Source: a phage. Taken from it: a DNA stretch of 64,000 bases. The DNA is taken from the sequence record PZ386961.1, one strand, 5' to 3'. The position numbers and the translations under genes were made by a program. Positions 1 through 64,000 of this stretch are shown piece by piece. Under the pieces are notes generated by a model. The model was not told the DNA's origin and ran no database searches. It worked only from the letters and a program-made list of their open reading frames with translations. Numbering within the stretch: position 1 is the stretch's first letter; each line of letters opens with the position of its first letter.

Positions 1-60
1 TGCTACGTCTTCTTTGTCAGTTGCAATCTGCAATAGTGTGGTTAATTCTACATGTTCCAT
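1..60 (-). CDS. hypothetical protein, N-terminal fragment (gene runs off window start)
   Basis: ATG at 60-58 preceded by the same promoter/leader cassette as neighbouring early genes; only 20 codons inside window. Confidence 0.3.
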   Translation of the reverse strand, partial: MEHVELTTLLQIATDKEDVA

Positions 61-124
61 TTGGAATCTCCTAGTTTAAGGACTTTACTTAGTGGGGAAG
101 GTCATTCCCTCCCCGTTGATTGAT

Positions 125-153
125 AATTTACAGACTTTTGATTGTTTCGTCAA
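125..153 (-). promoter_or_regulatory. sigma70-like promoter (TTGACG-17-TAAATT) with downstream leader hairpin (type A cassette)
   Basis: Minus-strand -35 TTGACG and -10 TAAATT with 17-bp spacer, followed by GGGGAGGG..CCTTCCCC hairpin and AGGAG RBS before ATG at 60. Confidence 0.45.
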
Positions 154-658
154 TATCTTTTTCAATATCTTTTAAAGTTTTTTCTAAGTTCTTGATATTG
201 AAGGATAAACCTTCACCGAGAGTCTTAGAATAGCCACTAGGACGTAAATCATAAAGGCTAATTTGTTCTACATTAAAGAGGCTGACCATTTCACCGCTTA
301 CATCATAAGCTATTGATACAGTATTTTCAGGGGCTTTATAGAACTTGTTTAAGGACTTGATAGAACGTTCATAAGCCATTTTATAACTATTTAAAAGGTC
401 TTTAACGTGGTTGCGAACGTTTTTACACTCATCTAAGTAAATACCTAAGAATAACGGTAATAACTCCGCTACGGCTTGCATAAAGTGAGAGACTACAACG
501 GTTGAAACATTGCGACGATGTACATAATAAGCCCCGTTTTCTGATTTAGTGATGGTTGCAAAGTGTACACCATTACAGCGGAACTCAAAGGTATCTTTAA
601 CAGGCTTAGACATGACACTATTTGAGCGAATGTAGTTGATAGCTTTGAACTTGTTCAT
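128..658 (-). CDS. hypothetical protein
   Basis: 176-aa ORF; conserved leader CCTAAACTGGAGATTCAAAA immediately 5' of ATG; no recognisable motif. Confidence 0.55.
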   Translation of the reverse strand: MNKFKAINYIRSNSVMSKPVKDTFEFRCNGVHFATITKSENGAYYVHRRNVSTVVVSHFMQAVAELLPLFLGIYLDECKNVRNHVKDLLNSYKMAYERSIKSLNKFYKAPENTVSIAYDVSGEMVSLFNVEQISLYDLRPSGYSKTLGEGLSFNIKNLEKTLKDIEKDIDETIKSL

Positions 659-858
659 TTTTGAATCTCCAGTTTAGGAAAGCATTATTGCTTGAGATAA
701 ACTATAAAGTTTTTGGAAGATGATTGCAAGCAATTTTTTAAGCTTATCTATAAAGAATCTTTTAAGTGAATCCCTTTTAGATAAACCCCCTCGAACAAAG
801 TTACCAATGTCAAGGGGTATTGTCAACACTTTTTTAAAAGTTTTTTGTAAGTTATTGA

Positions 859-1200
859 TTAACTGATGAATATTTTTTCAGGTTTTACATAGCTGATACG
901 CTGGCTTTTTAGCAGGTCATCCCAGATTAGCGCGGCAATATGAGAATAGCCGGATTCACGTAAAAGCTTCATTGTTTTACTTCTCGTTTCAAAACGGCTT
1001 GCGTAGTATTCACTGTTCAAGGTCGTTTTATTCCCTTCGTTATCTGTATGGATGATTTGCATCACTTGAAAGGGGCTTACATCCTCGCCTTTGTTCCACT
1101 GCTCAAAGTATTTTAGGCACTGCATAGGCGACATCTTATCACTAACCTGAGTTGACCAAGATGAGCCAGCTTTATCGGTAATTACGGTTACATAAGCCAT
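859..1200 (-). CDS. hypothetical protein
   Basis: 113-aa ORF preceded by type A promoter/leader cassette and AGGAG RBS. Confidence 0.55.
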   Translation of the reverse strand: MAYVTVITDKAGSSWSTQVSDKMSPMQCLKYFEQWNKGEDVSPFQVMQIIHTDNEGNKTTLNSEYYASRFETRSKTMKLLRESGYSHIAALIWDDLLKSQRISYVKPEKIFIS

Positions 1201-1265
1201 TTTTGAATCTCCTAGTTTAAGGACTTTATTTAGTGGGGAAGGTCATTCCCTCCCCGTTAATTGAC

Positions 1266-1294
1266 AATTTACAGATTTTTATCAGGCTTGTCTA
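1266..1294 (-). promoter_or_regulatory. sigma70-like promoter (TAGACA-17-TAAATT), type A cassette
   Basis: Minus-strand -35/-10 hexamers with 17-bp spacer upstream of leader hairpin and gene 859..1200. Confidence 0.45.
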
Positions 1295-1525
1295 GTCTTT
1301 TTCAATGATAATTTCATATTGACCATCAACACTGTCGAAATAGATTCCATCGTCATCTTCTGTCTTAAAGTAGCATTGAATATCATCACTGGCGGGATAG
1401 TCTTGCCTTGCTATCTGGCAAACTTGAATAGCATTTTCTTTACTTCCTGTAAACTCTTCAAGCCCTTTAAAGTCACATGAATGGCCATTACAAAGAGAAA
1501 GGATGAGGTAAATGGTTGTAAGCAT
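1292..1525 (-). CDS. hypothetical small protein with hydrophobic N-terminus
   Basis: 77-aa ORF, N-terminal hydrophobic segment MLTTIYLILSLC. Confidence 0.45.
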   Translation of the reverse strand: MLTTIYLILSLCNGHSCDFKGLEEFTGSKENAIQVCQIARQDYPASDDIQCYFKTEDDDGIYFDSVDGQYEIIIEKD

Positions 1526-1587
1526 GTTTTAAGTCCTCTAAATGGCCCTGTACGGGCCTTAAGTTGGAAATTGGTGCTTTGTATTGG

Positions 1588-2151
1588 TTAGCCTAAAAAG
1601 TCTCTTAGATTGCGTTCTGTGAGGCTGTTAGTAATTTTGTCCAGTAGGTCACAGTACACGGAGCTATCACTGCTATTCTGTACAATTTTTGCAATACTCA
1701 ACAAATCATCGTCAATATAGCCCAAATTGCGGTTAGTTGTATCAGGTACAAAGAAAGGCGCATACATCGCACTAAATTTCGCGGAGTGAATACCAACAAT
1801 CCAGTCTTTATCAAAGTAACCTGTAAAGCTGGCAATTTCGCTCATGTTGTCACAAGAATAATCATCCTCGAGTTCTTCCTCTGGTATATCCATTTCAATA
1901 ACAATCACTTCTTGCGTTTCCATTTGGAAAGCTGCCGTGATAAGCCCCGACTCTAAGGCGTTTTGAATGCAGCGTTCACGGATATAAGGGGCTTCCTCAT
2001 CCTCCAGACATTCCGTTTTGATAACCTTATTCATTGGGTAAACGTATAAACAATCATCCATGTAGGAGCAGTTCCATATTCCGTCCGGCTTATCGCCACC
2101 ATTCAGCATGTTTACAAAGTTTTTCAGAGTAGTGCCGTGATAGCATTTCAT
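1588..2151 (-). CDS. hypothetical acidic protein
   Basis: 187-aa ORF; conserved leader CCTAAACTGGAGATTCTAAA before ATG. Confidence 0.55.
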   Translation of the reverse strand: MKCYHGTTLKNFVNMLNGGDKPDGIWNCSYMDDCLYVYPMNKVIKTECLEDEEAPYIRERCIQNALESGLITAAFQMETQEVIVIEMDIPEEELEDDYSCDNMSEIASFTGYFDKDWIVGIHSAKFSAMYAPFFVPDTTNRNLGYIDDDLLSIAKIVQNSSDSSVYCDLLDKITNSLTERNLRDFLG

Positions 2152-2236
2152 TTTAGAATCTCCAGTTTAGGATTTAGTGGTAAAGTTCTTTATCTGGGGC
2201 TTACTCTATCGAACTATAAGCCCCTTGTAAAGTACT
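2152..2236 (-). promoter_or_regulatory. type B intergenic element: AAAGTACTTT palindrome + GGGGCTTA..TAAGCCCC hairpin + conserved translation-initiation leader
   Basis: Near-identical copies at 2947..3030, 4016..4103 and 4395..4480. Confidence 0.45.
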
Positions 2237-2440
2237 TTATTTGTTATTTTTGACAACTTTTAAAACTGCAAGGTAACCTAAGCAATAAGAATCACCGAAG
2301 AGAGTCCTACCCATGAAAGAATCCTCTTTAATATCCTTTGCAGTGACAGTTTTCTCTACGCCGTGGGAAAGGACTACATCACCAACTTTAATGTCTTTGA
2401 TGTGCGTGGTTTCAATGGTTAAACCGTTGATAATAGCCAT
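2237..2440 (-). CDS. hypothetical protein
   Basis: 67-aa ORF with type A cassette upstream. Confidence 0.5.
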   Translation of the reverse strand: MAIINGLTIETTHIKDIKVGDVVLSHGVEKTVTAKDIKEDSFMGRTLFGDSYCLGYLAVLKVVKNNK

Positions 2441-2504
2441 TTTGAATCTCCTAGTTTAAGGACTTTATTTAGTGGGGAAGGTTGTTCCCTCCCCGTTGAT
2501 GTGT

Positions 2505-2533
2505 AATTTAATCTATCTAAAAACCAGTGTCAA
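2505..2533 (-). promoter_or_regulatory. sigma70-like promoter (TTGACA-17-TAAATT), type A cassette
   Basis: Perfect -35 TTGACA on minus strand, 17-bp spacer, -10 TAAATT, then leader hairpin and AGGAG RBS. Confidence 0.5.
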
Positions 2534-2541
2534 CAAAATTT

Positions 2542-2946
2542 TTAGAGTTCTGCATAAATTGCATCACAGACATCACGAAAATCATGATTTGTCAAATTAC
2601 GTTGCAACCAAGTGGCGAAGAAATCAGCGATTGCAAAATTAGCGTCATACTCGACGGATAGCCATACTTTCACGGCAAATCGAAACATTTTTAAATCAAG
2701 TTCTTTATTCATTACCTTTGATTTGCCTAACATGTCAGCCATTTCATATTGCGCACCGTCTAGCGTGATACCTGCTGCAACGTCAGCCAATGAACTTTTT
2801 ACTTTTTCAACGTCTAAGATAACGCTTTGAATCTTTCCGATAATGTTGTGCAATGTTTCATCTGGTGCTGATGACGTGATAACATTGATTCGATTAACGG
2901 TCAAACGTGCTTTTAAGATTGATAATTCACGATTATTGATAGCCAT
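2542..2946 (-). CDS. hypothetical protein
   Basis: 134-aa ORF; conserved leader CCTAAATTGGAGATTCAAAA before ATG. Confidence 0.55.
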   Translation of the reverse strand: MAINNRELSILKARLTVNRINVITSSAPDETLHNIIGKIQSVILDVEKVKSSLADVAAGITLDGAQYEMADMLGKSKVMNKELDLKMFRFAVKVWLSVEYDANFAIADFFATWLQRNLTNHDFRDVCDAIYAEL

Positions 2947-3030
2947 TTTTGAATCTCCAATTTAGGATTAGTGGTAAAGCTCTTTATCTGGGGCTATCTT
3001 ATCAGCTTGATAACCCCCCTGTAAAGTACT
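2947..3030 (-). promoter_or_regulatory. type B intergenic element (palindrome + GC hairpin + conserved leader)
   Basis: GTAAAGTACTTTAC palindrome at about 3011-3026 adjacent to GGGG..CCCC hairpin. Confidence 0.4.
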
Positions 3031-3303
3031 TTACACTAAATGCAGTTTTTTACCTTTTACTATAATGTAACTCGATGCACTATTGCTGCAAACATCCTGA
3101 TAAATTCTGCGCAAACGTCCTTCATAGTATACTTTCCAGCTAGTTGGAATCTTTTTGCCGTATCCGGTAGCAGTTTTTTGGAGTCCTGCGACTTGCCAAT
3201 CTAAGATATGTTGCTCAGCCTGTAAATCCTCAAAGTGCATCACACCGTCTACATAGTGACGTAGAGTGACATTTAAAGTGCGGCCATTGTTAGTAGTATA
3301 CAT
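3031..3303 (-). CDS. hypothetical protein
   Basis: 90-aa ORF with type A cassette upstream. Confidence 0.5.
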   Translation of the reverse strand: MYTTNNGRTLNVTLRHYVDGVMHFEDLQAEQHILDWQVAGLQKTATGYGKKIPTSWKVYYEGRLRRIYQDVCSNSASSYIIVKGKKLHLV

Positions 3304-3367
3304 TTTAGAATCTCCTAGTTTAAGGACTTTATTTAGTGGGGGAGATTATTGCTCCCCGTTGATGAGT

Positions 3368-3396
3368 AATTTAATCTATCTAAAAATCAGTGTCAA
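3368..3396 (-). promoter_or_regulatory. sigma70-like promoter (TTGACA-17-TAAATT), type A cassette
   Basis: Same architecture as 2505..2533; hairpin GGGGGAG..CTCCCC in leader. Confidence 0.5.
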
Positions 3397-3725
3397 CAGT
3401 TTTGTTTTCGTTTGCTCAACTCTTGAACAATTACAGTATGATAGTCTTTTAAGTCACTAATATTTAAAGCATTTATCAGAGAATTATAATCATCGACTAA
3501 TTGAAAATCATCTTTGAAAATGTCGCTGATTTGATAAGTTCTCGCCCTGAATCTGAAGCTCATTTCTAACCGCTTTAATTGTTCATCGCTCAACCGCTCT
3601 AGAAAGCTCATTACAAGGCTATTGCTAACCTGTTGTGTGATTGCCTTATTTGCTAGATTATAGGCTTTATATGCCTTATAGAGCGCGAAAATGGCAATGA
3701 TTGCAGTGATACCAGTCATTAACAT
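3393..3725 (-). CDS. hypothetical membrane protein
   Basis: 110-aa ORF; N-terminal transmembrane-like segment GITAIIAIFALY. Confidence 0.5.
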   Translation of the reverse strand: MLMTGITAIIAIFALYKAYKAYNLANKAITQQVSNSLVMSFLERLSDEQLKRLEMSFRFRARTYQISDIFKDDFQLVDDYNSLINALNISDLKDYHTVIVQELSKRKQNC

Positions 3726-4015
3726 GGTGCTTCCTCTTTACGTGACACTTTGCCATTTACAGTTATCTCATAAGAATCTAGTAAATCGCTTTTAGATTTG
3801 ACAGGACTTTTAAGAGTATCATCGTAGATATTGACTTGCAATACAGGTTTTTTATACTCCCTGCAACTATTCCATAAGCAAATCACTACACGACGACCTT
3901 TTATTTTGCCGTGTAACCATTCCATAACATCATGACTATTCCTTGATGTTTCAATAAAATCAATTTTGTTAAGTAACTTGCTTAGATTTTCACGGACTTT
4001 ATTTGATAGTTTCAT
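3719..4015 (-). CDS. hypothetical protein
   Basis: 98-aa ORF; conserved leader before ATG. Confidence 0.5.
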   Translation of the reverse strand: MKLSNKVRENLSKLLNKIDFIETSRNSHDVMEWLHGKIKGRRVVICLWNSCREYKKPVLQVNIYDDTLKSPVKSKSDLLDSYEITVNGKVSRKEEAPC

Positions 4016-4103
4016 TTTTGAAACTCCAGTTTAGGATTAGTGGTAAAGCTCTTTATCTGGGGGCTTAAGGTATCAACTTTTAAGCCCCTTGTAAAGTACT
4101 TTA
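4016..4103 (-). promoter_or_regulatory. type B intergenic element
   Basis: GGGGGCTTAAGG..TTTTAAGCCCC hairpin followed by TTGTAAAGTACTTTA. Confidence 0.4.
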
Positions 4104-4394
4104 TCAGTTAATTTTCAGCTTTGCATGACTTCTCATTGTACGAATTGGAGATGTTAAGGCTACGCGTCTAATATATGCCTTTTTCGTGTATACATTTGTC
4201 TTTCCGATAGTGTTTACACATGTAAAAAGATTTATTGGTGAATTTTTTAACTTCAACTGTTTATCAGCCTTCACACCCCATCTTACAGCAGATTGTTTTC
4301 CGTTGTCAACCACTTTCCCGCCTAACTTTTTCGCCATGATGCGAGCGTCATCACGAGTTTTTACAGGAATTACAACGTTTTTGATAGTAGCCAT
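4104..4394 (-). CDS. hypothetical basic protein
   Basis: 96-aa ORF; conserved leader before ATG. Confidence 0.5.
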   Translation of the reverse strand: MATIKNVVIPVKTRDDARIMAKKLGGKVVDNGKQSAVRWGVKADKQLKLKNSPINLFTCVNTIGKTNVYTKKAYIRRVALTSPIRTMRSHAKLKIN

Positions 4395-4480
4395 TTTTGA
4401 ATCTCCAATTTAGGATTTAGTGGTAAAGCTCTTTATCTGGGGGCTTACTTTATCGAACTATAAGCCCCTTGTAAAGTACT
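4395..4480 (-). promoter_or_regulatory. type B intergenic element
   Basis: Almost identical to 2152..2236. Confidence 0.4.
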
Positions 4481-4687
4481 TTATTTGTCGTAGTAGTAAA
4501 TCGCTGTCTGCCTTGTAAATTTCTTAGTGTTTCTTGTAAGGTAACAATCAGATTTGATTGCCGTTTCTACATAGTTGCAATAGTCAGCTTCTGATATTCT
4601 GGACCATACGCCACAGATTTGCATGTAAAAACGTTTTCCCTTTGTGTTAACGTTAGTTGTAACTATCAATTCACGGTAGTAAGTCAT
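4481..4687 (-). CDS. hypothetical protein
   Basis: 68-aa ORF, overlaps next gene by 4 nt (coupled). Confidence 0.45.
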   Translation of the reverse strand: MTYYRELIVTTNVNTKGKRFYMQICGVWSRISEADYCNYVETAIKSDCYLTRNTKKFTRQTAIYYYDK

Positions 4688-4875
4688 TTTTTAATACTCC
4701 ACTTTTCGAACAATTCAGCAGGGAAACGTTCGCTATATCCTTTTAGGGAAAATGTACCGTCTTCGTGGATAGCTTCCACCTGATAAACCTTGTAAGAGCG
4801 AATAGTTAACATTTTGTAAGAGTGTTCATATTTTACGTTAACCTCATCGCCAACTTTGATTTTTCTTGATGCCAT
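4684..4875 (-). CDS. hypothetical protein
   Basis: 63-aa ORF; RBS CTGGAG; promoter at 4926..4954. Confidence 0.5.
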   Translation of the reverse strand: MASRKIKVGDEVNVKYEHSYKMLTIRSYKVYQVEAIHEDGTFSLKGYSERFPAELFEKWSIKK

Positions 4876-4925
4876 TTTTAGATTCTCCAGTTTAGGAAGT
4901 GGGCTTGTTTGCCCGTCTGATGCAA

Positions 4926-4954
4926 ATATTACGTAAACCTGTTTTGTGTGTCAA
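4926..4954 (-). promoter_or_regulatory. sigma70-like promoter (TTGACA-17-TAATAT)
   Basis: Minus-strand hexamers with 17-bp spacer, followed by GGGC..GCCC leader hairpin. Confidence 0.5.
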
Positions 4955-5128
4955 CAGTTTTTATTAAATATTTTTGTAAGGTTGGGAAAGGAACGGGCGC
5001 GCGCGACTACCACAAAACAGAACTACAATCAAGAATTATTTTTCAATCCGCTACAAATTTTTCTGTTGACTTTTATTTCCAGATGTGGTAGCCTTGTGAG
5101 AAATGGCGACATCCCCACCTGCACCCAC

Positions 5129-5311
5129 CTACCTGCACAATTCTAAAATGATTTTTCTTGCCCGACCTGAGCGGGGTCTGCACGTTTTGAAAATGAAAAA
5201 GCTCTTTGGAGATTACCTGCACAGTTTGAAAATGAATTTTCTCTTTGGAGTTCAAAATTCTCTCTACAGATTTCTCTACAGAACTCTACCTGCACAATCC
5301 TAAAATGAAAA
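5129..5311. repeat. four iteron-like direct repeats (about 22 bp, TACCTGCACA-N-T-AAAATGA core) in a 505-bp noncoding region
   Basis: Copies at about 5129, 5176, 5214 and 5287; the region also holds a GCGCGCGCG run and tandem TCTCTACAGA. Confidence 0.6.
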
Positions 5312-5381
5312 AGCCCTCCTTACCTGAAAAATTTACCAGATAAGTAAGGCTTAATCTATTGTGAATATTCTACAGAGTTTC

Positions 5382-6167
5382 TTAGTTCTTTGCGTCTAAG
5401 AAGGTAACTTCTGATGATGAGAAGACCGTCTCGATATCCTCATCAGTTCTTGCATAGATATATGTATCTGCATCACTGCCAAATGTTACTGCAATCCTGT
5501 GATTGCTCTTCGACAGGTGGGTAACTAGAGCGTTACTTAGAGACATCTTTTCAACCGGAGGGTTACTTTGATGTATCTTACCTTTTCTTCGTCTGAAGAG
5601 GGTAACTGCATTATCCGTGAACACAACTACACCTGCAAAGTATTCTGGTTCACAGTAGTTCTTCCAACCTGAGCGTAACTTGTGGTACATCTCTCCTTCA
5701 TAGACATATAGATAAACATCTACACTCTTCATCACCTGATTGATGATAACTGTGACGGCTTGAGGGTCCAACCCACCGATACCTGCACCAATCATAGGTA
5801 AACCAACTTTCTTCAACTGATTAACTTCACAGTATCTGTTAAGCTGTTTCAAAGATGACTCTAAAGCACTGTATCGGGCATCTTTACCAGTCTTAAGCTG
5901 AGTGTAAAGGTTAGCTATACGACCTTGTTTTAAACGTGCTACAGAGAAATTACCCAGTAAATTTTCACAGGGTTTGTGTCCTATACCACCTGCATACAGA
6001 TAAACTTCTGTATCGGTCTCATATGCTTTTGGGTAAAGTTTAGAAATCTTGTCAGCGATACCTGCACCCATTAAATTCATACAGTTGCAACCGTGACCGA
6101 TGATGTCAAACTTACCTTTATCAAATGCGGCAAAGATATCACCATTAATTATTTTTACAATACCCAT
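5382..6167 (-). CDS. macrodomain protein, TARG1/OARD1/Poa1p-like (ADP-ribose hydrolase family) with unknown C-terminal domain
   Basis: Motifs NGDIF, DIIGHGCNCMNLMGAGIA and GLPMIGAGIGGLD match TARG1 GDLF / AHCISEDCRMGAGIA / PRIGCGLD; RBS GGGAGAG; 261 aa. Confidence 0.7.
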   Translation of the reverse strand: MGIVKIINGDIFAAFDKGKFDIIGHGCNCMNLMGAGIADKISKLYPKAYETDTEVYLYAGGIGHKPCENLLGNFSVARLKQGRIANLYTQLKTGKDARYSALESSLKQLNRYCEVNQLKKVGLPMIGAGIGGLDPQAVTVIINQVMKSVDVYLYVYEGEMYHKLRSGWKNYCEPEYFAGVVVFTDNAVTLFRRRKGKIHQSNPPVEKMSLSNALVTHLSKSNHRIAVTFGSDADTYIYARTDEDIETVFSSSEVTFLDAKN

Positions 6168-6368
6168 TTAACATCTCTCCCAAGATTCTTTGTCTTCTGA
6201 AGGTTTTACACGTTGTCCTTCGTGGTCTACCCAGATGCACCCACAACCTTCACAGATTACTGGCATTGCATAACCAGCTTTAAAGTCATCTTCAGTGATA
6301 AGACCTTTTAAGTCACCTGTATCACGTCCGAACATTTCGATAGAACAGTCTTTGCAGAAGTCAGCCAT
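6168..6368 (-). CDS. small Cys-rich (zinc-ribbon-like) protein
   Basis: Internal start MADFCKDC with AAGAGG RBS; CxxC...CEGCGC; stop abuts the macrodomain gene start. Confidence 0.45.
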   Translation of the reverse strand: MADFCKDCSIEMFGRDTGDLKGLITEDDFKAGYAMPVICEGCGCIWVDHEGQRVKPSEDKESWERC

Positions 6369-6588
6369 TGATAATTGCCTCTTGAATGATGATACCTTTA
6401 CCACAACGGCTTTTAAAGTCTTCCAACGGTTGGGAGATGAAGCCACGCAAGCAATCACTAAACACTAAGTTTTTCCTGTAGGCTATCACATCGTTTGCTG
6501 TAAACGGGATGACTTCATTTCTTCCAATGAATACTGCTGACCGGATGAGTTTCCGTGTCTTTTTATCTCTGGCTAGAATTACTCTCAT
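6361..6588 (-). CDS. hypothetical protein
   Basis: 75-aa ORF in tightly packed operon. Confidence 0.45.
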   Translation of the reverse strand: MRVILARDKKTRKLIRSAVFIGRNEVIPFTANDVIAYRKNLVFSDCLRGFISQPLEDFKSRCGKGIIIQEAIING

Positions 6589-6889
6589 AGTTTACCTTCT
6601 CAGTTAGCTCATATAAATCAACATGCTCAATACTATCAATGTTGATATCAATCTTTTTGAAGCGTTCTATCACTTCGTTGTCAGTCATCCATATCAGACA
6701 CCAATGATTCTGAATGGATTCTTCAAGAAGGTCAACACAATCTTTAAAAGTTTTTGTATCACTTCTCGTTCCAACTACTGCGATTGTTCCATATAGCCAC
6801 CCACCATTGCCATAAGATACTTGCGCTACGCCAACTTCTTTACCTTTCTCGTAGTAAACGGCTACAAAGTCTCTTCCATTAATCTGCAT
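6563..6889 (-). CDS. hypothetical protein
   Basis: ORF 6563..6928; start moved to internal ATG at 6889, which has an AGAGGA RBS. Confidence 0.45.
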   Translation of the reverse strand: MQINGRDFVAVYYEKGKEVGVAQVSYGNGGWLYGTIAVVGTRSDTKTFKDCVDLLEESIQNHWCLIWMTDNEVIERFKKIDINIDSIEHVDLYELTEKVNYESNSSQR

Positions 6890-7193
6890 TTGTAAGTTCC
6901 TCTGTTGGTAATTCACCATTTTCAGCAAAGTATTGAAGGTACGGCAACAACTCTTTTACCTGTTCTTGATTGAGCTTCATTCTTTGATTACCTACAAAAT
7001 CTTTACCAACTAATGCTGGGATATCAAGTGTTTTCCAGCCACCATCTAGGTACTGAACAGAGACCTCTTTAGCACCTAACCAAATACATGGTTCATATGA
7101 TGAACTCTCTTGTAAAGTACAAATTTCCCCTTTAGCATCTTTAAATTCTGCATAAGAAAATCCACGATTGGTTGGCTGGAATTGCATAATCAT
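6879..7193 (-). CDS. hypothetical protein
   Basis: 104-aa ORF; true start may be the third codon (GAGGA RBS). Confidence 0.45.
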   Translation of the reverse strand: MIMQFQPTNRGFSYAEFKDAKGEICTLQESSSYEPCIWLGAKEVSVQYLDGGWKTLDIPALVGKDFVGNQRMKLNQEQVKELLPYLQYFAENGELPTEELTNAD

Positions 7194-7462
7194 TTCCTCG
7201 TTTTAAGAACTGCTAAGATTTCTTTAGAATCTGGTAAGAACCATGTGTAGTGATTCTCTTTGATTTCTGGATGAGTGTCAACCTTTATTTTGCACTCTTT
7301 ACCAACATGCTTAAGCTGTGCTGTGATACCTTGCATAAAGATGTGACACATTACATTATCCATAATCGTAGGTAAGAAATCAATCCTCATGTAAGTATCT
7401 TTCGGTCTCGGTAGAAGTAAGTAACCTTCTGTGTAGAAAGTTTCATCATTACTTTGTGTCAT
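7190..7462 (-). CDS. hypothetical protein
   Basis: 90-aa ORF, 4-nt overlap with downstream gene. Confidence 0.45.
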   Translation of the reverse strand: MTQSNDETFYTEGYLLLPRPKDTYMRIDFLPTIMDNVMCHIFMQGITAQLKHVGKECKIKVDTHPEIKENHYTWFLPDSKEILAVLKTRK

Positions 7463-7728
7463 TACTGCTTATTCCCTAATAAAATCATATCAATCAAGTT
7501 GTTAGCTTTCATAGTACACTGATAGTACCCGTCACGATAAAACTCAATGGCTTCTGATAAGTCTGCACCAGTGTTACCTTTGACAGCATATCTTACATCT
7601 TCCTGAGTGTACTTATCACTTTCACTTACTTGGGAGTTTTTGAATGTATTGCTCACTTTGTTCGTTGAACACCCTGACATAGTTATCAGTAACACAAACA
7701 TTATAAAACTCTGGCTTAGTCTTTTCAT
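7462..7728 (-). CDS. putative lipoprotein, o-spanin (Rz1)-like
   Basis: Signal peptide with lipobox-like ITMSGC; overlaps the 3' part of the upstream membrane protein gene in another frame. Confidence 0.4.
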   Translation of the reverse strand: MKRLSQSFIMFVLLITMSGCSTNKVSNTFKNSQVSESDKYTQEDVRYAVKGNTGADLSEAIEFYRDGYYQCTMKANNLIDMILLGNKQ

Positions 7729-7969
7729 ATGTCAGTACCTCTTTTGTGTGCTTATTCTTAGCAAGCACGTCTTTCAAATCATTTTTGTAATTGGTGCTCA
7801 GTGTAGCTAATCCTTCCTGATAAGCATCTTTAGCAACACTTATTAGCTTCTGGTTGTTTAGCTCAGTTTCAGCAACTTGGTAGTCTCTGTAAGAGTATCC
7901 TCCCCAGACACCTGCCCCAACTAAGAAAACAATTATGAAAGTAGCTTGACAGAACTCTTTAAATGTCAT
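7622..7969 (-). CDS. putative i-spanin (Rz)-like membrane protein
   Basis: N-terminal TM segment ATFIIVFLVGAGVWGGY then charged/coiled region; overlapping lipoprotein gene embedded at 3' end. Confidence 0.4.
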   Translation of the reverse strand: MTFKEFCQATFIIVFLVGAGVWGGYSYRDYQVAETELNNQKLISVAKDAYQEGLATLSTNYKNDLKDVLAKNKHTKEVLTYEKTKPEFYNVCVTDNYVRVFNEQSEQYIQKLPSK

Positions 7970-7986
7970 TTAACAATCTCCTGAAA

Positions 7987-8010
7987 TGAAAAAGGCTCCC
8001 GAAGGAGCCT
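7987..8010 (-). terminator. rho-independent terminator (GGCTCC-CGAA-GGAGCC + U-run)
   Basis: Perfect 6-bp GC stem, tetraloop, T-run on minus strand. Confidence 0.6.
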
Positions 8011-8021
8011 GTATCTTAACC

Positions 8022-8501
8022 TTAACCGAGGACTTTAGCAAGGATATTTGCAGCCATCGAAGAAGCTTTTGCAGCAGCAACTACGCCAGCTTTGACAGTG
8101 CTATCCTTAATAGCAGATACCGTTGCAGCATCAGTAAAGAGATAAGTGATTGTTTTAGAACCACTTGTAAAGGAAAGCATAAGAGTAGTTTCCAGATTGA
8201 AAGAGCGATACGGAGCACCTTCTTTAACGATACCTTCAGCACCTAACTCTGAAGCCTTACCCATATCATAGATAGTCATCAGGTTTTCTTTGTGTGCAGT
8301 CGTTGAACCAGCACCTTTTACGTGCTTTTTAACATTCAACAATGCACGATATTCACGAATACTACCATCAGCTTTTACATTAACAGCACGGAAAATTTTA
8401 CCTTCAAAGTTACCTTGAATCATTTTACGAACTACTTCAGATTTGTTTGCCGTATCGTCCAGTGCTACCGTAATGATATTGTTCATAAGTTCTTCTCTCA
8501 A
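8022..8501 (-). CDS. hypothetical protein
   Basis: 159-aa ORF, Ala-rich C-terminus. Confidence 0.5.
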   Translation of the reverse strand: MREELMNNIITVALDDTANKSEVVRKMIQGNFEGKIFRAVNVKADGSIREYRALLNVKKHVKGAGSTTAHKENLMTIYDMGKASELGAEGIVKEGAPYRSFNLETTLMLSFTSGSKTITYLFTDAATVSAIKDSTVKAGVVAAAKASSMAANILAKVLG

Positions 8502-9193
8502 TGTTTAACTAACATAGTTTTAATGTGTGGAAGGATTCTGTTTACCTTCTGAACATTATTCTCTGTATCTTCTATAAAGCATACTATATTAAAGTAAGGA
8601 AGAATGCAAGACTGAATCATCCTCACTTTCAAACTTTCTGCACTTATAGAGTTAGTTCCAAAACCACGCATAAAAAGCAAGTAATCATGCTCTATATTGT
8701 GCCTTAAAAACATCTCAGTAGGTATTCTCTGAGATTCACCTCTTGCTGTCAAGAGTCCAACTGCTGCATGATTTGCAATTGCATCAATAATGTTGAAAAC
8801 ATATGTTGGTTTTGCTCTTACAGAATCAAGAAGATTAGTGTACTGTGAGAATGACCCATCAGTCAATTCCGTTGAGCAATCTTCGTGATTAAAATTTGTA
8901 AGAACGCCATCAATATCTGCTAAGATGAGGTTACCTTTTTCTACAAGGTCTTTATTGACTATGACTAAACTATCACGCCTTACACCTATAGTTTGTCCAG
9001 TCTCTTTGTCCACAACGTTCACAATGGGTTCTGATGTGTGGAACTCTTCAAGTGAACATACAACTTCTCTTGCAGTGTCTTCAAAATCCCTGCACTGTTC
9101 TGGAGTCCATACACAGGAATCAAGACATAACTCATGAGGATGCAAGTCATAAGCGTGGCACAGGACTTCATCAGACTTTCTTAATTTTTTCAT
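8498..9193 (-). CDS. HAD-superfamily phosphatase (possible nucleotidase) with Cys-rich N-terminal extension
   Basis: HAD motif I LILADIDGVLTN; motif II-like GLLTARGES; acidic motif FIEDTENN. Confidence 0.5.
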   Translation of the reverse strand: MKKLRKSDEVLCHAYDLHPHELCLDSCVWTPEQCRDFEDTAREVVCSLEEFHTSEPIVNVVDKETGQTIGVRRDSLVIVNKDLVEKGNLILADIDGVLTNFNHEDCSTELTDGSFSQYTNLLDSVRAKPTYVFNIIDAIANHAAVGLLTARGESQRIPTEMFLRHNIEHDYLLFMRGFGTNSISAESLKVRMIQSCILPYFNIVCFIEDTENNVQKVNRILPHIKTMLVKH

Positions 9194-9719
9194 GATTTAC
9201 CTTAGAAATGTTTGTTGCAAATTCACATTGAGCGATAACTTTCATATTGTTATAGACATCTTGAGAGTATTTCTTAGCTTTAGGGATTCTGTACGAATAC
9301 CCAGCATTATATGATGCTAAAACTTTTTGTAAAGTCTTCTTTGACTTTGGGTGACCGTGTACCTTCGTCCAAAACTCAAGCTCTTTATGTGTTTCTTTTG
9401 CGGCATAGTCAAAATCTTTTAAGAGTTTCTTTTTAGCAACATTAGGACTAATTTTGTTACGCTTTACAACAGTCTTCAAGTGATTCTGGAAGATACCATA
9501 GTCATGGGTCTTTTTATTTTCTACCTTCAGACCTAACTCTGACTCTTGTAAGGCTATAGCTGCTAGAGTGATACCCCAACCTTTACCCATGTTATTCTCA
9601 CCATACTGGTAAGCTTTTAACATGTTCACTTTTTGGCTAATTGATAGCTCTGGGCAGTCAACTGCATAAGATAAGTGTGCTGTAAACATTAAGCACAAAC
9701 CTAGAATCAATTTCTTCAT
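9171..9719 (-). CDS. secreted lytic transglycosylase-like protein (SLT domain), possible endolysin
   Basis: N-terminal signal peptide MKKLILGLCLMFTAHLSYA; catalytic-type motif LQESE...DYGIFQ resembling SLT E-S...G-L-M-Q. Confidence 0.5.
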   Translation of the reverse strand: MKKLILGLCLMFTAHLSYAVDCPELSISQKVNMLKAYQYGENNMGKGWGITLAAIALQESELGLKVENKKTHDYGIFQNHLKTVVKRNKISPNVAKKKLLKDFDYAAKETHKELEFWTKVHGHPKSKKTLQKVLASYNAGYSYRIPKAKKYSQDVYNNMKVIAQCEFATNISKVNHEKIKKV

Positions 9720-9780
9720 TGGTTCTCCTGTTTAGTTTATCGTGACATCAATTATACAGCACTCTGCACAAAATACAAAT

Positions 9781-9806
9781 AAAAAAGGCCGCCGAAGCAG
9801 CCTTTT
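9781..9806 (-). terminator. rho-independent terminator downstream of rIIB
   Basis: GC hairpin GGCCGC-CGAA-GCAGCC flanked by A6 and T4 runs. Confidence 0.5.
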
Positions 9807-9819
9807 AAGAAATTACTTA

Positions 9820-10929
9820 TTAGATTTCACGTTTACGTTGAGAGATGAGTTCACCAGCAGTGCCAACGATGACATGCAAAGCTTCAGTCTTACCGTCCCA
9901 TGCTTCCAGCACTTTACGTTGATTATCAACGATTGCTGCAACTTCATAACGAGAGGAACGCATCTTCATATCGTTGTAATCAGTTGGTACGGATACAACA
10001 TCTCGTGGATGGACACGAACCTTCAGGATGGTATCACCTGAGAAGCAACGAACATAATCCCAAGCGCCAACATGAAGACCTTGAGAGCAAGTTACGTTAC
10101 GGTTATTATCAACCATCCAACGTGGCATTTCTACAATGTTACCCAAATCATTAGGCACTTTGTAGGTGTGAGAGTCAACCAGCTTGCCTTCACGAGTAGA
10201 GACTTTCTTCCAACCAATGATGTAACCTTCTTCATCAATTTCAACATCAAGGTGAGATACAAATCCCCAAAGTTGTTCTACAGAATCTTTAGATGGGTTT
10301 TCCATCAGTTTTTCGAAGAACATTACAAGTCGTTCAAAACCTTTATCACCAGTTTTCATCATGTGAAGAATACGGTCAACCAGAGTAGAACGCATCTCAA
10401 CAGCACCGTAGAATAGCTTGTCGCCTTTGATTGTGATAGCACCCTGAGTGAAGTTTTCGATAGACTTACGAATGTTCATCAGTTCAAATGCTTTCTTGAA
10501 CTCACCTTTCACAACATGAACTACAATCTCTTGATAGTTCGGATGAGTAGACTCAACAATTTCAGATTCTGAACCATAAGTCATAATTACAGAATCACCA
10601 GTAATCATGTACTCAATCTTGTCATCTTTCTGCATAGCTTCGTGCAGTTTATTTACTGGAGCTTTCTGTACAGTGTATTTAACGACCTTTTCAACTTGTT
10701 TGCCAGCTTTCTTTTTAAAAGTCTTAGCAACTTGCTTTAGGGTCTTCTTAGCTGGTGTAGAAGTCACCTTCTTCTTACCTTTTAAGGTTGCTTCATGACG
10801 CTCTACAGCACGACCAACTGAACGGGCTGAAGTATTGAACTTCTGTGCAATAGCTGTTTTAGTCAGCTTACCTTCTTTAACCAGTTCGTAAATTTCTGCG
10901 TCAATCTGTGCTTTAGTTTTAGTAGTCAT
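9820..10929 (-). CDS. rIIB: rIIB-like protein
   Basis: C-terminal blocks CSQGLHVGAWDYV and RVHPRDVVSVPTDYNDMKMR match my recollection of T4 rIIB; follows rIIA. Confidence 0.8.
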   Translation of the reverse strand: MTTKTKAQIDAEIYELVKEGKLTKTAIAQKFNTSARSVGRAVERHEATLKGKKKVTSTPAKKTLKQVAKTFKKKAGKQVEKVVKYTVQKAPVNKLHEAMQKDDKIEYMITGDSVIMTYGSESEIVESTHPNYQEIVVHVVKGEFKKAFELMNIRKSIENFTQGAITIKGDKLFYGAVEMRSTLVDRILHMMKTGDKGFERLVMFFEKLMENPSKDSVEQLWGFVSHLDVEIDEEGYIIGWKKVSTREGKLVDSHTYKVPNDLGNIVEMPRWMVDNNRNVTCSQGLHVGAWDYVRCFSGDTILKVRVHPRDVVSVPTDYNDMKMRSSRYEVAAIVDNQRKVLEAWDGKTEALHVIVGTAGELISQRKREI

Positions 10930-11008
10930 CTTATTACTCTCTCTTGTTAGTTAATAAATCATTTTGTAAGGCTATTCTAAGGGGCTTCAAAGCCCCTTGT
11001 CAAACACT

Positions 11009-13375
11009 TTAATCGTAAATTGTAGTCCCTTCTGGAACACACTTCACATCAAAACCTAAGAACTTACTCACTTCGATGGGTGACACTTTATTCCAATCTA
11101 AATGAGAAAGCAAGAAGTTTTCTTGTTTTCTTTTTGAAAGGTAGTTTGTCACCTTAATGACCATGCGGTCACCAGCTTTCTTAATTTTCTTGTACAGCTT
11201 TGTATCATTGTCAAGGCAGTCTTTCAAAGTTTGCAACCTACTAATAGTGTAAGTATATGCAAACGGTGCAGCAACGTATTGAATTTTACCAAACATTGCC
11301 TCTACAGCATCTTCATTACCTTCTAAGAAGATAGTTTTGTTTGTATCCCGCGAATAACAATAGCCACGAGAAATCTTCCTGTTATTGAACGTAAAGTTTC
11401 TGGCAATAATCCAACTGCTTGTAAGGTCGAGGACACCATTCATATAGATACGTGTCATATACCTGTTATGATTAATCCAATGAACATCAGTTAAGCTGTC
11501 GTTCAAGAGTTTCTCATCTACTTCAATCCAGTCTTCTGGTATCTTTTTCCAATTTGCTTTTCGGAAAACATAGACTGTCTTACCTGTAACATTAGCAACT
11601 GACTTAGCTACATCTTCTGGAGATGAGCAAAAACATTCACCATCAACTGTGTCACCGACTGCCTTAATGTAAAGCTGAGGTTCTTCAATTGTATCAAAGT
11701 CCTCTGAAACCTCTTTATAGGAAGCTACACCTTCTGCTGGAACAGCTTTCCAGAGTTTTACAACACCTCTTACAGCTTCTTTACGCTGATAATGATGTTC
11801 CTTGTCAGACATCTTCACAATCTTTAACAAGCTTTTATCAAGTTTGTGCAGATTGATTAAGTCGTCTAGCTCTTTCTCTGTAGAGAATACAAAGACAATA
11901 CCATTGTATCTGTGAAACAGACTTGACTCACTGGCATAGTCTCGACATGCACCACGCAAGATTTGGTTGCGTCCTACAGTCTTCTCAGTACCATTTTTAT
12001 TTCGACGGTCATTTATAACAAACAAAAACTGTTCAATTTGACTTTTACGCATTGCGCCAAAGATATTGAACATACTTGCCTCTTGAGTGTAGGAAAGCGA
12101 TGTTGCACGAATCTTACTCTCTAAAGAGTTGAACTTGACATAAGCAACTGGGTCATAAAGATAATCTACTTTAGGGATATTGTTCCCGTTCCTATCAACC
12201 TTGATATTGCCTTTACCGTCACGTTCGTAAATGACTGAGCCGTCTTCTGCGTAGATAATTCCACGACGAATGTTTAGTAATTCTTCTTCCAGAGAATCAA
12301 GCTTAACACCGCCCCACTCTAGCTTTGGACACACAGCATTAAACATCTCTCGTGAGTTCAAACGTAACTCAGCATAAGCCTGTGCAGCATCCATGAGTGT
12401 AGGTTGGCTATTAACTTTCTTGATAACATCCTTTGTAATTGCTTCAGTTATCTTTTTAGTAGCCTCAATGATAACGTTTTTTGTCGTGTCATTCATCTGC
12501 AATGCTTCACGAGAAGCTGCAATAGCAACTGAACCAATAGGCATGTAGATGTTTACAAGGTCTACGCTCCTACGGAAAAATTCTGGCAATACTTTGAAGA
12601 AATCATCGCCAAGTAATGCTTCCATATTAACAGGGTAGGCAATGTTACCCATCACCACATTAAACTCTGTCCTGTTACCACTAGAACGCCAGCTTTGCTT
12701 ATGAATCATGGCATCATAAACACCTTCTTCACGGGCAATGACGTTCATATCTGCTAATACATCGTCGTACTCAATATTACTTTCTGGTTTTACAGTGAAG
12801 TATGAGTACACATTCCCAGCTTCTTCAAAGAACTTTGAGATACGGTGGTCAGCAACTGCCACACGTACAGCTAAACCATTAGGTTCTTTTGTTGGGTTAG
12901 TTGTCAGCTTAGTTACTTGAGGGATGCCATTCTCAAGATAAACAGAGTACTTATTAACAACACCGTCAACATAGCTAGACACTGTGAATGACTGAGCAAT
13001 TGCAAATGGGGATTTTGAGCCGATACCCATTGCACCAATGTAGTCATTAGATTCATTCTTCGTAGAAGCCCCGTAGTTTAGGTACAAACTCATAACTTTA
13101 TCATGAGTCAATCCAGTTCCAAAATCACGAACTTCAAAGTAAGGCTCAAAACGAGTAGGTAAATGCACATGGAACGGAATGTTCTCTTTTCCAGCTTCTT
13201 TCTGAGCATCTACTGCGTTACATGACAGTTCACGAATCACTGCCCTTTCTTTAAAGGTATATACACCAGAACTCAAAAGGCTGAACATCTCAGGTGTCAT
13301 TGTAATCTGTGCTTGAGACGTCTCTAAAGAAGTTGAACTCTTAATCACTTCTGCGTGGTCATTTACCATGCGCAT
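11009..13375 (-). CDS. rIIA: rIIA-like protein (GHKL/Bergerat ATPase-like N-terminus)
   Basis: 788 aa; N-box-like RELSCNAVDA, G1-like RDFGTGL, G2-like GAMGIGSKS; immediately upstream of rIIB. Confidence 0.75.
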   Translation of the reverse strand: MRMVNDHAEVIKSSTSLETSQAQITMTPEMFSLLSSGVYTFKERAVIRELSCNAVDAQKEAGKENIPFHVHLPTRFEPYFEVRDFGTGLTHDKVMSLYLNYGASTKNESNDYIGAMGIGSKSPFAIAQSFTVSSYVDGVVNKYSVYLENGIPQVTKLTTNPTKEPNGLAVRVAVADHRISKFFEEAGNVYSYFTVKPESNIEYDDVLADMNVIAREEGVYDAMIHKQSWRSSGNRTEFNVVMGNIAYPVNMEALLGDDFFKVLPEFFRRSVDLVNIYMPIGSVAIAASREALQMNDTTKNVIIEATKKITEAITKDVIKKVNSQPTLMDAAQAYAELRLNSREMFNAVCPKLEWGGVKLDSLEEELLNIRRGIIYAEDGSVIYERDGKGNIKVDRNGNNIPKVDYLYDPVAYVKFNSLESKIRATSLSYTQEASMFNIFGAMRKSQIEQFLFVINDRRNKNGTEKTVGRNQILRGACRDYASESSLFHRYNGIVFVFSTEKELDDLINLHKLDKSLLKIVKMSDKEHHYQRKEAVRGVVKLWKAVPAEGVASYKEVSEDFDTIEEPQLYIKAVGDTVDGECFCSSPEDVAKSVANVTGKTVYVFRKANWKKIPEDWIEVDEKLLNDSLTDVHWINHNRYMTRIYMNGVLDLTSSWIIARNFTFNNRKISRGYCYSRDTNKTIFLEGNEDAVEAMFGKIQYVAAPFAYTYTISRLQTLKDCLDNDTKLYKKIKKAGDRMVIKVTNYLSKRKQENFLLSHLDWNKVSPIEVSKFLGFDVKCVPEGTTIYD

Positions 13376-13403
13376 AATACTTTCCTCTTAGTTTACTGTT
13401 AAA

Positions 13404-13580
13404 TTACTTATTAAACATTTTACCAGAACCACCACACATAGGGCAACAACCTGCTCTTGTATACCCTTCCCCATTGCAGTAGTCACACTTCTTGTGTTCT
13501 GCAAAGTACTTACAAAGAAGGTAAACAAGTACTGCTACGCTACCAAGTGACAGTAAAATTTCTATCCAATATGCTTGCAT
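13404..13580 (-). CDS. small membrane-anchored zinc-ribbon protein (58 aa)
   Basis: Not in track (<60 aa); GAGGTGA RBS; TM segment then CDYCNGEG...CCPMCGGSG (CxxCxGxG-like). Confidence 0.35.
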   Translation of the reverse strand: MQAYWIEILLSLGSVAVLVYLLCKYFAEHKKCDYCNGEGYTRAGCCPMCGGSGKMFNK

Positions 13581-13897
13581 GACTCACCTCTCATATTTTT
13601 GTAAAGGATAAAGCTTCTGTCATGGACGATACTTGTAGATACTGCAAAGTTACTTTCAAGCATCTGTTTGTTTGGATTGTAGAAGCTTTTTTTAAACTCG
13701 TCAAGCGCAAATTGGTGGTTGTCTGGAAGACCTTTTACACAAACTTTTATTGTGACTGCTGCTGCAATCTTGCCATTCAGTTCTTCTTTAGCTGCTACTA
13801 AAATTTTGTTAAGGAACTTTTTACCATCTTCAGGTTTCTTAATATTCTCCCAACGTTCTTCTAAGACAATGTTGATGTTCATCTCTTTGATTTTCAT
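13562..13897 (-). CDS. hypothetical protein
   Basis: 111-aa ORF downstream of terminator 13905..13927. Confidence 0.5.
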   Translation of the reverse strand: MKIKEMNINIVLEERWENIKKPEDGKKFLNKILVAAKEELNGKIAAAVTIKVCVKGLPDNHQFALDEFKKSFYNPNKQMLESNFAVSTSIVHDRSFILYKNMRGESCKHIG

Positions 13898-13904
13898 AAT
13901 CTTC

Positions 13905-13927
13905 TCCAGAAATTAAAAAGGCTCCCG
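13905..13927 (-). terminator. rho-independent terminator after NAMPT-like gene
   Basis: GGCTCC-CGTA-GGAGCC hairpin followed by T5 on minus strand. Confidence 0.6.
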
Positions 13928-13950
13928 TAGGAGCCTCTTATCATATACTT

Positions 13951-15732
13951 TTAAAGCTGCTTGTCAATATTATTTCGAATATCACCAAGAGTTGTGTAAC
14001 CGTACTGCTCAGAGTCGCTAAAGACTAAACGTAAAGCACAAGCTGGATGTTCAAGTGCATCTGCAAAGCTCTGGAATCCATAGCCATCTACAGCTTTCAA
14101 ATTCTCACCATCCCACATAGGTGCTACACCACCAAAGGCAGATTTCTTAACACCACTATCTGTTTTAGGGTCTTTTGCAAGCATAATCTCTTTGCCACCA
14201 ATGCTTGCAAGAGTTGCTTTGACAGCAAATGCAAAGGTGTCACGAGTCATGTACTGGTAAGTGTAAGAGCCTACACCAAACACTACGTTAGAGCTTGCAA
14301 AACCCATTTCATACAGACGCTTCAGGATTTCGTTTGCACGTTCCAGCGTGATAGAGTCACCATAGATAAGGCCGATATGCTCATCCAGTACCTTAAACCC
14401 TTTAGAGTTAATAGTTCCACCAAAGATGTTGTACAGTGTCTTAATAGCTCCATCAATCTCAGCTACAGGACGTGTTACAATGTTTGCAGAGCCGTTGATG
14501 TAAGCATCTTTCAGCAACACTGTATCGGCTACTTCAAAGTCTTCTCTGTCAACCACCATTTCATAGCCTTCTACACGTAACCACCCAGCCATAACATAGT
14601 TAATATCTTCAAGCTTCATGTTCAGGACGGTGCTCAGCATTGTGTCACTGGCATTCTGCTTGATAAGGTGCTCGTAATAAGCCTTTTTAGCACACTCTAA
14701 GTGGATTGCTTTATAACCTGTGACAATATGTACAGGGTCTCCAGAGTCAGGTCGAATTACCAGTTTACCGTCACGTTCCATAATCTCTTTACGAAGTGCT
14801 GGTAAGATTTCTGACACAGTTCTCCAGAAGTTATAAGTATCTGAAACAATACTTGCAATACCAGTTGGGTAAGTTTCTGTTAAGAAGCGACGGAAGGTTT
14901 GCAACTCACCTTTAAAGCGTCTTTCTTCTTCAACCAACTCATTACCACCTTCCCAAGCAATGTTTGCACACATCACAGAGTGTTCAGTGGCTGGTACAGA
15001 GCTACCAATATCAGAGATTGGGTAGGACTGTCCATAGATTCGTTTAGCCGTATACACAGCCGGGAAGCTATCAGTTCCTTTAAAGCTGGTTAAGTGTCCT
15101 ACAGCGTTAAATGCGTCATCAGTAAAGCCAGACATACCACGCATAGCAAAGTCATGGCACTGATAAGGCAAGTGTAAGTCGTTGTCACAAGTAAGGTCAG
15201 ACCACTTCTTACAGATACGTTTGTAGTGCAATGCAATAGTTGCAATGGTACAAGCCTTCCAAATTTCAGCAGAGAAAGCATCTTCCAGATACCCCGCTAC
15301 CCAATGGAAACCTGAAACAGTGTTCTGGAAGACAATCATTGGTACACGCATAGGTACAACTGTGCCTTCTTCTACAGCGTATACTTCAACTGGTAGATAA
15401 CCTAAGTCGTGAAGTGCTTCCCAATGCTCTCGACCGATAGCATCTTTACCCAGAACACCATTCATGACTTCTAAGATTTCATCAATGGCTTCTTTTTTAT
15501 CACGTTCAAAGAAAGTGGCGTTCCAGTGGTCTATCAAGTAATCTTTAACAAAACGTTGAATACCAAAAGCTACTACACCATCAATTGCTAAAGGGCTGTT
15601 AAACCATTTATCACTACGTGGTGTCAGGTTCAACATAAGATATTGCGTAGCATCTGGATACTGATATATATGTGATGCCTTGTAAGCATCTGCATTAAGA
15701 CCTGCTGGTACTGCGTAAAGTGACTTACTCAT
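13951..15732 (-). CDS. nicotinamide phosphoribosyltransferase family protein (NAMPT/Namat-like)
   Basis: Motifs FKGTDSF, PATEHSV, IVSDTYNF, IRPDSGDP, YGDSI match NAMPT blocks; 593 aa, about 100 aa longer than classical NAMPT. Confidence 0.85.
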   Translation of the reverse strand: MSKSLYAVPAGLNADAYKASHIYQYPDATQYLMLNLTPRSDKWFNSPLAIDGVVAFGIQRFVKDYLIDHWNATFFERDKKEAIDEILEVMNGVLGKDAIGREHWEALHDLGYLPVEVYAVEEGTVVPMRVPMIVFQNTVSGFHWVAGYLEDAFSAEIWKACTIATIALHYKRICKKWSDLTCDNDLHLPYQCHDFAMRGMSGFTDDAFNAVGHLTSFKGTDSFPAVYTAKRIYGQSYPISDIGSSVPATEHSVMCANIAWEGGNELVEEERRFKGELQTFRRFLTETYPTGIASIVSDTYNFWRTVSEILPALRKEIMERDGKLVIRPDSGDPVHIVTGYKAIHLECAKKAYYEHLIKQNASDTMLSTVLNMKLEDINYVMAGWLRVEGYEMVVDREDFEVADTVLLKDAYINGSANIVTRPVAEIDGAIKTLYNIFGGTINSKGFKVLDEHIGLIYGDSITLERANEILKRLYEMGFASSNVVFGVGSYTYQYMTRDTFAFAVKATLASIGGKEIMLAKDPKTDSGVKKSAFGGVAPMWDGENLKAVDGYGFQSFADALEHPACALRLVFSDSEQYGYTTLGDIRNNIDKQL

Positions 15733-15751
15733 ATTTTAATCTCTCTCTCAA

Positions 15752-15772
15752 AATGGGGCTTTTAAGCCCCTA
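15752..15772 (-). promoter_or_regulatory. intergenic GC hairpin (GGGGCTT-TTA-AGCCCC) between PRPP-synthetase-like and NAMPT-like genes
   Basis: Perfect inverted repeat; weak U-tract, so attenuator or processing site rather than strong terminator. Confidence 0.35.
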
Positions 15773-15779
15773 TAAAGTT

Positions 15780-16661
15780 TCAATCAAGGTTTGCTACAGT
15801 AACTTGACCATAATGTGTTAAGCCACGGTCTTTAGCTTCCCCTAAAGAGTTTGTAGTGTAGATGTGGTCAATGCCATTGTCAAGAAGGTTTTCAACATCT
15901 TTAGAGAAGATACCGTGTGTTACATAGAGTTCCACACGTTTTGCACCTGCTTCACGAAGATGTTTAGCTGCTTCTATGAAGGTTCGACCACCATCACAGA
16001 TATCATCCAGAATCATGACGGTTTTATCTGTCAAATCAACATCATCAAGGATTCGCATACCAGTAATTTCACCAGTCTTAAGGTTGCGTACTTTAGACAT
16101 TGTGATATATGGTTTATCCACCTCTTTAGCAGTCTCTGCAATCTTCTTAGCAGCACCTGCATCTGGGGCTACTAAGTAATCAATCAGTGGGTCATTTGCA
16201 TAGTGGACTGCAATTTCCTTTTGAGGAATACTCTGGAAGCAGTTAAACAGGTTATCTGGTACATAGCTGTGAGGGTCAACTGCACAGACTGCACCAAATC
16301 CCATTGCATTTACCTGTTTAGCAAAAACCTTTAAAGCTGCTGCGTCGCCTTTAAACATGTGACGGTCATAACGTGCATTTGGTAAGTAGTAAAAGATGAC
16401 AGTCTTTAAAGCATAATCATGAGGAATTAAATCATCAATTGCTTCTTTAGCAAGTGCCACAGCAAACAATGTATCCTTATCATAACCTTTTACAATCATA
16501 ATCACATTGTTGATGGATGATGCTGCATAAGCAGTGAAATCAACAAACTCTGGCGAAAAGTGTCCACCAATTTCACCAGAAGGAAATTGGATGATGTTAA
16601 ACTCTTCTTCATGAGTTCCTTTAGTTGGTGAATGAACTGTAACACGGATAGATGTTTTCAT
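15780..16661 (-). CDS. ribose-phosphate pyrophosphokinase (PRPP synthetase) family protein, possibly ADP-ribose pyrophosphokinase
   Basis: PRPP-binding loop VMILDDICDGGRT and C-terminal block RVELYVTHGIFS; start at internal ATG 16661 (track 16676). Confidence 0.8.
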   Translation of the reverse strand: MKTSIRVTVHSPTKGTHEEEFNIIQFPSGEIGGHFSPEFVDFTAYAASSINNVIMIVKGYDKDTLFAVALAKEAIDDLIPHDYALKTVIFYYLPNARYDRHMFKGDAAALKVFAKQVNAMGFGAVCAVDPHSYVPDNLFNCFQSIPQKEIAVHYANDPLIDYLVAPDAGAAKKIAETAKEVDKPYITMSKVRNLKTGEITGMRILDDVDLTDKTVMILDDICDGGRTFIEAAKHLREAGAKRVELYVTHGIFSKDVENLLDNGIDHIYTTNSLGEAKDRGLTHYGQVTVANLD

Positions 16662-16672
16662 AGTTTTCTCTC

Positions 16673-16951
16673 TCAATCAAAAGTTACGTTTGTTACTGCC
16701 ATTGCAGATTTACATTTTGCAGGGTCTACAACGTGATAAAGTACACTACAGTTACCTGTGCTGTCTGGTACAGGTTTAACCCATTGTTGCTTGACAGTTG
16801 GTTCGCCTAAGTCTTTGTAAGAACCATCTGTAAAGTTGTTTACCATCTCAAGTGCAATTGGCTCTGGAACATGACCACGTATCATGTACATTTCACAACC
16901 ATTACCACCCTCACTGACTAGTGGTAAAATCTCCCACTTTTCTTTAGCCAT
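16673..16951 (-). CDS. hypothetical protein
   Basis: 92-aa ORF directly upstream of PRPP-synthetase-like gene. Confidence 0.5.
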   Translation of the reverse strand: MAKEKWEILPLVSEGGNGCEMYMIRGHVPEPIALEMVNNFTDGSYKDLGEPTVKQQWVKPVPDSTGNCSVLYHVVDPAKCKSAMAVTNVTFD

Positions 16952-17459
16952 TGTAAGTTGCCCTATAAACTGTCTCGAACTTCAACAGGAGAGATATTGC
17001 CAAATCTGTATAGTTGTTGTCAAGCACATCTGGCATATTATTTTTGATATATTTCTCTTGCTCTTCATAGGTCATCTTGGGAGTGCTTAGAAGGCTATCT
17101 CCTTGCTTTTGATTATCAGCTTTAGTCTGAATAAACCAGTTTGCACAGTGATGTTCACCACCTTTTGTAACAGGCTTGTGGTGACCTAATGTGAAGGATT
17201 GACTATCTGTGTATCTGCAAAGTTTATTGAGAACTGTAATGGTGTTCTTCACAACAAAACATTCATACAAATTATCTATAGTGTAGTGTGGGTAATAGCG
17301 GAATAGTGCTCTTTCACGAGTGCTCTCACGATTCCAGAGAATCATGTGATTTGAGTTAGAAGGGTCGTATTGGTGGGAGTCAATGAACTCTTGACGTTCC
17401 TCAAAGCTGAGTCTTAGAACTGACATTGCAGCCGAACGTTTCAGATTTGACAGATACAT
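16944..17459 (-). CDS. hypothetical protein
   Basis: 171-aa ORF, overlaps next gene by 8 nt. Confidence 0.5.
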   Translation of the reverse strand: MYLSNLKRSAAMSVLRLSFEERQEFIDSHQYDPSNSNHMILWNRESTRERALFRYYPHYTIDNLYECFVVKNTITVLNKLCRYTDSQSFTLGHHKPVTKGGEHHCANWFIQTKADNQKQGDSLLSTPKMTYEEQEKYIKNNMPDVLDNNYTDLAISLLLKFETVYRATYNG

Positions 17460-17510
17460 GTTATCTCCAAAATAAAAAGGGAACCTTTACAGTCCCCTTA
17501 TAGTATCTGT

Positions 17511-17831
17511 TTACTGAGCTACTTTCAAGATGCTTGTGAATGAAATCTCACTCTCATCCATAAACTCTTTTGCTTCTCCAGTAACTTTCACAAAGTTATC
17601 TAGGCAGATAATCTTCTTATCTTTCTTGCTGTAGGTTAGCTTAACCTTTTCAATATCTTTCTTAGAGCTTTTCTCTTCATTGAAGAGTTTTACAGCCTCT
17701 TTGAATGGGAGGTATGAGCCATCATCATCACTAATAAAACCTGTACCACAATAGTAGAAGTTGTATTCTTTAGCCATAAACTGGCACAGTACGAAAATCT
17801 GTAATTTACGAGTGTTATAAACTTTGCTCAT
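17511..17831 (-). CDS. hypothetical protein
   Basis: 106-aa ORF. Confidence 0.5.
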   Translation of the reverse strand: MSKVYNTRKLQIFVLCQFMAKEYNFYYCGTGFISDDDGSYLPFKEAVKLFNEEKSSKKDIEKVKLTYSKKDKKIICLDNFVKVTGEAKEFMDESEISFTSILKVAQ

Positions 17832-17833
17832 GG

Positions 17834-18091
17834 TTATTTAACCTTCTTGTTACGTTTACGGTTACGAGCTTTCTTAGCTGCTCGTTTAATAGCTGCTGCA
17901 CCGGATTGGCGGTGGGCTTGTTTCTTACCACCTTTGCCACGGCCTACATAGATACTTTCCATAATCTCATTAGCCAGCCTCTCATCCATCTTAAAATTCT
18001 GCATAAGATGAGTCACATCAACACCAGTGAGCATACCTAATGAAGCTAGTGCTGCTTTTACTTTTAATTTAAAACTATTCCAGAGTCCCAT
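17834..18091 (-). CDS. hypothetical protein with highly basic C-terminus
   Basis: 85-aa ORF; C-terminal KRAAKKARNRKRNKKVK. Confidence 0.45.
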   Translation of the reverse strand: MGLWNSFKLKVKAALASLGMLTGVDVTHLMQNFKMDERLANEIMESIYVGRGKGGKKQAHRQSGAAAIKRAAKKARNRKRNKKVK

Positions 18092-18214
18092 TTCATATCT
18101 CTCAATCTTTTCACAAAAGGTTTTAAGTTGCTCTTCAGTGACACCAAACGGTTAAGTTTGTTCTGTAGAACATTGTAAAGTGGCCTTTACCGATAACCTA
18201 CTTTACGACGAGAC

Positions 18215-18700
18215 TTACTCGGCTCGCCACTGACAATCACCTTGCCATCCGTACTCTTTTCTCCAGAGGTTTTGGTTATCAGAACCACGATATGGTTTAA
18301 CTGTTGGTTTAGATGAATCATACTTACCATCAATCACCACGTCAACATATTTCATCACATCAAGGTGAATTTTTTCATGTAACTGAAAACCTGTCCAGAG
18401 CCAGATAGATTTTTCTGGGTAAATGGTTTTAATACGTTTGCATATGTTGGTAACCTCTTGAATGTTTCTAGCATCCAGAGGTTCTCCACCAAGTATTGAC
18501 AGCCCACTGATGGCATTATCATCCATTAACTTAATGATGCCATAAAGGTTTGCATAAGTGAACTCTTTACCAGCATTAAACTTCCAAGATTCCTTATTAA
18601 AGCAACCTTCACAGTGATGCTTACAACCAGCTACGAAGAGGCTTACACGAACCCCTTCACCATTAGCTGTGTCAAATGGTCGAATCTCCATGTAATTCAT
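18215..18700 (-). CDS. nrdG: anaerobic ribonucleotide reductase activating protein (radical SAM)
   Basis: CxxxCxxC motif CKHHCEGC near N-terminus; 161 aa; downstream of nrdD. Confidence 0.8.
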   Translation of the reverse strand: MNYMEIRPFDTANGEGVRVSLFVAGCKHHCEGCFNKESWKFNAGKEFTYANLYGIIKLMDDNAISGLSILGGEPLDARNIQEVTNICKRIKTIYPEKSIWLWTGFQLHEKIHLDVMKYVDVVIDGKYDSSKPTVKPYRGSDNQNLWRKEYGWQGDCQWRAE

Positions 18701-18709
18701 CTAGTTACC

Positions 18710-19009
18710 TCACCAATACATATAAGTGTTCTTAGCGGCTTTCTTTGGAGACTTGCTATCAATATCAAAATCTTCATCTAAGAAGGATGTCTTAGAAAGC
18801 TGCCTTATTTGTGTTCTTGTAAGACGTTTAGTGGCCTTCTTAATCTCTCTACAAGGCTGGCTTGTGAAGTCGTAAGAGCCACCTTTTCTGGACATCATAT
18901 CAGAATGGAAGTAGACATCTGAAGCATTTTCTCTGTTACGTACCTCATTTCTCCACTCATAGAGTCCATGAACGTTCTTTAAACCTTTTCTTCGAATTGT
19001 TTTACTCAT
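18710..19009 (-). CDS. hypothetical protein
   Basis: 99-aa ORF. Confidence 0.45.
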   Translation of the reverse strand: MSKTIRRKGLKNVHGLYEWRNEVRNRENASDVYFHSDMMSRKGGSYDFTSQPCREIKKATKRLTRTQIRQLSKTSFLDEDFDIDSKSPKKAAKNTYMYW

Positions 19010-19401
19010 TCAAACACCACCTGACAAGGAACCTGTTTAGTAATAAACTCTTCACAGTGCTCTTTAATGAAGTTTTGTAATGGCACACAATCTTGTGCAC
19101 AAGTCATTAGCATAATGTACTCTGGATTCATAATATTTTCAAGACTGTAGAAGACAACATCGTCAGATAATTCATGACCGTCTTCTTCAGACCAAGTTCC
19201 AGTGACTACAGCTAATTTGTCAAGCAATTCATTAGGCAATGCTACACCATCTTCTACAGAATCACTTAGAACGTTGTCACCAACATACAATGTGAAGGTC
19301 GTATGAAATGTTGAGTATTTTACGTGATTCTTTTCGCAAGAGCCACACTCTGAGGCGTAATCTTTAATCCACTCTAATTGTTTTTGGCTTAACTTAATCA
19401 T
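19006..19401 (-). CDS. hypothetical protein
   Basis: 131-aa ORF, 4-nt overlaps on both sides. Confidence 0.5.
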   Translation of the reverse strand: MIKLSQKQLEWIKDYASECGSCEKNHVKYSTFHTTFTLYVGDNVLSDSVEDGVALPNELLDKLAVVTGTWSEEDGHELSDDVVFYSLENIMNPEYIMLMTCAQDCVPLQNFIKEHCEEFITKQVPCQVVFE

Positions 19402-19613
19402 AATTTGACCTTAGTTGGTATTGCAGAAAATGCAATAGTTAACCCTAAAAATGGTTTGAAGCATGACCACAAATCCATCTGACCCTGATATGAAAACTCC
19501 CATTGTGGGTCTGAGAAACCCCATACTGTGACACTAACCCCAATAAAGAATACCGCTATATGCAGTATTGGTGTCGACACCTTTAAAAGCTTAGACATAA
19601 TTAATTCCACCAT
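19398..19613 (-). CDS. hypothetical small membrane protein
   Basis: 71-aa ORF with hydrophobic segments. Confidence 0.4.
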   Translation of the reverse strand: MVELIMSKLLKVSTPILHIAVFFIGVSVTVWGFSDPQWEFSYQGQMDLWSCFKPFLGLTIAFSAIPTKVKL

Positions 19614-19984
19614 ATAGTTTTCCCATTATCACATGTGTAAAGATATTCTATAGAAGTTTGTGGAACAAGTATAGTGGTACTCCCACTAAGCACGCTCACA
19701 AAATAAGTGACCTCACGGTTTTGAGAGGTTTTTACACAATTGTTTGCATCCATCCATGCCATTACCTTATACGAATCATATACAACAAAAGCACAAAATA
19801 TAAGGAATCCCACTACCATAGCTTTAAAGATAAACTCAGGCCAAAAATCTGAGCAAATAATGTCTTTAAAACGCATGACACCGATAATGATTAATATGAT
19901 GAGACATGCAAGGCTACAAACTGCTACATAAAGCCACAAGTCCATGATACAACTCCAATAAAAAAGGTGATGTAAGCCTATCAA
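19601..19984 (-). CDS. hypothetical multi-pass membrane protein
   Basis: 127-aa ORF with 3 hydrophobic helices. Confidence 0.45.
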   Translation of the reverse strand: MIGLHHLFYWSCIMDLWLYVAVCSLACLIILIIIGVMRFKDIICSDFWPEFIFKAMVVGFLIFCAFVVYDSYKVMAWMDANNCVKTSQNREVTYFVSVLSGSTTILVPQTSIEYLYTCDNGKTIWWN

Positions 19985-20018
19985 GACTCACACCACCATG
20001 TCAAGTTTTTACATAAGG

Positions 20019-20576
20019 CTATTTTTTCTTACAATTGTCAAAATGGTATCGAGTCATGTTACCAGCACCACCAGTCATACCACAATGAGGGCAAGTTTTC
20101 TTTTTCTTTGGCTTTTTTCCGGCTTCTGACATCTTCTTCCTTGTTTCTATAGACCTTTTACAACCTTTTGATTTTGTATTGCCTATTTGAGATTCTCCTA
20201 ATCGTCTTCGATGTTCTTCAGTGAAAACCCTACCTTTATTCACAATAGATAGAGCTTTCGAGTTCAAAGCCCTTACCTTTTCATAGTCTCTGGATGATAT
20301 TTTCCTATCTAGGCCATCATGAGCTAACCTGTTCCATGCAAACCATAACTTATGATTGTTTGGATACATCTTAACCAGTAATTTATGAGCTATATAATGC
20401 TCTCTAGGTGTAAGTAAAGCAATATTATCTCCACTAATTTTATCGCCACCTAGACATACTGGTATGATATGGTGTCTTTCATAACCCTTACCTTGACATT
20501 TGTAGTATGTAAGAGGCACACCCCTTTCAGAATGTGCCTTCTTAATAATTGCATTATATATCAGTTCGTAATTCAT
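20019..20576 (-). CDS. HNH homing endonuclease (free-standing) with C-terminal zinc finger
   Basis: HNH motif ERHHIIPVCLGGDKISGDNIALLTPREH; C-terminal CPHCG; track ORF extends to 20627, overlapping nrdD 3' end. Confidence 0.7.
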   Translation of the reverse strand: MNYELIYNAIIKKAHSERGVPLTYYKCQGKGYERHHIIPVCLGGDKISGDNIALLTPREHYIAHKLLVKMYPNNHKLWFAWNRLAHDGLDRKISSRDYEKVRALNSKALSIVNKGRVFTEEHRRRLGESQIGNTKSKGCKRSIETRKKMSEAGKKPKKKKTCPHCGMTGGAGNMTRYHFDNCKKK

Positions 20577-20583
20577 TTGTATG

Positions 20584-22728
20584 CTACATAGAAACCCTAT
20601 CCTTAATTTCTGCCATCTTAGCGTCATTCATTCGAGACTGACCTTTAATTTTTGTGAATGACAAGTACCCACACACCCTGTTAATCACAGAGATATCATG
20701 TGAGTGACAAACTTCACACTCTTCAACATCTGATTTTGGTCTGTTACCACAATGCTCACAGATTGCTAAGTCAAAGTTAAGTCCCTGATAAAAACCCTTC
20801 AACATCCCTCTTGTAATACAGCTCTTAAGTGCTGTTAAGTTTTCTGGGTTAGCTACTCTTACATACTGGATTCTACCGCCTCTACAGATATGGAAGAATG
20901 GCTCTTCTAAGTCCTGCTTCTCAAATGGTGAGATGTCTGCTGCAACATTCATATGGAAACTGTTTGTAAAGTATTCCTTATCGGAAACACCTTTGATAAC
21001 CCCAAACATATCTCTGAACTGTTTTAGCTGAGTCCCACATAGTGATTCTGCTGGAGTACCATAGACGGCATATAAGAAGCCATCTTCATTTTTAAACTCT
21101 TCGGTTTTCATGTTAATGTATGCCAGAACATCATATGCAAAACTATAGCTTCCAACTTCATGAAGTCGTTTACCTTCAGCAAGAACAGACAACTCATCAA
21201 GCGCAGTAACACCAAAAGAAGCTGTGAAGGACTTCACAATATCCCAACCAACCTTGTCAGTAGGTTTCTTAGTTCCTTTGTACAGACCACCTTGTGTGAA
21301 TGCAAGAGGGTTAGAACTTGCTGGCATATTAGCAATCATTTCGTAGCGTTTCTTATGGAAACTACGAATCATCTCTAGGTACTTATCAAGCTCTTTCCAG
21401 AAATCTAAACCATTCTCTTTAGAATACTGGTAAATCATTGGCAAGTTCAAAGATACAGCACCAATGTTAGCACGACCAACGTAGAACTCTTCTCCACCCT
21501 CATTAAGATATGGAGATAAAAAGGCTCTGCAACCCATCGGTGAAATTACCTTACCAGAACGCTCAAAAGCCTCTGCTACAGCACCATGACCAGACACACT
21601 TAAGAAATCTGGGTACATTGCTTTAGAGCAACACTCGATGGCTTTACTGTACAGGTGACCTTGACAGATATTTTCATCATGTCTCTTCTGGTCATAAATA
21701 TAAACCAGTTTAGGGAATACAACAGGTTTTTTGCTCTTGCCTTGTCCATTCATACGAACATCTAGGAGAGTACTTGCAATCATGTATTGGAGTCGATTAT
21801 CCTCATTAGACATATCTGAGTCAAGTAAACCAAATGTTAAAGTTGTGAATGCAAAATCACCACGGCTACAAGGTACGGTATTTAGTTTCATCTCAAGTGA
21901 CTGAAAACCCTGAGTCAGTTCAATTTGTAACTGCTCCATTACATAATTGTGGTAATGCTCTTTAGGAATACCATAAGATGATGCTTTCTCAGCATGATAG
22001 CGTAGAGACTTCTTAGCATACGGTACAAGTACCTTATCAATCTCTGCTAAAGTAAAACCACCAAATTGCTGTGCAGTTGCTGAAAGTACTACGTCACCAA
22101 TAACCTGCAACGCTGACAGTACAGATTTAGGTTCACAGTACTCAATGCCGGACATTTCAAAGCCACCTTTTAGTACTTTACCAATGTCAAACAGGCAACA
22201 GTTAATACCACCAAAAATCAGGTCTCTCAAATCGTGGATATAGATAAAGCCTTTCTCAATGGCTTCAAGTTCCTCTGGTGTTAGATGATACTGTTTAAAG
22301 ATTTCTTTAGTCAGGTAACCACGGATAATTGAACCTTTCGTAGAAATTAAACTGCTGTCAAAGTTAGCATTTTCACGGTCACCTAAGAAGAGTGTATCTT
22401 TAGTCTTCTGGTAGAGTTCGTCCCAATTTTGAGCAACCTCTTTACGGTAATTTCTGTATGTTGAGTAAGACTCATAAATCTCGTGATTGACCTCTGCCAA
22501 AGCACCTTCAACAATACTGTGAATATCATTTACCGAGATAAGCAAATTATTCTGCTTAGTGGACTTTACCAAAATCCTCATGAATGCTGACTCAAGAGCT
22601 TGGGTAACATCTGGTGGCAGTTCTTTATACCCAACCCTGTTAGCTGACTTTGTTACTGCCGCTAAAACTTTTTTGATATCGGGTTCTTCAAGTGAGCCGT
22701 TCTTTTTAATAATCTGTACTTTGTTCAT
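20584..22728 (-). CDS. nrdD: anaerobic ribonucleoside-triphosphate reductase
   Basis: 714 aa; C-terminal Zn site CEHCG...CEVCHSHD and glycyl-radical motif RVCGYL. Confidence 0.9.
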   Translation of the reverse strand: MNKVQIIKKNGSLEEPDIKKVLAAVTKSANRVGYKELPPDVTQALESAFMRILVKSTKQNNLLISVNDIHSIVEGALAEVNHEIYESYSTYRNYRKEVAQNWDELYQKTKDTLFLGDRENANFDSSLISTKGSIIRGYLTKEIFKQYHLTPEELEAIEKGFIYIHDLRDLIFGGINCCLFDIGKVLKGGFEMSGIEYCEPKSVLSALQVIGDVVLSATAQQFGGFTLAEIDKVLVPYAKKSLRYHAEKASSYGIPKEHYHNYVMEQLQIELTQGFQSLEMKLNTVPCSRGDFAFTTLTFGLLDSDMSNEDNRLQYMIASTLLDVRMNGQGKSKKPVVFPKLVYIYDQKRHDENICQGHLYSKAIECCSKAMYPDFLSVSGHGAVAEAFERSGKVISPMGCRAFLSPYLNEGGEEFYVGRANIGAVSLNLPMIYQYSKENGLDFWKELDKYLEMIRSFHKKRYEMIANMPASSNPLAFTQGGLYKGTKKPTDKVGWDIVKSFTASFGVTALDELSVLAEGKRLHEVGSYSFAYDVLAYINMKTEEFKNEDGFLYAVYGTPAESLCGTQLKQFRDMFGVIKGVSDKEYFTNSFHMNVAADISPFEKQDLEEPFFHICRGGRIQYVRVANPENLTALKSCITRGMLKGFYQGLNFDLAICEHCGNRPKSDVEECEVCHSHDISVINRVCGYLSFTKIKGQSRMNDAKMAEIKDRVSM

Positions 22729-22746
22729 TATTGCCCCTTTACATGC

Positions 22747-22769
22747 TAAAAAGGTCTCCGAAGAGACCC
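22747..22769 (-). terminator. rho-independent terminator-like hairpin upstream of nrdD
   Basis: GGTCTC-CGAA-GAGACC with flanking A/T runs. Confidence 0.45.
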
Positions 22770-22776
22770 TTTCATT

Positions 22777-22983
22777 TTAAATCTTTTTAGAAAACTTAGA
22801 AACGAGTTTTCTCAGTTTTTCAGTGATGCCTAACTGTATCTCTAATATTTCAAAGATAACCCATAGTAACATGGCCCCAAACAATGAACCTTGTTCAAAA
22901 TCAGTAAATAGGTTAACAATCAGCATACCAATCACAATAGCTGGTGCATCAACAACCAAACCTTCCCAAATGCGTTTAAGCAT
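22777..22983 (-). CDS. hypothetical small membrane protein
   Basis: 68-aa ORF with two hydrophobic segments. Confidence 0.45.
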   Translation of the reverse strand: MLKRIWEGLVVDAPAIVIGMLIVNLFTDFEQGSLFGAMLLWVIFEILEIQLGITEKLRKLVSKFSKKI

Positions 22984-23218
22984 TATTCACCTCTGTCATA
23001 AAATTCTGTAGCGTCCCAACAGGCTTTAGGTTTTGTCCATCAGTTTTCATGATGAATGGCATCTGACGAACTGGCATCTGTGCAATATCCATCAGGTCTG
23101 ACAGTTCATAATCCTGCCCTAACATTCTCACAACATGGTCAATACCACGAGTTTTTGCAAAATTCTTTGCAGTCTCACACTGAGGGCATCCAGTTTTGGA
23201 GTAAATCACATAAGTCAT
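22976..23218 (-). CDS. glutaredoxin/NrdH-like redoxin
   Basis: Active-site CPQC near N-terminus (YSKTGCPQCETAK); 80 aa; adjacent to nrdB. Confidence 0.65.
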   Translation of the reverse strand: MTYVIYSKTGCPQCETAKNFAKTRGIDHVVRMLGQDYELSDLMDIAQMPVRQMPFIMKTDGQNLKPVGTLQNFMTEVNNA

Positions 23219-24291
23219 TAAGGAACCTCTAAAAATCCACTATTCAAATCATCTACAACAGTATTCAACAGGTACGCACCGTTCTGTTGCTCCTGATTAG
23301 CATTCTGCTCTTTATCAATTTCCATCTTCTTAATCATATACTTCAAAGGTGGTTCTTTAGGAGCTACAAAATCTCTGGGAATACCAAACATATCATACAG
23401 TGGGGCAGCATTATAGTAAACCCACTCATGAAGAAGTTTTGTATTTAACCCAACTACAGCACGTCCTTCAGAGAAGATATAATACGACCATTTCTCTTCA
23501 CTTTCAACTACTTCATCTAAGATTACTTTAATCTCTGGAAGAATTTGTTGAAAAGCTTTCTGCCACTCATCATCTCTTAAAGTTTCTTTTAAAACTTCAA
23601 TATCAATTTTGGTGTGAAGGATTTCATCAAGCATAATCTTCTGGACAGCTTGAGCAATACCCTGAAATTTATCCTGAGCATCAAGTGCAAAGGTACATGC
23701 AAAAGATGCCATGAAGGAAATACCTTCGAGTGCAGTCACTGCAAACAGCCCTTTCAGAATCACTTTATGGAAGTGTAAAGGGTCTTTGTCCAGAAGTGAA
23801 TCACGGACATAACTCAGGCGATAGTTTATACCTTCATCCAGTAATTCTTCAAGAACACGATTCACAGTTTTTAATCGGTCTTGTACAGCAACATTCTGGT
23901 TAATCTCATCTAAGATTGTTTCAGGGTTTTTAATACATTGCCTTACAATCTCTGAGTAAGTAAGAGCATGTAGGTTTTCAATCTCAGACTGCTTCATAAT
24001 TGCAGTTGCATAGATGTCATCAGAGATGAATGGTGCAAAGGCGAATGCCAAGCTCTTAGCAACTTGGGTATCTGCTTCCCACTGCCACTTAAGAATCTCA
24101 AGCATTACACCTGACATTGATGCTGGCACACTCTCAAAATCAAGACGTGATTGTTCAAAAGGAAACTCATCTTCTGACCAGTCTTGCGCTTTTTGTTGTT
24201 TATATAGCTCAAAGATTTTTGGGTAGTGTTTATTAAGTGAGTCAAATGTCTTTCTCTCACCACCTAAAAAGATTGGGTGTTGGTTAATCAT
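23218..24291 (-). CDS. nrdB: ribonucleotide reductase small (beta) subunit
   Basis: Position directly downstream of nrdA, typical size; ferritin-like region with DEILH; start at internal ATG 24291 (AGGAG RBS; track 24351). Confidence 0.75.
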   Translation of the reverse strand: MINQHPIFLGGERKTFDSLNKHYPKIFELYKQQKAQDWSEDEFPFEQSRLDFESVPASMSGVMLEILKWQWEADTQVAKSLAFAFAPFISDDIYATAIMKQSEIENLHALTYSEIVRQCIKNPETILDEINQNVAVQDRLKTVNRVLEELLDEGINYRLSYVRDSLLDKDPLHFHKVILKGLFAVTALEGISFMASFACTFALDAQDKFQGIAQAVQKIMLDEILHTKIDIEVLKETLRDDEWQKAFQQILPEIKVILDEVVESEEKWSYYIFSEGRAVVGLNTKLLHEWVYYNAAPLYDMFGIPRDFVAPKEPPLKYMIKKMEIDKEQNANQEQQNGAYLLNTVVDDLNSGFLEVP

Positions 24292-24545
24292 AGTGTGATT
24301 TCTCCTTTCTTTATCATTTCTAAGGCTTGTTTTCTGTCTAGAACTTCCCAATTTTCTTCATTGAACATTTCATATGGTCTTGCATAGATTTTACCATCTG
24401 CTGTAGAGACGTATGACACACCATCGACCCATGAGTCATCATTTTGTTTTATCATCATATCTGTGCTACTTACATAGTACATCGTTTTCCGAGGTTTGTA
24501 GAACAGATAAATTGGCCACTTATGATTTGCTATTAAGTCCTTCAT
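24288..24545 (-). CDS. hypothetical protein
   Basis: Track ORF 24288..24629; start moved to the internal ATG with a GGAGAG RBS; stop overlaps nrdB start (ATGA). Confidence 0.4.
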   Translation of the reverse strand: MKDLIANHKWPIYLFYKPRKTMYYVSSTDMMIKQNDDSWVDGVSYVSTADGKIYARPYEMFNEENWEVLDRKQALEMIKKGEITL

Positions 24546-24600
24546 ACTCTCTCCAAAGTTATTTTTAGAGGGTCTTTTACGACCCTCATAGTTGTTAAAA

Positions 24601-26835
24601 CTAAACACCACAACCCTCGCAATAAGCATCTTGCAGTGCAGATTTACCTACACCAATGCGACTGTTAAGGTAGTACATGGTTTTCATACCTACCGAGTTG
24701 GCATAAATCATGTACTTCAAAGCTTGAGCCAATGATACCTTCTTAGCTTTTGCGTAGTCAACATAGAAATCTGAAGAGATAGCTTGACCAGTGAACTTTT
24801 GAACAATTGCATAACAATCAATCAGGTCAAAGGTGTCAATACCCCAAGCAATTTCATATACATACTTCAACTCTTCATAATCTGGAACAATAAACAACAC
24901 GTTACCAGTTGCAGACTTTTTAGTTAAAATAAAGTCACGAATTGGGTACAAGCCATTTGTCGTATTAGTTGCTAGTGAAGAACTCTCATTAGGCATGTAA
25001 GCTTCTAATACAGAGTTTCGGATTCCACCATTCTCTTTGATACGTTGTGCTAAGTCATCCCAATCATATCGTAGTTTCGCATCATGCTTTTCATCAATCT
25101 TCTTGTTAGCTGTCTTTGGAGGAACCCACCCTTCAGGATACTTAGTGAACTGCATATACTCAGGTACACCACGTTCTTTAGCAAGTCTCAAAGAAGCTTC
25201 GTGTAAGTAGTAAGAGTGCATTTCAGCAAGCTCATGAAGCTTCGTCTTACCCGCTCTTGAAGAATAGTTCACGTAGTTCTTCGCAAGGTAATGAGCCACA
25301 TTTGTAAGGCCAATCCCAACAGAACGACGCTTCTGAACATGGTTACGCATCGACGGATACGGATAATCCATAAGGTCAATAACGGAGTCAACCATTGCAA
25401 GAGCATAATAAGCAACGTCAGCGTATTCATCTTCTGAAATTCTCCCTGCAACCAAACTAGCTAGGAAGCAAAGAGCCACCTCACCATCCTCTTTCACAGC
25501 ATCGTCTCTGTAAAGGTCTGTCTCTTTCTCAAAACCATACACTGGCAATACAATTTCCATACAAAGATTTGACATCTTCAATGGTTCTTTAAATGGTGTA
25601 TGTGTGTTTGCATTGTTAGTGAAGAATGGATACACACGACCTGTAGCATAACGCTGTTGAATAAACAGCTTAGCAATTTCACGAGCCTTGACTCGTCTGT
25701 GTTTAACACCTGAATGTACTGCATGACCAACTGCCATAGCAAACTCATCAGCAGATGCTGTGTAGAACATGTCATAGAGTTTTGGTGCATCTTTGTAAGA
25801 GAATAGCAACCAATCTGTATCATACTGAACACACTGCCAGAAATAATCGTTTGTGCCGAATGAGTAGTCCATCTCATTAATACGTTTAGAAGGAACCGTT
25901 GTAGGGTGCTTCAAACGCAGTAAATCTTCAATCTGCGGGTCTAGAGCAGTGTAGAAGTTATTAGCTGAACCACCACGACTCTTCTGTTTGTTTGCCTCTA
26001 CAGATGAACGTACAAGCTTGTAATAAGGTAGCTTACCCATGTGCTCAATAGTATTTTGACGGATACCATCACCAATAGTGCGAGTCTCCATCAGCATACC
26101 AATACCAGCTTGCTTTGTAGTCATGTCATAAGCAATCTTTGCAGCAATACCAAGTGATTCAGCAGTATCATTTGCCTTAATCAAACAGCATGACGCATAG
26201 CCTGATTTAGTTGCTCTTAAACCGTTTAAATAAGGCGTAGGAGCGTTAATCTTCAGGTCAGATAGGTAAGTGTACAGCTTGATAACATCTTGCAGTCTAC
26301 GGTGCTTTGGTTGCTTCTCAAAGGCTTTCATAGCCATACCCATAAACATAAATTGAGGTGACTCAAAAAGTCTTCCAGTTTTAATATCACGGATACCATA
26401 CTTGTCTCTGAACTGTTTCAATACTGCATAGCCGTAAGAGATATCTTTTGAGTGTACGATGTAACCTTGCAGATATTCAAGCTCTTCCTGTGAATAATCC
26501 ATCTTCTCCCAAAGTCCTGCTCTCTCCATATTTTTAACGAAGGTAATCAGTGTAGGAACCTTAGTAAAGCCTCCAAAGGCTTCTTTGTAGATAATACCCA
26601 GAAGTAGCCGTCCAGCCATATCTGAGTACTCTTGAGTTTGTTTATCAACACAAACATCAATCATGGCTTGGTGCATCTCTTTTGTGGTGCAACCTTCATA
26701 GACACGTTTCATAGCTTCCATAGTGACTTCTGACCAGATAATTCCACGCTTATCTGCCCATGATGCCCATTTATTCAGTCTTTCTGGGTCAAAGCTTACT
26801 ACTGTACCGTTTGATTTTTTAATTGTCTTAATCAT
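24601..26835 (-). CDS. nrdA: ribonucleotide reductase large (alpha) subunit
   Basis: 744 aa; catalytic block SNLCMEI; C-terminal CEGCG. Confidence 0.9.
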   Translation of the reverse strand: MIKTIKKSNGTVVSFDPERLNKWASWADKRGIIWSEVTMEAMKRVYEGCTTKEMHQAMIDVCVDKQTQEYSDMAGRLLLGIIYKEAFGGFTKVPTLITFVKNMERAGLWEKMDYSQEELEYLQGYIVHSKDISYGYAVLKQFRDKYGIRDIKTGRLFESPQFMFMGMAMKAFEKQPKHRRLQDVIKLYTYLSDLKINAPTPYLNGLRATKSGYASCCLIKANDTAESLGIAAKIAYDMTTKQAGIGMLMETRTIGDGIRQNTIEHMGKLPYYKLVRSSVEANKQKSRGGSANNFYTALDPQIEDLLRLKHPTTVPSKRINEMDYSFGTNDYFWQCVQYDTDWLLFSYKDAPKLYDMFYTASADEFAMAVGHAVHSGVKHRRVKAREIAKLFIQQRYATGRVYPFFTNNANTHTPFKEPLKMSNLCMEIVLPVYGFEKETDLYRDDAVKEDGEVALCFLASLVAGRISEDEYADVAYYALAMVDSVIDLMDYPYPSMRNHVQKRRSVGIGLTNVAHYLAKNYVNYSSRAGKTKLHELAEMHSYYLHEASLRLAKERGVPEYMQFTKYPEGWVPPKTANKKIDEKHDAKLRYDWDDLAQRIKENGGIRNSVLEAYMPNESSSLATNTTNGLYPIRDFILTKKSATGNVLFIVPDYEELKYVYEIAWGIDTFDLIDCYAIVQKFTGQAISSDFYVDYAKAKKVSLAQALKYMIYANSVGMKTMYYLNSRIGVGKSALQDAYCEGCGV

Positions 26836-26852
26836 TTTTAAATCCTACAGAT

Positions 26853-26878
26853 GAAAAGAGCCTCCGAAGAGGCTCCCT
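26853..26878 (-). terminator. rho-independent terminator-like hairpin upstream of nrdA
   Basis: GAGCCTC-CGAA-GAGGCTC followed by U-run on minus strand. Confidence 0.5.
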
Positions 26879-26881
26879 AGT

Positions 26882-27217
26882 TTAAATCTTGAAAATTTGC
26901 TCATTCTGCCACATATCGTAAAACTTATCGCTTACCTTTGTGACTGATGAAGTGTGCATACAATTCAGGAACCACGATGATGTGTTGCCATTCATAATTG
27001 CTTCAAGCTCTTGTGTAGTGTTCTCATCCATGTCTGCAACAACGTAATTACCTCGCATCTTGCAAACAATTCTTCCAAACAAGATTGCACTTCTGCCTCT
27101 TCGGTCGTCGCAGTACATAACTGTATCCCCGTGCTTGATATCTTGTCCGATACTGTCAACACCTAACTTAGCACCTGAGATGATGTCATCATAAGATAGC
27201 TTTTTTGTTTTAGACAC
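26882..27217 (-). CDS. hypothetical protein
   Basis: 111-aa ORF. Confidence 0.5.
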   Translation of the reverse strand: MSKTKKLSYDDIISGAKLGVDSIGQDIKHGDTVMYCDDRRGRSAILFGRIVCKMRGNYVVADMDENTTQELEAIMNGNTSSWFLNCMHTSSVTKVSDKFYDMWQNEQIFKI

Positions 27218-27542
27218 GGTATTTCTCCAAGTTTCTTTTTAGGTACAACCAACCATAGTCAGTCCTTTCTACACCCATAAAGAGTGGAGCCATCACAACT
27301 TTACCAAAAGTGTTCCTGTGTTGGCAGATTTCAAAAGAATACTCTTTCTCAATATCAATCCCGTATTTGTACAGGACTGCTTTTAAAACTTGTTCATTGT
27401 CCAGAAGTGTATCTGGAGTCTCACCATACTTCTCAAGTAACGGGTCATTCATAAACACCGTCATAGAAATATTATAGTTTGAGAAGTGGCTCTTCTGAGC
27501 CACACCTTCTTTATTAATGTTCTGTGAATCCATTATAACCAA
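27210..27542 (-). CDS. hypothetical protein
   Basis: 110-aa ORF. Confidence 0.5.
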   Translation of the reverse strand: MVIMDSQNINKEGVAQKSHFSNYNISMTVFMNDPLLEKYGETPDTLLDNEQVLKAVLYKYGIDIEKEYSFEICQHRNTFGKVVMAPLFMGVERTDYGWLYLKRNLEKYRV

Positions 27543-28269
27543 CCCCTTTTAACCAGCACTTCAGGTTATTAGCATCATAATTCAGTTTCGGGTATGAGGT
27601 TACATGGAACTGCTCACCATCATAGTAGACAATATCTGCAATCCATAGTCCGTTCTCTTTACAGAAATCTTTATCTGCTTTAGAGGTAATTGGATTAACT
27701 TCTACAAAACCATCTACACCCAAATCCTTTAAGCTACCTACAATACCTTTGCAGATAACGCATGTCTCAGATACTACCACAAAAAGTTCTTGGCTTTCAA
27801 GTTCTACAATGTATTCACCAAGCTGTACTTTTGGGAGATTCGATTGCTTCATAATCTTCCCATCGGCTACACGAACAATTGCGTACCACTCTTTACCATC
27901 AACTACTGACATTCTGACAATACAATCTTGACCAGTACGCTTCTCAATATCTGCAAGACGTTTTAAAGCTTCTTCATAATCGTCTGTGTATTTCAGGTCA
28001 TTATTATGGCAAACAGCTTTCATAGCACCGTTATGGTCATGTTGTGACAGGTAAATCAAACCGTCAAGAACATATTGCAAATCTGCCTGAGCATCCAGTG
28101 TCTCAATGGGGTCTTTCTCTTCAATTGCTTTTACAAGCTCTTTTGCTTCTTCAAGCATACACAGAGATTGAGATTTCAAAGACTCCCAATACTCATTACT
28201 GTATGGTTGTTTTTGAGTTTTTCCGCAACGAAGATTCCAGTTTTTTACTGATTCTCTTGAGTTAAACAT
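27514..28269 (-). CDS. MazG-like nucleotide pyrophosphohydrolase domain protein with extra C-terminal domain
   Basis: N-terminal EExxE..D motif (LEEAKELVKAIEEKD...DAQADLQYVLDGL); 251 aa. Confidence 0.4.
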   Translation of the reverse strand: MFNSRESVKNWNLRCGKTQKQPYSNEYWESLKSQSLCMLEEAKELVKAIEEKDPIETLDAQADLQYVLDGLIYLSQHDHNGAMKAVCHNNDLKYTDDYEEALKRLADIEKRTGQDCIVRMSVVDGKEWYAIVRVADGKIMKQSNLPKVQLGEYIVELESQELFVVVSETCVICKGIVGSLKDLGVDGFVEVNPITSKADKDFCKENGLWIADIVYYDGEQFHVTSYPKLNYDANNLKCWLKGVGYNGFTEH

Positions 28270-28508
28270 TCGGACTCCTTAAAATATCTGTTAACCTTTA
28301 GCTCTCGTGTTTCAATATATTCCAGATGTTCACGTAGCTCTTGGCGTTTAAGCATTAGGTGCTGCATTTGAGATTCAACAGCTTCAACTTCTTTAATTAT
28401 CGACTCTCTAGCATTTGCAAGAATGCGCTCAAGTTCTTCAATCTTACTGTCAACTTTTGCTACATGACTCACAGCTTTACTTTTGTTAAACATTTTATTC
28501 TCTCTCAA
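28245..28508 (-). CDS. hypothetical coiled-coil protein
   Basis: 87-aa ORF rich in E/K/L/R. Confidence 0.45.
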   Translation of the reverse strand: MRENKMFNKSKAVSHVAKVDSKIEELERILANARESIIKEVEAVESQMQHLMLKRQELREHLEYIETRELKVNRYFKESECLTQENQ

Positions 28509-28514
28509 TAGTTA

Positions 28515-29015
28515 TCAAGCACAATTTGCTTTCATTACCTTATGGATTCTTTTTTCAGCATCTTCATAAGTTTCTTTGGTAATAAACTTAATTGCTGCAA
28601 TATTGGCATTGTAGAAGAGTCTGAGCTTAGAGTCAATCCTTTTTGTCATTACATCGAATTTATGTTGGAGGTTTGCTTCACCATAAACTAGACCACCTTT
28701 TGTGTAGTAGGTTTGAATAATGTAAAAGTCAAAAAATTCTTTTCCAAAGCTCTCAATATCTTTTTTAATATACTCAGAAGAAGTTTCATAAGTCATCCAA
28801 TCACTCTCCTTAGTGACTACCTTCTTCCGAGTCTTGCCAGCAACTTTTCTTTTAGTCACACTATTAAGCTGTTTCTTACCCAAATAGTACTGTCCAGTCT
28901 TTTTGCAGTACACTAGGTAGACAAAACCAAAGTGCTTTGCTGGGTCAACTTCACCACATAGTGAAACCCAATGTCCATATTCAGGGCAATTGCCAAAACC
29001 TTTTATTTTTCTCAT
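28515..29015 (-). CDS. GIY-YIG-like homing endonuclease (putative)
   Basis: N-terminal GFVYLVY-(7)-YYLGKK resembles GIY-(10-11)-YIG. Confidence 0.4.
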   Translation of the reverse strand: MRKIKGFGNCPEYGHWVSLCGEVDPAKHFGFVYLVYCKKTGQYYLGKKQLNSVTKRKVAGKTRKKVVTKESDWMTYETSSEYIKKDIESFGKEFFDFYIIQTYYTKGGLVYGEANLQHKFDVMTKRIDSKLRLFYNANIAAIKFITKETYEDAEKRIHKVMKANCA

Positions 29016-29527
29016 TCATCACCTTTATTAGCAAACTCTTTGTGTAAACGTTGACGTTCCCTATTTACAACCTCTGCTGCTTCATCAATAGTGTCATAGT
29101 TGCCGAAGAAGTAGACCCTCTTCTTAAAAGTTATCTGTGTAGACCACTTACCATACTGTTTTTTGTAGTACACACCTTTAACACCTGATTTATTGTTCTT
29201 ATTGAGCAACCTATTGCATTGGTTCTCTGATAACGTACATGCCCTAAGATTTACCCAGCGATTGTCTAGTGTTACATGATTTTTATGGTCAACACACTCA
29301 GGTAGGTATCCATCCATATACAGAACGGCTAGGGTATGTGCATAATAGCCCTTACCAAACAAATAAATTCTGGTATACCCTCTTAAGTTTGTACCTGCAA
29401 CAGAGCCAATTTTTGTGTGTCTAGCAGATTTCTTAATCCAAGTAAAGACCCCTGTTTCGGGGTCATAATGTAGGTACTCTTTAAGAGTTTGTTGAGTTAA
29501 CATTTGGTGTCCACCCATACTTATCAA
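29012..29527 (-). CDS. HNH homing endonuclease with AP2-like DNA-binding domain
   Basis: HNH block VDHKNHVTLDNRWVNLR; AP2-like SGVKGVYY..KWSTQI..FGNYDTIDEAA; paralog of 39076..39579. Confidence 0.7.
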   Translation of the reverse strand: MISMGGHQMLTQQTLKEYLHYDPETGVFTWIKKSARHTKIGSVAGTNLRGYTRIYLFGKGYYAHTLAVLYMDGYLPECVDHKNHVTLDNRWVNLRACTLSENQCNRLLNKNNKSGVKGVYYKKQYGKWSTQITFKKRVYFFGNYDTIDEAAEVVNRERQRLHKEFANKGDE

Positions 29528-30527
29528 AAGTAAAATCGTCTTTCTTATTTCTTTCCTGATAAGCTAAGAAGAAGTGTTGCTGCATTAGTTCTAAAGGTGT
29601 TCTGGTAATTGTTTGACCATCCCACGAGACATAAGTGTAGGACTCTTTCTTAGCATAAAGTTCATAGATTGCATCAAGACACTCTTTGTAAGTAGTTTTA
29701 CCTTCAAGGGCTTTCATTACAGCAACCTTACCAACGCCCTTTAAACCAAAATAGTTATCTGCATTATCACCAGCCACAGCTTGATAACAAAGAAATTTAA
29801 AACCTACACCAACTGTCTTCTTAGCTTTTGGTGTTGATTTTATTGGGCAATCCCAAATTTCACCAACGTTGTTATCAGCAATAAAAATTAAAGGTGATTT
29901 TTCATAGGTCATATCAATGCAGTAAGTACCTTCAGCTTGTCGAAGGTCTTTATCAATACTCATTAAGGCAGCCTTTTTACCCATCTTTTCAGCTTTAGCA
30001 ATAACGATAGAGTCAGCTTCAAATCCATCAAGAATTAATTTGAACTCTGGTCTTGACAGAAGGTATTCACGACAAGCGACTAAGTGTGTTGGTGTGACAG
30101 CATCTTTACGATTACCTTGATATTGGTGCTCAAGACCTTTAATGTCTTTATGTTTATGCACACCCTTCTCTGTTAAATAACCTACCCAAGTTCTTTCTTT
30201 ACCAACAATCTTAAGCCATTCCTGAAGCACCTGTTGAGTAGCCATGATAGCTTCTTTTTCACTCTTAGCTTCTTTCCAAGTTTGTCTTTCCCATTCATCT
30301 TCATCAAATGTCAGGCCAAGCTCTTCCACAAGGATTCTCTGGTCTGCTAACCATCTTGCAGCATCTTTCGCATTATCAAATGGTTCAGATTCTTCTGCTG
30401 TAAGTTTATTGACGTATTTATATTTTGCTTTCTCAACTACACAAGAACCTTTATAGGCAATACTGTCAGAGTCAATAAAAACATGTGTAACTGAATCGGG
30501 AAGTTTTGTTAATGTGTACTTCTCCAT
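29481..30527 (-). CDS. flap endonuclease / 5'-3' exonuclease (RNase H-like)
   Basis: Motifs GFEADS and H3TH block AVAGDNADNYFGLKGVGKVAV, resembling T5 D15/T4 RNase H. Confidence 0.8.
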   Translation of the reverse strand: MEKYTLTKLPDSVTHVFIDSDSIAYKGSCVVEKAKYKYVNKLTAEESEPFDNAKDAARWLADQRILVEELGLTFDEDEWERQTWKEAKSEKEAIMATQQVLQEWLKIVGKERTWVGYLTEKGVHKHKDIKGLEHQYQGNRKDAVTPTHLVACREYLLSRPEFKLILDGFEADSIVIAKAEKMGKKAALMSIDKDLRQAEGTYCIDMTYEKSPLIFIADNNVGEIWDCPIKSTPKAKKTVGVGFKFLCYQAVAGDNADNYFGLKGVGKVAVMKALEGKTTYKECLDAIYELYAKKESYTYVSWDGQTITRTPLELMQQHFFLAYQERNKKDDFTFDKYGWTPNVNSTNS

Positions 30528-30589
30528 TATGGCTCTCCATATGAAAAAGCCCCATACTAAGTACAGGGCTTTAAAGTAACTTTTAGAGA

Positions 30590-31447
30590 TTAGTCTTCTG
30601 TATCGAAGTCTTCATCTTCTTCGTCATCTGGGTCTGGCAAATCTTCATCATCACCATCATCAGAATCATTCGAAGGTTTGTGGTCTTTTGCATCTTCTTC
30701 AGTGATTTCACCGTTATCTTCGACACCATCAAGACCAAGCATAGCCAGTTCATCTTCATCCAGTTCAGGTTCACCGTTAGCACCGTTACCACCAGTGTAA
30801 GGCACAAGAGTATCAATGATAAACTGTTCCTGAATAGGTTTTGTCAGAACATTGTTCTCAAAAGTATAGAAGTGAGTAGAAAGAATCACACTACCAAAAG
30901 AACCGTTACCAACTGCAATATCTGGATGAATTACATCATAGTTCTTATCATCTTCATGTTTATCAGATGCTTGAGCTTTGATTTTCTTCATCGGCTGCTT
31001 AACAGCTACACGCTTACCATTTACTTCTTCAATAAGCATAACAGGGAATGACTGTTTAGCTGTCCATACAGCACCATCTTTATAAGCTGCTGCACGACTT
31101 ACTTTCAAGATGTAGTAAGTGTCTGCTTCAAAAGGTGGTTTACAACCAAACTTCTCTTCGAAGTCGTCTGCATCAACTGCTTCAGTAGTAACTTTATCCC
31201 AACCTTCTGGGTTTTTCTTAGACTTAGTAAACTCTTTAAACAGTTTGTTACCGTCTTCTGCCAGAATTGATACGCTGTAGTTACAGTCTTTGCCTGGGAA
31301 TTTCTTATCAATAGACTTACCTTTTCCCGGACGTGGTGAAGTGTTCAGGTAATAAAACCAGACATCTTTCAGCAGGTATCGCAGAGTTTGGCGTTCAGTG
31401 CCATTGTATTTCTCTACCGGAGCTTTCATTTTAACAACTTTAGACAT
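30590..31447 (-). CDS. putative single-stranded DNA-binding protein with acidic C-terminal tail
   Basis: 285 aa; C-terminus DDGDDEDLPDPDDEEDEDFDTED as in T7 gp2.5-type SSBs; sits in replication cluster; own promoter. Confidence 0.45.
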   Translation of the reverse strand: MSKVVKMKAPVEKYNGTERQTLRYLLKDVWFYYLNTSPRPGKGKSIDKKFPGKDCNYSVSILAEDGNKLFKEFTKSKKNPEGWDKVTTEAVDADDFEEKFGCKPPFEADTYYILKVSRAAAYKDGAVWTAKQSFPVMLIEEVNGKRVAVKQPMKKIKAQASDKHEDDKNYDVIHPDIAVGNGSFGSVILSTHFYTFENNVLTKPIQEQFIIDTLVPYTGGNGANGEPELDEDELAMLGLDGVEDNGEITEEDAKDHKPSNDSDDGDDEDLPDPDDEEDEDFDTED

Positions 31448-31483
31448 TATTTAAACCTCTATCTCAATTTATGAAGAGTACCA

Positions 31484-31512
31484 ATTCTAGTTTGTTGATA
31501 CTCTATTGTCAA
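31484..31512 (-). promoter_or_regulatory. sigma70-like promoter (TTGACA-17-TAGAAT)
   Basis: Near-consensus hexamers on minus strand upstream of putative SSB gene. Confidence 0.55.
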
Positions 31513-31519
31513 ACATTAA

Positions 31520-31669
31520 TTACTGGAAGTTGTGCTTATCTTTAGAAGCTGCTTTACGTGCAGTTTTTCCAGTTCTTACACGCTTCTCTTCATAGTATTT
31601 TGCTGGTTTTCCAGCAGTGGCTTTTAAGGAATCCCCAAAAACTTTTTCAAATGCTTTAGAGTGTTTCAT
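31520..31669 (-). CDS. hypothetical small basic protein (49 aa)
   Basis: Not in track; GGAG RBS 7 nt upstream of ATG. Confidence 0.25.
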   Translation of the reverse strand: MKHSKAFEKVFGDSLKATAGKPAKYYEEKRVRTGKTARKAASKDKHNFQ

Positions 31670-31953
31670 GATATTCTCCGATATACTTGATATTCAAACA
31701 CATTTTCTTTTATTACAAACAGCCAACCAATATTATGTTTAGGTATAGTAATAGTGACTGTGATTATGCTGTGATGGAACTTTTCTTCTACCTCAACGCC
31801 TCCATCACATTTCATGTAGAGCATTCTATAGAACCTATCAACCTTTGTCAAACACTCTTCCTGAAATTCATTTAAACTTTTTTCTTCAAAGAAGGGTATA
31901 AGCCCCTCTCTTTTATAACTATCACTCAGTTTCGAATGGGCAGTCATCTGCAT
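31666..31953 (-). CDS. hypothetical protein (uncertain)
   Basis: 95-aa ORF overlapping primase 3' end; may be spurious or start internally. Confidence 0.25.
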   Translation of the reverse strand: MQMTAHSKLSDSYKREGLIPFFEEKSLNEFQEECLTKVDRFYRMLYMKCDGGVEVEEKFHHSIITVTITIPKHNIGWLFVIKENVFEYQVYRRIS

Positions 31954-33913
31954 CCTCGCTTAATACAGGTGGAATCATTGAGCTTTGACGCTGTTCTTCA
32001 GTATAGACTTCACCAGTCTCACGGTCAAACACTTCATCCTCATAATGAGGTAAAGAGTCGTCATAATGGTCTTCAGCTTCACCAATACCAAACTGTTGAC
32101 GGATATTTTCTGCTGCACCATCAATGTCAACACCACACCCAGAAGCTTTGATAAGACGCCCTGTGTCTGGATTGTACCAAGTATGACCAGCAATACCTGT
32201 TGACTTACCATGACGACGACACTTAGTTAACTTTATTTTTGTCAAGTTTTTCTTAACAGGGTCTGGGTCAACCTTGTTACGCATTAACAGAATGTTGTTC
32301 ATGGAAATCTGGAAATACGCACCAGAGCCTTTAATATCCTCTTCAGAGATGTCTCCACCTTCAGAGTTGGCTTTCTGACCACCTGCACTCTTACGAACGT
32401 GACAGACGTTAACCTGTGCATACTGGTAGCGTTTGCAACGACGCAATAGCTCAGACAAAACTTCCTCTTCATCCGTATCTGAACGTGACAGAGCCAACGT
32501 AATAGGGTCAAGAATAATAATCTTACAGTCTAAACTGTTAACAAGATAGTCAACAAATTCCAGCAGGTTGTCTTGGTCAATCGCCCCTTGATGGTCTACG
32601 ATGTGGATACGACGACCTTTAGATAGTTCTGCGTGTGCTTCCTTTAATTCATCCCAATCACGTTCGTCATAAGGAATCTCAGAAATCTGTTTGCTCAGGT
32701 GAATTGCACAGAGCATCTCCATCAACTCTTCATAGGTATCTTCTACCGGAATTACACCAATATTGTAATCGGTTTCCTTCCAAGCTGAATAAATCATCTC
32801 ACGAGTGTAAGCTGATTTACCTACTGAAGATGGTGCTGCCAGAGTTGTAATCTCTCCTAAACCATAACCACCGTAAGTTAGTCTGTTCAAATCCCCGAAA
32901 GATTCTGGGAAAGGAATCAAAGGAATCTGACCACGATTCTTCATTGCCTCAAAACCATCTGCAAAGTTCTTGATACCAGCAGGGCAATAACGAGGTGCGT
33001 TGTAGATACGCTGCTTAAATCCTTCCAGAACTGTATCTTTCTCTTTATAGAACTTTGTCCACCATTCGTTTAGGTCTTTTACACCCTCTGGATACTGGAA
33101 TAAACGAACCTTCTCAATAGGTAGGATACCAGCAGCCTCTTTGGTAGCTTTAGCACCTGCTTCATCGTTATCAAAGCACAAGTAAATTTCATCAAATGAT
33201 GTAATGTACTGATAGTTATCTTTGATAGACTTAATGTTTGCACCTGACGGAACAGATACGTGACAGTAATTCTTACGACGAGACTTATCTTTAATCGCCA
33301 AAGAAGTCATGTAGATTGCTGTCGCACATTCCATCTCACCTTCCCAGATGAATAGACGGTTACCACCTTCTGGAGCAATCCATGAGCCGAACATTGCCAG
33401 TTCACCTTTAATGTCTCCAACACCACCAGAAAAGTCTTTTAGCTTACCTCGTAGGTGTTCTTTTGGATGGTCTTCTGGGTAACGGTGACGAACACGGTAG
33501 CCAACATGCTCTAGCTTGCCATCTTCATTGCGTTTGTAAGTTGGGTAGAAATGTGCGTCAATTTCACCGTCACTGTCAATGTCAACCTTGATACCCAAAC
33601 GCTCAAGAACTTTTGCAGGAATCTTCCTGTCTTTTAAGTCCATTGCTTCAAGGTTTTCTTTTACATCGTCTAAATCCATTCCACGGAAAGTACGGTTTTT
33701 ATTGTCTGGACCAGTAGAATAAGTGCTCACGATTTGTCCTTTATCAAAATCCCACTCTGGGAAACCTTTGTTACAACTAAAGCAAGTCATCGAATAAGAA
33801 TCATCGTCATGATGATAGATGGAACCAGCATCTGATGAACCACAACGTGGACATGCACAATGACCAATAAACTGACCAGCCTCTTTCAATTTACGACCTT
33901 TAGACATTAGCAC
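31922..33913 (-). CDS. bifunctional DNA primase/helicase (T7 gp4-like)
   Basis: N-terminal zinc ribbon CACPRCG...CFSCNKG; TOPRIM LCFDNDEAGAKA; Walker A AAPSSVGKSA; 663 aa. Confidence 0.85.
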   Translation of the reverse strand: MLMSKGRKLKEAGQFIGHCACPRCGSSDAGSIYHHDDDSYSMTCFSCNKGFPEWDFDKGQIVSTYSTGPDNKNRTFRGMDLDDVKENLEAMDLKDRKIPAKVLERLGIKVDIDSDGEIDAHFYPTYKRNEDGKLEHVGYRVRHRYPEDHPKEHLRGKLKDFSGGVGDIKGELAMFGSWIAPEGGNRLFIWEGEMECATAIYMTSLAIKDKSRRKNYCHVSVPSGANIKSIKDNYQYITSFDEIYLCFDNDEAGAKATKEAAGILPIEKVRLFQYPEGVKDLNEWWTKFYKEKDTVLEGFKQRIYNAPRYCPAGIKNFADGFEAMKNRGQIPLIPFPESFGDLNRLTYGGYGLGEITTLAAPSSVGKSAYTREMIYSAWKETDYNIGVIPVEDTYEELMEMLCAIHLSKQISEIPYDERDWDELKEAHAELSKGRRIHIVDHQGAIDQDNLLEFVDYLVNSLDCKIIILDPITLALSRSDTDEEEVLSELLRRCKRYQYAQVNVCHVRKSAGGQKANSEGGDISEEDIKGSGAYFQISMNNILLMRNKVDPDPVKKNLTKIKLTKCRRHGKSTGIAGHTWYNPDTGRLIKASGCGVDIDGAAENIRQQFGIGEAEDHYDDSLPHYEDEVFDRETGEVYTEEQRQSSMIPPVLSEDADDCPFETE

Positions 33914-34100
33914 CTCTTCGTTGTAGTTCTGCCTTCAATCCATTTTCAATCTTGTCCAGTTCATGAATTTCATCTGCAATCTCTTCCCTTCGTGATTCAA
34001 CTCTCTTAAGACGTTCAATCATTACCTCATTGGAAAGAGATGAGAGTTCCACTAAACGGTGGTCAATAACTTTAAAATTGTCTTTTACTCTCATCTTCAT
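33900..34100 (-). CDS. hypothetical coiled-coil protein
   Basis: 66-aa ORF. Confidence 0.4.
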   Translation of the reverse strand: MKMRVKDNFKVIDHRLVELSSLSNEVMIERLKRVESRREEIADEIHELDKIENGLKAELQRRGANV

Positions 34101-34108
34101 TATCTCTT

Positions 34109-34852
34109 TTAAACTTTAATGATGGCTCTTAGCTTGTTCTCAAGGTCTGCAAGAGTACCATTATTATGAATAATGTCACGCTCATATTTTGTAGAAATCC
34201 CATTTTCTGAAACATGTGATGAAACTTTGTCCACATTGTCTCTTTTTACTTCAATAGTTTGGTGTGCAAATCTACTCAACCATTCAGCTTCAGAGTCAAA
34301 TCTTAAATCACTGATTAAGACAAAACCATATTGATTTCTAAGTGAGCACATTTCATGGAATCTAACCATTCTTTTTTCAAGGTCTTTAGACCAGAACTTG
34401 TCGCCCATTACTTTACGGACAACTTCAGTACCCCAAATCTGTTGAATTTGTCTTGATGAGAATTTATACTTTTTGCTAAACCCCAGACGTGTCAATAGAG
34501 TCGGTTTAGCAACCTTCTTAAGCTCCATGATTAATCGTCCGGTTAACTCTGACATAAGCTTGAAGTCCATATGGTAACGTTCATCTCTGAAGGTGAACTC
34601 CATAGCTTCCGTAACTTTAAACATCAGTTCAGGATATGATAAGTCAAAAACCTGTGGAGTCTCTTTAGTTTCACCGTACAGGTCATTCCAAGTCAAGTCA
34701 AATATCTTTGATGCAGATAGTTTAAGGTTGTCTGCAAAGGCCATTACAGCAACATTGTATCCGTACTCATCCTCTAAGATGTTCTTCACAATAGAACATG
34801 AGGTGTCTTTTCCAGAACGTGCCTTTCCAGTAAATGCTATAATATTACTCAT
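34109..34852 (-). CDS. deoxynucleoside monophosphate kinase
   Basis: N-terminal P-loop IIAFTGKARSGKDT resembling T4 gp1 LIFLSGVKRSGKDT; 247 aa. Confidence 0.7.
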   Translation of the reverse strand: MSNIIAFTGKARSGKDTSCSIVKNILEDEYGYNVAVMAFADNLKLSASKIFDLTWNDLYGETKETPQVFDLSYPELMFKVTEAMEFTFRDERYHMDFKLMSELTGRLIMELKKVAKPTLLTRLGFSKKYKFSSRQIQQIWGTEVVRKVMGDKFWSKDLEKRMVRFHEMCSLRNQYGFVLISDLRFDSEAEWLSRFAHQTIEVKRDNVDKVSSHVSENGISTKYERDIIHNNGTLADLENKLRAIIKV

Positions 34853-34867
34853 TTTATCTCCATTAAT

Positions 34868-34895
34868 TACTAAAAAGCCCCCAACTAAGGAGGCT
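34868..34895 (-). terminator. possible rho-independent terminator
   Basis: Imperfect hairpin AGCCCCC..GGAGGCT followed by U5 on minus strand. Confidence 0.35.
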
Positions 34896-34903
34896 TGTAA
34901 GAT

Positions 34904-35713
34904 TTATAAAGACTTAGTGTAGTTTCTCAGCAGACTCTTTTCAGCCATAGCTGAAAGTTGCTTCACAAAAGCATCACCGAAGTTAATGCGTAGTTTCTCT
35001 TCAATGATGGAAGCACCAATGTTCACCAAAACATCATTGATTGCTTGCATACTGACTCCGCCAGTCATCTCTTCAATGAACTCAATACTCACACCCATCA
35101 TCTGTGAAAGTTGGATTAGTGCAACGATATTCATCATCGTAGATATAGCTGGAATCATCAGTGCAACTTTCACCTGAAGTGGTTCTATATCAGCTACAGA
35201 GTCATTTTCAACAGCTTCTTCCAAAGAATCCTTAGTTTGCTGGATAATCTCTTTGATTCGTGGGTTTAATTCTTCGACGCCCCAATCAAGTTTTTCATAT
35301 CGTGAAAGTTTCTCTTCCATGCGCTTCTCAAGAACAGCCATAACAGCACTCGTTGATGAGATAAGCGTATCAATAATGAAATCAGTGTCCTTAGTCAGCA
35401 ACAGTTCCTTATCTTCATCTGACATTCTGATATAGTCATTCTTTTGCATTTCATAAAAAATGAACTCAGCAAGCGCATCAACACCAACTGCAATAGATGC
35501 CAGAGCAAGTGTAGTGTCTGTCAACATCATATTAACCTGTTCTGCAAAAGCACCGTTATCAGACTTGTCTTTAGGTAGGTTATAGCTTGCAGGCATAAAC
35601 TGTTCTGTGTAGTTATTACCACGAAGAATCATAGCCATGCTTTCTACGGCATTGATTAAAAATGCTTCGTCAATACCTTTTTCTTCAAGCATCTTTTCTA
35701 CATCGATATTCAT
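34904..35713 (-). CDS. hypothetical protein
   Basis: 269-aa ORF. Confidence 0.55.
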   Translation of the reverse strand: MNIDVEKMLEEKGIDEAFLINAVESMAMILRGNNYTEQFMPASYNLPKDKSDNGAFAEQVNMMLTDTTLALASIAVGVDALAEFIFYEMQKNDYIRMSDEDKELLLTKDTDFIIDTLISSTSAVMAVLEKRMEEKLSRYEKLDWGVEELNPRIKEIIQQTKDSLEEAVENDSVADIEPLQVKVALMIPAISTMMNIVALIQLSQMMGVSIEFIEEMTGGVSMQAINDVLVNIGASIIEEKLRINFGDAFVKQLSAMAEKSLLRNYTKSL

Positions 35714-35714
35714 A

Positions 35715-36137
35715 TTATTTCTCTCTCAGTTGGTTAAGTTTCTTTCTAGAACATTTTAAGTTTTCGGATGAAGAAAAGTCAAGTGTCTTTTCAGAACGTG
35801 GATAATAGTGCCTATCCCAAGAAGTTTCAACATCGTTAATCAGTGATGCTAGATTACACAGGTCTGTACCACTTTGCAACCTCTTTTTAAGAGAATCTAG
35901 TAAAGCAACTGTATCTTTAGCTTTACGTCTCGCTGTAGCAACATCTTTCATATGCTCAAATACAGAGCATTTTAAGTCATCTTCATAGTTTTCAGACAAC
36001 TCTATTTCATGTTGTATATCAACCATTCTCCTGTGATGGTGAGCATATTCCCGTTGAGCAGCAATGTCAAGTTCTTCCAACTTCTGCAAAGCTCTAACGA
36101 AGTCAGCTATGTCTGGGTGAACAAACATTTTCTGCAT
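35715..36137 (-). CDS. hypothetical protein
   Basis: 140-aa ORF; first gene of minus-strand block next to divergent AT-rich region. Confidence 0.55.
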   Translation of the reverse strand: MQKMFVHPDIADFVRALQKLEELDIAAQREYAHHHRRMVDIQHEIELSENYEDDLKCSVFEHMKDVATARRKAKDTVALLDSLKKRLQSGTDLCNLASLINDVETSWDRHYYPRSEKTLDFSSSENLKCSRKKLNQLREK

Positions 36138-36394
36138 GTAAGCCTCTTTTAAGTAACTATTAAGTTTTAATCTTTTATCTTAACGTATTCTATACGTTAT
36201 ACTTTAAAGCTTTTTAAAAGCTATTAAACAATCTTTTAAGAGTTTTAAAGTATCTGTATAGTTAAACTGTTAAGTAACCTTTTAAGTAAAAACCCACTTC
36301 GCAAAGATTAACACCTTGTCAAGTACATTGTCAACTTGCTTTTTATAATTTTTTGCAGTAATGTATGAGGTTAATGATTTTAGAGGGAGTAAAA
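36138..36394. promoter_or_regulatory. divergent AT-rich control region between early minus-strand block and DNA polymerase gene
   Basis: 257-bp noncoding; TATAAT at about 36344 and TTGTCA/TTGACA hexamers on both strands; exact promoters not resolved. Confidence 0.4.
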
Positions 36395-39094
36395 ATGGAA
36401 AACGTAGATTTTAAAAACTTACATTTAGTTGGTGATACAGAAACTGATGGTTTACTCCTTGAGTTCACTAAAGTTCACGTAATGGCTTTTGCAGACTATA
36501 AATCTGACGATGAAGAGCCACCTGTATGGGTCTTTACAGATGAGCCTATCCTCGGTCACAAGTACACTAAGTACATTAAGGGTGGTTTACGTGAAGGTGT
36601 TGAGTTTGCGTTAAAGGCAAAACGACTTTGTATCCATAATGGCCTCGGTTATGACTGGTGGGTTTTCAATCACATTGCACCGGATTTATGGAACTTTGAT
36701 AATCCAAAATGTAAGCCGTGGAGTAATTTCTTTCAGGATTCTCTTATTCAGTCTCGTGTTCAGTGGATGGATAGGCCAACTCCAAAAGGCTATAAAGGTG
36801 CTCATGGCTTGGCTGCATGGGGTGCTCGTGTTGGTGTTCGTAAACCAGAGATTGAACATTGGGGTGTGTGGGATGCAGAAATCTTCACTCGTGTTGTAGA
36901 AGATATCCGTATTAACGCCAAAACTAAACGGGCACTTGATAATGAGTATCTCAAGCTTAAGAAGTGTGGCATAGATACTTATGAAACCTATATGCGAGCT
37001 AAAGAAACATCTTTCTGGATGAGTCAACAAGCTATCAATGGTTGGAAAGCTGATAAGGAGCTTATGGAGTTTCATGTAAAGGAACTTGACAAGTTGACTA
37101 ATGAGCTTGCTTCAGAAGTTGAACCACATCTTCCTCCAACTATTAAGACCAAAGGTAAAGTCACTGGAGAAGAGTTTGCAAAAGCTTGGAATGAGTATGT
37201 TGAAGCATTCGGTCATGCAGATGGACTGAAGAGAATTACCAAGTACCCTAAGACAAAGTACCGTCAGCAGGTACGTAACGGTGAGATGCAGACATACGAA
37301 ATCAAGCCATTTGGTAAGCCAACTACAAAGATTTTTAACATTGAAAAGAGAAATTGCTACACCCCAACCAACCCTGTAACTGGTGAAGAGTACAAGGAAG
37401 GCTTTGTAGCAATGAAGGATGCTCGTGCAATTTGCAATGAGTTGAATGCAAAGATTGGTAAGAAATGCAAAGACTGGAAGCCAGTGAAAACAGTCAAAAC
37501 TGTGAAGTACTATAACAGTCACGTTGTTAACCACTTTGAACTTGAGTCAAGTCGCTACACAGGTTTGATTGATGCACCATATACACCAATTGAGTTCGAA
37601 GTTTCTCGCATGACTCAGGTAGCAGTTGTTAAAGACTACTTGAAATCAGTTGGTTGGATTCCAGATGACTGGAACTACAAGAAAGACTCAGATGGTCGCC
37701 CTGTCAAAGTTTGTCGTTTCAAAGACAATAAAAAGATGATTACAAAACATCCTAAGTGGCAGGAAATGGTTGAGCGGTGTGGTTTGAGTTATGTTGAACA
37801 TGAAGGTGTTCAGTACATTGAGCATAACTGGTCCGTGAAGAAATACACAGATTTGCTTGAACCTTGCTTAATCCGTACTTCACCAAAACTTACTGAATCA
37901 TCTTATGATACGATTGAAGGTGAGCTTGGACAGAAGATTGCTAAGTACTACACTTTGATGCACAGACGCAGAACTATTGAGAACTCAAAGGATGACGAGA
38001 AAGGTTGGCTGAACCAGATTCGTCCAGATGGTCGCCTTAGTGCTGGTGCAATGGTATTTGGTACTTCAACTGGACGTATGACACAATATGGTATTGTAAA
38101 CGTACCGTCTGGTGCTGCTGTCTATGGGGAACCAATGAGGGCAGTGTGGATTTGTGAAGAAGGTACAGATATCATCTCCGTAGACCAAAACTCAGCCCAG
38201 CTAGTTCTTCTTTGTAACTTTATGGGTGATGAAGACTTCACTAAAGCGGTAACTGAGGGTAAAGAGTCAGTTGAGTTCACTAAGCAAGATGATGGTAGAT
38301 ACTACTGCAAGCATCTTGACAAGTATCTTAACCCAGAAACTGACAAGTATCTGCGTTATGATGCTGAGAATGACCTCTATGAAGTCTACACAGGTACTGA
38401 TGCACATACACTGAACAGTATTTACTTTGGTTTGAACAAGGAAGAAGATATTGTTCGTTGTAGGGAGACACAGGATGAGGAACTTCTTCACGAGATTACA
38501 AAAGGCCGTAAGAAGGCTAAGAATGGTATCTACGCCCTGTTATTTGGAGCCGGAGACGAGAAGTTTGCAAAAACTATCAAGGCATCATCTACGGAAGAAG
38601 GTGCATTGACTAAACAAACTTACTTTGTGCGTCTGCCTAAGATTAAAAAGCTTCTGGACAGGTTAGAGGAAGACTTCAAAGCAACTAAGAAAGCACTTGA
38701 AGAGGTTTTCGGAAAAACTTCTGCAATTGCCAAAGGTGGCTATATCAAAGTTGCTGGAGCGTGGTTATGGTGTAAATCTCCACATAAGTTATTGAATTAC
38801 ACACTTATGGGCAGTGAGGCGCAGGTGCAGAATGAGGGTATTAACTTGGCTAACAGAGAGTTAACAGAGCGCAAGCTTACAGTTCTAAATGGTAGGAAGC
38901 CCGCTATTGGTGCTAGGTGGGTCTGTAGTTACCACGATGAGGTCTCTTTAGAGGTTCCAACCAAAGATGTACCTGATGTTAAGGAAATTATTGATAGAAT
39001 GTATGGTCAAGCATCAAAAAATCTTGGATTAAAGAGTAAGACGCTTGTTACAGGCACTGGTAAGGTAGGTAAGACATGGTACGCCGTACACTAA
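36395..39094 (+). CDS. DNA polymerase, family A (Pol I-like) with 3'-5' exonuclease domain
   Basis: Exo I DTETDGL; motif B-like KAKNGIYALLFGAG; motif C YHDEVSLEV; start at ATG 36395 after GGGAG RBS (track 36365). Confidence 0.9.
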   Translation: MENVDFKNLHLVGDTETDGLLLEFTKVHVMAFADYKSDDEEPPVWVFTDEPILGHKYTKYIKGGLREGVEFALKAKRLCIHNGLGYDWWVFNHIAPDLWNFDNPKCKPWSNFFQDSLIQSRVQWMDRPTPKGYKGAHGLAAWGARVGVRKPEIEHWGVWDAEIFTRVVEDIRINAKTKRALDNEYLKLKKCGIDTYETYMRAKETSFWMSQQAINGWKADKELMEFHVKELDKLTNELASEVEPHLPPTIKTKGKVTGEEFAKAWNEYVEAFGHADGLKRITKYPKTKYRQQVRNGEMQTYEIKPFGKPTTKIFNIEKRNCYTPTNPVTGEEYKEGFVAMKDARAICNELNAKIGKKCKDWKPVKTVKTVKYYNSHVVNHFELESSRYTGLIDAPYTPIEFEVSRMTQVAVVKDYLKSVGWIPDDWNYKKDSDGRPVKVCRFKDNKKMITKHPKWQEMVERCGLSYVEHEGVQYIEHNWSVKKYTDLLEPCLIRTSPKLTESSYDTIEGELGQKIAKYYTLMHRRRTIENSKDDEKGWLNQIRPDGRLSAGAMVFGTSTGRMTQYGIVNVPSGAAVYGEPMRAVWICEEGTDIISVDQNSAQLVLLCNFMGDEDFTKAVTEGKESVEFTKQDDGRYYCKHLDKYLNPETDKYLRYDAENDLYEVYTGTDAHTLNSIYFGLNKEEDIVRCRETQDEELLHEITKGRKKAKNGIYALLFGAGDEKFAKTIKASSTEEGALTKQTYFVRLPKIKKLLDRLEEDFKATKKALEEVFGKTSAIAKGGYIKVAGAWLWCKSPHKLLNYTLMGSEAQVQNEGINLANRELTERKLTVLNGRKPAIGARWVCSYHDEVSLEVPTKDVPDVKEIIDRMYGQASKNLGLKSKTLVTGTGKVGKTWYAVH

Positions 39095-39579
39095 CACTTC
39101 AAGATTACAAGGATAATTTTATTTACGACCCCGACAAAGGGGTCTTCTACAACAAGTATGACAGGAATAGACAAGCTAAAGCTGGGCAGATTGCAGGAGG
39201 TGCTGATGCTTACGGTTACAAAGTACTTAAATTCAAAGATGTCGTAATAAAAATTCATCACCTCGTTTGGTGGTTCGAACATGGTTACAAACCCACTAAG
39301 ATGATAGACCACATTGATGGTAACAGAAGTAATAATCACATTGCTAATCTTAGGGAGACTGATAAATACGGAAATGCACAAAATAGAATAAAGCAGACGA
39401 CTAATAAATCAGGTTACAAGGGTGTACATTACTTTAAAGACTGTAATAAGTGGAGGGCAGCTATAACATGCAGAGGTAAAAGGACATCACTTGGTTTATT
39501 TGACACACCAGAAGAAGCCCATAAAGCTTACTGTGAAGCTGCTATTAAACTCCACGGAGAGTTTGCAAAACTAAGTTGA
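39076..39579 (+). CDS. HNH homing endonuclease with AP2-like domain
   Basis: IDHIDGNRSNNHIANLRE HNH block; AP2-like SGYKGVHY...KWRAAI...LGLFDTPEEAHKAY; overlaps polymerase 3' end by 19 nt. Confidence 0.7.
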   Translation: MVRRTLTLQDYKDNFIYDPDKGVFYNKYDRNRQAKAGQIAGGADAYGYKVLKFKDVVIKIHHLVWWFEHGYKPTKMIDHIDGNRSNNHIANLRETDKYGNAQNRIKQTTNKSGYKGVHYFKDCNKWRAAITCRGKRTSLGLFDTPEEAHKAYCEAAIKLHGEFAKLS

Positions 39580-39630
39580 CAAGGTGCTCAGGGAAGAGTA
39601 CCTTATACTACATCTTGTATAGGAGGGCTT

Positions 39631-39840
39631 ATGAGTCACCGTGGAAGAACCCATGCAGCAATGATGAAAGGTGCTTCAAAGGAAACTATTAAGAACCGTA
39701 AGCAGAAGTTGTTTGAGAGGATGAACAGGTTAATTGATAACTCATCTCTTTCAGGTTCTGAGAAGGTTTTCTTGAAAGGTAATCTGAAAAGCATTGCACA
39801 AGAACTTATTGATATTGAGTATTGGAGACATCAAAAATGA
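39631..39840 (+). CDS. hypothetical protein
   Basis: 69-aa ORF, AGGAGGG RBS. Confidence 0.5.
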   Translation: MSHRGRTHAAMMKGASKETIKNRKQKLFERMNRLIDNSSLSGSEKVFLKGNLKSIAQELIDIEYWRHQK

Positions 39841-40055
39841 CACTTTCAGACGTTATTCAGCAACTTCGCGACAACTGCTACACCACAGAGTTGATTCAAG
39901 AGATGCTTATTGTGGTAATGCCTAGTAAGTTCTTAAAAGGTTTTAATCGTGAGGCTTTAAAGGTCGCGCATATCCTTATCGTTGACGGTAAGATTGCAAG
40001 AGACCGTACAGGTGTTCTTAAGGGTGAACGTATTGATATTCTGGAGTTGATATGA
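39822..40055 (+). CDS. hypothetical protein
   Basis: 77-aa ORF. Confidence 0.45.
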   Translation: METSKMTLSDVIQQLRDNCYTTELIQEMLIVVMPSKFLKGFNREALKVAHILIVDGKIARDRTGVLKGERIDILELI

Positions 40056-40187
40056 AGAAAATGTACAGCCTCTGGGGAAGGGTTGGTAAAGGTTTTGACT
40101 GGACACTTCTTCGTTCAAACGTTAAACGTAGTGAATTACCAGAACTCATCACTCACTATTTAAAAACATACAGAGAGATAGACTATC

Positions 40188-40445
40188 GTGAACAATAAGG
40201 TTAAGATTTGTGTGAAAGCAATGGTTGCACTTGGAGTAATTTTTCTATCTGGCTGCAACCCATCTTATGAAAACAAAGATGCTTCTTACAGCCTTCCTCC
40301 AGAGATGCAAGACTGCAAAATCTACAAACTCAATGGTGATGCTATAAGCAGAGATATTGTTGTTGTAAGATGTCCAAATTCTCAAACAACAACATCTTAC
40401 AACTATGGCAAAAATGGACAATCACACACTACGGTTATTGAGTGA
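40188..40445 (+). CDS. putative lipoprotein
   Basis: GTG start; signal peptide with canonical lipobox FLSGC; 85 aa. Confidence 0.5.
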   Translation: MNNKVKICVKAMVALGVIFLSGCNPSYENKDASYSLPPEMQDCKIYKLNGDAISRDIVVVRCPNSQTTTSYNYGKNGQSHTTVIE

Positions 40446-40455
40446 GGTTTTCGCG

Positions 40456-40662
40456 ATGGAAGTCTTAGTAAACTACATCTATTGTTATGATGTTGTTCAC
40501 TCCACTACAACGGTAGCTCAACGTAATCCAATCATCCCACGAGAAGGTGAGTTGGTTCGCATTGATGGTTGGACTTACACTGTGGAGAGCATCATTCATA
40601 AGTTTGATGTTGCTGGTGATGTTCAAGTTATTGATGTAGAGATTGGAGGTAAGAGAAAATGA
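40456..40662 (+). CDS. hypothetical protein
   Basis: Track ORF 40405..40662; start moved to internal ATG at 40456 with GAGTGAGG RBS. Confidence 0.4.
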   Translation: MEVLVNYIYCYDVVHSTTTVAQRNPIIPREGELVRIDGWTYTVESIIHKFDVAGDVQVIDVEIGGKRK

Positions 40663-40877
40663 CTGTAGAAGATAAATTTAAGAACGCAGTTCTTACAGAA
40701 GATGGTGAGCTTGAAACATTCATTCTTCGTGTTGATGGTAAGTTATTCCGGTGTCGTTGTGGGTCAAACTGTTTCCATAAACCAGATAAAAACGACTTAG
40801 AGCTTTACGCATGTAATGCTTGCAACACTTGGTATCACTCAGAGGTTAAAAATGACAATTCTGTACAAACAAAATAA
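40659..40877 (+). CDS. hypothetical Cys4 zinc-ribbon protein
   Basis: CRCGSNC...CNACNTW. Confidence 0.45.
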   Translation: MTVEDKFKNAVLTEDGELETFILRVDGKLFRCRCGSNCFHKPDKNDLELYACNACNTWYHSEVKNDNSVQTK

Positions 40878-41955
40878 AGATGGTTCCTTCAACGTCTGGT
40901 CATGTGTTGCTGTAGGTGACAAAGTTATCACAACCTATGGTAAAGAAAATGGCAAGATGATGTTTGAAGAGTACACAGCAGAGCCTAAGAACATCGGTAA
41001 AAAGAATGAGCGTAACGCTGAACAGCAAGCTCTCTTTGAAGTTACTGCTAAGTATAAAAAGCAAGTTGACCGTAAAGGTTATGCTTACACAAAAGAATCT
41101 GCACAGAACACTGAGAAGGTAGGTGTACAACTTGCTCACGATGCTGCAAAGGTTAGCCATGCAAAGTATCTGAAGTTCCCTGCTGATGCTCAACCAAAAC
41201 TTGATGGTGTCCGTTGTAGAATTTCAAGACACTTGAGTATTGGCAGTGTATTTACAGCATATTCTCGTGAGAATACTGTTTACAAAATCCCTACTGAACT
41301 AATACCTGACATTATGGCAATGTTAAGGCTCCACAAAGATGTTGATGAATTTGATGGAGAGATTTATGCTCATGGGTGGGACTTAGAAGATATCGTCTCC
41401 ATGATTAAAAATGAAGACAATCCTGACCGACATCTACTCAAGTTTTACTGGTATGATATCTGTGACAGTACTAAGACGTGGCCTGAGCGTAGAGATATCA
41501 TTGAGACTTCACCATTGAATGACTTTAGAGATGGCTGTAAAGTTGTCCCTGTTAAGTCTCGTCGTGTAAATTCTTGGGAAGAGTTTGATGAAGCTCATGA
41601 TAAGTGGGTTGAAGCTAAGTTTGAAGGTGCAATGTACCGTTCAATCTCTGAAGACTCCTTCTATGAGTGTTGTCACCGTTCATACTTCTTGATTAAGCAC
41701 AAGAAGATGCACACTGAAGAGTTTAAAGTGACTGGTGTCAAGACCGATAAACGTGGGCATGGTAAGTTCGTTGTAGAGACTCTTCCTAACGTCTTTGTAG
41801 ATGTTTCATGGAAAACTACACACGAGAAGAAACAGTATCTTGCTGAACATCCTGAAGAGTTTATCGGGAAACCTTTAACGGTTCAGTTCCAGAAGATGAC
41901 TCGTAAGGGTTCTTTACAGTTTCCTGTTGGGCTAGTTATTAGGGATTATGAGTAA
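40852..41955 (+). CDS. ATP-dependent DNA ligase
   Basis: Adenylation motif I PKLDGVRC; about 370 aa; start at internal ATG 40852 with GAGG RBS (track 40816). Confidence 0.8.
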   Translation: MTILYKQNKDGSFNVWSCVAVGDKVITTYGKENGKMMFEEYTAEPKNIGKKNERNAEQQALFEVTAKYKKQVDRKGYAYTKESAQNTEKVGVQLAHDAAKVSHAKYLKFPADAQPKLDGVRCRISRHLSIGSVFTAYSRENTVYKIPTELIPDIMAMLRLHKDVDEFDGEIYAHGWDLEDIVSMIKNEDNPDRHLLKFYWYDICDSTKTWPERRDIIETSPLNDFRDGCKVVPVKSRRVNSWEEFDEAHDKWVEAKFEGAMYRSISEDSFYECCHRSYFLIKHKKMHTEEFKVTGVKTDKRGHGKFVVETLPNVFVDVSWKTTHEKKQYLAEHPEEFIGKPLTVQFQKMTRKGSLQFPVGLVIRDYE

Positions 41956-41958
41956 ACT

Positions 41959-42105
41959 ATGTTCAGTACAGTCATTTTGTTTATACTGGTTGTCTTTGTA
42001 TTGTCATACGTTGCAAGTAAGCTTTTGGACACATCTTTTGCAATGGGTGTCTTGTTTACAATCTTTTGTTTCGTGACGCATATAGCTATCAGAACTTTTT
42101 TATAA
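41959..42105 (+). CDS. hypothetical small hydrophobic protein (48 aa)
   Basis: Not in track; two predicted TM segments; weak RBS. Confidence 0.25.
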   Translation: MFSTVILFILVVFVLSYVASKLLDTSFAMGVLFTIFCFVTHIAIRTFL

Positions 42106-42111
42106 AAGTTG

Positions 42112-42139
42112 TTGACATAGAAAATTTGGTGAGTATACT
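42112..42139 (+). promoter_or_regulatory. near-consensus sigma70 promoter (TTGACA-16-TATACT)
   Basis: Hexamers at 42112-42117 and 42134-42139; sits directly upstream of GG-pentamer repeat arrays. Confidence 0.6.
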
Positions 42140-42169
42140 GAGCAGCATAAACCGACGGGTACTCACCAG

Positions 42170-42470
42170 CATCACTTAAGAGTCTTTTAAAAGGGTTTTT
42201 AAGTGATGTCCGGTCGGGTGAGGTAGGGTTAAGTATTGTCCGGTACGGTAGGGTAAAGTACGGTACGGTAAGGTAAAGTAGGGTATGGGTAGTTAGTCTC
42301 AGCTACATTAAAATGAGACTTACCTTTTTAAAAGGTCTTTAAAGAGGGTCTTTTAATGAGGTCTGGCGCGGTAGGGTCTGGTCTTGTCCGGTCGGGTATG
42401 GCATGGTGTTGTGAGGTATGGGTGGATGGTAGTAGCCACGTTAAAAATCTACCAAGTTTCTAAAGAGTCT
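42170..42470 (+). repeat. two about 130-bp units, each an AT-rich stem-loop followed by about 14 period-5 GG-containing pentamers
   Basis: Unit 1 from about 42170 (CACTTAAGAG...TTAAGTG hairpin then TCCGG TCGGG TGAGG...); unit 2 from about 42330 (TTAAAAG...CTTTTAA hairpin then GGTCT GGCGC GGTAG...). Confidence 0.7.
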
Positions 42471-42511
42471 TCTGTTGAGGGTTCTTTACAAACAACTTAA
42501 CAATCAACTAA

Positions 42512-43117
<606 letters not shown>

Positions 43118-43119
43118 TT

Positions 43120-43560
43120 ATGAATACAAAAGCATTAGCAGCAAAGTTTAGTTACGGTGACACTGTATCACACTCTGAGATGGACACCTTCTTAGGTATT
43201 GTGAAGCCAACTTATCAAGGTGACATTGTTAAGTACGAAGATGAAATGAAGGCTTATGCGCTTACACGTCTAAACCGACTTGAGAAGTTTATTGAGAAGC
43301 TTCTTAAAGAAGAGAAGATTTATCTGGTTGCTTCAATGGGTGTTGGTTATCGTGTGGTTGAACCTAAGCATCAAGCAACTATTGCAAAACGCAAAATGTC
43401 TGGTAAGATTGGTCGTGCTTTAAAGCAAGCCACTCAAGCGATTGAGAATGTGAACACTATGGCACTTAGTCATCAAGAACGTTCACGACTGATTGAACAG
43501 CAAAATCACTTAGCTGCTATGAAAGCTAATATTAACAAGCAACGCAGAAAACCTTTCTAA
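43120..43560 (+). CDS. hypothetical protein
   Basis: Track ORF 43060..43560; start moved to internal ATG at 43120 just after the upstream stop. Confidence 0.45.
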   Translation: MNTKALAAKFSYGDTVSHSEMDTFLGIVKPTYQGDIVKYEDEMKAYALTRLNRLEKFIEKLLKEEKIYLVASMGVGYRVVEPKHQATIAKRKMSGKIGRALKQATQAIENVNTMALSHQERSRLIEQQNHLAAMKANINKQRRKPF

Positions 43561-43571
43561 GTTGACTAGGT

Positions 43572-43594
43572 AGCCTCTTCGGAGGCTCCTTTTT
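43572..43594 (+). terminator. rho-independent terminator
   Basis: AGCCTC-TTCG-GAGGCT hairpin followed by CCTTTTT. Confidence 0.65.
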
Positions 43595-43595
43595 A

Positions 43596-43860
43596 AAAGG
43601 TCTTTAAAGAAGGTCTTTTAATAAGGTAAGGCACGGTTATGTCAGGTATGGTACGGTACGGTTAGGTAAGGTGAGGCGGAGTAAGGTATGGGTAGTTAAT
43701 CGGAGCTACATTAAAATTCGATTACATCACTTAAGAGTCTTTTAAGAGGGTTTTTAAGTGAGGTGTGGCACGGTAATGTTAGGTAGGGTCAGGTCAGGTC
43801 AGGTGAGGTAAGGTAAGGTGATGTATGGAAGGATGGCAGTAGCCTTATAAAAAATCTGCC
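43596..43860 (+). repeat. second pair of stem-loop + GG-pentamer array units (heads/tails recombined relative to 42170..42470)
   Basis: TTTTTAAAAGGTCTTTAAAGAAGG head then GGTAA GGCAC GGTTA...; CACTTAAGAGTC head then GGTGT GGCAC...GGTCA GGTCA GGTCA GGTGA GGTAA. Confidence 0.7.
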
Positions 43861-43879
43861 AAATAAGCTATAAAATCTG

Positions 43880-43908
43880 TTGACAAGTCAGGTGTTATAG
43901 CTTATTTT
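43880..43908 (+). promoter_or_regulatory. candidate sigma70-like promoter (TTGACA-17-TATTTT)
   Basis: Perfect -35, weak -10; upstream of secreted-protein gene. Confidence 0.4.
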
Positions 43909-43952
43909 TATACTCAACGTAATACAAAATTTAATATAACTTTGAGGTCATT

Positions 43953-44336
43953 ATGAAAAAGATTTTATTAGCTGCTGCAATGGTTATGGCAATGAATTTA
44001 TCAGTCAATGCAACAGAACTTCCAAATGTGGACTTATCAGGTGTTCCAGAGGATACTTGCCAGATTGTAAAAGGTGTTGCTCTGGCCAATGGTGAGCTAC
44101 TTAAACCAATCTCTGAAGAGTCTTTAACAGAGATGACTGATAAGGTAACTGACTATCAATATCGCGTTCTTGCAGAGTATTTCCTGCAATCTGCAAATAT
44201 TAAAGAGAAGCACCATGATGATATTGATGTACAGGCGATGCTCAACCACCGTATCCAGTTTAAAGAAGATTTGATGCAAAAAGCTATGTATGGTGTTGAG
44301 TATTTCTTAGAAAACAGAAGCTGCACAGGTATTTGA
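43953..44336 (+). CDS. hypothetical secreted protein
   Basis: Signal peptide MKKILLAAAMVMAMNLSVNA; 127 aa. Confidence 0.55.
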   Translation: MKKILLAAAMVMAMNLSVNATELPNVDLSGVPEDTCQIVKGVALANGELLKPISEESLTEMTDKVTDYQYRVLAEYFLQSANIKEKHHDDIDVQAMLNHRIQFKEDLMQKAMYGVEYFLENRSCTGI

Positions 44337-44337
44337 T

Positions 44338-44550
44338 ATGGCTCTTAAAAAGTTACATCCCAGAAGCGGTTATGGTAAGATAATTGACGATACAGACGGC
44401 TTTACAGTCTTTACAGTCATCTGTCAAGATGATTCACAGATTGAAAAGGCTCTTGATGATTATCTTAATGATGAACGTGAAAAGGTCAGAGCTACAAACA
44501 TAGACTCATTAATTGATACTTCACGTAAACGGAAGAAGAAAGATGAATGA
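44338..44550 (+). CDS. hypothetical protein
   Basis: 70-aa ORF. Confidence 0.45.
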   Translation: MALKKLHPRSGYGKIIDDTDGFTVFTVICQDDSQIEKALDDYLNDEREKVRATNIDSLIDTSRKRKKKDE

Positions 44551-44842
44551 GGTTTTTGACCCTTATGCTCCACAAGATGATTGGGAGGCTGATAGAGAGG
44601 CTGAAATGGAGAGTTATATTTGTCCAATGGATGTAGACGAAATGAGAGACTTCGTTGCACATCGTTTTAAGAGAGAGATTAAATCCAGAGGTCTTTCTCA
44701 AGAACAAGTTGCTAAAATTTGTGGTATCTCTCAAGCTCGTGTATCCAACATAATCCACCTCACTGGGAATGTCTCTCTTGAGTATATGTTGGAAGTGTGT
44801 GAAAAATTTGGTGTTAATTTCAATTTAAGGTTGGCAGATTAA
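44543..44842 (+). CDS. HTH (XRE-like) DNA-binding protein
   Basis: Helix-turn-helix LSQEQVAKICGISQARVSNI; start at internal ATG 44543 (track 44513). Confidence 0.5.
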   Translation: MNEVFDPYAPQDDWEADREAEMESYICPMDVDEMRDFVAHRFKREIKSRGLSQEQVAKICGISQARVSNIIHLTGNVSLEYMLEVCEKFGVNFNLRLAD

Positions 44843-44843
44843 T

Positions 44844-45203
44844 ATGAAACGTGAAAACATTATCCACTCTGAAAACTTCGCATTAGGCTTTTATGGTGCA
44901 CCTACTCACCTTGAAAAGTACTACGGTGTAAAAATTCTTTCCAATCTCATTATGGCTTACAAAGATGGTAAGATTAAGCACACTGAGAAGAAACGTGTCA
45001 TGGGCTACATGGCTGTAGGTTCAGCAATCTCGAACATTAAGCTGGAAACCACTAGCAGTCAGATTGTAAAAGACCACTTCATCAAAGAGCTTTACCATAA
45101 TCTTGACGGTGTAGATGTTCAGGCTGTTTGGTTGGATGTTGATGGTTACAACTACACGAGTTTTGTTTTCAAAAACGACGACATTAAGTGCTTGTTCCCA
45201 TAA
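44844..45203 (+). CDS. hypothetical protein
   Basis: 119-aa ORF. Confidence 0.5.
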   Translation: MKRENIIHSENFALGFYGAPTHLEKYYGVKILSNLIMAYKDGKIKHTEKKRVMGYMAVGSAISNIKLETTSSQIVKDHFIKELYHNLDGVDVQAVWLDVDGYNYTSFVFKNDDIKCLFP

Positions 45204-45216
45204 TAGGTGATTAACT

Positions 45217-45732
45217 ATGATTGATATCTTCTTACAAGATGCTCATGCAGACTTCCTTAAAGAGATGCTTAAAAAGTTTATGGCTTCACAGTATGAGAAT
45301 GAAGCATCTTTTAAAATAGTTACATGTGGCGATGAAGCTGGTTTTGTTGAGATTGAACATGAAGGTACTGGAAAGACTGTTTGTAAGCTACCTGATAGTA
45401 TGTTCTCTAGTGCATTCTTAACAAAGACTAGTATAAATGTTAAGCTTGTACCTCAGATTGAAACATACTCTGGTACAGATTACCCTAAAGGTTTCAAGTC
45501 ATTGATGAAGTACTTCTTAGATGACTTTGTGGGTAATCTTCTGAGGGAGGTAAAAGAAAGTCGTACAGTGTTAACTGTAGAGAACATGGGAGGAACTATA
45601 AAGGTTACTTCTGACTGTTTTGTGATGAGCCTCTTCGACTTCGTTCCTAAGAACTTTGATGGTATTCTGGATGAAGAAGATGACTGTGTAGACTTTATAT
45701 TGGTTCTTGAACCAGTTTTTGAGGTTAAATAA
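45217..45732 (+). CDS. hypothetical protein
   Basis: 171-aa ORF. Confidence 0.5.
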   Translation: MIDIFLQDAHADFLKEMLKKFMASQYENEASFKIVTCGDEAGFVEIEHEGTGKTVCKLPDSMFSSAFLTKTSINVKLVPQIETYSGTDYPKGFKSLMKYFLDDFVGNLLREVKESRTVLTVENMGGTIKVTSDCFVMSLFDFVPKNFDGILDEEDDCVDFILVLEPVFEVK

Positions 45733-45993
45733 ATGAAAATTGAACACTGCTATGAGCCTGACGGAACACCTATCCGATGTCCACATTGTGGGTGTACAGA
45801 CTTACAAGGTGAGGTAAGTGAAATAGTCAACGGTCATATTGCTGAAGAAAGTACCCGATGCACAGGGTGTAATGAAATTATCGCTTTCTGGGCTTATGGT
45901 TCATACCAACCCTCTCCACATTTTATCTACCATCGTAGTAAAGTTGTGAAGAGTGTCATCAACTGGTTCATTAAGAAAGGGTTTACAAAATGA
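45733..45993 (+). CDS. hypothetical zinc-ribbon protein
   Basis: CPHCGC...CTGCNE; 86 aa. Confidence 0.45.
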   Translation: MKIEHCYEPDGTPIRCPHCGCTDLQGEVSEIVNGHIAEESTRCTGCNEIIAFWAYGSYQPSPHFIYHRSKVVKSVINWFIKKGFTK

Positions 45994-46535
45994 TTAAACT
46001 AATATTTGCAAGTGGTGAAAACGGTGAATTTGGTACTCCAACTGGTATGCCGTGGCCTCGACATAAAGAGGATATGCAAGAGTTTAAGAGACTCACTAAA
46101 GACAACTTAGTAGTAATGGGTAACGAGACTTTCAAAACTCTGGGAAGTAAACCTTTACCTGAACGTGAAAACCTTATCTTAACAAACTCTGTGCCTTATT
46201 ACGGTATAGATTTTAGTAAAGATGATGTTATGTTTGCTAAAGCGCATCAAGACTCTTTTGGAGCATTTTTAAAGTATCTTGATAGTAATATTGAAGAAGA
46301 CGTCTTCGTAATTGGTGGTGTAGGTATTCTTGTCAGTGCTTTACCGTATGCTGATGTAGTGTTCCATACAGTTTTCCATGAAGTTACTGAAGAGGCAACT
46401 GTACATCTACCTTTTGAGAACTTCTTTGACAAGTTGCATGACCGTAAAATTTTCGCTAAGATTCAGTCAAAACCATCAGAGGATGGTAAAGCAACTTTTG
46501 AAATTTATGTTCCACAAGTAAAAGGACACTTTTGA
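45990..46535 (+). CDS. folA: dihydrofolate reductase
   Basis: N-terminal IFASGENGEFGTPTGMPWP and VVMGNETFKTL blocks; 181 aa; directly upstream of thymidylate synthase. Confidence 0.85.
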   Translation: MIKLIFASGENGEFGTPTGMPWPRHKEDMQEFKRLTKDNLVVMGNETFKTLGSKPLPERENLILTNSVPYYGIDFSKDDVMFAKAHQDSFGAFLKYLDSNIEEDVFVIGGVGILVSALPYADVVFHTVFHEVTEEATVHLPFENFFDKLHDRKIFAKIQSKPSEDGKATFEIYVPQVKGHF

Positions 46536-46536
46536 T

Positions 46537-47436
46537 ATGTCACAAGCAGATACAAGTTACAAAAATATCCTGAACCATGTTTTATCCGTTGGTGAACTGC
46601 GTACTACACGAACTGGAGATGTTATCTCTGCTTTTGCTCCACCTCAGTTTCGTTTTGATATGAGGACTGGTTTCCCGCTCTTAACATCTAAACAGGTGTT
46701 TACACGGCAAGTTATTGGGGAGGCTTTATGGTTCCTGAATGGTGAGAATAAGCTGGGTGAACTTCGTTACCGTACTTGGGGTGAAAATGACGGAGAACGC
46801 TGGACTATCTGGTCAGATGATTTTAAACGTTGGTTAAGCTCTAATTATTCTTCTGAACAAGATTGGTTAGAGGATGCAGGTGGGAGAATCTATGGAGTTC
46901 AGTGGAGAAACTTTGAAGGTCATAACGGTTGTGTTGTAGACCAGCTAGAGACCTTAGTAACGAAGATGAAGGGTGATATCACAGACCGATACATGCTTGT
47001 TAATGCTTGGAATGCAGCAGATATCGCAGCAAACTCAATGGCTTTAGCACCTTGTCATGTTCTGTTTCAGATTTATATCACTAACGAAGGTGAAGTTGAC
47101 TTGCAATGGTATCAACGTTCTGTAGACACCTTTTTAGGGCTCCCATTTAACATTGCGTCTTATGGCTTCATCTTAGAAGTTCTTTGCAAGATGACTGGAT
47201 ACACTCCACGGTACTTGATAGGTGTCTTTGGAGATACTCAGATTTATCAGAACCATATGAAACAGGTTTATGAACTGATGAACAATGAAGAGTTCCATGC
47301 ACCAACTTTTGAGATTGGTCTACCACTTAACACTTTAAGTGACCTGAAACATCTTACTGCAAGTGATTTTATTGGTGGCATTAACAACTACCAACATGCA
47401 GGGAAGATTGAAGCACCTCTGTCAGTAGGTAAGTAA
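46537..47436 (+). CDS. thyA: thymidylate synthase (ThyA type)
   Basis: Catalytic block LAPCHVLFQIY; FPLLTSK folate-binding region; 299 aa. Confidence 0.9.
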   Translation: MSQADTSYKNILNHVLSVGELRTTRTGDVISAFAPPQFRFDMRTGFPLLTSKQVFTRQVIGEALWFLNGENKLGELRYRTWGENDGERWTIWSDDFKRWLSSNYSSEQDWLEDAGGRIYGVQWRNFEGHNGCVVDQLETLVTKMKGDITDRYMLVNAWNAADIAANSMALAPCHVLFQIYITNEGEVDLQWYQRSVDTFLGLPFNIASYGFILEVLCKMTGYTPRYLIGVFGDTQIYQNHMKQVYELMNNEEFHAPTFEIGLPLNTLSDLKHLTASDFIGGINNYQHAGKIEAPLSVGK

Positions 47437-47446
47437 AAACAAAAAA

Positions 47447-47475
47447 GGCTCCCGTAAAAAGGAGCCTTAAAATTT
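47447..47475. terminator. bidirectional rho-independent terminator between convergent thyA and late operon
   Basis: GGCTCC-CGTAAAAA-GGAGCC hairpin flanked by A-run upstream and T-runs downstream. Confidence 0.65.
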
Positions 47476-47846
47476 TATTTTTCAGTATTCTTTGTGTTCT
47501 TTTCAGTAATAGCTTGCAAGGCTGATACTGATTGGGCCAGATTGTTCACACTGTCAGAGAATTTATCAAGAGTTTTGGTAAGTTTCGCATTCTCACCCTT
47601 AATATTCTCTAACTGGACTTTCTGGTTCTCCATCCCTAGCTGAATCAGTCTCATGTCAGACTGTAAATCACGAATAGCTGAATAGTTACTTTTGGAATAA
47701 TTATCTAGCTGCTGTAACTTTGTTGTGACAGATACTTCTTGCTTACCACTTGAAACTTGCATAGTGGTATACATTCCAATAACACTAAAAATACCAACTA
47801 CAATTGCACCAATATTATTTTTAAAAGCTTCCTCTAGCCACTTCAT
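47475..47846 (-). CDS. hypothetical membrane-anchored coiled-coil protein (possible lysis or fibre-assembly factor)
   Basis: N-terminal TM AIVVGIFSVIGMYTTM then coiled-coil-like region; last gene of late operon. Confidence 0.4.
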   Translation of the reverse strand: MKWLEEAFKNNIGAIVVGIFSVIGMYTTMQVSSGKQEVSVTTKLQQLDNYSKSNYSAIRDLQSDMRLIQLGMENQKVQLENIKGENAKLTKTLDKFSDSVNNLAQSVSALQAITEKNTKNTEK

Positions 47847-48040
47847 TTATTCTCCCCCTTAAAAGCTTTTTCTAAGTTATCTACGAACTCATCATCAATA
47901 GGTGTGTCTGTCTTACTCGCAAGATATCTTGCAAGCTTAAAGAACACTTTCTCAATCATGTATTCACTTAGAAGGGATAAAATGAGTTTCCAGAAGAAGC
48001 TACCTAGATTTTTTAGAAGAATTGCTAGGATTGTAGGCAT
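47843..48040 (-). CDS. hypothetical small membrane protein (holin candidate)
   Basis: 65 aa; hydrophobic N-terminus PTILAILLKNLGSFFWKLILSLL, charged C-terminus. Confidence 0.35.
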   Translation of the reverse strand: MPTILAILLKNLGSFFWKLILSLLSEYMIEKVFFKLARYLASKTDTPIDDEFVDNLEKAFKGENK

Positions 48041-48119
48041 TTAATCACCTCATCAGCCAAGATGGTGAGAATACCCATAAAGAATATTAACACCATCTTA
48101 ACAATCAGTCAACAAGGGA

Positions 48120-50489
48120 TTAAGCAGTTCTTACCCAAGCCATTAACTTATAGAACTTGTTAGTAACACTGAATGCTGAACCAGAACCAGTACCACCTGT
48201 GTTACCACTAACTGTGTGGCTGTGAGCACCAATACCAACAGTGTGGCTGTGAGCACCTGTTGTATTTGTTACACCTGTCCAAGTCCTTGACGCTTGGAAA
48301 TCAGCAGCAGCACCGTAAGTGAAGTTAGAGCCTGTGAAGCCATGTGAAGACTGAGAACTACCCATCTTAAACGCACCACTAGCAGTGTAGAATGAACTAT
48401 TATCACTTCTGAACCAACCAACCACACCAGTAATCTCCATAGTACCTCTGTTGTGGTTATGGTTACCAGTTGTACTAGAAGTTTTAGTACCATAATCAAA
48501 TGACGAAGTAGTCGCAGAGAAACTATGCGTGTGTGAAGGCAAGTTACCAACAGCTAATGTTACAGAGTCTGAACCACCAGTTGTAGCAACATCTGAACCG
48601 TTTGCTGCTGCAATTCTAATAGTTCTACCAACACCATTGTTCAGGTACGTCCAAGTTAACCCAGGAAGTGCTGTGTTAGGGTTGACATTACTGTTAAACC
48701 ACGTCACAATCCCTACTGGATAGATTTTATTCAGGTCTGTAGAGTCACTAATTGCATCTGCAATCTTCTGGTCAGTTTCAGCTTTAGTGTATGCACCGAT
48801 GTCTGAAGGGGTTGGTTTATCTTTGTCTGTATAGATTTTAGACCAAGCACTCTCAAAACCATAACCGTCTCTTGCTGACCTATACCAAAAACCGCCATTG
48901 TTGTAGTTAAATTTTAACTGAGTTGCTGGTGTAGAACTGCTACCCTGATACATATGGTAGACCAGTTGTGTTGAACCACCAGATTTCGTTGTAACATTAT
49001 ACAGACCAGTTTTAGCATTCCAAGCAATTCCATCACTATCACCTACCTCTGTACCAGAACCAGTAGATACAGCAAGCATGTACCTAGAGTTTGCGACAGA
49101 TTGCGTATAATATCTAGCATCTAAGTTAGAGAAATCTGAAGGTTGAATCTGCCCTGCTAGGGTTAATGTCTTATTGATACTTGCAGATGAGTTACCTAAA
49201 ATTAACCAAGTGCCAGAGAAGCTGTTGTTTAAGGCTACATCAGTAGAATTTGGGTCACCAACACCTAACCACCATCTTGATACATTGGCAGCGTCCTTAC
49301 CACGAATATACAATGGCCTATTCTGAGTAGAGTTTTTAATAACTAAACCTTCACCATCACTAACAACTGTTTGCGCACCATTAAAAGTATTTTGTGCATT
49401 AGTTCTTGCAATCGTACTTAATGTTGCTACCGGAATATATCTAGAGTCAATGTTAGCCCAATCTGAAGGTTGGACTTGTCCAGTGATTTGCACAGTTTTA
49501 TTGATACCAATAGTAGTACCTAGTGAAACCTGTGAACCTGTAAGGTAGTTATAAATGTTTAGACGTGTCTCGTCAGAATCTGTACCAACATACCATTTAT
49601 TTGTTCCATCAGACTTCTTACCGAGAATGTAAAGTGCTGTATTTGCATCAGTATTCTGCAAAGTAATGGCATTAGCATTCTTCTTAGCAACAAGGTTAGT
49701 GAAAGTGTTAGCACCTGTAAAAGTATTATTGCCAGCTAACTGTGCAAATCTCTGATTAGCAACTGTCTGAGTGAAGTATCTCGCATCTAAGTTAGAGAAA
49801 TCTGAAGGTTGAACTTGACCAGTGATTGCTAAAGACTTATTAACAGAGACATTACTTGCAACAGTCAAGGCTGAGTTGTATTTGTTATTGTACAGCTTTA
49901 CTTCGTCAGAGCCATTACTACCAATACCAACCCACCATCTAGTCGAACCATCTAGGTTTACACCTTCGATATATTGTGCATTATTTGCATTTTGGTTTCT
50001 AAGGCGAAGTAAGTTAGCATCACCTTGAATATTTTGAGTTCCAGAAAATGTGTTTGTGATAGCAAGTCTTGCGTATCTTGCATCATTCTCTTCATTAGTC
50101 CTCATACCAAGCTCATTAGGACTTGGCTTATTCAGAGTATGATAAACAGTTGCTGACCTTGAAGCATCTGCAATAGTTAGTTTAAGACCATTTGCGTTAA
50201 TTTTAAAAGTCTTTAAAATATCCCCAATAGTAATCTCAGAAGAGCCTGTAGGGTCAAATACAGCCTTACCACCATAAAGTAACTTGACAATACCTAAATC
50301 CCCCGTCATAGTGCTCCCAGCAATCTGAACAAACCTTTCTAGTTTGAAGGAAGCTAAGAAGTCTTGATAGGTCATTCTGCGGTCTTCATCACCCAACATT
50401 TCAGGTCTTTTCTTAACTCTGATGTGCAATAGGTCTTCTGAACGAATTGTGTCGATTGAGTTTAATTGACTCAATTTGTAATCTGCCAT
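48120..50489 (-). CDS. tail fibre protein (long), His-box C-terminal tip
   Basis: 789 aa; three internal ~100-aa repeats (SDFSNLDARY...); C-terminal HTHSF / GAHSHTVGIGAHSHTV repeats. Confidence 0.7.
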   Translation of the reverse strand: MADYKLSQLNSIDTIRSEDLLHIRVKKRPEMLGDEDRRMTYQDFLASFKLERFVQIAGSTMTGDLGIVKLLYGGKAVFDPTGSSEITIGDILKTFKINANGLKLTIADASRSATVYHTLNKPSPNELGMRTNEENDARYARLAITNTFSGTQNIQGDANLLRLRNQNANNAQYIEGVNLDGSTRWWVGIGSNGSDEVKLYNNKYNSALTVASNVSVNKSLAITGQVQPSDFSNLDARYFTQTVANQRFAQLAGNNTFTGANTFTNLVAKKNANAITLQNTDANTALYILGKKSDGTNKWYVGTDSDETRLNIYNYLTGSQVSLGTTIGINKTVQITGQVQPSDWANIDSRYIPVATLSTIARTNAQNTFNGAQTVVSDGEGLVIKNSTQNRPLYIRGKDAANVSRWWLGVGDPNSTDVALNNSFSGTWLILGNSSASINKTLTLAGQIQPSDFSNLDARYYTQSVANSRYMLAVSTGSGTEVGDSDGIAWNAKTGLYNVTTKSGGSTQLVYHMYQGSSSTPATQLKFNYNNGGFWYRSARDGYGFESAWSKIYTDKDKPTPSDIGAYTKAETDQKIADAISDSTDLNKIYPVGIVTWFNSNVNPNTALPGLTWTYLNNGVGRTIRIAAANGSDVATTGGSDSVTLAVGNLPSHTHSFSATTSSFDYGTKTSSTTGNHNHNRGTMEITGVVGWFRSDNSSFYTASGAFKMGSSQSSHGFTGSNFTYGAAADFQASRTWTGVTNTTGAHSHTVGIGAHSHTVSGNTGGTGSGSAFSVTNKFYKLMAWVRTA

Positions 50490-50507
50490 TATAAATTTTC
50501 CTCTTAA

Positions 50508-50527
50508 AAGGGGCTACAAAGCCCCTG
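50508..50527 (-). promoter_or_regulatory. intergenic GC hairpin between tail-fibre genes (attenuator/terminator-like)
   Basis: GGGGCT-ACAAA-GCCCC followed on minus strand by UUUU and the AAGAGG RBS of the next gene. Confidence 0.4.
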
Positions 50528-50535
50528 TAAAGAAA

Positions 50536-51711
50536 TTAAGCTGTTCTCTGCCACACATATACTACAAAAGATGGTTGCTCAACACTGAAAGCTTGACCAC
50601 CACCAACAGAACCAGATGTTCCTGAGTGTGTATGTTCGGAGCTAGAAACAGTAACAGACCCTGTATGACTGTGTGAACCAATATTAACAGTGTGGCTGTG
50701 AGCACCAATTGCAACAGTATGACTGTGAGCACCAGATGATGCAGTTGTACCTGAGAAGCTATGAGTATGAGCACCAGCCAAATCAGTATACACAGCATAC
50801 CCAACACCAGCATCAGCGGATGCAGTAATAGCATTTGACCCACCTCTGTCGTTACCCCTCATAGGTACTCTATGGTTGTGGTTACCAGCATTACTTGTCG
50901 TGCCACTAAAAGTGTGGGTGTGAGCACCAGAACTGTCAGTCGTTTTTGTACCGTAGTCAAAAGTTGATGTACTCTTTGAACCATAATCAAAACTAGAGAT
51001 AGATACACTTGCAGAGTGTGTATGACCACCACCTGTTAAATAGATAGAGTGAGTGTGTGCTGGTAAATTATTATTTGTTAATGCTACAGTCTGAGAACCA
51101 AACGTTGAACCAACAGGTCTAGAATCTGTATCATAACCAACTAGTGCTCTACCTTTAGAAACTAACTCCCAAGTACCTCCACAAAGTAAGTAAGTGGATG
51201 GGTTAGCTGGATTCACAGATAGATGGATTGTCCCTACTGGATATGATGCTTGGATAGCTTTGTACAATTTATTGACTGCTTTTGCTGTAGCATATTTATC
51301 AGCATCTTCATTATATAAATTAGATGTTGTCCAGTTTTGAACGTTACTTAAACCAACCTGTGCTTTCGTTGTATTGTGTGGGTTACTTTTATCGTCAATA
51401 TGTTTCTTAATTAAATTATTCACTTCCTCTGACGACATAATTTGTAGATTTGCTCTTGCCTCAGCAACATTCACAATGTCTGACAAGTTATTAGCTGCAA
51501 CTAATTGAAGAGAGTTAATAACATTATCAAGACCCACTTGTGATTTAGTTACACCATGAGGATTATTCCTCAGAGATGCGTGAGGTGCTAACAACTGCTC
51601 AAGCGTACATCTTTTATCCTCAACACCTTGCTTAAGGTGGAAGATATCACTCAAATCAATTGGTAAGGCCGCTTGTGGCAAGGCACTAATTTGAATTTCA
51701 CCTACTGCCAT
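50536..51711 (-). CDS. tail fibre protein (short), His-box C-terminal tip
   Basis: 391 aa; N-terminal repeated NPHxxTKxQVGLxNV motif; C-terminal HTHSFSGTT...GAHSHTVAIGAHSHTVNIGSHSHTG. Confidence 0.7.
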   Translation of the reverse strand: MAVGEIQISALPQAALPIDLSDIFHLKQGVEDKRCTLEQLLAPHASLRNNPHGVTKSQVGLDNVINSLQLVAANNLSDIVNVAEARANLQIMSSEEVNNLIKKHIDDKSNPHNTTKAQVGLSNVQNWTTSNLYNEDADKYATAKAVNKLYKAIQASYPVGTIHLSVNPANPSTYLLCGGTWELVSKGRALVGYDTDSRPVGSTFGSQTVALTNNNLPAHTHSIYLTGGGHTHSASVSISSFDYGSKSTSTFDYGTKTTDSSGAHTHTFSGTTSNAGNHNHRVPMRGNDRGGSNAITASADAGVGYAVYTDLAGAHTHSFSGTTASSGAHSHTVAIGAHSHTVNIGSHSHTGSVTVSSSEHTHSGTSGSVGGGQAFSVEQPSFVVYVWQRTA

Positions 51712-51713
51712 TA

Positions 51714-52016
51714 TTAAGCTCCTACATATTCATATGTGTAAAGGTTTCTTGTACTTGTTGATGCAGTCCCTGTCTCAGACTTAATGAGGTTCCAGCCATT
51801 AGCCACTAAATCTGGTTGCTCAGTTGCATATGAACGAACTTCACCAACAGTGCCATTTACTTTATTCAGCAGGTAGTTGATAATATAGTTGAACCACTGT
51901 CTACCCATAGGCTCACCCTTTAAAAGACCTGTCTCTTGAACTTCCGGTGGTGGTAAAACTTTTAACTGATTACCATCAGTATCTACTTCGTTTGTAGACC
52001 AATTTAGAACTGCCAT
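51714..52016 (-). CDS. hypothetical tail/baseplate-associated protein
   Basis: 100-aa ORF between baseplate and fibre genes. Confidence 0.45.
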
Positions 52017-52870
52017 TAAGAATTTCCTTCTTGTTGTGATTTATCTTTTCTGCCTTTGACAATTTGTGCAACCTCAGCCATGATTCCGTATGCACCACCT
52101 GCAATAGCTTCTTTACCAACGATGAAATAACCACTCTTATTAGACCTATCTACAGTCATATAATCATCGCTCTGTGAGTTTGCTGTTCTGTCAACCTTAA
52201 AGTAACCATCAATAACACCAGCATCTGCAAGACTCCCTACTAGGTTGGACTCCAGAGAGCCACCAGTGTTATTTGTGACCAGACCTCTGTTAGCATCAGT
52301 TACAAACCAGTTCTCTTTATCATCAACAATAGCAAGTGATGAATCAGCAACCTCTACAGGTGTCCAAGCGGTCCCATTTAAAGTAACATCTCTTAAGATA
52401 ACAGCGGAACCAGTGGTTGTTGCAGAAATCTTTGACAGTGTATACGCAGCATCAAGAACGCTTTTTCTAGTATTAATACGGATAACGATACCACCAGTCT
52501 TAGGAGTAATATGCTCAAAAATCTGAGAGAAAGTTGCACCATACAATGTCATAATTGCTTTTTGCAAGAATGTTGGAGTAGTATCAGAACGTCTTAGGAA
52601 GATTTGGATATAAAGCATAGCTCTATATGTTTCATCATCAGCACCTAAAGGTCTAGGAACTTTAATCAGTGAGCCAATATTATCAAGTTGTTGACCTACT
52701 GACATCCTGATATTTCTCTCTGTGTGCATCTGCCAGCAAACATCCTCTAGTGTTTGTAGCTCATCAGTGATTGCTTTCAAGATACTTGTATAGATAAATT
52801 TATCTTTAAACTGTGTTACAGTCCTTTCATCAAGTGTTTTATAATAAACACTATCAATCTTTTCAAACAT
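52016..52870 (-). CDS. putative baseplate protein (fibre attachment, gpI-like position)
   Basis: 284 aa; synteny after J-like baseplate gene. Confidence 0.4.
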
Positions 52871-52872
52871 TA

Positions 52873-54341
52873 TTACTCCTTAGTGATGGTATACTGGCTA
52901 CTTTCCCAAACAGTATATTGGTCACCGTCAACAGTAATTCTTGCTGTAGTATATTGTCCGTCACTAGGTGGAACTGATTGGCTGTTTGATAATGCTACTT
53001 TCACCTCATTAATCTCAATACCTTTGATTACGTCATAGATGTACCCATAAATTCTGTTAGGGATAACATCATTACCAACCTTAAGAGTTCTTCCGTAGGC
53101 GTTAATACCTTGCACAATACTATCTCTGATATCTTCTTCAGGGGTTGTCAAACTTTCTTCGTCATATAATGAGTAAGACACCTTAACAAATGCGTATTTT
53201 GGTGTTGGTCTGCTAAAATAGATATTATGTGCCAGACCACCTAAATCATAGGCTGTACCAAAAATTGAGCCATAAGCCCTGATACCAGCAGGTTTTGTAT
53301 CCCAGATTGCTTGAGCAACATTATCATTTTGACCACCAACTACAACAATCTTAAAAGATTTTGGTGGAAGACCTTCTGAGTTTGTCTCTTCAGTATCATT
53401 CTCAACACCTGAAGCATCTGAGACACCTTGAACTCTTTTAACAGCAGCTACAATTGCATCCAAAGTCCCTACACCAGTAACTGCTAAGGATTCTAAATAT
53501 CTCTGTCTAAGTTCTGTGTCAGTTTCTTCGTTTCTACCAGTTGTTAAGTCATACCTGTTATAAATACTGTCAAGACCATCAACAGTTGTCTCAATCTCAA
53601 TAAGAGTTCCAGCTAAAGCAGGAATAGCACCAACCTCTTCAGCTACTACATCTGAGATAGTTGTAATCTTTGTAAAGGTCAGAAACGTTGTCGCAGTGAC
53701 AACCATAGGGTTTGTTCTTGCAATGATATCACCCTCATCTTTATAGACTCTTAATGCGGCTCCATCATTGATAACTTCTGCTTTTGCTACAATACCACCA
53801 TTAATAGCCTCTGCTAATTTAGTTAGGAGTGTGGTAATTGTGTCTGATGAGGTTGGTTTATACGAGAAAATAACGTTATCAATAATAATAACATAATCTG
53901 CATCAGTTCGTAAAGAGTTAACTTCAAGAACAGCTTCAACACAATATGATGGGGTAAGGGTAATATTGTTAACTGGATAAAAGATATTTCCAGCAGTACT
54001 TCTCAATCTTGTTGTTGAAGAGATGGTAGCACCAGTTGTTCCAGTAAACTCAACCTGACCCCTTGTTGCCTGAGCAACATATCTGTATACAGCATTCAAA
54101 GCTGTAATATCATCAAGGTTAAATCCTTCAGCCTTGTCAATTGTCCCGCCGTCATAGATTTCTGATAGAATCTCATGTGTATCTGCTAAAGACCTTGCAA
54201 TTGAAGCTAGGAAGAGACCTAATTGGCTATCTTCAGAAACGTCAAGGTTTGGTGAAATATCTCTAAGAAGTCTTGATTTGATATTATCAAAAATTTCCTG
54301 ATATCTTAGAGTTTGTAATCCTGTTGTAGTTAATCCTGCCA

Positions 54342-54342
<1 letters not shown>
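52873..54342 (-). CDS. putative baseplate wedge protein (gpJ/gp6-like position)
   Basis: 489 aa; synteny in contractile-tail baseplate module. Confidence 0.45.
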
Positions 54343-59726
<5,384 letters not shown>

Positions 59727-59727
<1 letters not shown>

Positions 59728-59966
59728 TACATTTTTCCTGCTCTTCTAAGTTCGTTGTAAGCAATTTCCTCTTTATACGACCTCTGAATCTCAAGAAATT
59801 GTCTCAATGATAATAAATCAGAGAATGTCATAGCAAAGAGTTGGTCAAGTGTTTCTTTACACCCTTCCATACCATAAATAGCAAGCACAAATTTCATCTC
59901 GTCTGCTTCTTCATAGGTTGCCTCTACAGCAGCATCAGTTAGTGGTGTCTGTAGAGTGTTACCCAT
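59727..59966 (-). CDS. putative tail assembly chaperone (small)
   Basis: 79 aa; between tube and tape-measure genes. Confidence 0.4.
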
Positions 59967-59968
59967 GT

Positions 59969-60367
59969 TTACTGAGAAGTTAGGCTTTTGAAAATGCTTG
60001 CTTCGAAAAAACTTCCGAAGTTTGCCTCCAGCGCAAATGCTAAGTAATCAATAAACTCACCGTAGTTTGCTTGGAAGTACGTATCAATATTAAGTGGGAA
60101 GTCATCAACAGTTGCCCCTTGAAATAATAAGGTTGCCATCTCTTCAAGGTTAATTTCTTCAATTCTGTCAAAACAAGCTTCAACAAGTTCTTTAAATGGA
60201 ACCATTGGAGCTTCTTTCTTGTCTTTATCAGTCAGACTTGATAGCATCTGTGCAAAGGTTGGAACAACAATTTTACCCAACTTCATAGACATCTTAATAC
60301 CATCTCTTGCCCCAAGCAGAACAATATTTACTTTCTTACCATTAATTACTCTAGATTCTGTTTTCAT
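59969..60367 (-). CDS. putative tail assembly chaperone
   Basis: 132 aa; synteny. Confidence 0.45.
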   Translation of the reverse strand: MKTESRVINGKKVNIVLLGARDGIKMSMKLGKIVVPTFAQMLSSLTDKDKKEAPMVPFKELVEACFDRIEEINLEEMATLLFQGATVDDFPLNIDTYFQANYGEFIDYLAFALEANFGSFFEASIFKSLTSQ

Positions 60368-60396
60368 TGTGATTCCTTAATACTTTTAAAAGAAAC

Positions 60397-60430
60397 AAAA
60401 AAGGGGAAGACCTTTTAAAGTCTCCCCCTT
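60397..60430 (-). terminator. rho-independent terminator after tail tube gene
   Basis: GGGGAGAC..GTCTTCCCC hairpin followed by UUUUUUGUUUCUUUU on minus strand. Confidence 0.55.
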
Positions 60431-60440
60431 ATAGGATTTA

Positions 60441-60887
60441 TTAAACACTTGACGCTGGAATTGTAGAAGTATAGTCTAGCTTCTCACAACCAAAAATCCA
60501 AGTTTTAGAGTTCTGGTCACGACCAAGTTCAATCTGTGGTAATTCCTGCAACCAAGCATTAATACCAGTTGCCAGAACAGAGCCTGATGGGTCGTAGATT
60601 ACGAAGTTAGAAGAGATATCTTCTTCAAGTTCCATATTGTCTTGTTTAGCTTGAATTGCAGAAAGCATCTGGTTAGAGAGAGAAGTCTGCATTAGCTCAA
60701 TCTCAATAGTACCTGTCTTGTCTGCATTTCTTGTCAGAGCAACTTGACCACCTGCACCTACAACTGGTGTCACAAGTGGTGATGTTCTCTGTAGACGTAA
60801 GAATGAGTCTGGGGCAAAGCCTTCAATGGCAATACCATTCCAGCTACACACAACGTCTTTAGGGGAATATTGCTGATACATAGCCAT
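60441..60887 (-). CDS. putative tail tube protein
   Basis: 148 aa; directly downstream of sheath-sized gene and followed by terminator. Confidence 0.5.
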   Translation of the reverse strand: MAMYQQYSPKDVVCSWNGIAIEGFAPDSFLRLQRTSPLVTPVVGAGGQVALTRNADKTGTIEIELMQTSLSNQMLSAIQAKQDNMELEEDISSNFVIYDPSGSVLATGINAWLQELPQIELGRDQNSKTWIFGCEKLDYTSTIPASSV

Positions 60888-60902
60888 TCCAATTTACCTC
60901 TA

Positions 60903-62255
60903 TTATTCGTAAGCCACTGTACCTTTCAAGTCAACATCCAAGATAGCCCCTGCTAAGATACCTGCGAAGGTAACATCTTTCAGGATACGAGCTTTCTTGT
61001 CTGCTAAAGCAACTTGAGAGGCTTTAGGAACATTAACTGTGTAAGATGACAGGAAGTTTCTGTTGACTGCTCTTTGCAGAGAGGTTTCAATGACTTGACG
61101 AATACGGGTAATACCAGTATCATCATAAGTAATCTTACCACCCTTCTGGTTAATTAGCAAGTCTCTCAGAGAAGTTTTCAGGTCTGATTCTAACCAGTCA
61201 ACACCACGGATGATATCAATCCATTCCCCACCAGAAGTAATCCCTCTACGAACCACTGGAACACCACCATCAAGGTCAATAAAGTTACAGTGACGTGCAT
61301 CTAAAGCTGACTTCTGAATACTTGTCAGAGGTCTCTGATTAGATGGCTGTAGAGAAGCAGCTACGCCAGTTAACTGTGCATTACCCCAAGCAATTGAACC
61401 TGCATCATACGGAGCACCATAAGCAATGTATGCCATTTCTGGATAGTCTTCTGCTGCTGTGTGATGCCACAAGCAAACGGTACGAGTGTACTGACTCTTA
61501 GTAAGCTGTGCTGGAACATCATTTGCACTAGCTAATTCTGTGCCTTGTAGGGCTGTTACATCGGAGTTAGCTGTAAAGAAAATCTTCTTGCGAGCTTGAA
61601 TCTCAGAAGCCATTGCTAAGACAAACTGTTGAGTTCTGTCTTCTGCTGCAATGAAATACCAGTCAGTTGAGTAAGCTTCAATAGCTGCCAGAGCAGTCGA
61701 TGCTGTGTCAGCAGTAGTACTTGCAATTGATACTGTTTGTGCTGTAGAAGTCACCTTCACGAAGTCATTATCACCAGCTTTGGTAATTACCATTGTTGCT
61801 GAACCACCAGCACCAGTTACATTGACGGTAACAAGGTCTTTTACAGAAGGCTCTGCTTCAATCTGAGTTTTAAGCTGCTGTAGCACCTTCTCAGCAGTAT
61901 CTTCTGACTGTGAAGTGTACTGGAATGGCTGAGAAACTCCACCGCTCACAGCTACAGTTAAAGAATAGTCGGTGCTCTCAGTAACCTCATCAGGAATTGA
62001 TACAGTGTACTGCATAGCACGTCTACCAATATAAAGCTGAGTTACTTTAGGAGTCTGACTCCAAAGTTGTTTAGCAGCCTTATATGCAGCAGAGTTTTCA
62101 TCGAAATCTTCAGCAACTTCAGTTAAGGAAGTGTAACCACGGACTCTTTCTTCAAAGTTATCTGTTGAAGCTAAAAATAGTGGTAGCCCAAAACCTTCTC
62201 TTGTAGTTCCTGCGGTGTTCAATGTAATATCTACATTAACAATTGGATTCCACAT
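60903..62255 (-). CDS. putative contractile tail sheath protein
   Basis: 450 aa; position upstream of tube/chaperones/tape measure. Confidence 0.5.
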   Translation of the reverse strand: MWNPIVNVDITLNTAGTTREGFGLPLFLASTDNFEERVRGYTSLTEVAEDFDENSAAYKAAKQLWSQTPKVTQLYIGRRAMQYTVSIPDEVTESTDYSLTVAVSGGVSQPFQYTSQSEDTAEKVLQQLKTQIEAEPSVKDLVTVNVTGAGGSATMVITKAGDNDFVKVTSTAQTVSIASTTADTASTALAAIEAYSTDWYFIAAEDRTQQFVLAMASEIQARKKIFFTANSDVTALQGTELASANDVPAQLTKSQYTRTVCLWHHTAAEDYPEMAYIAYGAPYDAGSIAWGNAQLTGVAASLQPSNQRPLTSIQKSALDARHCNFIDLDGGVPVVRRGITSGGEWIDIIRGVDWLESDLKTSLRDLLINQKGGKITYDDTGITRIRQVIETSLQRAVNRNFLSSYTVNVPKASQVALADKKARILKDVTFAGILAGAILDVDLKGTVAYE

Positions 62256-62855
62256 TTATTTTACCCCTTTGGAGTCTACATCTAGATGGATAGTATATTC
62301 TGGTGGCTCTTGTCCTTCTTCGTAAACTAATTCACCATCAACAATGACACGTTCAATAATACCTCCACGTTCATCTTTCAGGACTGAATTTTTTACAAGA
62401 GTTACAACAAGAGGTGCAGAATTTTCGAAATCTGTATTAAGATAAGTGTAGTCATTTGGGATAGCTCCAGTGTCTAGAACTGTAGCTCCTGTCTCTTCAA
62501 GAATTAAATCTCTGACTGAACTCATCTCTAATCGTTGTTTAAGCTCAAGCATAATACTGTGAGCACCTTTACCATTTACCGTAATTAATACTGGAATCTG
62601 AAAAGCAATTCTGTAGCAAACTACATCATCCTCAACAAACTTATCAAGAACCCAACCATAAGGTGTTGCAGCATCTTGACAATATACGGTAATAAATGGC
62701 TGGTCAGGTTTTAAACCTTTGTCATTTGAGTTATCAGAAGGGTAAGCTCTAATTACGTTTGGTCTATTATTTTTATCACGAGCTAGTCTGTGACCAATAA
62801 CATCCACTAAGGTTCTAACTAGACCTTTTTCAAGTTCTGCTGTTTCTAACTGCAT
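62256..62855 (-). CDS. putative neck/tail completion protein
   Basis: 199 aa; synteny. Confidence 0.35.
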   Translation of the reverse strand: MQLETAELEKGLVRTLVDVIGHRLARDKNNRPNVIRAYPSDNSNDKGLKPDQPFITVYCQDAATPYGWVLDKFVEDDVVCYRIAFQIPVLITVNGKGAHSIMLELKQRLEMSSVRDLILEETGATVLDTGAIPNDYTYLNTDFENSAPLVVTLVKNSVLKDERGGIIERVIVDGELVYEEGQEPPEYTIHLDVDSKGVK

Positions 62856-63231
62856 TCATTTTATCCCTTCTAATAATGATATATTCATAATGGGACGTAT
62901 GGGCTAATTGCTGTGACCAATCCATAGTCATAAATACTTCATACTCATGACCGTCAATCATAACAATGTCAGACTCATTCCACTCTACATCATCTGAAGT
63001 TCTAAGTTTATATGTAGTATACAGGATTCTTGTATCGGTAAGCCTGATACCTTCCGGTAAAGCAATCTGTGTACCATTCTTTACAGAACCTTTGATATAT
63101 GGCTGGATATTACCTTTGCAGTTAACCTCTACAATATCTTGTGAAGCTACCCAATCACCATCATCATTGTAATAACCGTCTTCAGAGACTTTACGCTTTA
63201 CTACAAAGCTGTGTCTGTTTAAGAGTCTCAT
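62830..63231 (-). CDS. hypothetical virion protein
   Basis: 133 aa. Confidence 0.4.
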   Translation of the reverse strand: MRLLNRHSFVVKRKVSEDGYYNDDGDWVASQDIVEVNCKGNIQPYIKGSVKNGTQIALPEGIRLTDTRILYTTYKLRTSDDVEWNESDIVMIDGHEYEVFMTMDWSQQLAHTSHYEYIIIRRDKMNAVRNSRT

Positions 63232-63710
63232 TTCTTAATACCCTTCTTAGTAGAAATTTTATAAGCAAGGTTATCCCTTAAGTCACCTGTCTCAACAAGA
63301 GGTGCATTAAAGCCTTTTTTCTTGACTGTGGAAGGTGCGTTAGGAGGGAGTATAGCAGAATTACCAAAACCTCTTTTAATTGCCTTTTGAGCATCCTTTG
63401 CAAATGCTTCTAAAGTATTTGAAGGGTCTGTGTTGAGACTGCTAAGTTGCTTATATAGATTCTTCTTAGTCTGCTCTAACAAGGTCTGTTTGTTTAGCAT
63501 CATAGTGATTTCAAACAACCTACGATATACTTTACCAGAAGCTGAAGGAACCCCAATAACTTCTTGTAAATACATTAAAGCAGGATAAGAAAAACCAGAG
63601 CTATGTTGACCTTGTTCTTGAAAATACCCAACTTGAGCATTAGCCGTTTGCAAGTTCTTCATAGCCCCGACTAATTTTGCTCTAGCGGGGTGAATAACCC
63701 TTTTAACCAT
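63228..63710 (-). CDS. putative virion morphogenesis/tail completion protein
   Basis: 160 aa; synteny. Confidence 0.35.
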   Translation of the reverse strand: MVKRVIHPARAKLVGAMKNLQTANAQVGYFQEQGQHSSGFSYPALMYLQEVIGVPSASGKVYRRLFEITMMLNKQTLLEQTKKNLYKQLSSLNTDPSNTLEAFAKDAQKAIKRGFGNSAILPPNAPSTVKKKGFNAPLVETGDLRDNLAYKISTKKGIKK

Positions 63711-63973
63711 TATTCATCTCGCTCGATAATAAATACGCCATTAACACGGTTGCAGTAATCTCTGCCTTCGTATCTGGCAGCATCACCATATTCTGTGTAT
63801 TTCTTGACAGAGCAAGGATTTTGACGACGCATGTCAATATCACACTGATTAATACCACCTGCATAGGGCAGTCCTGAAACAGAGCTTTTAACAAGGTCAT
63901 CATAAACAGCTTTCAGAGATTTGAATCTGGAAGAGTTACGTAAATAAACACCACCAACCTTCTCATCTCCCAT
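63710..63973 (-). CDS. hypothetical protein (possibly N-terminally extended beyond track start)
   Basis: 87-aa ORF near window end. Confidence 0.35.
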   Translation of the reverse strand: MGDEKVGGVYLRNSSRFKSLKAVYDDLVKSSVSGLPYAGGINQCDIDMRRQNPCSVKKYTEYGDAARYEGRDYCNRVNGVFIIERDE

Positions 63974-64000
63974 CTTGGCTACTTGAAAGAGTAAATATTT

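What the first reader, a model, noticed from the sequence alone, without database searches (positions are those of the whole stretch)
61..3396. Reiterated type A cassette: sigma70-like promoter + G-rich leader hairpin + fixed translation-initiation region
At least four early genes (upstream regions 61-153, 1201-1294, 2441-2533, 3304-3396) are each preceded by the same module on the minus strand: a -35 (TTGACA/TAGACA/TTGACG), a 17-bp spacer, a -10 TAAATT, a GGGGAGGG..CCTTCCCC-type hairpin, then ...TAAACTAGGAGATTCAAAA-ATG. The module is conserved across unrelated coding sequences, implying duplication or convergence under one regulator. The hairpin in the 5' UTR is a candidate site for translational repression or RNase processing.
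Basis: seen in the sequence. Interest (0 to 1): 0.5.

Follow-up and report, generated by a model that had tools for sequence, protein, structure and literature searches.

The report
Reiterated early promoter–hairpin–RBS cassette (PeSL-like)
A Felix O1-like phage puts the same ~95-base "promoter + hairpin + ribosome-binding site" cassette in front of several unrelated small early genes, and related phages have gained, lost and swapped genes by recombining at these cassettes, as described so far only for T4-like phages.

Summary
The window is a Felixounavirus. It carries exactly four type A cassettes, all on the minus strand: 58-153, 1198-1294, 2438-2533 and 3301-3396. Each has a -35-like hexamer, a 17-bp spacer, TAAATT, a 10-nt gap, a G-rich/C-rich hairpin, an A/U-rich spacer, and then CCTTAAACTAGGAGATTCnAAA-ATG.

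Across 164 copies in related phages, six unrelated spacer families all keep a TTGnnn/TAGACA hexamer exactly 17 bp from the -10. The hairpin stays stable through 43 sequence variants. Unrelated hairpins sometimes replace it at the same position.

The cassettes occur only in one ~5-kb region of small genes of unknown function. That region is highly variable between relatives. Eleven of 12 rearrangement breakpoints fall in cassettes, and chimeric single cassettes mark deletions in Felix O1 and NJ12.

Best reading: these are the counterpart in Felix O1-like phages of the promoter-early stem-loop (PeSL) cassettes of T4-like phages. They act as portable host-sigma70 early expression units and as homology patches for gene shuffling.

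The hairpin's role is inferred. A 5'-terminal mRNA stabiliser is most likely, and an attenuator is the main rival. I found no evidence for a dedicated repressor.

The Felix O1 genome paper listed part of this sequence only as a "direct repeat". I rate it a new member of a known kind, of moderate interest.

The parts
58..153 (-). Type A cassette A1. -35 TTGACG at 153-148, -10 TAAATT at 130-125 (its TAA is the stop codon of the upstream gene 128..658), hairpin at 114-94, TIR at 80-61, ATG at 60-58. The downstream gene runs off the window start.
   Evidence: CM hit 102.6 bits; fold gives AAC plus an 8-bp hairpin, z -2.22
1198..1294 (-). Type A cassette A2. -35 TAGACA at 1294-1289 (contains the upstream stop TAG), -10 at 1271-1266, hairpin at 1255-1235, ATG at 1200-1198. 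Downstream gene is 859..1200 (113 aa).
   Evidence: CM hit 103.7 bits; fold z -2.05; deletion endpoint in Felix O1
2438..2533 (-). Type A cassette A3. -35 TTGACA at 2533-2528, -10 at 2510-2505, hairpin at 2494-2474 (loop AACAA), ATG at 2440-2438. Downstream gene is 2237..2440 (67 aa).
   Evidence: CM hit 100.2 bits; fold z -1.76; the other deletion endpoint in Felix O1
3301..3396 (-). Type A cassette A4. -35 TTGACA at 3396-3391 (contains the upstream stop TGA), -10 at 3373-3368, shorter hairpin GGGGAG-CAATAAT-CTCCCC at 3357-3339, ATG at 3303-3301. Downstream gene is 3031..3303 (90 aa).
   Evidence: CM hit 89.6 bits; fold z -1.18; its TIR flanks a 158-bp gene insertion in SME50, Shy and PK6
656..729 (-). 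Hairpin-less derivative of a type A cassette. TTGCAA at 729-724, 17-bp spacer, TATAGT at 706-701, TIR TAAACTGGAGATTCAAAA, ATG at 658-656. Most relatives have a full type A cassette (TAAATT plus hairpin) behind the same TTGCAA -35 at this position.
4873..4954 (-). Type C cassette, first of the array. TTGACA at 4954-4949, 17-bp spacer, TAATAT at 4931-4926, then an unrelated hairpin GGGC-AAACAA-GCCC (4914-4901) 11 nt after the -10, TIR, ATG at 4875-4873. Some relatives carry the type A hairpin behind this promoter.
2149..2240 (-). Type B cassette B1, a sister family sharing the TIR. TTTACA at 2231-2226, 17-bp spacer, TAGAGT at 2208-2203, both embedded in hairpin GGGGCTTA..TAAGCCCC, then AGATAAAG..TIR..ATG at 2151-2149.
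   Evidence: (D3-D5)
2944..3040 (-). Type B cassette B2. TTTACA/18/TAAGAT at 3025..2996, ATG at 2946-2944.
4013..4104 (-). Type B cassette B3. ATG at 4015-4013. A whole-cassette repeat here flanks a 516-bp gene insertion in relatives.
4392..4484 (-). Type B cassette B4. TTTACA/17/TAAAGT at 4475..4447, ATG at 4394-4392. It flanks a ~371-bp gene insertion in relatives.

Best explanation
The type A module is a portable early-expression cassette of the PeSL (promoter-early stem-loop) kind, here in a Felix O1-like phage.

1. **Promoter.** Host sigma70 RNA polymerase uses the -35/17 bp/-10 (TAAATT) promoter. This is shown at sequence and comparative level and is not measured.
2. **Transcript start.** The start is inferred at the A 8 nt after the -10. 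The mRNA would then begin AAC followed at once by a 5-8 bp G/C hairpin.
3. **Hairpin.** A hairpin 2-3 nt from the 5' end most likely protects the transcript from 5'-end-dependent decay (RppH/RNase E). On read-through transcripts the same hairpin sits just after the upstream cistron, where it can act as a 3' barrier or weak attenuator. Both roles are inferred.
4. **Translation.** An unstructured A/U-rich spacer and a standardised Shine-Dalgarno/ATG region then give uniform, strong translation of whatever gene follows. This is inferred.
5. **Recombination.** The ~95-nt unit is reiterated in direct orientation between unrelated small genes, so it serves as a homology patch. Recombination between cassettes deletes, inserts and re-partners genes and cassette sub-modules. 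The products are shown here by comparative genomics; the recombination process itself is not shown.
For: **Promoter.**
- All four copies are scanner hits.
- 162 of 164 cassettes have TTGACA, TTGCAA, TAGACA, TTGACG, TTGATT or TTGACT exactly 17 bp upstream of the -10. Spacers are unrelated between families.
- The -10 swaps only with TAGTAT, TAATAT or TATAGT, and with TAAAGT or TAGAGT in Mooglevirus.
- The 22 nt upstream of the -35 are 77% A+T.
- Felix O1 ORFs 21 and 22 (type A) and 16 and 20 (type B) peak at 5 min.

**Hairpin.**
- The gap between -10 and stem is an invariant 10 nt ending in ..CAAC.
- The 43 hairpin variants have a mean dG of -11.6 kcal/mol, against -8.6 for random variants with the same number of edits. 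37 of 42 are more stable than their simulated mean.
- 94.4% of cells are paired.
- Many G-U pairs make the sense strand the more stable one in 22 of 34 variants.
- Unrelated hairpins occupy the same slot.

**Region and shuffling.**
- Cassette elements occur only at 80.3-85.7 kb of an 87-kb relative, and only at 58-4954 of this window.
- Window 1-5000 is at least 80% covered in one place in 17 of 251 phage records, against 234 of 259 for a control region.
- 11 of 12 breakpoint clusters lie in cassettes that cover 20% of the region, P = 2e-7.
- Adjacent alignment pieces overlap by 25-100 nt, which is the repeated cassette.
- Felix O1 has one chimeric cassette (A3 promoter half plus A2's gene) in place of window 1261-2435.
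- NJ12 has an analogous chimera.
- The same gene family is found behind A, B or C promoters and either TIR type in different genomes.

**Spread.** The cassette occurs at 1403 places in 240 phage records and in none of 5,426 E. coli genomes.
Against: - No transcription start, half-life or reporter data exist for any Felixounavirus in the searched literature. The promoter, the +1 position and therefore the '5'-terminal' status of the hairpin are inferred.
- Formal covariation is not significant: the score is reached by 56 of 500 shuffles, and the arms always keep GGGGAGG/CCTCCCC polarity within the type A class.
- Type B cassettes carry their hairpin upstream of their own predicted start, so a 5'-stabiliser role cannot explain every hairpin in the array.
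- The hairpin is dispensable in at least one cassette (window 656-729).
- Breakpoints at gene boundaries are also what selection against gene disruption would leave, and nearly every intergenic space here is a cassette.
- Two type A genes of Felix O1 (ORFs 19 and 23) peaked at 25 min rather than 5 min.
Confidence: 0.7

Rival explanations
1. The hairpin is mainly a transcription attenuator or insulator, which is how the PeSL authors read their stem-loops. It would stop or dampen transcripts coming from the upstream cassette so that each gene is driven by its own promoter.
For: - Every intergenic space in the array has one G/C hairpin, whatever its position relative to the promoter. It is downstream of the -10 in types A and C and inside the promoter in type B.
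- This unifies all cassette types.
- A PeSL stem-loop reduced lacZ expression as strongly as rrnB T1 (PMC2839356).
Against: - No U-tract follows the stem; the sequence is CCCC-ACUAAAUAAAG.
- The terminator scan calls none of the cassettes.
- In type A the hairpin is predicted to lie inside its own transcript, so an efficient terminator would silence the gene it precedes.
Confidence: 0.25
2. The leader hairpin and/or the fixed TIR is the operator of a phage-encoded RNA-binding repressor or endoribonuclease (RegA- or RegB-like) that shuts off the early genes together.
For: - Sequence is conserved, not only structure. The arms keep GGGGAGG/CCTCCCC polarity without flips.
- The TIR is nearly invariant across unrelated genes.
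- GGAG occurs in both the stem and the Shine-Dalgarno sequence.
- A small stem (UCCU/AGGA) that pairs with the Shine-Dalgarno sequence shows perfectly linked insertions, 188:0:0:154.
Against: - Unrelated hairpins substitute at the same position, and one cassette lacks the hairpin.
- The hairpin is about 30 nt from the Shine-Dalgarno sequence.
- No RegA-, RegB- or other translational-repressor gene is annotated in a complete relative. This is weak evidence, because most genes there are hypothetical.
- There is no Rfam match.
- The stem is too short for RNase III.
Confidence: 0.1
3. The inverted repeat works at the DNA level. It would be a cruciform or protein-binding site that targets recombination, and it would have no role in the RNA.
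For: - Crossovers map inside the cassettes.
- The PeSL authors speculated that GGGG..CCCC could be a recombination-protein target.
Against: - Some indels are flanked by the TIR alone, with no hairpin in the repeat: the SME50_079 and HY02_016 insertions.
- G-T pairs make the structure strand-asymmetric and better on the mRNA-sense strand.
- No recombinase or integrase is annotated.
- Ordinary homologous recombination on 25-100 nt of identity is enough to explain the junctions.
Confidence: 0.1

Closest known systems
PeSL (promoter-early stem-loop) cassettes of T4-like phages RB49/phi1, T4/PST and KVP40/nt-1 (Arbiol et al. 2010, PMC2839356; Comeau et al. 2014, PMC4122927)
   Same: - Both are reiterated ~100-nt intergenic units.
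- Both contain an A/T-rich upstream tract, a sigma70-type promoter, a GGGG..CCCC stem-loop with G-T pairs, and the Shine-Dalgarno sequence plus start codon of the next gene.
- Both are confined to hyperplastic regions full of genes without known relatives.
- In both, indels between close relatives are bounded by cassettes and leave a chimeric cassette.
- One of the five PeSL subclasses also has the stem-loop downstream of the -10.
   Different: - The phage lineage differs: Ounavirinae (Felixounavirus, with cognate cassettes in Mooglevirus and Kolesnikvirus) rather than T4-like phages.
- I saw no obvious sequence similarity to the published PeSL descriptions. The PeSL sequences themselves are in figures that are not held, so this was not compared.
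- The stem starts a fixed 10 nt after the -10, so it is predicted to be inside the transcript (+4 to +24).
- The TIR is far more standardised and carries its own small stem that pairs with the Shine-Dalgarno sequence.
- Promoter, hairpin and TIR sub-modules are visibly re-assorted.
- Promoter, terminator and mini-circle activities were measured for PeSLs and not here.
5'-terminal stabilising stem-loops of E. coli mRNAs
   Same: Both are a stable hairpin predicted within 2-4 nt of the mRNA 5' end and followed by a single-stranded A/U-rich leader.
   Different: - The 5' end is not mapped here.
- The element is reiterated and sits on phage early genes.
- No decay data exist.
RNase III processing hairpins between T7 early genes
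   Same: Both are hairpins in each early intercistronic space of a lytic phage.
   Different: - T7 sites are about 20-bp interrupted duplexes on one long transcript from upstream promoters.
- Here the stems are 5-8 bp, and each unit has its own promoter.
Integron gene cassettes and phage 'morons'
   Same: Both involve small genes of unknown function that move as units together with expression signals.
   Different: - There is no integrase or attC.
- Unlike morons, the flanking regulatory sequence itself is the repeated homology.
- All units are co-oriented in one array.
Direct repeats listed in the Felix O1 genome paper (Whichard et al. 2010, PMC3185647)
   Same: The 39-bp repeat TTGACACTGGTTTTTAGATAGATTAAATTACACATCAAC (between genes 18/19 and 20/21) is the promoter half of type A. 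The 57-bp repeat is type B.
   Different: - The paper reports them only as direct repeats.
- They are not among its predicted promoters.
- It states that temporal regulation of transcription is unknown.

Membership tests
PeSL cassettes | Repeated motif contains a sigma70-consensus-like early promoter | tested here: met
   All four copies have -35/17/-10. Across 164 cassettes the mean match to TTGACA is 4.87/6 at spacing 17 only.
PeSL cassettes | A/T-rich tract upstream of the -35 | tested here: met
   The 22 nt upstream of the -35 are 77% A+T and 52% A.
PeSL cassettes | Stable stem-loop, typically polyG..polyC with G-T pairs, in or next to the promoter | tested here: met
   Stems are 5-8 bp with dG -6 to -15.6 kcal/mol in all variants. 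G-U pairs are common.
PeSL cassettes | Shine-Dalgarno sequence and start codon of the downstream gene at the 3' end of the unit | tested here: met
PeSL cassettes | Concentrated in hyperplastic regions among genes without known relatives | tested here: met
   The elements occur only in one ~5-kb region. That region is at least 80% covered in 17 of 251 records, against 234 of 259 for a control region. Its ten proteins fall in ten PHROGs of unknown function.
PeSL cassettes | Indels or replacements between relatives are bounded by cassettes and leave a chimeric cassette | tested here: met
PeSL cassettes | Stem-loop acts as a terminator or attenuator in vivo | not testable with these tools
   At sequence level there is no U-tract and no terminator-scan hit.
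PeSL cassettes | Strong promoter activity in reporter fusions; mini-circles from cassette-cassette recombination | not testable with these tools
   This needs experiments.
Intrinsic (rho-independent) terminator | G/C hairpin followed directly by a U-run | tested here: not met
   The stem is followed by ACTAAATAAAG. None of the cassettes appears in the terminator scan.
RNase III processing site (T7 early type) | About two helical turns (~20 bp) of duplex | tested here: not met
   Stems are 5-8 bp.
5'-terminal mRNA stabiliser hairpin | Hairpin within about 2-4 nt of the real 5' end | tested here: inconclusive
   The fixed 10-nt gap from -10 to stem predicts +1 at the A 8 nt after the -10 and a 3-nt 5' tail. 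No transcription start has been mapped.
Any curated RNA family (Rfam 15) | Match at or above the gathering score | tested here: not met
   Only three sub-threshold chance hits at 1-5400, and none on a type A cassette.
Integron-type cassette array | Integrase plus attC recombination sites | tested here: not met
   No integrase or recombinase is annotated in a complete relative.

The most novel reading that the evidence does not exclude
Felix O1-like phages (Ounavirinae) run an integrase-free gene-cassette system. Standardised promoter-hairpin-TIR linkers, conserved in architecture from Felixounavirus to Mooglevirus and Kolesnikvirus, would be the dedicated substrates for turnover of small accessory genes. 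The leader hairpin, together with the covarying small stem that pairs with the Shine-Dalgarno sequence, would be read by an unidentified phage factor that shuts off the whole early set together.
Probability: 0.12. Interest if true: 0.65.

Novelty: new member of a known kind. Interest (0 to 1): 0.4.

Why it matters
- **Early promoters.** The Felix O1 genome paper stated that the phage's temporal control of transcription was unknown. This work supplies a concrete, testable set of host-type early promoters for a widely used typing and biocontrol phage group.
- **PeSL beyond T4.** If the comparison holds, PeSL-type modular shuffling is not peculiar to T4-like phages. It would be a recurrent way for large lytic phages to exchange accessory genes without breaking expression.
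- **Practical uses.** The cassettes mark safe insertion points for engineering. They also provide ready-made expression units of about 95 nt.
- **Annotation.** They explain why this region assembles and aligns poorly between close relatives.

Tried and rejected
- **Rfam scan of 1-5400 at a permissive threshold.** Only three sub-threshold chance hits, none on a type A cassette.
- **Formal covariation on 150 model-aligned cassettes.** 94.4% of cells are paired, but this is no better than shuffles (80/500 for cells paired, 56/500 for the covariation score), so structure is not proven this way. I used an edit-matched stability simulation instead.
- **Within-genome homogenisation (concerted evolution).** Paralogues in the same genome are 86.9% identical, non-orthologous copies in different genomes 87.1%, and orthologous copies 90.7%. 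There is no genome-specific signal.
- **Transcription-start or transcriptome data for Felix O1-like phages.** None found. The query was too loose to be useful.
- **Papers printing the cassette sequences.** Only the Felix O1 genome paper does. Other genome papers give only generic promoter counts.
- **Host origin.** No match in 5,426 complete E. coli genomes.
- **A cognate regulator.** The annotation of a complete relative shows no RegA, RegB, sigma or anti-sigma gene, but most genes there are hypothetical.
- **Intrinsic terminator and RNase III readings.** Rejected on sequence: there is no U-tract and the stem is too short.
- **18-mer hits on IMG/VR contigs L048, L051 and L054.** The covariance model does not match them, so I treated them as chance.

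Full report
**Identity of the window.** Bases 1-8000 match about 250 Felix O1-like phages (Felixounavirus, Ounavirinae) at about 90% identity, for example E. coli phage SME50 and Salmonella phage PK6. In this part of the window all genes lie on the minus strand. In Felix O1 coordinates it corresponds to the small genes downstream of rIIA/rIIB and a phosphatase gene.

- Four copies sit at 58-153, 1198-1294, 2438-2533 and 3301-3396 on the minus strand.
- Each has a -35-like hexamer (TTGACG, TAGACA, TTGACA, TTGACA), a 17-bp spacer and TAAATT.
- Then come 10 nt ending in AAC, a G-rich/C-rich hairpin, ACTAAnTAAAGTCC, and TTAAACTAGGAGATTCnAAA-ATG.
- Neither the TIR nor the hairpin pattern is expected even once by chance.
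- A covariance model of the unit finds exactly these four in 64 kb, at 90-104 bits.
- The ten full-length proteins encoded among these cassettes (131-4394) fall in ten different PHROGs of unknown function. The gene after cassette A1 runs off the window and was not scanned.

**Surroundings.**
- The same region holds a second family, type B, at 2149-2240, 2944-3040, 4013-4104 and 4392-4484. Its TTTACA/17-18/-10 promoter lies inside a GGGGCTTA..TAAGCCCC hairpin.
- A type C unit at 4873-4954 has TTGACA/17/TAATAT followed by a GGGC..GCCC hairpin.
- A hairpin-less unit at 656-729 has TTGCAA/17/TATAGT.
- All of these share the TIR.
- In a complete 87-kb relative, every TIR, type A hairpin and type B hairpin lies between 80.3 and 85.7 kb. 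In the window they lie only between 58 and 4954.

**Evidence that the upstream half is a promoter.** I collected 164 cassettes carrying the type A hairpin, from nine GenBank relatives and 45 IMG/VR stretches.
- 162 of them have TTGACA (41), TTGCAA (40), TAGACA (29), TTGACG (23), TTGATT (15) or TTGACT (14) exactly 17 bp upstream of the -10. They fall in six families whose spacers are unrelated.
- Mean identity to TTGACA is 4.87/6 at spacing 17 and 0.8-1.75 at spacings 12-16 and 18-22.
- The -10 is TAAATT in 149 cassettes and otherwise TAGTAT, TAATAT or TATAGT. Mooglevirus uses TAAAGT, TAGAGT or TAATAT.
- The tract upstream of the -35 is 77% A+T.
- Felix O1 RT-PCR found ORFs 16, 20, 21 and 22 of this region maximal at 5 min, but 19 and 23 maximal at 25 min (PMC3185647).

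**The hairpin.**
- The gap between -10 and stem is always 10 nt and ends in ..CAAC. With the usual sigma70 geometry, +1 falls on the A 8 nt after the -10. The RNA would then start AAC followed by the stem. This step is inference.
- Folding the predicted leaders gives the hairpin in every copy. z-scores are -2.2, -2.05, -1.76 and -1.18 on the sense strand, against -0.6, -1.1, -0.3 and -1.1 on the antisense strand.
- Among 43 distinct hairpin sequences, the non-consensus ones keep a mean dG of -11.6 kcal/mol, against -8.6 for random variants with the same number of edits. 37 of 42 are more stable than their simulated mean.
- G-U pairs are frequent, so the sense strand folds better in 22 of 34 variants.
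- Formal covariation is not significant. Within the type A class the arms never flip.
- At class level, unrelated hairpins occupy the same slot: GGGC..GCCC behind a type A promoter, the type A hairpin behind the type C promoter, and GGGGC..GCCCC, GGGA..TCCC and GNRA-looped versions in Mooglevirus.
- One cassette in this window has no hairpin at all (656-729).
- No U-run follows the stem, and the terminator scan does not call it.
- There is no Rfam match.

**The cassettes are recombination linkers.**
- Window 1-5000 is at least 80% covered in a single place in only 17 of 251 phage records, and it matches 1079 places. A control region (30001-35000, replication genes) is covered in 234 of 259 records with 262 places.
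- When the window is aligned to nine relatives, 11 of 12 breakpoint clusters within 1-5000 fall in cassettes. Cassettes occupy 20% of that stretch (P = 2e-7). The twelfth cluster lies at a TIR-like gene start.
- Adjacent alignment pieces overlap by 25-100 nt of query. This is the signature of a repeat flanking each indel.
- Felix O1 lacks window 1261-2435 (three genes). It carries one cassette with A3's promoter half joined to A2's gene.
- NJ12 and SLAM_phiST56 lack two other genes and carry an analogous chimera.
- SME50, Shy and PK6 have an extra 52-codon gene inserted between the A4 cassette and its gene, with the TIR duplicated on both sides.
- Across genomes, one gene family can sit behind A, B or C promoters and either TIR type.
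- Caveat: nearly all intergenic DNA here is cassette, so selection against gene disruption would also place breakpoints there. The flanking repeats and the chimeric junctions are the stronger argument.

**Comparison with what is known.**
- The anatomy and behaviour match the PeSL cassettes of T4-like phages. These have a sigma70 early promoter with an A/T-rich upstream tract, a GGGG..CCCC stem-loop with G-T pairs in one of five positions (including downstream of the -10), and a Shine-Dalgarno sequence plus ATG. They sit in hyperplastic regions and bound indels (PMC2839356; PMC4122927).
- All six sequence-testable PeSL features are met here. The measured activities (terminator, promoter strength, mini-circles) cannot be tested with these tools.
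- None of the 15 papers that mention PeSLs concerns Felix O1-like phages.
- The only paper that prints these sequences lists them as 'direct repeats' and calls temporal regulation unknown.
- Cognate cassettes exist in other Ounavirinae genera: Mooglevirus and, with diverged sequence, Kolesnikvirus. The type A model itself does not match Kolesnikvirus.
- The cassette occurs at 1403 places in 240 phage records and nowhere in complete E. coli genomes.

**Mechanism and confidence.**
- I put about 0.7 on the overall reading: a host-promoter early-expression cassette that doubles as a recombination linker.
- Within that reading, the hairpin's job is open. A 5'-terminal stabiliser best fits the fixed position just after the predicted +1 and the lack of a U-tract.
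- An attenuator or 3'-barrier role is the main rival (about 0.25). It alone explains why type B also carries one hairpin per intergenic space.
- A dedicated repressor or RNase target (about 0.1) and a purely DNA-level role (about 0.1) are not excluded.

**Verdict.** The feature is real and reiterated, and it has been largely overlooked in the literature on this phage group. It belongs to a kind already described in T4-like phages. I rate it a new member of a known kind, with interest 0.4.

Noticed in passing
window 2149-2240, 2944-3040, 4013-4104, 4392-4484 (minus strand); L057 10793-10877, 11731-11815, 13193-13277, 14593-14655: The type B cassette has its -35 (TTTACA) and -10 inside the hairpin, so its own transcript should start just after the stem. 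The stem shows true compensatory changes: GGGGCTTA/TAAGCCCC against GGGGTTATC/GATAGCCCC within the genus, and GGTGTTTA/TAAGCACC in the Erwinia phage (Kolesnikvirus). The following AGATAAAGAGCTTT is conserved across genera.
   Followed up: partly
window 61-80, 1201-1221, 2441-2460, 3304-3324 and the other TIRs; L057 TIRs: The Shine-Dalgarno sequence always faces a complementary CCU 3-6 nt upstream, giving a weak 3-4 bp stem. CCT-TAAACT-AGG and CC-TAAACT-GG occur 188 and 154 times with no mixed form. Kolesnikvirus has CCTTATAAAGG and CCTCAAAGAGG. The linkage spans only 6 nt, so this is suggestive and not proof.
   Followed up: partly
window 656-729 (minus strand): This cassette keeps the TTGCAA -35 that relatives have at this position but carries TATAGT and no hairpin. 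The same allele occurs in IMG/VR locus L035. The hairpin is therefore dispensable for this gene.
   Followed up: partly
window 5150-5330 (minus strand); L057 9328-9475: Four ~26-nt repeats (TTTTCATTTTnnnAnTGTGCAGGT) lie between the terminator after the phosphatase gene and the first (type C) promoter. A similar four-repeat array sits at the same place in the Erwinia phage. It could be a regulator-binding or origin-like array; the function is unknown.
   Followed up: no
window 1544-1558 (minus strand); L058 about 4385-4400: The one intergenic space without a promoter (between genes 1588..2151 and 1292..1525) still has a hairpin, GGCCC-gtaca-GGGCC, just before the Shine-Dalgarno sequence. Mooglevirus has GCCCC-gcaca-GGGGC at the same place, which is a compensatory swap.
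   Followed up: no
window 58-4954: Cassette types largely alternate along the array: C, B, B, A, B, A, B, A, hairpin-less, A. Neighbouring units therefore rarely share a full-length repeat. This might limit single-gene deletions.
   Followed up: no
window 42170-43828: A separate family of four 104-nt direct repeats (61-73% identity) lies here, with associated AAAGGTCTTTAAAGAGGGTCTTTTA motifs (families D1, D9, D12). I did not examine it.
   Followed up: no
window 7977-8010, 9770-9803, 13903-13936: Three near-identical canonical terminators (GGCTCC-TTCG/TACG-GGAGCC plus a T-run) are reused in the region. They correspond to t2 and t5 of the Felix O1 paper.
   Followed up: no

Follow-up and report, generated by a model that had tools for sequence, protein, structure and literature searches.

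Repeated intergenic elements of a Felix O1-like phage probably combine a sigma-70-type promoter with a two-tier RNA hairpin in PeSL-like cassettes

We herein describe an intergenic element of about 90 nt, called type B, four copies of which are found on the minus strand of a Felixounavirus (Felix O1-like phage, PZ386961.1), separating small early genes inside 2.3 kb of the window (the whole stretch of DNA that was analysed, 64,000 nt). We consider it likely that the element is a cassette similar to the promoter-early stem-loops (PeSLs) of T4-like phages, in which a promoter set within a two-tier hairpin is combined with a transcript boundary for read-through RNA and with a recombination site. 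The initial annotation had recognized four repeated intergenic regions, and this was borne out: the palindrome AAAGTACTTT occurs four times in the window as against 0.24 expected (four were reached in 0/100 shuffles), and the four copies reach 63-82 bits against a covariance model (E about 1e-12 to 1e-17; Table 1). As to strand, a correction is needed, as genes and elements are both on the minus strand. All eight ORFs flanking the copies belong to PHROGs of unknown function, and across 289 records the element occupies about 4.6 places per genome. The previously reported GC-rich hairpin without a U-tract is found in every copy (1 T in the 8 nt past the inner stem, 1-2 T past the outer stem), as is the conserved leader CCACTAA(A)TCCTAAAYTGGAG(A/T)TTCNAAAATG; a second near-palindrome, GATAAAGAGCTTTAC, located 3' of the hairpin, had, however, been counted as part of that leader. 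The palindrome had been placed right after the stop codon, but in three of the four copies the stop is itself part of the palindrome (TAA-AGTACTTT), while in the fourth a TGA is followed at once by that TAA. The inner stem of copy 2 is GGGGTTATC/GATAGCCCC, as opposed to GGGGCTTA/TAAGCCCC elsewhere; because of this different stem and of loops of 13 nt, the exact pattern GGGGCTTA-N(1-12)-TAAGCCCC gave 0 matches. Likewise, an Rfam search of the whole window at gathering thresholds gave 0 matches.

Table 1. Positions of the type-B copies, of their predicted parts and of two further hairpin sites in the window.
Feature	Position	Strand	Remarks
Type-B copy 1	2149..2239	-	stop of 67-aa ORF to ATG of 187-aa ORF; 81.5 bits
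Type-B copy 2	2944..3033	-	stop of 90-aa ORF to ATG of 134-aa ORF; 63.3 bits
Type-B copy 3	4013..4103	-	TAA right after TGA stop of 96-aa ORF, to ATG of 98-aa ORF; 77.5 bits
Type-B copy 4	4392..4483	-	stop TAA of 68-aa ORF to ATG of 96-aa ORF; 76.7 bits
Palindrome AAAGTACTTT, copy 4	4473..4482		other copies: 4093-4102, 3023-3032, 2229-2238
Outer-stem 5' strand UAAAGUACUUUA, copy 4	4472..4483	-	other copies: 4092-4103, 3022-3033, 2228-2239
-35 hexamer TTTACA, copy 4	4470..4475	-	other copies: 4090-4095, 3020-3025, 2226-2231
Inner GC-rich hairpin, 9 bp, copy 4	4440..4468	-	other copies: 4060-4088, 2990-3019, 2196-2224
Putative -10 TAAAGT, copy 4	4447..4452	-	spacer 17; within loop and 3' arm
Putative -10 TACCTT, copy 3	4067..4072	-	spacer 17
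Putative -10 TAAGAT, copy 2	2996..3001	-	spacer 18; TG precedes
Putative -10 TAGAGT, copy 1	2203..2208	-	spacer 17
Outer-stem 3' strand UAAAGAGCUUUA (3' box), copy 4	4424..4435	-	other copies: 4044-4055, 2975-2986, 2181-2192
Shine-Dalgarno GGAG in common leader, copy 4	4403..4406	-	other copies: 4024-4027, 2955-2958, 2160-2163
rIIB composite TAA-AGTGTTTGACA-A-GGGGCTTTGAAGCCCC-T-TAGAAT	10974..11011	-	related, not type B; 22.8 bits
Tail-fibre hairpin CTTTACA-GGGGCTTTGTAGCCCC-TTTT	50500..50532	-	not type B; between two tail-fibre genes

The type-B element most likely contains a host sigma-70-type early promoter, a putative feature that the initial annotation overlooked and whose activity and start site we infer from the spacing and conservation of its hexamers. 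A consensus scan of the window placed TTTACA-17/18-TAnnnT on three of the four copies, the fourth reading TTTACA-17-TACCTT. Among 43 unique copies from 9 genomes and 4 genera, TAnnnT stands at a spacer of 17 (36 copies) or 18 (7) in all 43, with 12 different -10 hexamers represented, and at other offsets its frequency is 0-0.33; in a larger set, comprising four Ounavirinae genera and IMG/VR contigs, TTTACA-17/18-TAnnnT is present in 111/111 unique copies with 15 hexamers. The -10 was absent from both patterns used for harvesting the copies, which did require TTTACA, so that the invariance of the latter is partly imposed. The TA of the -10 is located in the hairpin loop and its final T in the 3' arm, and all three are invariant columns of the alignment; it speaks against the promoter, on the other hand, that in window copies 3 and 4 the conserved A lies 9 nt past the -10. 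The 3' box CTTTAC was also considered as the -35 of a second promoter and rejected, as the sequence 16-18 nt downstream (AGATTC) offers no acceptable -10. The Felix O1 genome paper could not find promoters for the genes in question, and regarded both the way transcription around terminators works and its temporal regulation as not known (PMC3185647). Expression of Felix O1 ORF16 and ORF20, both 3' of the 57-bp repeat, is highest at 5 min, but the RT-PCR timing is mixed, with ORF17, behind a type-B variant, peaking at 25 min. Searches of the literature on Felix O1-like phages found no experimental 5'-end, reporter or cleavage data, and nothing relevant on transcriptomes, start-site maps or PeSLs.

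Single-sequence folds of the copies gave a two-tier structure every time (z-scores -3.6 to -4.1), with a predicted, covariation-supported layout of a 12-bp outer stem, a 2x2-3x3 internal loop and an inner stem of 8-13 bp, and RNAalifold predicted both stems unaided. The 5' strand of the outer stem spans the stop codon and the AAAGTACTTT palindrome and reaches 4 nt into the -35, whereas the 3' box stands directly 3' of the predicted start site CC-A-GA. All 23 distinct pairs of inner arms are paired, with G-U in 36/43 copies, and the GC hairpin covaries between C-G, U-G and U-A and from G-C to U-A. In a structure-blind alignment 93.4% of cells are paired compared with 87.8 +/- 0.6 in shuffled alignments, and the covariation score is 0.146 compared with 0.059 (0/500 shuffles reach either value), although the copies are kin and shuffle controls overstate significance for related sequences; slid controls on the alignment are 33-59% paired. 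Since the copies are related, independent compensatory events are probably few, at 3-6 per stem. The same picture of pairing and covariation emerged from 81 distinct IMG/VR copies that served as an independent set, and outer-stem pairing within an element exceeded that of permuted partners in 5000/5000 permutations. The structure is biased towards the sense strand, as covariance-model scores are 62-87 bits there versus 19-42 bits for antisense, and the MFE is lower on the sense strand in 33/43 copies. Given the covariation together with the richness in G-U pairs, we conclude that selection acts on the GC hairpin as sense-strand RNA. Covariation of both stems, with G-U pairs in the sense orientation, makes the earlier proposal of an RNA-level role, possibly in processing, plausible. 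With its 4 A-U pairs, a 5'-terminal mini-hairpin made from the 3' box on its own was considered too weak and rejected.

At the DNA level, we postulate that an A-rich upstream stretch, the -35 TTTACA, a spacer of 17-18 nt and the -10 TAnnnT act as a host sigma-70 early promoter, with a predicted start at the conserved A (or G) of CCCC-A-GAUAAAG, i.e., the A/G of CC-AGAUAAAG. The transcript would bear the leader ..CCUAAAYUGGAG..AUG, which would give each small early gene its own promoter and ribosome-binding site. In RNA reading through from the upstream gene, the same sequence would fold into the two-tier hairpin: UAAAGUACUUUA, with the upstream stop codon and a portion of the -35, would pair with UAAAGAGCUUUA in an AU-rich outer stem of about 12 bp. 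Next would come a small CA(N)/(N)GA internal loop and then a GC-rich inner stem, 8-13 bp long, with the -10 located in its loop and 3' arm. Since transcription from the cassette's own promoter would begin downstream of the inner stem, the complete hairpin is expected only in read-through RNA, where it may serve as a transcript boundary by attenuation or insulation, by shielding the 3' end of the upstream message, or through an RNase III cut of the ~22-25-bp helix. Additionally, the repeated cassettes would provide homologous-recombination sites for the swap, insertion and deletion of gene modules.

The last of these boundary options can be taken further, and it is possible, albeit doubtful, that RNase III processing is the main function of the element, as in the T7 early region, an explanation that overlaps with the cassette. 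A cut at the internal loop of the interrupted helix in polycistronic read-through RNA would leave the upstream mRNA with a protective 3' hairpin and the downstream RNA with a 5' end near the promoter-initiated one. RNase III needs about two helical turns, and the AU-rich outer stem, which is conserved and covarying, lengthens a GC stem that is already stable, whereas a barrier or terminator hairpin has no need of such an extension; the predicted helices on the two sides of the internal loop add up to at least ~20 bp with no U-tract, and the G-U pairs favour the sense RNA. The early RNase III hairpins of T7 (R0.3-R1.3) are, like type B, intercistronic, about 60 nt long and part of an early polycistronic RNA, with two roughly 10-bp helices, an internal loop between them and no U-tract, and the helix dimensions of type B resemble R1.1-type signals; unlike type B, however, the T7 sites have no promoters inside, and there is no sequence similarity. 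The promoter signature indicates local initiation as well, and processing would therefore not be required for downstream expression. Moreover, the type-A cassettes of the same region have a short GC hairpin only. With greater reserve still, we speculate that RNase III (or another dsRNA endonuclease) cuts on the 3' side of the internal loop exactly at the promoter start site, in which case the mRNA would have the same 5' end whether transcribed locally or from upstream, and upstream messages would keep their protective 3' hairpin. Neither PeSLs nor T7-type sites are known to have a dual-entry design of this kind.

It is improbable that the element is purely an RNA one, with TTTACA and TAnnnT kept as RNA structure or as a protein-binding loop in place of a promoter. 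It is true that the outer stem takes up the CUUUA of TTTACA and the inner stem the last T of the -10, and that the -10 hexamers match sigma-70 only at T1, A2 and T6, being weak at positions 3-5 (e.g., TACCTT, TAATCT), with a GC-rich discriminator. However, the 'CA' of TTTACA and the 'TA' in the loop, both unpaired, are invariant, and in the 43 copies the -35/-10 spacer is fixed at 17-18 nt despite stems of 8-13 bp and loops of 5-16 nt. The layout of -35, hairpin and -10 recurs, moreover, with unrelated hairpins and better hexamers, as other intergenic sites of relatives have a good -10 in the hairpin loop (e.g., TTGACA-18-TAAAAT in GAGGGGttaaaatCCCCTC). A window-wide test revealed only a modest enrichment of hairpins at promoter-like sites (7/198 versus about 2 expected).

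An intrinsic (Rho-independent) terminator of sense or antisense transcription seems hardly more credible, stable and GC-rich as the hairpin is, and even though one copy is annotated in wV8 as a minus-strand terminator and a PeSL stem-loop cut reporter read-through as strongly as rrnB T1 (PMC2839356/PMC4122927). We agree with the initial annotation that this is not a simple terminator, since there is no U-tract, whereas the same genome uses canonical hairpin and U-tract terminators elsewhere; for want of a U-tract the hairpin is also unlikely to be an efficient intrinsic terminator. A terminator scan did not call the type-B hairpin, whereas true terminators with hairpin and U-tract exist nearby, and the hairpin is absent from the Felix O1 terminator table. 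As for antisense transcription, the G-U pairs become C-A mismatches, and the covariance-model scores halve. Like intrinsic terminators and intercistronic REP-type stabiliser hairpins, type B does close a cistron with a stable GC-rich hairpin that might stop 3' exonucleases, but lacking the U-tract it is no canonical terminator, and it differs from REP elements by its promoter hexamers and fixed leader.

Another explanation, which we regard as quite improbable, is a dsDNA operator: a dimeric phage or host regulator would switch off the early genes by binding the TAAAGnnCTTTA palindromes, spaced about 47-48 bp, on either side of the promoter core. Two similar near-palindromic boxes do lie around the -10 and the start region, and their AAAG/CTTT half-sites are highly conserved. 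Nevertheless, AAAGTACTTT, which carries part of the -35, is complementary to the second box, GAUAAAGAGCUUUA, 3' of the hairpin, and compensatory changes between the boxes destroy the symmetry inside each box. Copies with AAATTGCTTT as the 5' box and AAAGAGATTT as the 3' box lose box symmetry but keep inter-box complementarity; with T10 and A62 each box is asymmetric and yet pair 10-62 is retained (GC in 35 copies, UA in 6), with columns 13 and 59 (C13, G59) invariant, and in the larger set TA at this box pair co-occurs in 12/111 copies. Pair 11-61 is a U-G wobble in 34/43 copies, which is meaningful in RNA only. The box is a perfect palindrome in a single genus, Felixounavirus, and reads AAAGTGCTTT, AAAGAGCTTT or AAATTGCTTT elsewhere, so two-fold symmetry is not conserved. 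Judged by this pattern of variation, the AAAGTACTTT palindrome does not form a DNA site of its own, and the stand-alone dsDNA-binding site suggested earlier finds no support, as changes are compensated in the other box and not inside the same one. A cis-acting antitermination RNA (nut-/put-like) or a DNA cruciform/hairpin promoter is very improbable, for although a structured RNA lies within the transcribed leader of the read-through RNA and a cruciform would expose the -10 A in its loop, the region has no downstream intrinsic terminators to overcome, there is no Rfam match, we know of no resemblance to boxA/boxB or to the two-hairpin put RNA, and G-T and C-A mismatches would destabilise the DNA form; the antitermination site of the initial annotation found no positive support.

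The PeSL cassettes with which we compare type B were described in the T4-like phages RB49, phi1, PST and nt-1, where the polyG/polyC stem-loop lies between -35 and -10, overlaps the -10 or follows it (Arbiol et al., 2010, PMC2839356; Comeau et al., 2014, PMC4122927). On our comparison, the anatomy of type B matches the published description at each point: it is intergenic, extending from the upstream stop codon in an AT-rich stretch to the SD and ATG; it has sigma-70-like -35/-10 hexamers at a spacing of 17-18 nt, within the 16-18 nt expected of a PeSL, and a G-tract/C-tract stem (GGGG..CCCC, 8-13 bp) that overlaps the -10; its copies are numerous and grouped in a variable region, ahead of small genes with no known function; and indel or replacement junctions against wV8 and Felix O1 fall at the elements. 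Type B differs in belonging to Ounavirinae and not to T4-like phages, with no obvious sequence resemblance as judged from the published descriptions. Its hexamers are TTTACA and TAnnnT only, it adds a covarying AU-rich outer stem into which the stop codon, a portion of the -35 and the initial bases of the transcript are built, and its promoter, terminator and mini-circle activities are candidates only. The PeSL concept, i.e., regulatory cassettes as recombination modules, would then hold beyond T4-like phages, in an unrelated subfamily of myoviruses, pointing to convergent evolution.

Homology blocks shared with wV8 and Felix O1 end exactly at the elements. Window positions 4391-4097 are replaced in Felix O1 by ORF16, between two type-B copies; the three genes of window 2434-1262 are missing from Felix O1, in which a single type-A repeat corresponds to both of the window copies flanking them; wV8 has an additional gene and type-B element, with the junction inside the common 20-nt leader. 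The cassette reading accounts for such differences in gene content between close relatives in this region. Members of the same sequence family at orthologous positions were listed before, without strand, structure or function assigned, as the 57-bp 'direct repeats' of Felix O1 (CTTTACATGGGGCTTAAAAGTCTGTAAAGTAAGCCCCAGATAAAGAGCTTTACCACT; PMC3185647) and as the repeat_region features DR_1/DR_7/DR_9 of wV8 (EU877232), given as repeats only; the text of the wV8 paper does not mention the repeats annotated in its GenBank record. A pattern scan of IMG/VR also returned about 45 single-match loci in unrelated contigs, which we take for chance matches because none reaches E <= 1e-7 with the covariance model; hence, the element seems to be confined to Ounavirinae-like genomes.

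The classical Salmonella-typing phages include the Felix O1-like ones, which are also candidates in wide use for biocontrol and therapy. The PeSL-like cassette would provide four genes of the window and, by homology, the type-B copies across the subfamily with candidate early promoters and start sites, and might offer a natural part of ~90 nt combining promoter, insulator and RBS.

Two further hairpins had been listed as 'hairpin-only copies' of the element. Both exist (10981-10996 and 50510-50525) but are shorter and different, with a 6-bp stem and a 4-nt loop, and membership is refuted by the low covariance-model score of the site before rIIB and, for the tail-fibre site, by no match at E <= 1. 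The presence of rIIA/rIIB suggested a T4-type phage with MotA-box middle promoters, a reading that we rejected as the window is that of a Felixounavirus. The first hairpin takes up the whole 18-nt spacer between TTGACA and TAGAAT in the promoter before rIIB. The tail-fibre site has no -10 at 17-18 nt from its TTTACA; its hairpin is followed by TTTT, and its equivalent in Felix O1 is the annotated terminator t76.

Megablast assigns the window to Felixounavirus (Ounavirinae), a group of myoviruses resembling Felix O1 and wV8 with genomes of about 88 kb, and not to a T4-type phage. Deposited genomes share 88-96% identity with the variable region around the type-B elements (intergenic repeats of ~90 nt), and phages TH10 and VpaE1 match one conserved stretch of the window at 96-97%. 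Since the genes in window 1-12000 are coded on the minus strand, the elements are described here in transcript (minus-strand) orientation. The four intergenic regions noted earlier are borne out: AAAGTACTTT occurs 4 times against 0.24 expected, and a search of the 64-kb window with a covariance model built from relatives recovers just these four (63-82 bits). Their layout is [R]TAA-AGTACTTTACA-(A)GGGGCTTA..loop..TAAGCCCC(C)-AGATAAAGAGCTTTACC-ACTAA(A)TCCTAAAYTGGAGATTCAAAAATG, with a deviating inner stem in copy 2 (GGGGTTATC/GATAGCCCC). The palindrome was said to follow the stop codon directly; in three copies the TAA is itself the upstream stop, and in the remaining one it comes directly after a TGA stop. 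Each of the eight ORFs that border the type-B copies falls in a PHROG of unknown function. GGAG is the Shine-Dalgarno sequence of all these early genes (e.g., 4403-4406, 2160-2163), and a RegB-like endoribonuclease is annotated in the Erwinia relative Panisse (8048-8560); T4 RegB cleaves GGAG within early Shine-Dalgarno sequences.

Coordinates of the elements and other features in the window
Feature	Position	Strand
Type-B copy 1	2149-2239	minus
Type-B copy 2	2944-3033	minus
Type-B copy 3	4013-4103	minus
Type-B copy 4	4392-4483	minus
Type-A copies	60-139, 1201-1280, 2440-2519, 3304-3383	minus
96-aa gene	4104-4394	
Segment missing from Felix O1	2434-1262	
Non-coding stretch (~400 nt)	4990-5400	minus
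Promoter-in-hairpin composite	~19945-20010	minus
Four ~104-nt repeats	42170-42470 and 43590-43900	plus
Further head motifs of the ~104-nt repeats	near 39926, 24555, 384	
Tail-fibre genes (789 aa + 391 aa)	48120-51711	minus

The type-B element appears to contain a promoter that had been overlooked, and its hexamers suggest use by sigma-70 RNA polymerase. A promoter consensus scan reports TTTACA-17-TAGAGT, TTTACA-18-TAAGAT and TTTACA-17-TAAAGT for three copies; the remaining copy, outside the scan's calls, has TTTACA-17-TACCTT, the palindrome overlapping the -35 hexamer and the -10 lying within the hairpin loop and 3' arm. A harvest of homologues from wV8, Felix O1, two Erwinia Kolesnikviruses, Salmonella SE5, Shigella Sf13 and Citrobacter KMM4 (Mooglevirus), and SUSP2 (Suspvirus) yielded 45 instances, 43 of them unique. 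TAnnnT is present in 43/43 unique copies, with a spacer of 17 (n = 36) or 18 nt (n = 7) and in 12 different hexamers, against frequencies of 0-0.33 at other offsets; after the addition of 100 IMG/VR instances, it is kept at 17 or 18 nt in 111/111 unique copies (15 different hexamers). The -10 was absent from both harvest patterns; the -35 was specified in both, which lessens the weight of TTTACA being invariant. The distance between the hexamers stays at 17-18 nt despite stems of 8-13 bp and loops of 5-16 nt, and the invariant alignment columns are the T, A and last T of the -10 together with the unpaired CA of TTTACA. In Felix O1, two genes lie behind the 57-bp (type-B) repeat, ORF16 and ORF20, and RT-PCR placed the peak of both at 5 min (PMC3185647).

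Base-pairing patterns indicate that selection acts on the type-B hairpin as a two-tier RNA structure of the sense strand. Each copy folds into a single long interrupted hairpin (z-scores -3.6 to -4.1), predicted to comprise an outer stem (UAAAGUACUUUA/UAAAGAGCUUUA), a small internal loop and a GC-rich inner stem. The inner stem occurs as 23 distinct arm pairs, every one base-paired, with G-U in 36/43 copies; one position covaries (C-G n = 11, U-G n = 30, U-A n = 1) and another changes from G-C (n = 32) to U-A (n = 11). Outer-stem positions are paired at 9-12/12 in all copies, and pairing within the element exceeded that of permuted partners in 5000/5000 trials; pair 10-62 is G-C (n = 35) or U-A (n = 6) and pair 6-66 U-A (n = 25) or A-U (n = 5). 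In a structure-blind MAFFT alignment, 93.4% of cells were paired versus 87.8 +/- 0.6 in shuffles (0/500 reaching it), covariation was 0.146 versus 0.059 (0/500), and slid-register controls gave 33-59% pairing. The 81 distinct IMG/VR copies agree with this result in an alignment fitted to the model, and RNAalifold predicted both stems unaided. The antisense covariance-model score is less than half that of the sense strand, and antisense folds less well in 33/43 copies. Since the copies share ancestry, independent compensatory events are few.

These data bear on the palindrome, a DNA-binding site having been one of the readings proposed for the element. AAAGTACTTT is perfect in Felixounavirus only, and other genera carry AAAGTGCTTT, AAAGAGCTTT or AAATTGCTTT. 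Where column 10 is T and column 62 is A, the pair between the 5' and 3' boxes (the outer-stem strands before and after the inner hairpin) is kept and, because columns 13 and 59 are invariant, the internal symmetry of both boxes is lost; by simple arithmetic on the 111 unique copies, T...A co-occur 12 times versus about 2 expected. Such symmetry-breaking, pair-keeping variants argue against a dimer-binding dsDNA operator, and support pairing of the two boxes with each other in RNA.

Earlier records give the type-B sequences solely as direct repeats, without explanation. The genome paper on Felix O1 describes type B (57 bp) and type A (39 bp), a second cassette family, in these terms, does not have their hairpins among its listed terminators, and states that how transcription proceeds around the terminators and how it is regulated in time are not known (PMC3185647); the wV8 GenBank record (EU877232) annotates the repeats as DR_1/7/9 and DR_2/3/5/8. 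Judged by its organization, the type-B element is most likely a non-T4 member of the class of promoter/stem-loop cassettes typified by PeSLs (promoter-early stem-loops). Arbiol et al. (2010) defined these in RB49 and phi1 by an AT-rich stretch that holds the upstream stop, a sigma-70-like promoter, a polyG/polyC stem-loop, SD and ATG; the stem-loop may sit between the -35 and -10, overlap one of the two boxes or follow them closely. They showed that PeSLs have strong promoter activity, reduce read-through about as much as rrnB T1, recombine with one another and form mini-circles (PMC2839356). Unlike PeSLs, the type-B element has an extra covarying outer stem. Our literature search found no paper applying the PeSL concept to Felix O1-like phages and no transcript maps of these phages.

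When the early region of the window was compared with relatives by blastn, homology blocks began and ended at the elements. Felix O1 has ORF16, between two type-B copies, in place of the 96-aa gene, and it lacks a segment with three genes and one type-B copy; one Felix O1 type-A repeat matches both type-A copies flanking that segment. This single repeat is the signature of direct-repeat recombination, and recombination between the two type-A copies explains the 1.2-kb indel. In wV8, there is an additional gene with a type-B element, whose junction lies within the shared 20-nt leader.

We propose that sigma-70 RNA polymerase would start transcription at the A or G conserved in CCCC-A-GAUAAAG; for most copies this predicted start is 7-8 nt past the -10, and for window copies 3 and 4 it is 9 nt past. 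Given a start inside this motif, the cassette's own mRNA would lack the 5' arms of both stems; the complete hairpin would form solely in RNA coming from the upstream gene and, in such read-through RNA, would mark the end of the upstream cistron. Its roles are likely attenuation/insulation as proposed for PeSLs, a 3'-exonuclease barrier and/or an RNase III site. RNase III cleavage is a serious if tentative sub-hypothesis: the conserved AU-rich outer stem brings the helix to about two turns, a length required by this model alone, and cleavage on the internal loop's 3' side would coincide with the predicted start site. The hairpin is not a canonical terminator, as it lacks a U-tract, an absence that the initial annotation had observed. 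The 8 nt past the inner stem hold 1 T and the 8 nt past the outer stem 1-2 T, and canonical terminators are present nearby.

The promoter/hairpin design recurs with unrelated hairpins at rIIB (TTGACA-18-TAGAAT, the spacer containing GGGGCTTTGAAGCCCC), in Erwinia phage elements (TAAAAT 18 nt past TTGACA, within the loop of GAGGGG..CCCCTC) and at ~20004. Two sites described earlier as hairpin-only copies both exist, but neither belongs to type B: the rIIA-rIIB hairpin lies in the spacer of a promoter and scores 22.8 bits with the covariance model, while the tail-fibre hairpin, followed by UUUU, is the equivalent of Felix O1 terminator t76, with no properly spaced -10. The ~20004 composite reads TTGACA-T-GGTGGTGTGAGTCttgataGGCTTACATCACC-TTTTTT, a hairpin+U6 canonical terminator with a candidate -10 (TAGGCT) inside it, 18 nt past the -35. 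Type-A elements have the order TTGACA-17-TAAATT, ACACATCAAC, hairpin GGGGAGGGAAnnnCCTTCCCC and leader ACTAAATAAAGTCCTTAAACTAGGAGATTC-ATG, and the hairpin lies just 3' of the -10, at the start of the RNA made from the cassette itself.

The ~400-nt non-coding stretch lies 3' of a hairpin+U terminator and contains four copies of TTCATTTT[AC][AG]AAnnGTGCAGGTA, a repeated CTGTAGAG and a terminal GCGCGCGCCC; it may serve as an iteron-like or regulatory region. The variable region's first promoter, TTGACA-17-TAATAT with GGGCaaacaaGCCC, lies directly after it, with an ATG at 4875. The ~104-nt repeats, in two stretches where long ORFs are few or absent, have an A/T-rich palindromic head (e.g., TTTTTAAAAGGTCTTTAAAGAGGGTCTTTTAA) and then a G/T-rich part of about 70 nt that repeats with a period of six (GGTAAG GTACGG TACGGT ...). 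The two tail-fibre genes have internal nucleotide repeats in common (AACAGTGTGGCTGTGAGCACC...), a feature already described in genes 76 and 77 of Felix O1.

Follow-up and report, generated by a model that had tools for sequence, protein, structure and literature searches.

A conserved non-coding array of direct repeats following the macro-domain gene of Felix O1-like phages

Introduction

Felix O1-like phages are widely used for typing, biocontrol and therapy of Salmonella and E. coli, and to our knowledge no replication origin, mode of temporal control or mode of DNA entry is known for them. In the 64,000-nucleotide stretch of phage DNA analysed here (sequence record PZ386961.1; hereafter the window), an earlier note made from the sequence alone drew attention to a non-coding island with four spaced iteron-like repeats, and read it as a replication origin or a multi-site operator. 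This raises the question of what such an array, lying between two transcription units, is for, and whether it is recognized as DNA, transcribed as RNA, translated, or simply left over.

Results

Genome setting of the island

A 1.5-kb query around the island matched 227 phage records, nearly all of them Felixounavirus and at 89-92% identity, identifying the window as a Felix O1-like myovirus genome of the Felixounavirus type; the annotated relatives examined are Ounavirinae. The island occupies the 505-bp gap (4876-5381) from the macro-domain gene to the next early gene, and since the genes on either side are both on the minus strand, it is to be read on that strand, where a terminator is followed by the repeats, a variable tract, an AT-rich imperfect palindrome, a GC run and a sigma-70 promoter (Table 1). 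Upstream lies an RNA-repair-like module that includes a polynucleotide kinase and the macro domain, and the ten proteins flanking the island gave matches only to the macro domain or to families of unknown function.

On the map of the related genome PP952733, the island lies at 80,686-81,194, with the right end of the unique sequence 6.4-7.0 kb away and the physical right terminus at about 7.0-7.6 kb, or 8%. The DNA between the island and the right end corresponds to window positions 1-4875 plus approximately 1 kb, and holds some 14 small genes of unassigned function, all transcribed toward the terminus and most of them preceded by a repeated 85-90-bp promoter-leader module. The small genes downstream of the island differ among Felixounavirus strains and have no homologues in the distant phage L068, for which reason they were rejected as the source of a protein binding the repeats.

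Table 1 Features of the island and its borders in the window
Feature	Position	Strand	Description
Macro-domain gene	5382-6167	-	261 aa; annotated 'phosphatase'; Pfam Macro, phrog_335
Intrinsic terminator of macro-domain operon	5306-5352	-	Stem 5313-5350, loop ~5326-5333, U-run 5308-5312
Repeat (iteron) 1	5291-5322	-	Core 5291-5308, TGCACAATCCTAAAATGA on plus strand, TCATTTTAGGATTGTGCA on minus strand; T-run and left patch
Tandem TCTCTACAGA, two copies	5261-5270, 5273-5282		12-bp period; lies within the long gap separating repeats 1 and 2
Repeat 2	5218-5249	-	Core 5218-5235; A-run (AAAAT); left patch CTCCAAAGAG
Repeat 3	5179-5210	-	Core 5179-5196, intact; T-run; CTCCAAAGAG; the 'degenerate' copy of the earlier note
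Repeat 4	5134-5165	-	Core 5134-5151; A-run; left patch GGTCGGGCAAG
Variable biallelic tract	5083-5129		G-rich on minus strand here; pairwise diversity 0.29-0.37
Extra CCTGCAC	5118-5124	-	Partial duplicate of right half-site; only in the 'window-type' allele
Conserved AT-rich module	4990-5082		Imperfect inverted repeat ~5027-5071 (AGTCAA...TTGAtT), then GC run
Alternating purine-pyrimidine GC run, GCGCGCGCG	4997-5005		Unique in window
Predicted sigma-70 early promoter	4954-4926	-	TTGACA-17-TAATAT; 10/12 hexamer matches
5' leader and ribosome-binding site of next early gene	4876-4925	-	Ribosome-binding-site piece common to five other early genes of the window
Next early gene (ORF)	4684-4875	-	63 aa; downstream of island

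The four repeats

The repeats had been proposed as a bipartite 22-bp pattern with a three-base gap. Its exact copies at 5130, 5214 and 5287 on the plus strand stand, and the gap needs correction: what had been read as N3 before TAAAATGA is N4 before (T/G)AAAATGA. Written as TACCTGCACA-N5-AAAATGA, the pattern occurs at those three positions and nowhere else in the 64 kb (0.36 expected), and none of 100 shuffles reached three copies; under it the segment at 5175-5196 (GGTCTGCACGTTTTGAAAATGA) is degenerate. With the core refined to TCATTT-N7-GTGCA on the gene strand (TGCAC-N7-AAATGA on the plus strand), this segment is intact, and four exact copies in the same orientation start at plus-strand positions 5134, 5179, 5218 and 5291, spanning 175 bp, with no copy elsewhere in the window (0.09 expected). 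Allowing two mismatches brings up matches in the rest of the window at chance frequency only, with no excess of degenerate copies. The core belongs to a larger unit of approximately 38 bp, which on the gene strand consists of a left patch resembling CTCCAAAGRG, a 5-nt A- or T-run, TCATTT, N7 and GTGCA(GG)TAG. Two types of iteron can be distinguished, GTGCAGGTAG and GTGCATAG.

A dispersed class of promoters or operators was rejected, as the motif is absent from the rest of the window. A role of the repeats as operator of the adjacent promoter fits poorly: they directly border the terminator, with 180-350 bp between them and the -35 hexamer downstream. No fit to the core was seen by eye for sigma-70, sigma-54, sigma-E, IHF, CRP, T4 MotA or late promoters, marbox or ops, nor for the DnaA consensus taken from the literature.

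Terminator, promoter and the remaining parts

The hairpin that was previously called possible and imperfect is in fact a good intrinsic terminator, a GC-rich hairpin with a predicted RNA folding energy of -20.1 kcal/mol followed by UUUUU that closes the transcription unit. It was missed by a consensus scan because its loop is longer than 8 nt. Homologous hairpins are found in each of the six lineages, at -12 to -24 kcal/mol, and the record of phage KhF2 annotates a Rho-independent terminator at this place. Across lineages the 5' arm has been rewritten several times, each time fitted to a near-invariant 3' arm. Repeat 1 overlaps this 3' arm, so that the arm and its tail double as the left part of the repeat, to which they bear a resemblance (GGAGGGCTTTTTCATTTT vs CAAAGAGCTTTTTCATTTT); this double role would explain why the arm is held constant.

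The tandem TCTCTACAGA, the GC run and the promoter were all confirmed (Table 1). Relatives carry variants of the tandem element, namely TCTGGACAGA and the palindromic TCTGTACAGA. Although TCTCTACAGA is over-represented in the window (22 observed vs 6.9 expected), it was rejected as a genome-wide signal, since the remaining copies lie in coding sequence without a common context. In many relatives the variable tract is instead a C-rich stretch of 40-50 nt (a G-run on the plus strand). The inverted repeat of the AT-rich module shows one-sided changes only (G:C to G:U) and no compensatory pairs, and neither this palindrome nor the GC run is conserved in Kolesnikvirus or L068. The promoter hexamers are kept in relatives while the spacer between them varies, and an A/T-rich stretch lies upstream of the promoter at 4955-4985.

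Conservation across relatives

Persistence of the repeats in relatives had been named beforehand as a test, and the array is kept in four genera and in L068. A non-coding island immediately following the macro-domain gene occurs in 289 phage records. Felixounavirus, Suspvirus, Mooglevirus and Kolesnikvirus all have it in this place, as does the unclassified 88-kb phage L068/L116. Identity across the island is 85-97% within Felixounavirus and approximately 70% in Mooglevirus and Suspvirus, while in Kolesnikvirus (Erwinia phages M7 and Ea21-4-like) only the repeat segment can still be aligned, repeat 4 being the best-conserved copy in the Erwinia phages. On the gene strand all lineages have the order terminator, repeats, C-rich or variable tract, promoter. 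Copy number and spacing are maintained, with three to six copies (three in the BPS17L1-type variant) and a repeat spacing of 73/39/45 bp in Felixounavirus and Suspvirus, 75/41/45 bp in Mooglevirus and 37/37/39 bp in Kolesnikvirus.

When IMG/VR was scanned for pairs of cores separated by 17-30 nt, the hits comprised Ounavirinae, some chance matches in tail-fibre coding repeats and one informative outlier, L068/L116. There, a short macro-domain gene (37% identical) is followed by an island of approximately 570 nt with five to six copies of AAAWTCATTTTAAAAACGTGCATAGG, then by about 6.5 kb of small same-strand genes and a TTAACA-rich non-coding tract that resembles the direct terminal repeat (DTR) of Felix, the distance from island to tract again being about 7 kb. 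Only four ORFs in 20 kb of L068 have detectable Felixounavirus homologues, at 30-44% identity. Few non-coding sequences of the Felix O1-like group are as well conserved as the island, which also outdoes most of the group's proteins in this respect.

Constraint on the repeats and their probable recognition as DNA

Pairwise diversity in the island was compared with that in the adjoining macro-domain gene over the same alignments, using either 18 Felixounavirus sequences or 24 sequences including Suspvirus and Mooglevirus (values below in that order). Diversity in the iteron core (11 bases per repeat) was 0.012 and 0.009, roughly 10-30 times below that at third codon positions of the macro-domain gene (0.136 and 0.265), with second codon positions at 0.018 and 0.096. 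The 14 nt 5' of TCATTT, comprising the A/T run and CTCCAAAGRG, gave 0.010 and 0.067. The N7 inner spacer, at 0.06 and 0.20, is near neutral in sequence and identical in length in 80 of 80 distinct copies. Two or three conserved patches about one helical turn apart, joined by a spacer that is free in sequence and fixed in length, are the pattern expected of a protein that reads the DNA from one face. Depending on the copy, the 5 nt that precede TCATTT are a run rich in A or in T, and each copy keeps its state across genera; because A-runs and T-runs are equivalent as A-tracts in DNA and opposite as RNA, this points to recognition at the level of DNA rather than RNA.

At the level of sequence, the repeats are real, unique in the window, strongly constrained and non-coding, and we infer from them that a protein binds the repeats as DNA and not as RNA. 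The island is very probably a functional protein-binding array, on whose four sites a sequence-specific protein, of phage or host origin, would assemble. Of the earlier interpretation, the description as iteron-like protein-recognition repeats is strongly supported by position, constraint, fixed spacer length and uniqueness in the window. As the motif survives where the phage proteins have diverged almost beyond recognition, its partner must itself be very conserved, which brings a host protein into play.

The same data bear on the reading that the array is debris without a function: tandem duplications of the terminator tail that have decayed and been retained by chance or through hitch-hiking. 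The likeness of each unit to the terminator 3' arm and tail does suggest that the array arose by duplication. Core diversity 10-30 times below that of synonymous sites, together with persistence of the array through four genera and into a phage whose protein homology can barely be detected, effectively refutes debris as an account of the present sequence. A mimic of host or plasmid sequence was rejected, with no meaningful matches in 5,426 E. coli genomes or plasmids, and a two-copy pattern scan of the genomes of 185,579 species gave no match in Enterobacterales.

Coding potential of the island

As to the absence of a plausible ORF claimed in the earlier note, mechanical ORFs of 47-66 aa exist, but none is conserved as a reading frame. 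One candidate for translation is a plus-strand ORF at 5103-5303 (66 aa, with repeated YLHxxKM motifs), which most Felixounavirus genomes keep open and which the records of Moogle, CHB7, SB18 and others list as a hypothetical protein. It keeps three repeats in frame because the spacings of 39 and 45 bp are divisible by three. However, spacings of 41, 43 and 37 bp (in the Moogle group, L015 and Kolesnik) disrupt the frame and leave the DNA motif intact; neither a start codon nor a ribosome-binding site is conserved; the peptide linking the repeats undergoes non-conservative changes (ARPERG, ARPDFS, ARHSPG); conservation of the core bases extends to all three codon positions; and the product has no match in Pfam. 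A small plus-strand protein is accordingly a very remote explanation of the repeats.

Folding and a possible RNA product

The island might alternatively give rise to a non-coding RNA, whether derived from the 3' UTR, antisense, or a repeat RNA that titrates a host factor in the manner of a type III antitoxin mimic. The minus strand does fold better than shuffled sequence (z = -2.6, 0/100), which the plus strand does not (z = +0.7), and a few helices tolerate G:C to G:U changes on the minus strand only. ToxI-type antitoxin arrays have a repeat period resembling the 37-45 nt of the island, they too are direct repeats (about 36-45 nt, as in phage pseudo-ToxI mimics) in phage non-coding DNA, and the RNA-repair-like module upstream would suit such a function.

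Most of the folding excess, however, is the terminator, and RNAalifold run on both strands found compensatory support for the terminator only, helices of the array being invariant or broken. Copies with an A-run and copies with a T-run are incompatible with a single RNA motif. The repeats directly follow a strong terminator, without a promoter of their own, where ToxI repeats would follow a promoter, and no toxin partner accompanies them. Neither the window nor the Moogle, M7 and L068 sequences gave a relevant Rfam match at E <= 1, ToxI included; no tRNA was found, and similar sequence is absent from E. coli genomes and plasmids. We consider an RNA product improbable, and the RNA, small-protein and junk readings remain unlikely even when pooled; some probability beyond all the readings considered in this work is left to 'something else'.

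Discussion

A candidate replication origin

Given an array that would be bound by a protein, the most likely role, as a tentative guess from sequence that falls short of even odds, is a phage replication origin or a site for loading an initiator. On the four sites a protein of the phage or the host would form an oligomer and bend the A-tract DNA, and replication would begin in the adjacent AT-rich, actively transcribed stretch. Among known systems the island is most similar to iteron-type origins (lambda ori, the RepA/RepE/pi plasmid iterons, T4 oriE with RepEB, and P4 ori/crr). It shares with them several same-orientation repeats at a single locus, AT-rich DNA and a promoter nearby, and a bipartite asymmetric core of 18 bp, spanning about two major grooves, with A-tracts flanking the cores; lambda ori has four O-protein sites, and the island likewise has four copies. 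The island differs in its period of 37-45 bp (with one gap of 73-77 bp) as against approximately 20-24 bp in iteron origins, in a unit of about 38 bp with a third patch, in the fusion of the first copy to a terminator, and in having neither a recognized initiator gene nor a marked unwinding element.

The origin claim of the earlier note therefore fares unevenly. Iteron origins have at least three same-orientation direct repeats at a single locus, and the four cores agree with this. An unwinding segment, a skew inflection and a nearby initiator gene were looked for and did not appear. The least stable 40-bp window of the island is the promoter itself, with z = 2.2 and a rank of about 880th among the 64,000 positions, which makes the statement that the repeats lie next to AT-rich DNA a weak one. 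GC skew has no inflection at 5 kb and tracks gene orientation in the window. No initiator gene was recognized among the ten flanking proteins, and a relative annotated with Pharokka lists primase/helicase and polymerase and no initiator. Within the window, DNA stability is lowest, and the skew switches, in a divergent region at 36.15-36.3 kb, which lies upstream of the DNA polymerase gene and is a more conventional origin candidate than the island. Since only the direct repeats among the criteria for iteron origins find their counterpart here, we do not file the island as an origin.

Several further observations touch on this reading. A single locus of direct repeats between transcription units, near AT-rich DNA and a strong promoter, is what an origin might look like; a repeat period of 37-45 bp exceeds that of typical iteron origins, and the AT-rich palindrome and GC run are not conserved in Kolesnikvirus and L068. 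The F plasmid centromere sopC, with its tandem 43-bp units, is a second point of comparison: it too has direct repeats of about 40 bp, each with a short specific core, and forms a nucleoprotein complex as envisaged for the island. Unlike sopC, the island has no ParA/ParB-type genes near it, its cores are not palindromic, and it belongs to a virulent phage without a known need for partition.

A possible boundary between transcription units

The second reading to be weighed places the function at the terminator. A protein on the four sites just past it would block RNA polymerase that reads through, making the island a boundary or insulator element, or the bound protein would nucleate silencing or timing control of the terminal early block of about 14 genes; either variant would set the terminal host-takeover genes apart from the long transcription unit that runs rightward. 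Repeat 1 and the terminator form one fused piece of DNA in the Felix, Moogle and Susp types, the terminator 3' arm is near-invariant while the 5' arm changes freely, every site runs in the direction of transcription, and the island forms the inner border of the small-gene block, in which each gene has its own sigma-70 promoter. In many alleles the repeats are followed by a tract rich in C and poor in G, which in read-through RNA would make a suitable loading site for Rho, but this tract is missing from the allele of the window itself. The repeats of L068 show no fusion to a clear terminator, a single array could not directly occupy 14 downstream promoters, and no such boundary system has been described for Felix O1-like phages. 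We regard a boundary role as rather unlikely, below the origin reading in probability.

DNA entry and the genome terminus

The position of the island recalls the injection stop signal region (iss) of phage T5, which lies at 7.9% of the genome and is an untranslated region of repeats with high conservation (bioRxiv 10.1101/866236). By analogy, the island could be a pause or stop signal for DNA entry, or the boundary of a terminal segment, holding the genome after the first approximately 8% has entered, in which case the terminal early genes would be expressed first. Like iss, it is rich in repeats, untranslated and better conserved than the genes next to it, and it lies about 8% from a terminus, where a block of small early genes has its inner edge. 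Its distance of 7.0-7.6 kb from the physical right terminus has a parallel in the approximately 7 kb that separate island and TTAACA-rich, DTR-like tract in the very distant L068/L116.

This support is purely positional, however; two-step transfer has never been reported for Felix O1-like phages, and the terminal genes are transcribed toward the end. The T5 iss is repeat region 3 of the left terminal repeat, is 1.2 kb long and embedded in a 10-kb repeat, and has large inverted repeats and DnaA boxes in pairs. In the present case, a terminal repeat of about 0.6 kb lies 6.4-7.0 kb from the island, the repeats of the island are direct, and the DnaA consensus is unmatched. By eye, the paired DnaA boxes (TTWTNCACA) characteristic of iss are absent from the island: Felix cores (ACCTGCACA) match this consensus at 6/9 positions and Kolesnik cores (CTATGCACA) at 8/9, with no pairs 3 bp apart. 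With no paired DnaA boxes, the island is not a member of the T5 iss class. There is an outside chance that Felix O1-like phages deliver or express their genome in two stages, with the island as the cis-acting stop or boundary signal, and we hold a role in DNA entry to be about as doubtful as an RNA product. If true, a myovirus lineage unrelated to T5 would have a first-step transfer of the T5 kind, relying on another DNA motif, to which a highly conserved protein, possibly one of the host, would bind.

Assemblies tend to break within the island, with four IMG/VR contigs and two GenBank records ending inside 4970-5090, and these breaks are what made a genome end look plausible. A genome end or pac site at the island was rejected, since the experimentally determined DTR lies elsewhere. 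In the Felixounavirus UAB_Phi87 a DTR of 608 bp was determined experimentally (PMC4837284, Fig. S1); its sequence has no match in the 64-kb window and maps to bases 9-582 of PP952733, whose DTR termini were determined by PhageTerm according to its genome announcement.

Conclusions

We rate the island as an undescribed conserved cis-acting repeat array, unusual in its 38-bp unit, its fusion to a terminator and its fixed distance from the genome terminus. This island is not among the direct repeats and promoters listed in the Felix O1 genome paper, and among the papers searched none linked iterons with Felix O1, Felixounavirus, Ounavirinae, wV8 or Ea21-4. For engineers and annotators the island is a practical hazard as well, giving rise to spurious ORFs in several records and to assembly breaks. 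The protein that binds the 38-bp unit, once found, would probably reveal either the initiator of these phages or a new mechanism of boundary or entry control, and a replication initiator, if that is what is revealed, would be useful for phage engineering and for phage-dependent plasmids.

Allelic variation and possible recombination within the island

The tract that follows repeat 4 (window 5083-5129) exists as two unrelated alleles within Felixounavirus, as seen by comparing the homologous tract in loci L015 and L023, Moogle and BPS17L1. The window carries an allele that is G-rich on the minus strand and includes an additional CCTGCAC, while the other allele is a C-rich tract of 40-50 nt found in many relatives as well as in the other genera, and its plus strand (GGGAGGAAGGGGAGTAAGAGGGGATGGTGGGG) matches a G-quadruplex motif. 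A further variant of the Felixounavirus island has three repeats rather than four and was found at L043 (MG646672, BPS17L1), L054 and L084. In this variant the terminator stem is rewritten (GGCTGCC...GGCGGCC) and the unit preceding repeat 3 is similar to the Kolesnikvirus unit (CCGGATAG), a combination that suggests intergeneric recombination within the island.

Four IMG/VR contigs (L012, L013, L020 and L026) end or start inside the island, at window ~4970-5090, and GenBank records ON210138 (EC106) and MT446388 (TH10) likewise begin or stop within it. The physical terminus lies ~7 kb from where these six records break, and L020 is joined at ~window 5165 to a fragment coding for the N-terminal part of MukB from E. 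coli. The breaks probably arose when related phages were assembled together across the biallelic tract; less probably, they mark a site-specific nick or a free end.

Repeated elements elsewhere in the window

An 85-90-bp promoter-plus-leader module recurs ahead of consecutive small early genes. In KhF2, allfine, BPS17W1 and other relatives, an additional gene cassette of ~480 bp lies between two of these modules, suggesting that gene cassettes are gained and lost through recombination between the promoter repeats.

Coordinates of features in the window
Feature	Window position	Remarks
Promoter-plus-leader module, 85-90 bp	2157-2244, 2952-3033, 4021-4104, 4400-4488	86-95% identity
Shorter leader/RBS piece	656-680, 2151-2172, 2933-2974, 4013-4043, 4390-4415, 4873-4898	
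TCTCTACAGA copies	5261-5282 and 20 other sites	5261-5282 in island
Polynucleotide kinase, two conserved unknown proteins, macro-domain protein	8022-9719 and 5382-6167	Upstream of island
Divergent intergenic region	36138-36364	Upstream of DNA polymerase gene; motif cluster 36146-36279

With up to one mismatch, TCTCTACAGA occurs 22 times in the window against 6.9 expected. Since the copies beyond the island sit within genes and share no common context, this excess is probably a matter of oligonucleotide or codon bias. The motif CT[GTA]T[TA]AAG occurs 95 times in the window, ~4.7 times as often as the 20 expected. Seven copies lie in the divergent region near 36 kb, which is also the lowest-stability DNA in the window and the place where GC skew changes sign. 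The terminal repeat of relatives is filled with the same motif. Possible readings here are a class of promoters, a site for a regulator and the true origin region. No tRNA genes were found in the whole 64-kb window, compared with about 20 in this phage group; the ~23 kb of genome beyond the window contain the tRNA cluster as well as the terminal repeat.

A distant phage with an iteron island

Loci L068 (1-1200) and L116 (6600-7350) belong to one unclassified 88-kb phage, IMGVR_UViG_3300045988_063805, for which no close GenBank relative was found and whose layout is Ounavirinae-like with almost no detectable protein homology. Here a gene for a Dam-like methylase adjoins the short macro-domain gene, an iteron island is also present, and dense TTAACA repeats occur at two places, one beside the iterons and one ~7 kb away. 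The polynucleotide kinase/macro-domain module is the sole part of the island neighbourhood in common with this distant phage, and it may serve in RNA repair or anti-defence and move together with the island.

Follow-up and report, generated by a model that had tools for sequence, protein, structure and literature searches.

What does a phage gain from a macrodomain enzyme that carries a second, orphan domain? Felixounaviruses are in wide use in the typing and therapy of Salmonella and E. coli, and their counter-defence set bears on host range. We analysed a stretch of 64,000 nucleotides (PZ386961.1), called the window throughout, which comes from a Felixounavirus and encodes such a protein on its minus strand. 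Two preprints of 2025-2026 gave different jobs to what our comparison makes a single macrodomain family, with T4 Tk.4 acting against DarTG2 and Adpp acting as an ADPR-1''-phosphate phosphatase. Knockout of tk.4 sensitised T4 to DarTG2 (bioRxiv 10.1101/2025.11.20.689424), while Gary Adpp turned ADPR-1P into ADPR in vitro and Adpp was required for NARP1-AP to overcome aRES (bioRxiv 10.64898/2026.01.28.702374). NARP1 itself was discovered in Bas63, in the operon of genes 79-80, and Bas63 is a Felixounavirus congeneric with the window phage. The window adds to this family a third, two-domain branch in the genus of Bas63. We consider that the gene probably encodes a counter-defence enzyme of the Tk.4/Adpp macrodomain family, whose likeliest main role would be to convert ADPR-1''-phosphate to ADPR and thereby feed the phage's own NARP1. 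The features on which this reading is built are as follows.

5382..6167 including the stop codon, minus strand: macrodomain gene, two-domain product of 261 aa, orthologue of Felix O1 ORF13 / Felix01p025
5700..6167, minus strand: macrodomain, residues 1-156, placed in the phage Tk.4/Adpp (Poa1p-like) family by Pfam Macro, AF2, Foldseek and BLASTP
5385..5699, minus strand: orphan C-terminal domain, residues 157-261, with a linker helix, six β-strands and a C-terminal helix
5300..5352, minus strand: terminator-like hairpin and U-run directly after the macro stop codon, from RNA folding
6168..6368, minus strand: 66-aa four-Cys (CxxC...CxxC) mini-protein, phrog_2210, MADFCKDC...CEGCGC, abutting the macro gene
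13951..15732, minus strand: Namat-like (NAMPT-family) gene of NARP1, PF04095 and PF18127, proposed pathway partner
15780..16676, minus strand: Adps gene of NARP1, PF14572 and PF00156

The minus strand codes both the macro gene and the mini-protein where the sequence-only reading had put them. At the nucleotide level the macro gene is 92-97% identical to Felixounavirus genomes, in which it is annotated as a phosphatase, a macro domain protein or an O-acetyl-ADP-ribose deacetylase. Its claimed place as the final gene of a compact operon was borne out by abutting ORFs, flanking terminator-like hairpins and a gene-free gap beyond. Eight minus-strand ORFs, overlapping or abutting, run from 7969 down to 5382, and an upstream terminator-like hairpin lies at 8010..7993. 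The hairpin at 5352..5311, with its U-run after the macro stop codon, has a dG of -24.8 kcal/mol and a z-score of -3.67 (0/200 shuffles as stable), and is followed by 500 nt free of genes; L004 has an equivalent hairpin and T-run. The TAA of the mini-protein passes into the ATG of the macro gene with no gap (TAA|ATG), and a GGGAGAG Shine-Dalgarno-like run lies ~8 nt upstream of that ATG. The neighbours of the macro gene are small phage ORFs with no assigned function, and no darT lies beside it. Searched with Rfam, the intergenic repeats on the 3' side yielded only a sub-threshold sRNA match, which falls inside the downstream gene. A spanin-like pair is encoded in the same transcription unit as the macro gene.

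The 261-aa ORF includes NGDIF, DIIGHGCNCMNLMGAGIA and GLPMIGAGIGGLD, so that all of the TARG1/Poa1p-type sequence blocks claimed for the product are present. Against Pfam Macro (PF01661) it scored 32.3 bits at E=1e-7, above the cut-off of 22 bits, which places it in the superfamily. An AlphaFold2 model was obtained with pLDDT 86 and pTM 0.86. Foldseek against the PDB returned 236 matches at E<=1e-3, and the best 50 of these 236 were almost all macrodomains. Ranks 1-5 were TARG1 (E ~1e-9, target-normalised TM 0.80-0.84), with DarG at TM 0.78-0.82 and Poa1p at TM 0.75. A fold comparison with TARG1 and DarG had been proposed as a check on the sequence-only reading, and it agrees with a macrodomain for which these two are the nearest solved folds. 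Residues 1-156 are with confidence a true macrodomain with the three-layer alpha/beta/alpha fold.

To see what the active site holds, we compared residues across the family. Invariant residues include H25, N28, Q90 and the stretch G127-A-G-I-x-G-L-D134, and Q90, in the motif NLYTQ, is invariant in 19/19 family members. K84 of TARG1, which equals K80 of DarG, aligns with this Gln90, and D125 of TARG1 aligns with Gly131 in three independent alignments (phmmer, profile and MAFFT). Because the catalytic Lys of TARG1 and DarG is replaced by a family-invariant Gln, the protein is not a TARG1-type enzyme, and the description TARG1/OARD1-type does not hold in catalytic terms. Catalysis would instead run through the conserved His25, Asn28 and Gln90, the macrodomain binding an ADP-ribose derivative and hydrolysing the substituent on C1'' of the distal ribose.

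The first framing of the gene was that of an eraser of the TARG1/MacroD kind, acting on mono-ADP-ribosylated protein (Asp/Glu) or on O-acetyl-ADP-ribose, or else of a protein that degrades or sequesters ADPR-derived signals such as those of Thoeris. Human TARG1/OARD1 (PDB 4J5R/4J5S) is indeed the closest to the window protein in both fold and PDB sequence (profile E=3.7e-11), and some database records call the product an O-acetyl-ADP-ribose deacetylase. However, the pair K84/D125 has become Gln and Gly throughout the phage family, and such activities are not known for any member of it. As for the ADPR-based signals of Thoeris, the phage proteins that the retrieved papers describe as acting on them either sequester them or are RyR-domain enzymes, with no macrodomains among them. 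We regard this framing as extremely improbable.

Poa1p does housekeeping work in eukaryotic tRNA splicing. The N-terminal motif H-G-C-N-C of the window protein is the same as that of yeast Poa1p; over the N-terminal half, Poa1p is the PDB protein that matches best by sequence, and H23 of Poa1p is the residue altered in the deposited mutant chain 6lfs. Poa1p (PDB 6LFQ-6LFU) is an ADP-ribose 1''-phosphate phosphatase in which ILIHSCNCNGSWGGGIA...YPKA stands against DIIGHGCNCMNLMGAGIA...YPKA in the window protein, but the sequence alignment is limited to the first ~60 residues and Poa1p has no C-terminal domain. This likeness opens a housekeeping reading, in which the enzyme would act like Poa1p and clear ADP-ribose 1''-phosphate or 1'',2''-cyclic phosphate left by 2'-phosphotransferase-type RNA repair, together with a nearby PNK-like phosphatase. 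A HAD/PNKP-like gene of the same orientation does lie 2.3 kb upstream, at 8498..9193; homologues of its product have weak HAD_PNKP matches, and its Felix O1 orthologue is annotated as a polynucleotide kinase. Also in keeping with RNA repair, P0026, which belongs to the same macro subfamily, carries a fused cREC_REC domain of the kind that processes cyclic phosphates, and the synteny is like that of the T4 pseT/vs/tk.4 region. The window PNKP-like protein, however, has no Pfam match at E<=1, and counter-defence function was found in 2/2 experimentally tested family members, so that we hold a repair role to be very unlikely.

Those tested members belong to the same family as the window protein. 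The PHROG 335 profile matched residues 1-260 at E=1.9e-113, and the window, T4 Tk.4 and Adpp groups have in common H-x-C/A-N-C, N-x-Y-(T/G)-Q (a form of the family motif N-x-Y/H-x-Q) and IG(A/C)G, which together assign the protein to the Tk.4/Adpp family. By BLASTP it is 34% identical to T4 Tk.4 (E=2e-25) and 27% identical to Gary Adpp (E=6e-14), and thus closer in sequence to T4 Tk.4; these two are 35% identical to each other (E=2e-23), and from the window protein PhiKZ AdfM was reached at only E=2e-4. In a neighbour-joining tree, the Tk.4/Adpp family formed one clade apart from PhiKZ AdfM and TARG1 in 156/200 bootstraps, but a NARP1-linked Adpp clade appeared in only 1/200, with Adpp sequences interleaved with T4 Tk.4. 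A phylogenetic division into 'AdfM-type' and 'Adpp-type' clades was rejected as impossible, since the Adpp sequences are not monophyletic. As such, the window protein groups on sequence with both T4 Tk.4 ('AdfM') and the phage Adpp ADPR-1''-phosphate phosphatases, and it is a further architecture of a known macrodomain family. The earlier family call was thus right in that TARG1 and DarG are the nearest folds, but the link to Adpp and NARP1 had not been considered. Our literature search for macrodomain or DarTG data on Felix O1 or Felixounavirus found nothing relevant.

The two relatives differ from the window protein in distinct ways. T4 Tk.4 shares PHROG 335 and the motifs IAHGCNC, MGxG(I/V)A, NLYTQ and IGAGIG, and each gene comes from a virulent myovirus, where it sits among accessory genes of a T4-like rII/vs/tk region. 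Unlike the window protein with its extra 105-aa orphan domain, Tk.4 is a stand-alone macrodomain of 155 aa, and T4 is not named among NARP1 phages in the literature found, whereas the window phage carries NARP1. Adpp, represented by KNV71_gp137 of Vibrio phage Gary, shares the motifs H-x-C-N-C, Y-x-Q and IGxG and likewise comes from a phage with Adps and Namat. However, Adpps are single-domain proteins of roughly 150-170 aa, encoded inside the NARP1 operon or no more than two genes from it, while the window gene is ~7.8 kb away and fused to the C-terminal domain. The loop after YTQ is short in the window protein and in T4 Tk.4, in contrast to the longer loop after Y(G/T/A/S)Q in all Adpps aligned.

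The counter-defence role proposed earlier thus draws support from experiments on homologues, T4 Tk.4 being 34% identical and needed against DarTG2. This raises a more specific possibility, that the gene is a dedicated anti-DarTG2 factor and orthologue of T4 Tk.4/AdfM, de-ADP-ribosylating thymidine in phage ssDNA, with the C-terminal domain binding DarT2 or ssDNA like the second domain of DarG, and with the NARP1 link being coincidental. In its favour, no characterised homologue is closer than T4 Tk.4, which has the same short loop and a DarTG2 knockout phenotype, and the DarG HMM is the sole PADLOC/NCBIfam match of the window protein. DarG macrodomains are among the best fold matches, N28 is the equivalent of the active-site Asn of DarG (N22) and PhiKZ (N23), and the layout of a macrodomain with an extra domain parallels DarG2. 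But only one of the two residues of the DarG active-site pair is kept (Asn, as N28), and the other, K80 in DarG and K78 in PhiKZ gp104 AdfM (Cell Rep 2026, PMC13309987), is replaced by the invariant Gln, so that the pair as a whole is not preserved; at this site the T4 Tk.4 loop has no basic residue whatever. The DarG HMM gave the window protein 47.7-47.8 bits (cut-off 250 bits), whereas PhiKZ AdfM, with its biochemical proof, reached 133. The match covered only the macro part, positions 18-146 of 329 in that HMM and ~4-153 over the DarG models of PADLOC and NCBIfam (329/338 positions). The C-terminal domain has no match to the DarT-binding domain of DarG, the match to the DarG models ending with their macro part, and this domain is not consistently basic, family members having pI values anywhere between 4.6 and 9.5. 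DarG2 also differs in that the window gene has no darT neighbour. De-ADP-ribosylation of DNA by a Lys-less member of the family is itself a conjecture from the T4 knockout phenotype. We therefore treat a dedicated anti-DarTG2 role as possible but rather doubtful.

What favours our preferred reading, conversion of ADPR-1''-phosphate to ADPR, is the presence of NARP1 in the same phage. Adps and Namat are encoded in the same genome as the macro gene, and the Pfam signature of Adps (PF14572 and PF00156) is that of the first gene in the Bas63 79-80 operon; Adps homologues are present in the NARP1 phages JG004, Thalassa and PH357. Both distant relatives examined (L010 and L011) preserve the series Namat - rIIA - rIIB - ... 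- macro-CTD, with Namat upstream of the macro gene, and this common NARP1-macro synteny may reflect shared descent alone. The macro gene does not lie within two genes of the Adps-Namat operon but belongs to another transcription unit ~7.8 kb downstream, with at least two terminator-like sites in between. This distance speaks against the pathway reading, as do the closer sequence likeness to T4 Tk.4 than to Gary Adpp and the short T4-type loop. The Adpp screen covered only genes within two of NARP1, and its Table S1 holds no Escherichia or Salmonella phages (bioRxiv 10.64898/2026.01.28.702374). Given this two-gene range and the composition of Table S1, that screen would have missed the window macro gene.

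Based on these relations, we infer a pathway that starts from ADPR-1''-phosphate, the product of aRES and like RES-type NAD+ phosphorylases. The window macro enzyme would convert this to ADPR, most likely as its main role in a NARP1-carrying Felixounavirus, and Adps and Namat of the same phage would rebuild NAD+ from ADPR, giving a NARP1-AP whose phosphatase is coded ~7.8 kb off. With the same active site it would probably also free thymidine of DarT2-type ADP-ribose in phage ssDNA, the activity inferred for T4 Tk.4. This raises the possibility of a 'split' NARP1-AP in Bas63 and Felix O1 that is invisible to an operon-based screen, and the questions of whether a Gln-for-Lys macrodomain can de-ADP-ribosylate DNA and what the orphan domain adds to an anti-defence enzyme.

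Residues 157-261 are a real, conserved yet fast-diverging β-rich domain. The C-terminal ~105 aa had been called unassignable, and we likewise found no family match by sequence or fold: the domain has no fold match in the PDB, a fold search in BFVD gave its own family as sole matches, and profile searches of the protein database and the PDB gave nothing new. A search of a 5.8-billion-protein set did not re-list the family's own full-length members and thus counts as weak negative evidence. Two candidates were rejected. A PH-like domain was suggested by a Pfam PH match at only E=0.16 with no structural support, and the only non-family match, P0033 (1077 aa), was judged spurious, being a 30-residue low-complexity stretch that occurs six times in an Ig-like repeat array. 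We infer that the domain is a lineage-specific, fast-evolving add-on, and its likeliest part is in targeting or regulating the enzyme via a partner protein or nucleic acid. A bolder and unlikely version is that it is a new module for gripping a host immune protein (e.g. DarT2 or a RES-type NADase) or phage ssDNA, making a two-in-one antidote, an enzyme joined to an inhibitor or a targeting arm, convergent with DarG2, and, linked to this, that the Lys-less Tk.4/Adpp family is bifunctional on ADPR-1''-P and DNA-thymidine-ADPr. Felixounaviruses have two alleles, the window type and the L004/Si3 type. If the domain did grip such a target, the sharply bounded allele swaps of Felixounaviruses would track host-target variation, and if the family were bifunctional, one enzyme would beat two unrelated defence systems.

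The remaining claim of the sequence-only reading was that the macro gene is coupled to the Cys-rich mini-protein. The adjacency stands, but the coupling is one of genus-level gene order only. The mini-protein gene is present in 836 phage records, Vequintavirus and T5-like phages among them. From two further phage groups, one record each of Vequintavirus and Epseptimavirus was examined, and in neither does the gene have a macro neighbour. Distant macro-CTD genes have different upstream neighbours, and an identical mini-protein sits beside a macro allele with only 41% identity. On these grounds a functional coupling of the two genes was rejected. The mini-protein has no match in Pfam, PADLOC or the PDB. 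Its C5, C8, C39 and C42 are invariant while its terminal Cys is not conserved, and we judge it to be an independent, widespread zinc-ribbon-type gene outside the macro system.

The window protein, a 261-aa product, is a genuine macrodomain protein, as the sequence-only reading had held. Its gene and the one before it, encoding a Cys-rich mini-protein, lie as follows:

5382..6167, minus strand, macro gene (ORF, 261 aa)
6168..6368, minus strand, mini-protein gene (ORF, 66 aa)

The protein matched Pfam Macro above threshold and PHROG 335 over residues 1-260 (E=1.9e-113). The AlphaFold2 model built from 19 family members (pLDDT 86, pTM 0.86) had TARG1 (TM 0.82-0.84), DarG macrodomains (0.78-0.82) and Poa1p (0.75) as its top PDB fold matches. 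All sequence blocks quoted earlier were found in the window ORFs at the correct locations, so the macro gene is real and correctly placed, and its general nature had been annotated previously. The window belongs to a Felixounavirus and matches Felix O1-type Escherichia and Salmonella phages at 92-97% nucleotide identity; the Felix O1 orthologue is ORF13 (Felix01p025), and existing database labels are 'phosphatase', 'macro domain protein' and 'O-acetyl-ADP-ribose deacetylase'. What is new is the two-domain layout, in which one domain is an orphan that evolves fast; the membership in a Lys-less family uniting T4 'AdfM' with 'Adpp'; and the co-residence with NARP1, the Adps and Namat pathway of NAD+ rebuilding, in the genus where NARP1 was defined.

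The assignment to the TARG1 type did not hold at the catalytic level. The position of TARG1 Lys84, equivalent to DarG K80 and PhiKZ AdfM K78, is occupied by Gln90 of an NLYTQ motif, and TARG1 Asp125 is replaced by Gly131; phmmer, family-profile and MAFFT L-INS-i alignments concur on both correspondences. Gln90 is invariant in 19/19 two-domain proteins, and T4 Tk.4 and every Adpp sequence aligned have its equivalent as well. Judged from these residues, the window protein is not TARG1-type in catalytic terms. The Asn of DarG N22 is retained as N28. The DarG HMMs (PADLOC, NCBIfam) gave only ~48 bits, confined to the macro part of the models, compared with 133-138 for PhiKZ AdfM, which is proven biochemically. 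Over the first 100 residues the top PDB match is yeast Poa1p, with which the protein shares its N-terminal motif, (I/A)HGCNC...MGAGIA...YPKA; Poa1p His23 is the residue altered in the deposited mutant chain 6lfs.

A tblastn search placed the N-terminal domain in ~2,800 records from phages, among them T4 Tk.4, Pakpunaviruses and Vibrio phages. Knockout of T4 tk.4 made the phage sensitive to DarTG2, and the protein was named AdfM; DNA de-ADP-ribosylation was proposed by the authors without biochemistry (bioRxiv 10.1101/2025.11.20.689424). Adpp proteins are encoded by Poa1p-like macrodomain genes embedded in NARP1 operons, and that of Vibrio phage Gary turns ADPR-1''-phosphate into ADPR in vitro, enabling NARP1 to defeat aRES, a RES-domain NAD+ phosphorylase (bioRxiv 10.64898/2026.01.28.702374). 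The idea of a counter-defence enzyme is thus supported through these homologues. Using the Adpp sequences in Table S1 of the latter study, we obtained the following pairwise matches:

Window protein and T4 Tk.4, 34% identity, E 2e-25
Window protein and Gary Adpp, 27% identity, E 6e-14
T4 Tk.4 and Gary Adpp, 35% identity, E 2e-23
Window protein and PhiKZ AdfM, 23% identity, E 2e-4

A neighbour-joining tree grouped the two-domain proteins as a clade (200/200 bootstraps) and set the whole Tk.4/Adpp family apart from PhiKZ AdfM and TARG1 (156/200). The NARP1-linked Adpp sequences were not monophyletic (1/200), and T4 Tk.4 was nested among them. Because of the pairwise matches and this interleaving, T4 'AdfM' and 'Adpp' are, at the sequence level, one family; since Adpp is not monophyletic, the tree assigns the window protein to neither job. 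We infer that one chemistry could serve both, in that hydrolysis at the distal-ribose C1'' position would free phosphate from ADPR-1''-phosphate and thymine-N3 from DarT2-modified DNA.

The genomic surroundings bear on the choice between the two jobs. Adjacent NARP1 genes lie at 13951-16676 on the minus strand, upstream of rIIA/rIIB and the macro gene:

15780..16676, minus strand, Adps (Prs-family gene; PF14572, PF00156)
13951..15732, minus strand, Namat (NAMPT-family gene; PF04095, PF18127)

The same Pfam families have been described for Bas63, a phage of the same genus, in its two-gene operon 79-80; NARP1 was discovered there and counters NAD+-depleting defence. Homologues of the window Adps occur in the NARP1 phages JG004, Thalassa and PH357 of the Adpp study. 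The macro gene lies ~7.8 kb downstream of the pair on the same strand, past rIIA and rIIB, and the order Namat, rIIA, rIIB and, further on, macro-CTD recurs in both distant two-domain lineages with enough contig (L011 and L010, with 76% and 40% macro identity). The Adpp screen covered genes at most two positions from NARP1, and its table holds no Escherichia or Salmonella phages (bioRxiv 10.64898/2026.01.28.702374); the macro gene would therefore have escaped it. Given the NARP1 pair in the window, the recurring gene order and the blindness of the screen to this gene, the main role of the window protein is most likely that of the phosphatase in a split NARP1-AP pathway, that is, NARP1 with an added Adpp. 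An anti-DarTG2 role, additional or alternative, is likely, by analogy with T4.

The C-terminal domain (CTD, residues 157-261) remains unassignable, as first described. It is predicted to have six β-strands between a linker helix and a C-terminal helix, with per-block pLDDT of 71-91 in the full-length model (54 at the last residue) and 75 for the domain alone. Run exhaustively over 1.84 billion representatives, phmmer revealed no relatives outside the family; the one non-family match, a repeat protein, was judged spurious. Profile searches also returned nothing, which is a weak negative, and Foldseek against viral models matched only its own family. Within the family there are two homologous CTD subtypes (hhalign 96.7%, E=3.7e-10), and P174, G179 and Y236 are conserved. 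The CTD diverges far faster than the macrodomain, macro/CTD identities to the window protein being 81/54% for P0002, 53/19% for P0009 and 43/13% for P0013. As its charge is not conserved (pI 4.6 to 9.5 across the family), a generic DNA-binding role is not favoured, and the rapid divergence together with the confident inter-domain packing (pTM 0.86) suggests that the CTD may bind a partner or act in regulation. A 339-aa metagenomic protein (P0026) of the same macro subfamily (NLYTQ, IGAGIGGLD) carries instead a cREC_REC 'cyclic-phosphate processing receiver' domain (PF20274); the macro family thus accepts differing C-terminal modules, and this fusion hints at a connection to RNA or cyclic-phosphate chemistry.

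The proposed coupling to the mini-protein was not borne out. This protein has an invariant MADFC-x2-C ... C-E-G-C-G pattern, with four Cys in a zinc-ribbon-like arrangement and a non-conserved terminal Cys, and homologues in 836 phage records. In Vequintavirus (rV5-like) its gene ends an operon beside an Ig-like gene and in T5-like Epseptimavirus it lies inside a tRNA cluster, with no macro gene nearby in the one record of each:

L008 (phage Murica), 2501-2701, mini-protein homologue at an operon end
L009 (Salmonella phage 1-23, Epseptimavirus), 2501-2701, mini-protein homologue in a tRNA gene cluster

Upstream neighbours of more distant macro-CTD genes were one 63-aa CxxC...CxxC ORF and two non-Cys proteins. 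Within Felixounavirus, an identical mini-protein adjoins a macro allele of just 41% identity (L004). Comparing window ~5382-6588 with L004:4470-5870, the mini-protein gene retains 96-98% nucleotide identity, while the macro-CTD gene and a 75-aa gene upstream of the mini-protein gene are exchanged for versions of ~41% amino-acid identity; nucleotide identity breaks sharply ~36 nt inside the macro ORF. Phages Si3, BPS17L1 and phiWec177 have the same swap pattern. The adjacency of the two genes is a matter of gene order and not of functional pairing, and the macro-CTD gene behaves as a recombination cassette. The 63-aa ORF (L003:4810-5001) overlaps the start of a macro-CTD gene whose macrodomain is 43% identical. 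This ORF has no homology to the window mini-protein (BLASTP E=0.5); its placement may be chance, or small zinc-ribbon proteins may pair with such genes recurrently.

The description of the macro gene as last in a compact operon is supported. Its ATG directly follows the mini-protein TAA, with a GGGAGAG run slightly upstream, and eight minus-strand ORFs abut or overlap from 7969 down to 5382. Terminator-like hairpins flank the unit, upstream at 8010..7993 and, with a U-run, 3' of the macro stop at ~5352..5300 (dG -24.8 kcal/mol, z -3.7), beyond which is a 500-nt gap without genes (4876-5381). Whether the operon is early is uncertain, because a spanin-like overlapping pair (7462-7969, minus strand) shares the unit. 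ORF 7622..7969 is an i-spanin candidate by the 'Rz-like spanin' label of its Felix O1 orthologue, and ORF 7462..7728 is o-spanin-like with the lipobox LITMSGC. The pair is placed similarly to T4 pseT.2 and pseT.3, which adjoin pseT on the T4 map.

Within the gap, just downstream of the macro terminator hairpin, four clustered direct copies of CTGCACnnTTnnAAAATGA lie at 5133-5308 on the plus strand (0.34 expected across the whole window) and extend to 29-34-nt repeat units. The repeat region had no Rfam match; the copies may serve as sites for a regulator, as an array of promoters or as iterons. T4-like synteny was seen at 8498-9719 on the minus strand, a possible RNA-repair context:

9171..9719, minus strand, homologue of the T4 'vs-regB intergenic' 20.7-kDa protein (weak SLT match)
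8498..9193, minus strand, following gene, HAD/PNKP-like protein (Felix O1 orthologue annotated polynucleotide kinase)

A block of nucleotide-metabolism genes at 18215-26835, minus strand, encodes a radical-SAM activase resembling NrdG, the anaerobic NrdD, and both subunits, small and large, of class I RNR. Just downstream of nrdD, a NUMOD3-containing, homing-endonuclease-like ORF (20019..20627) overlaps the nrdD 3' end.
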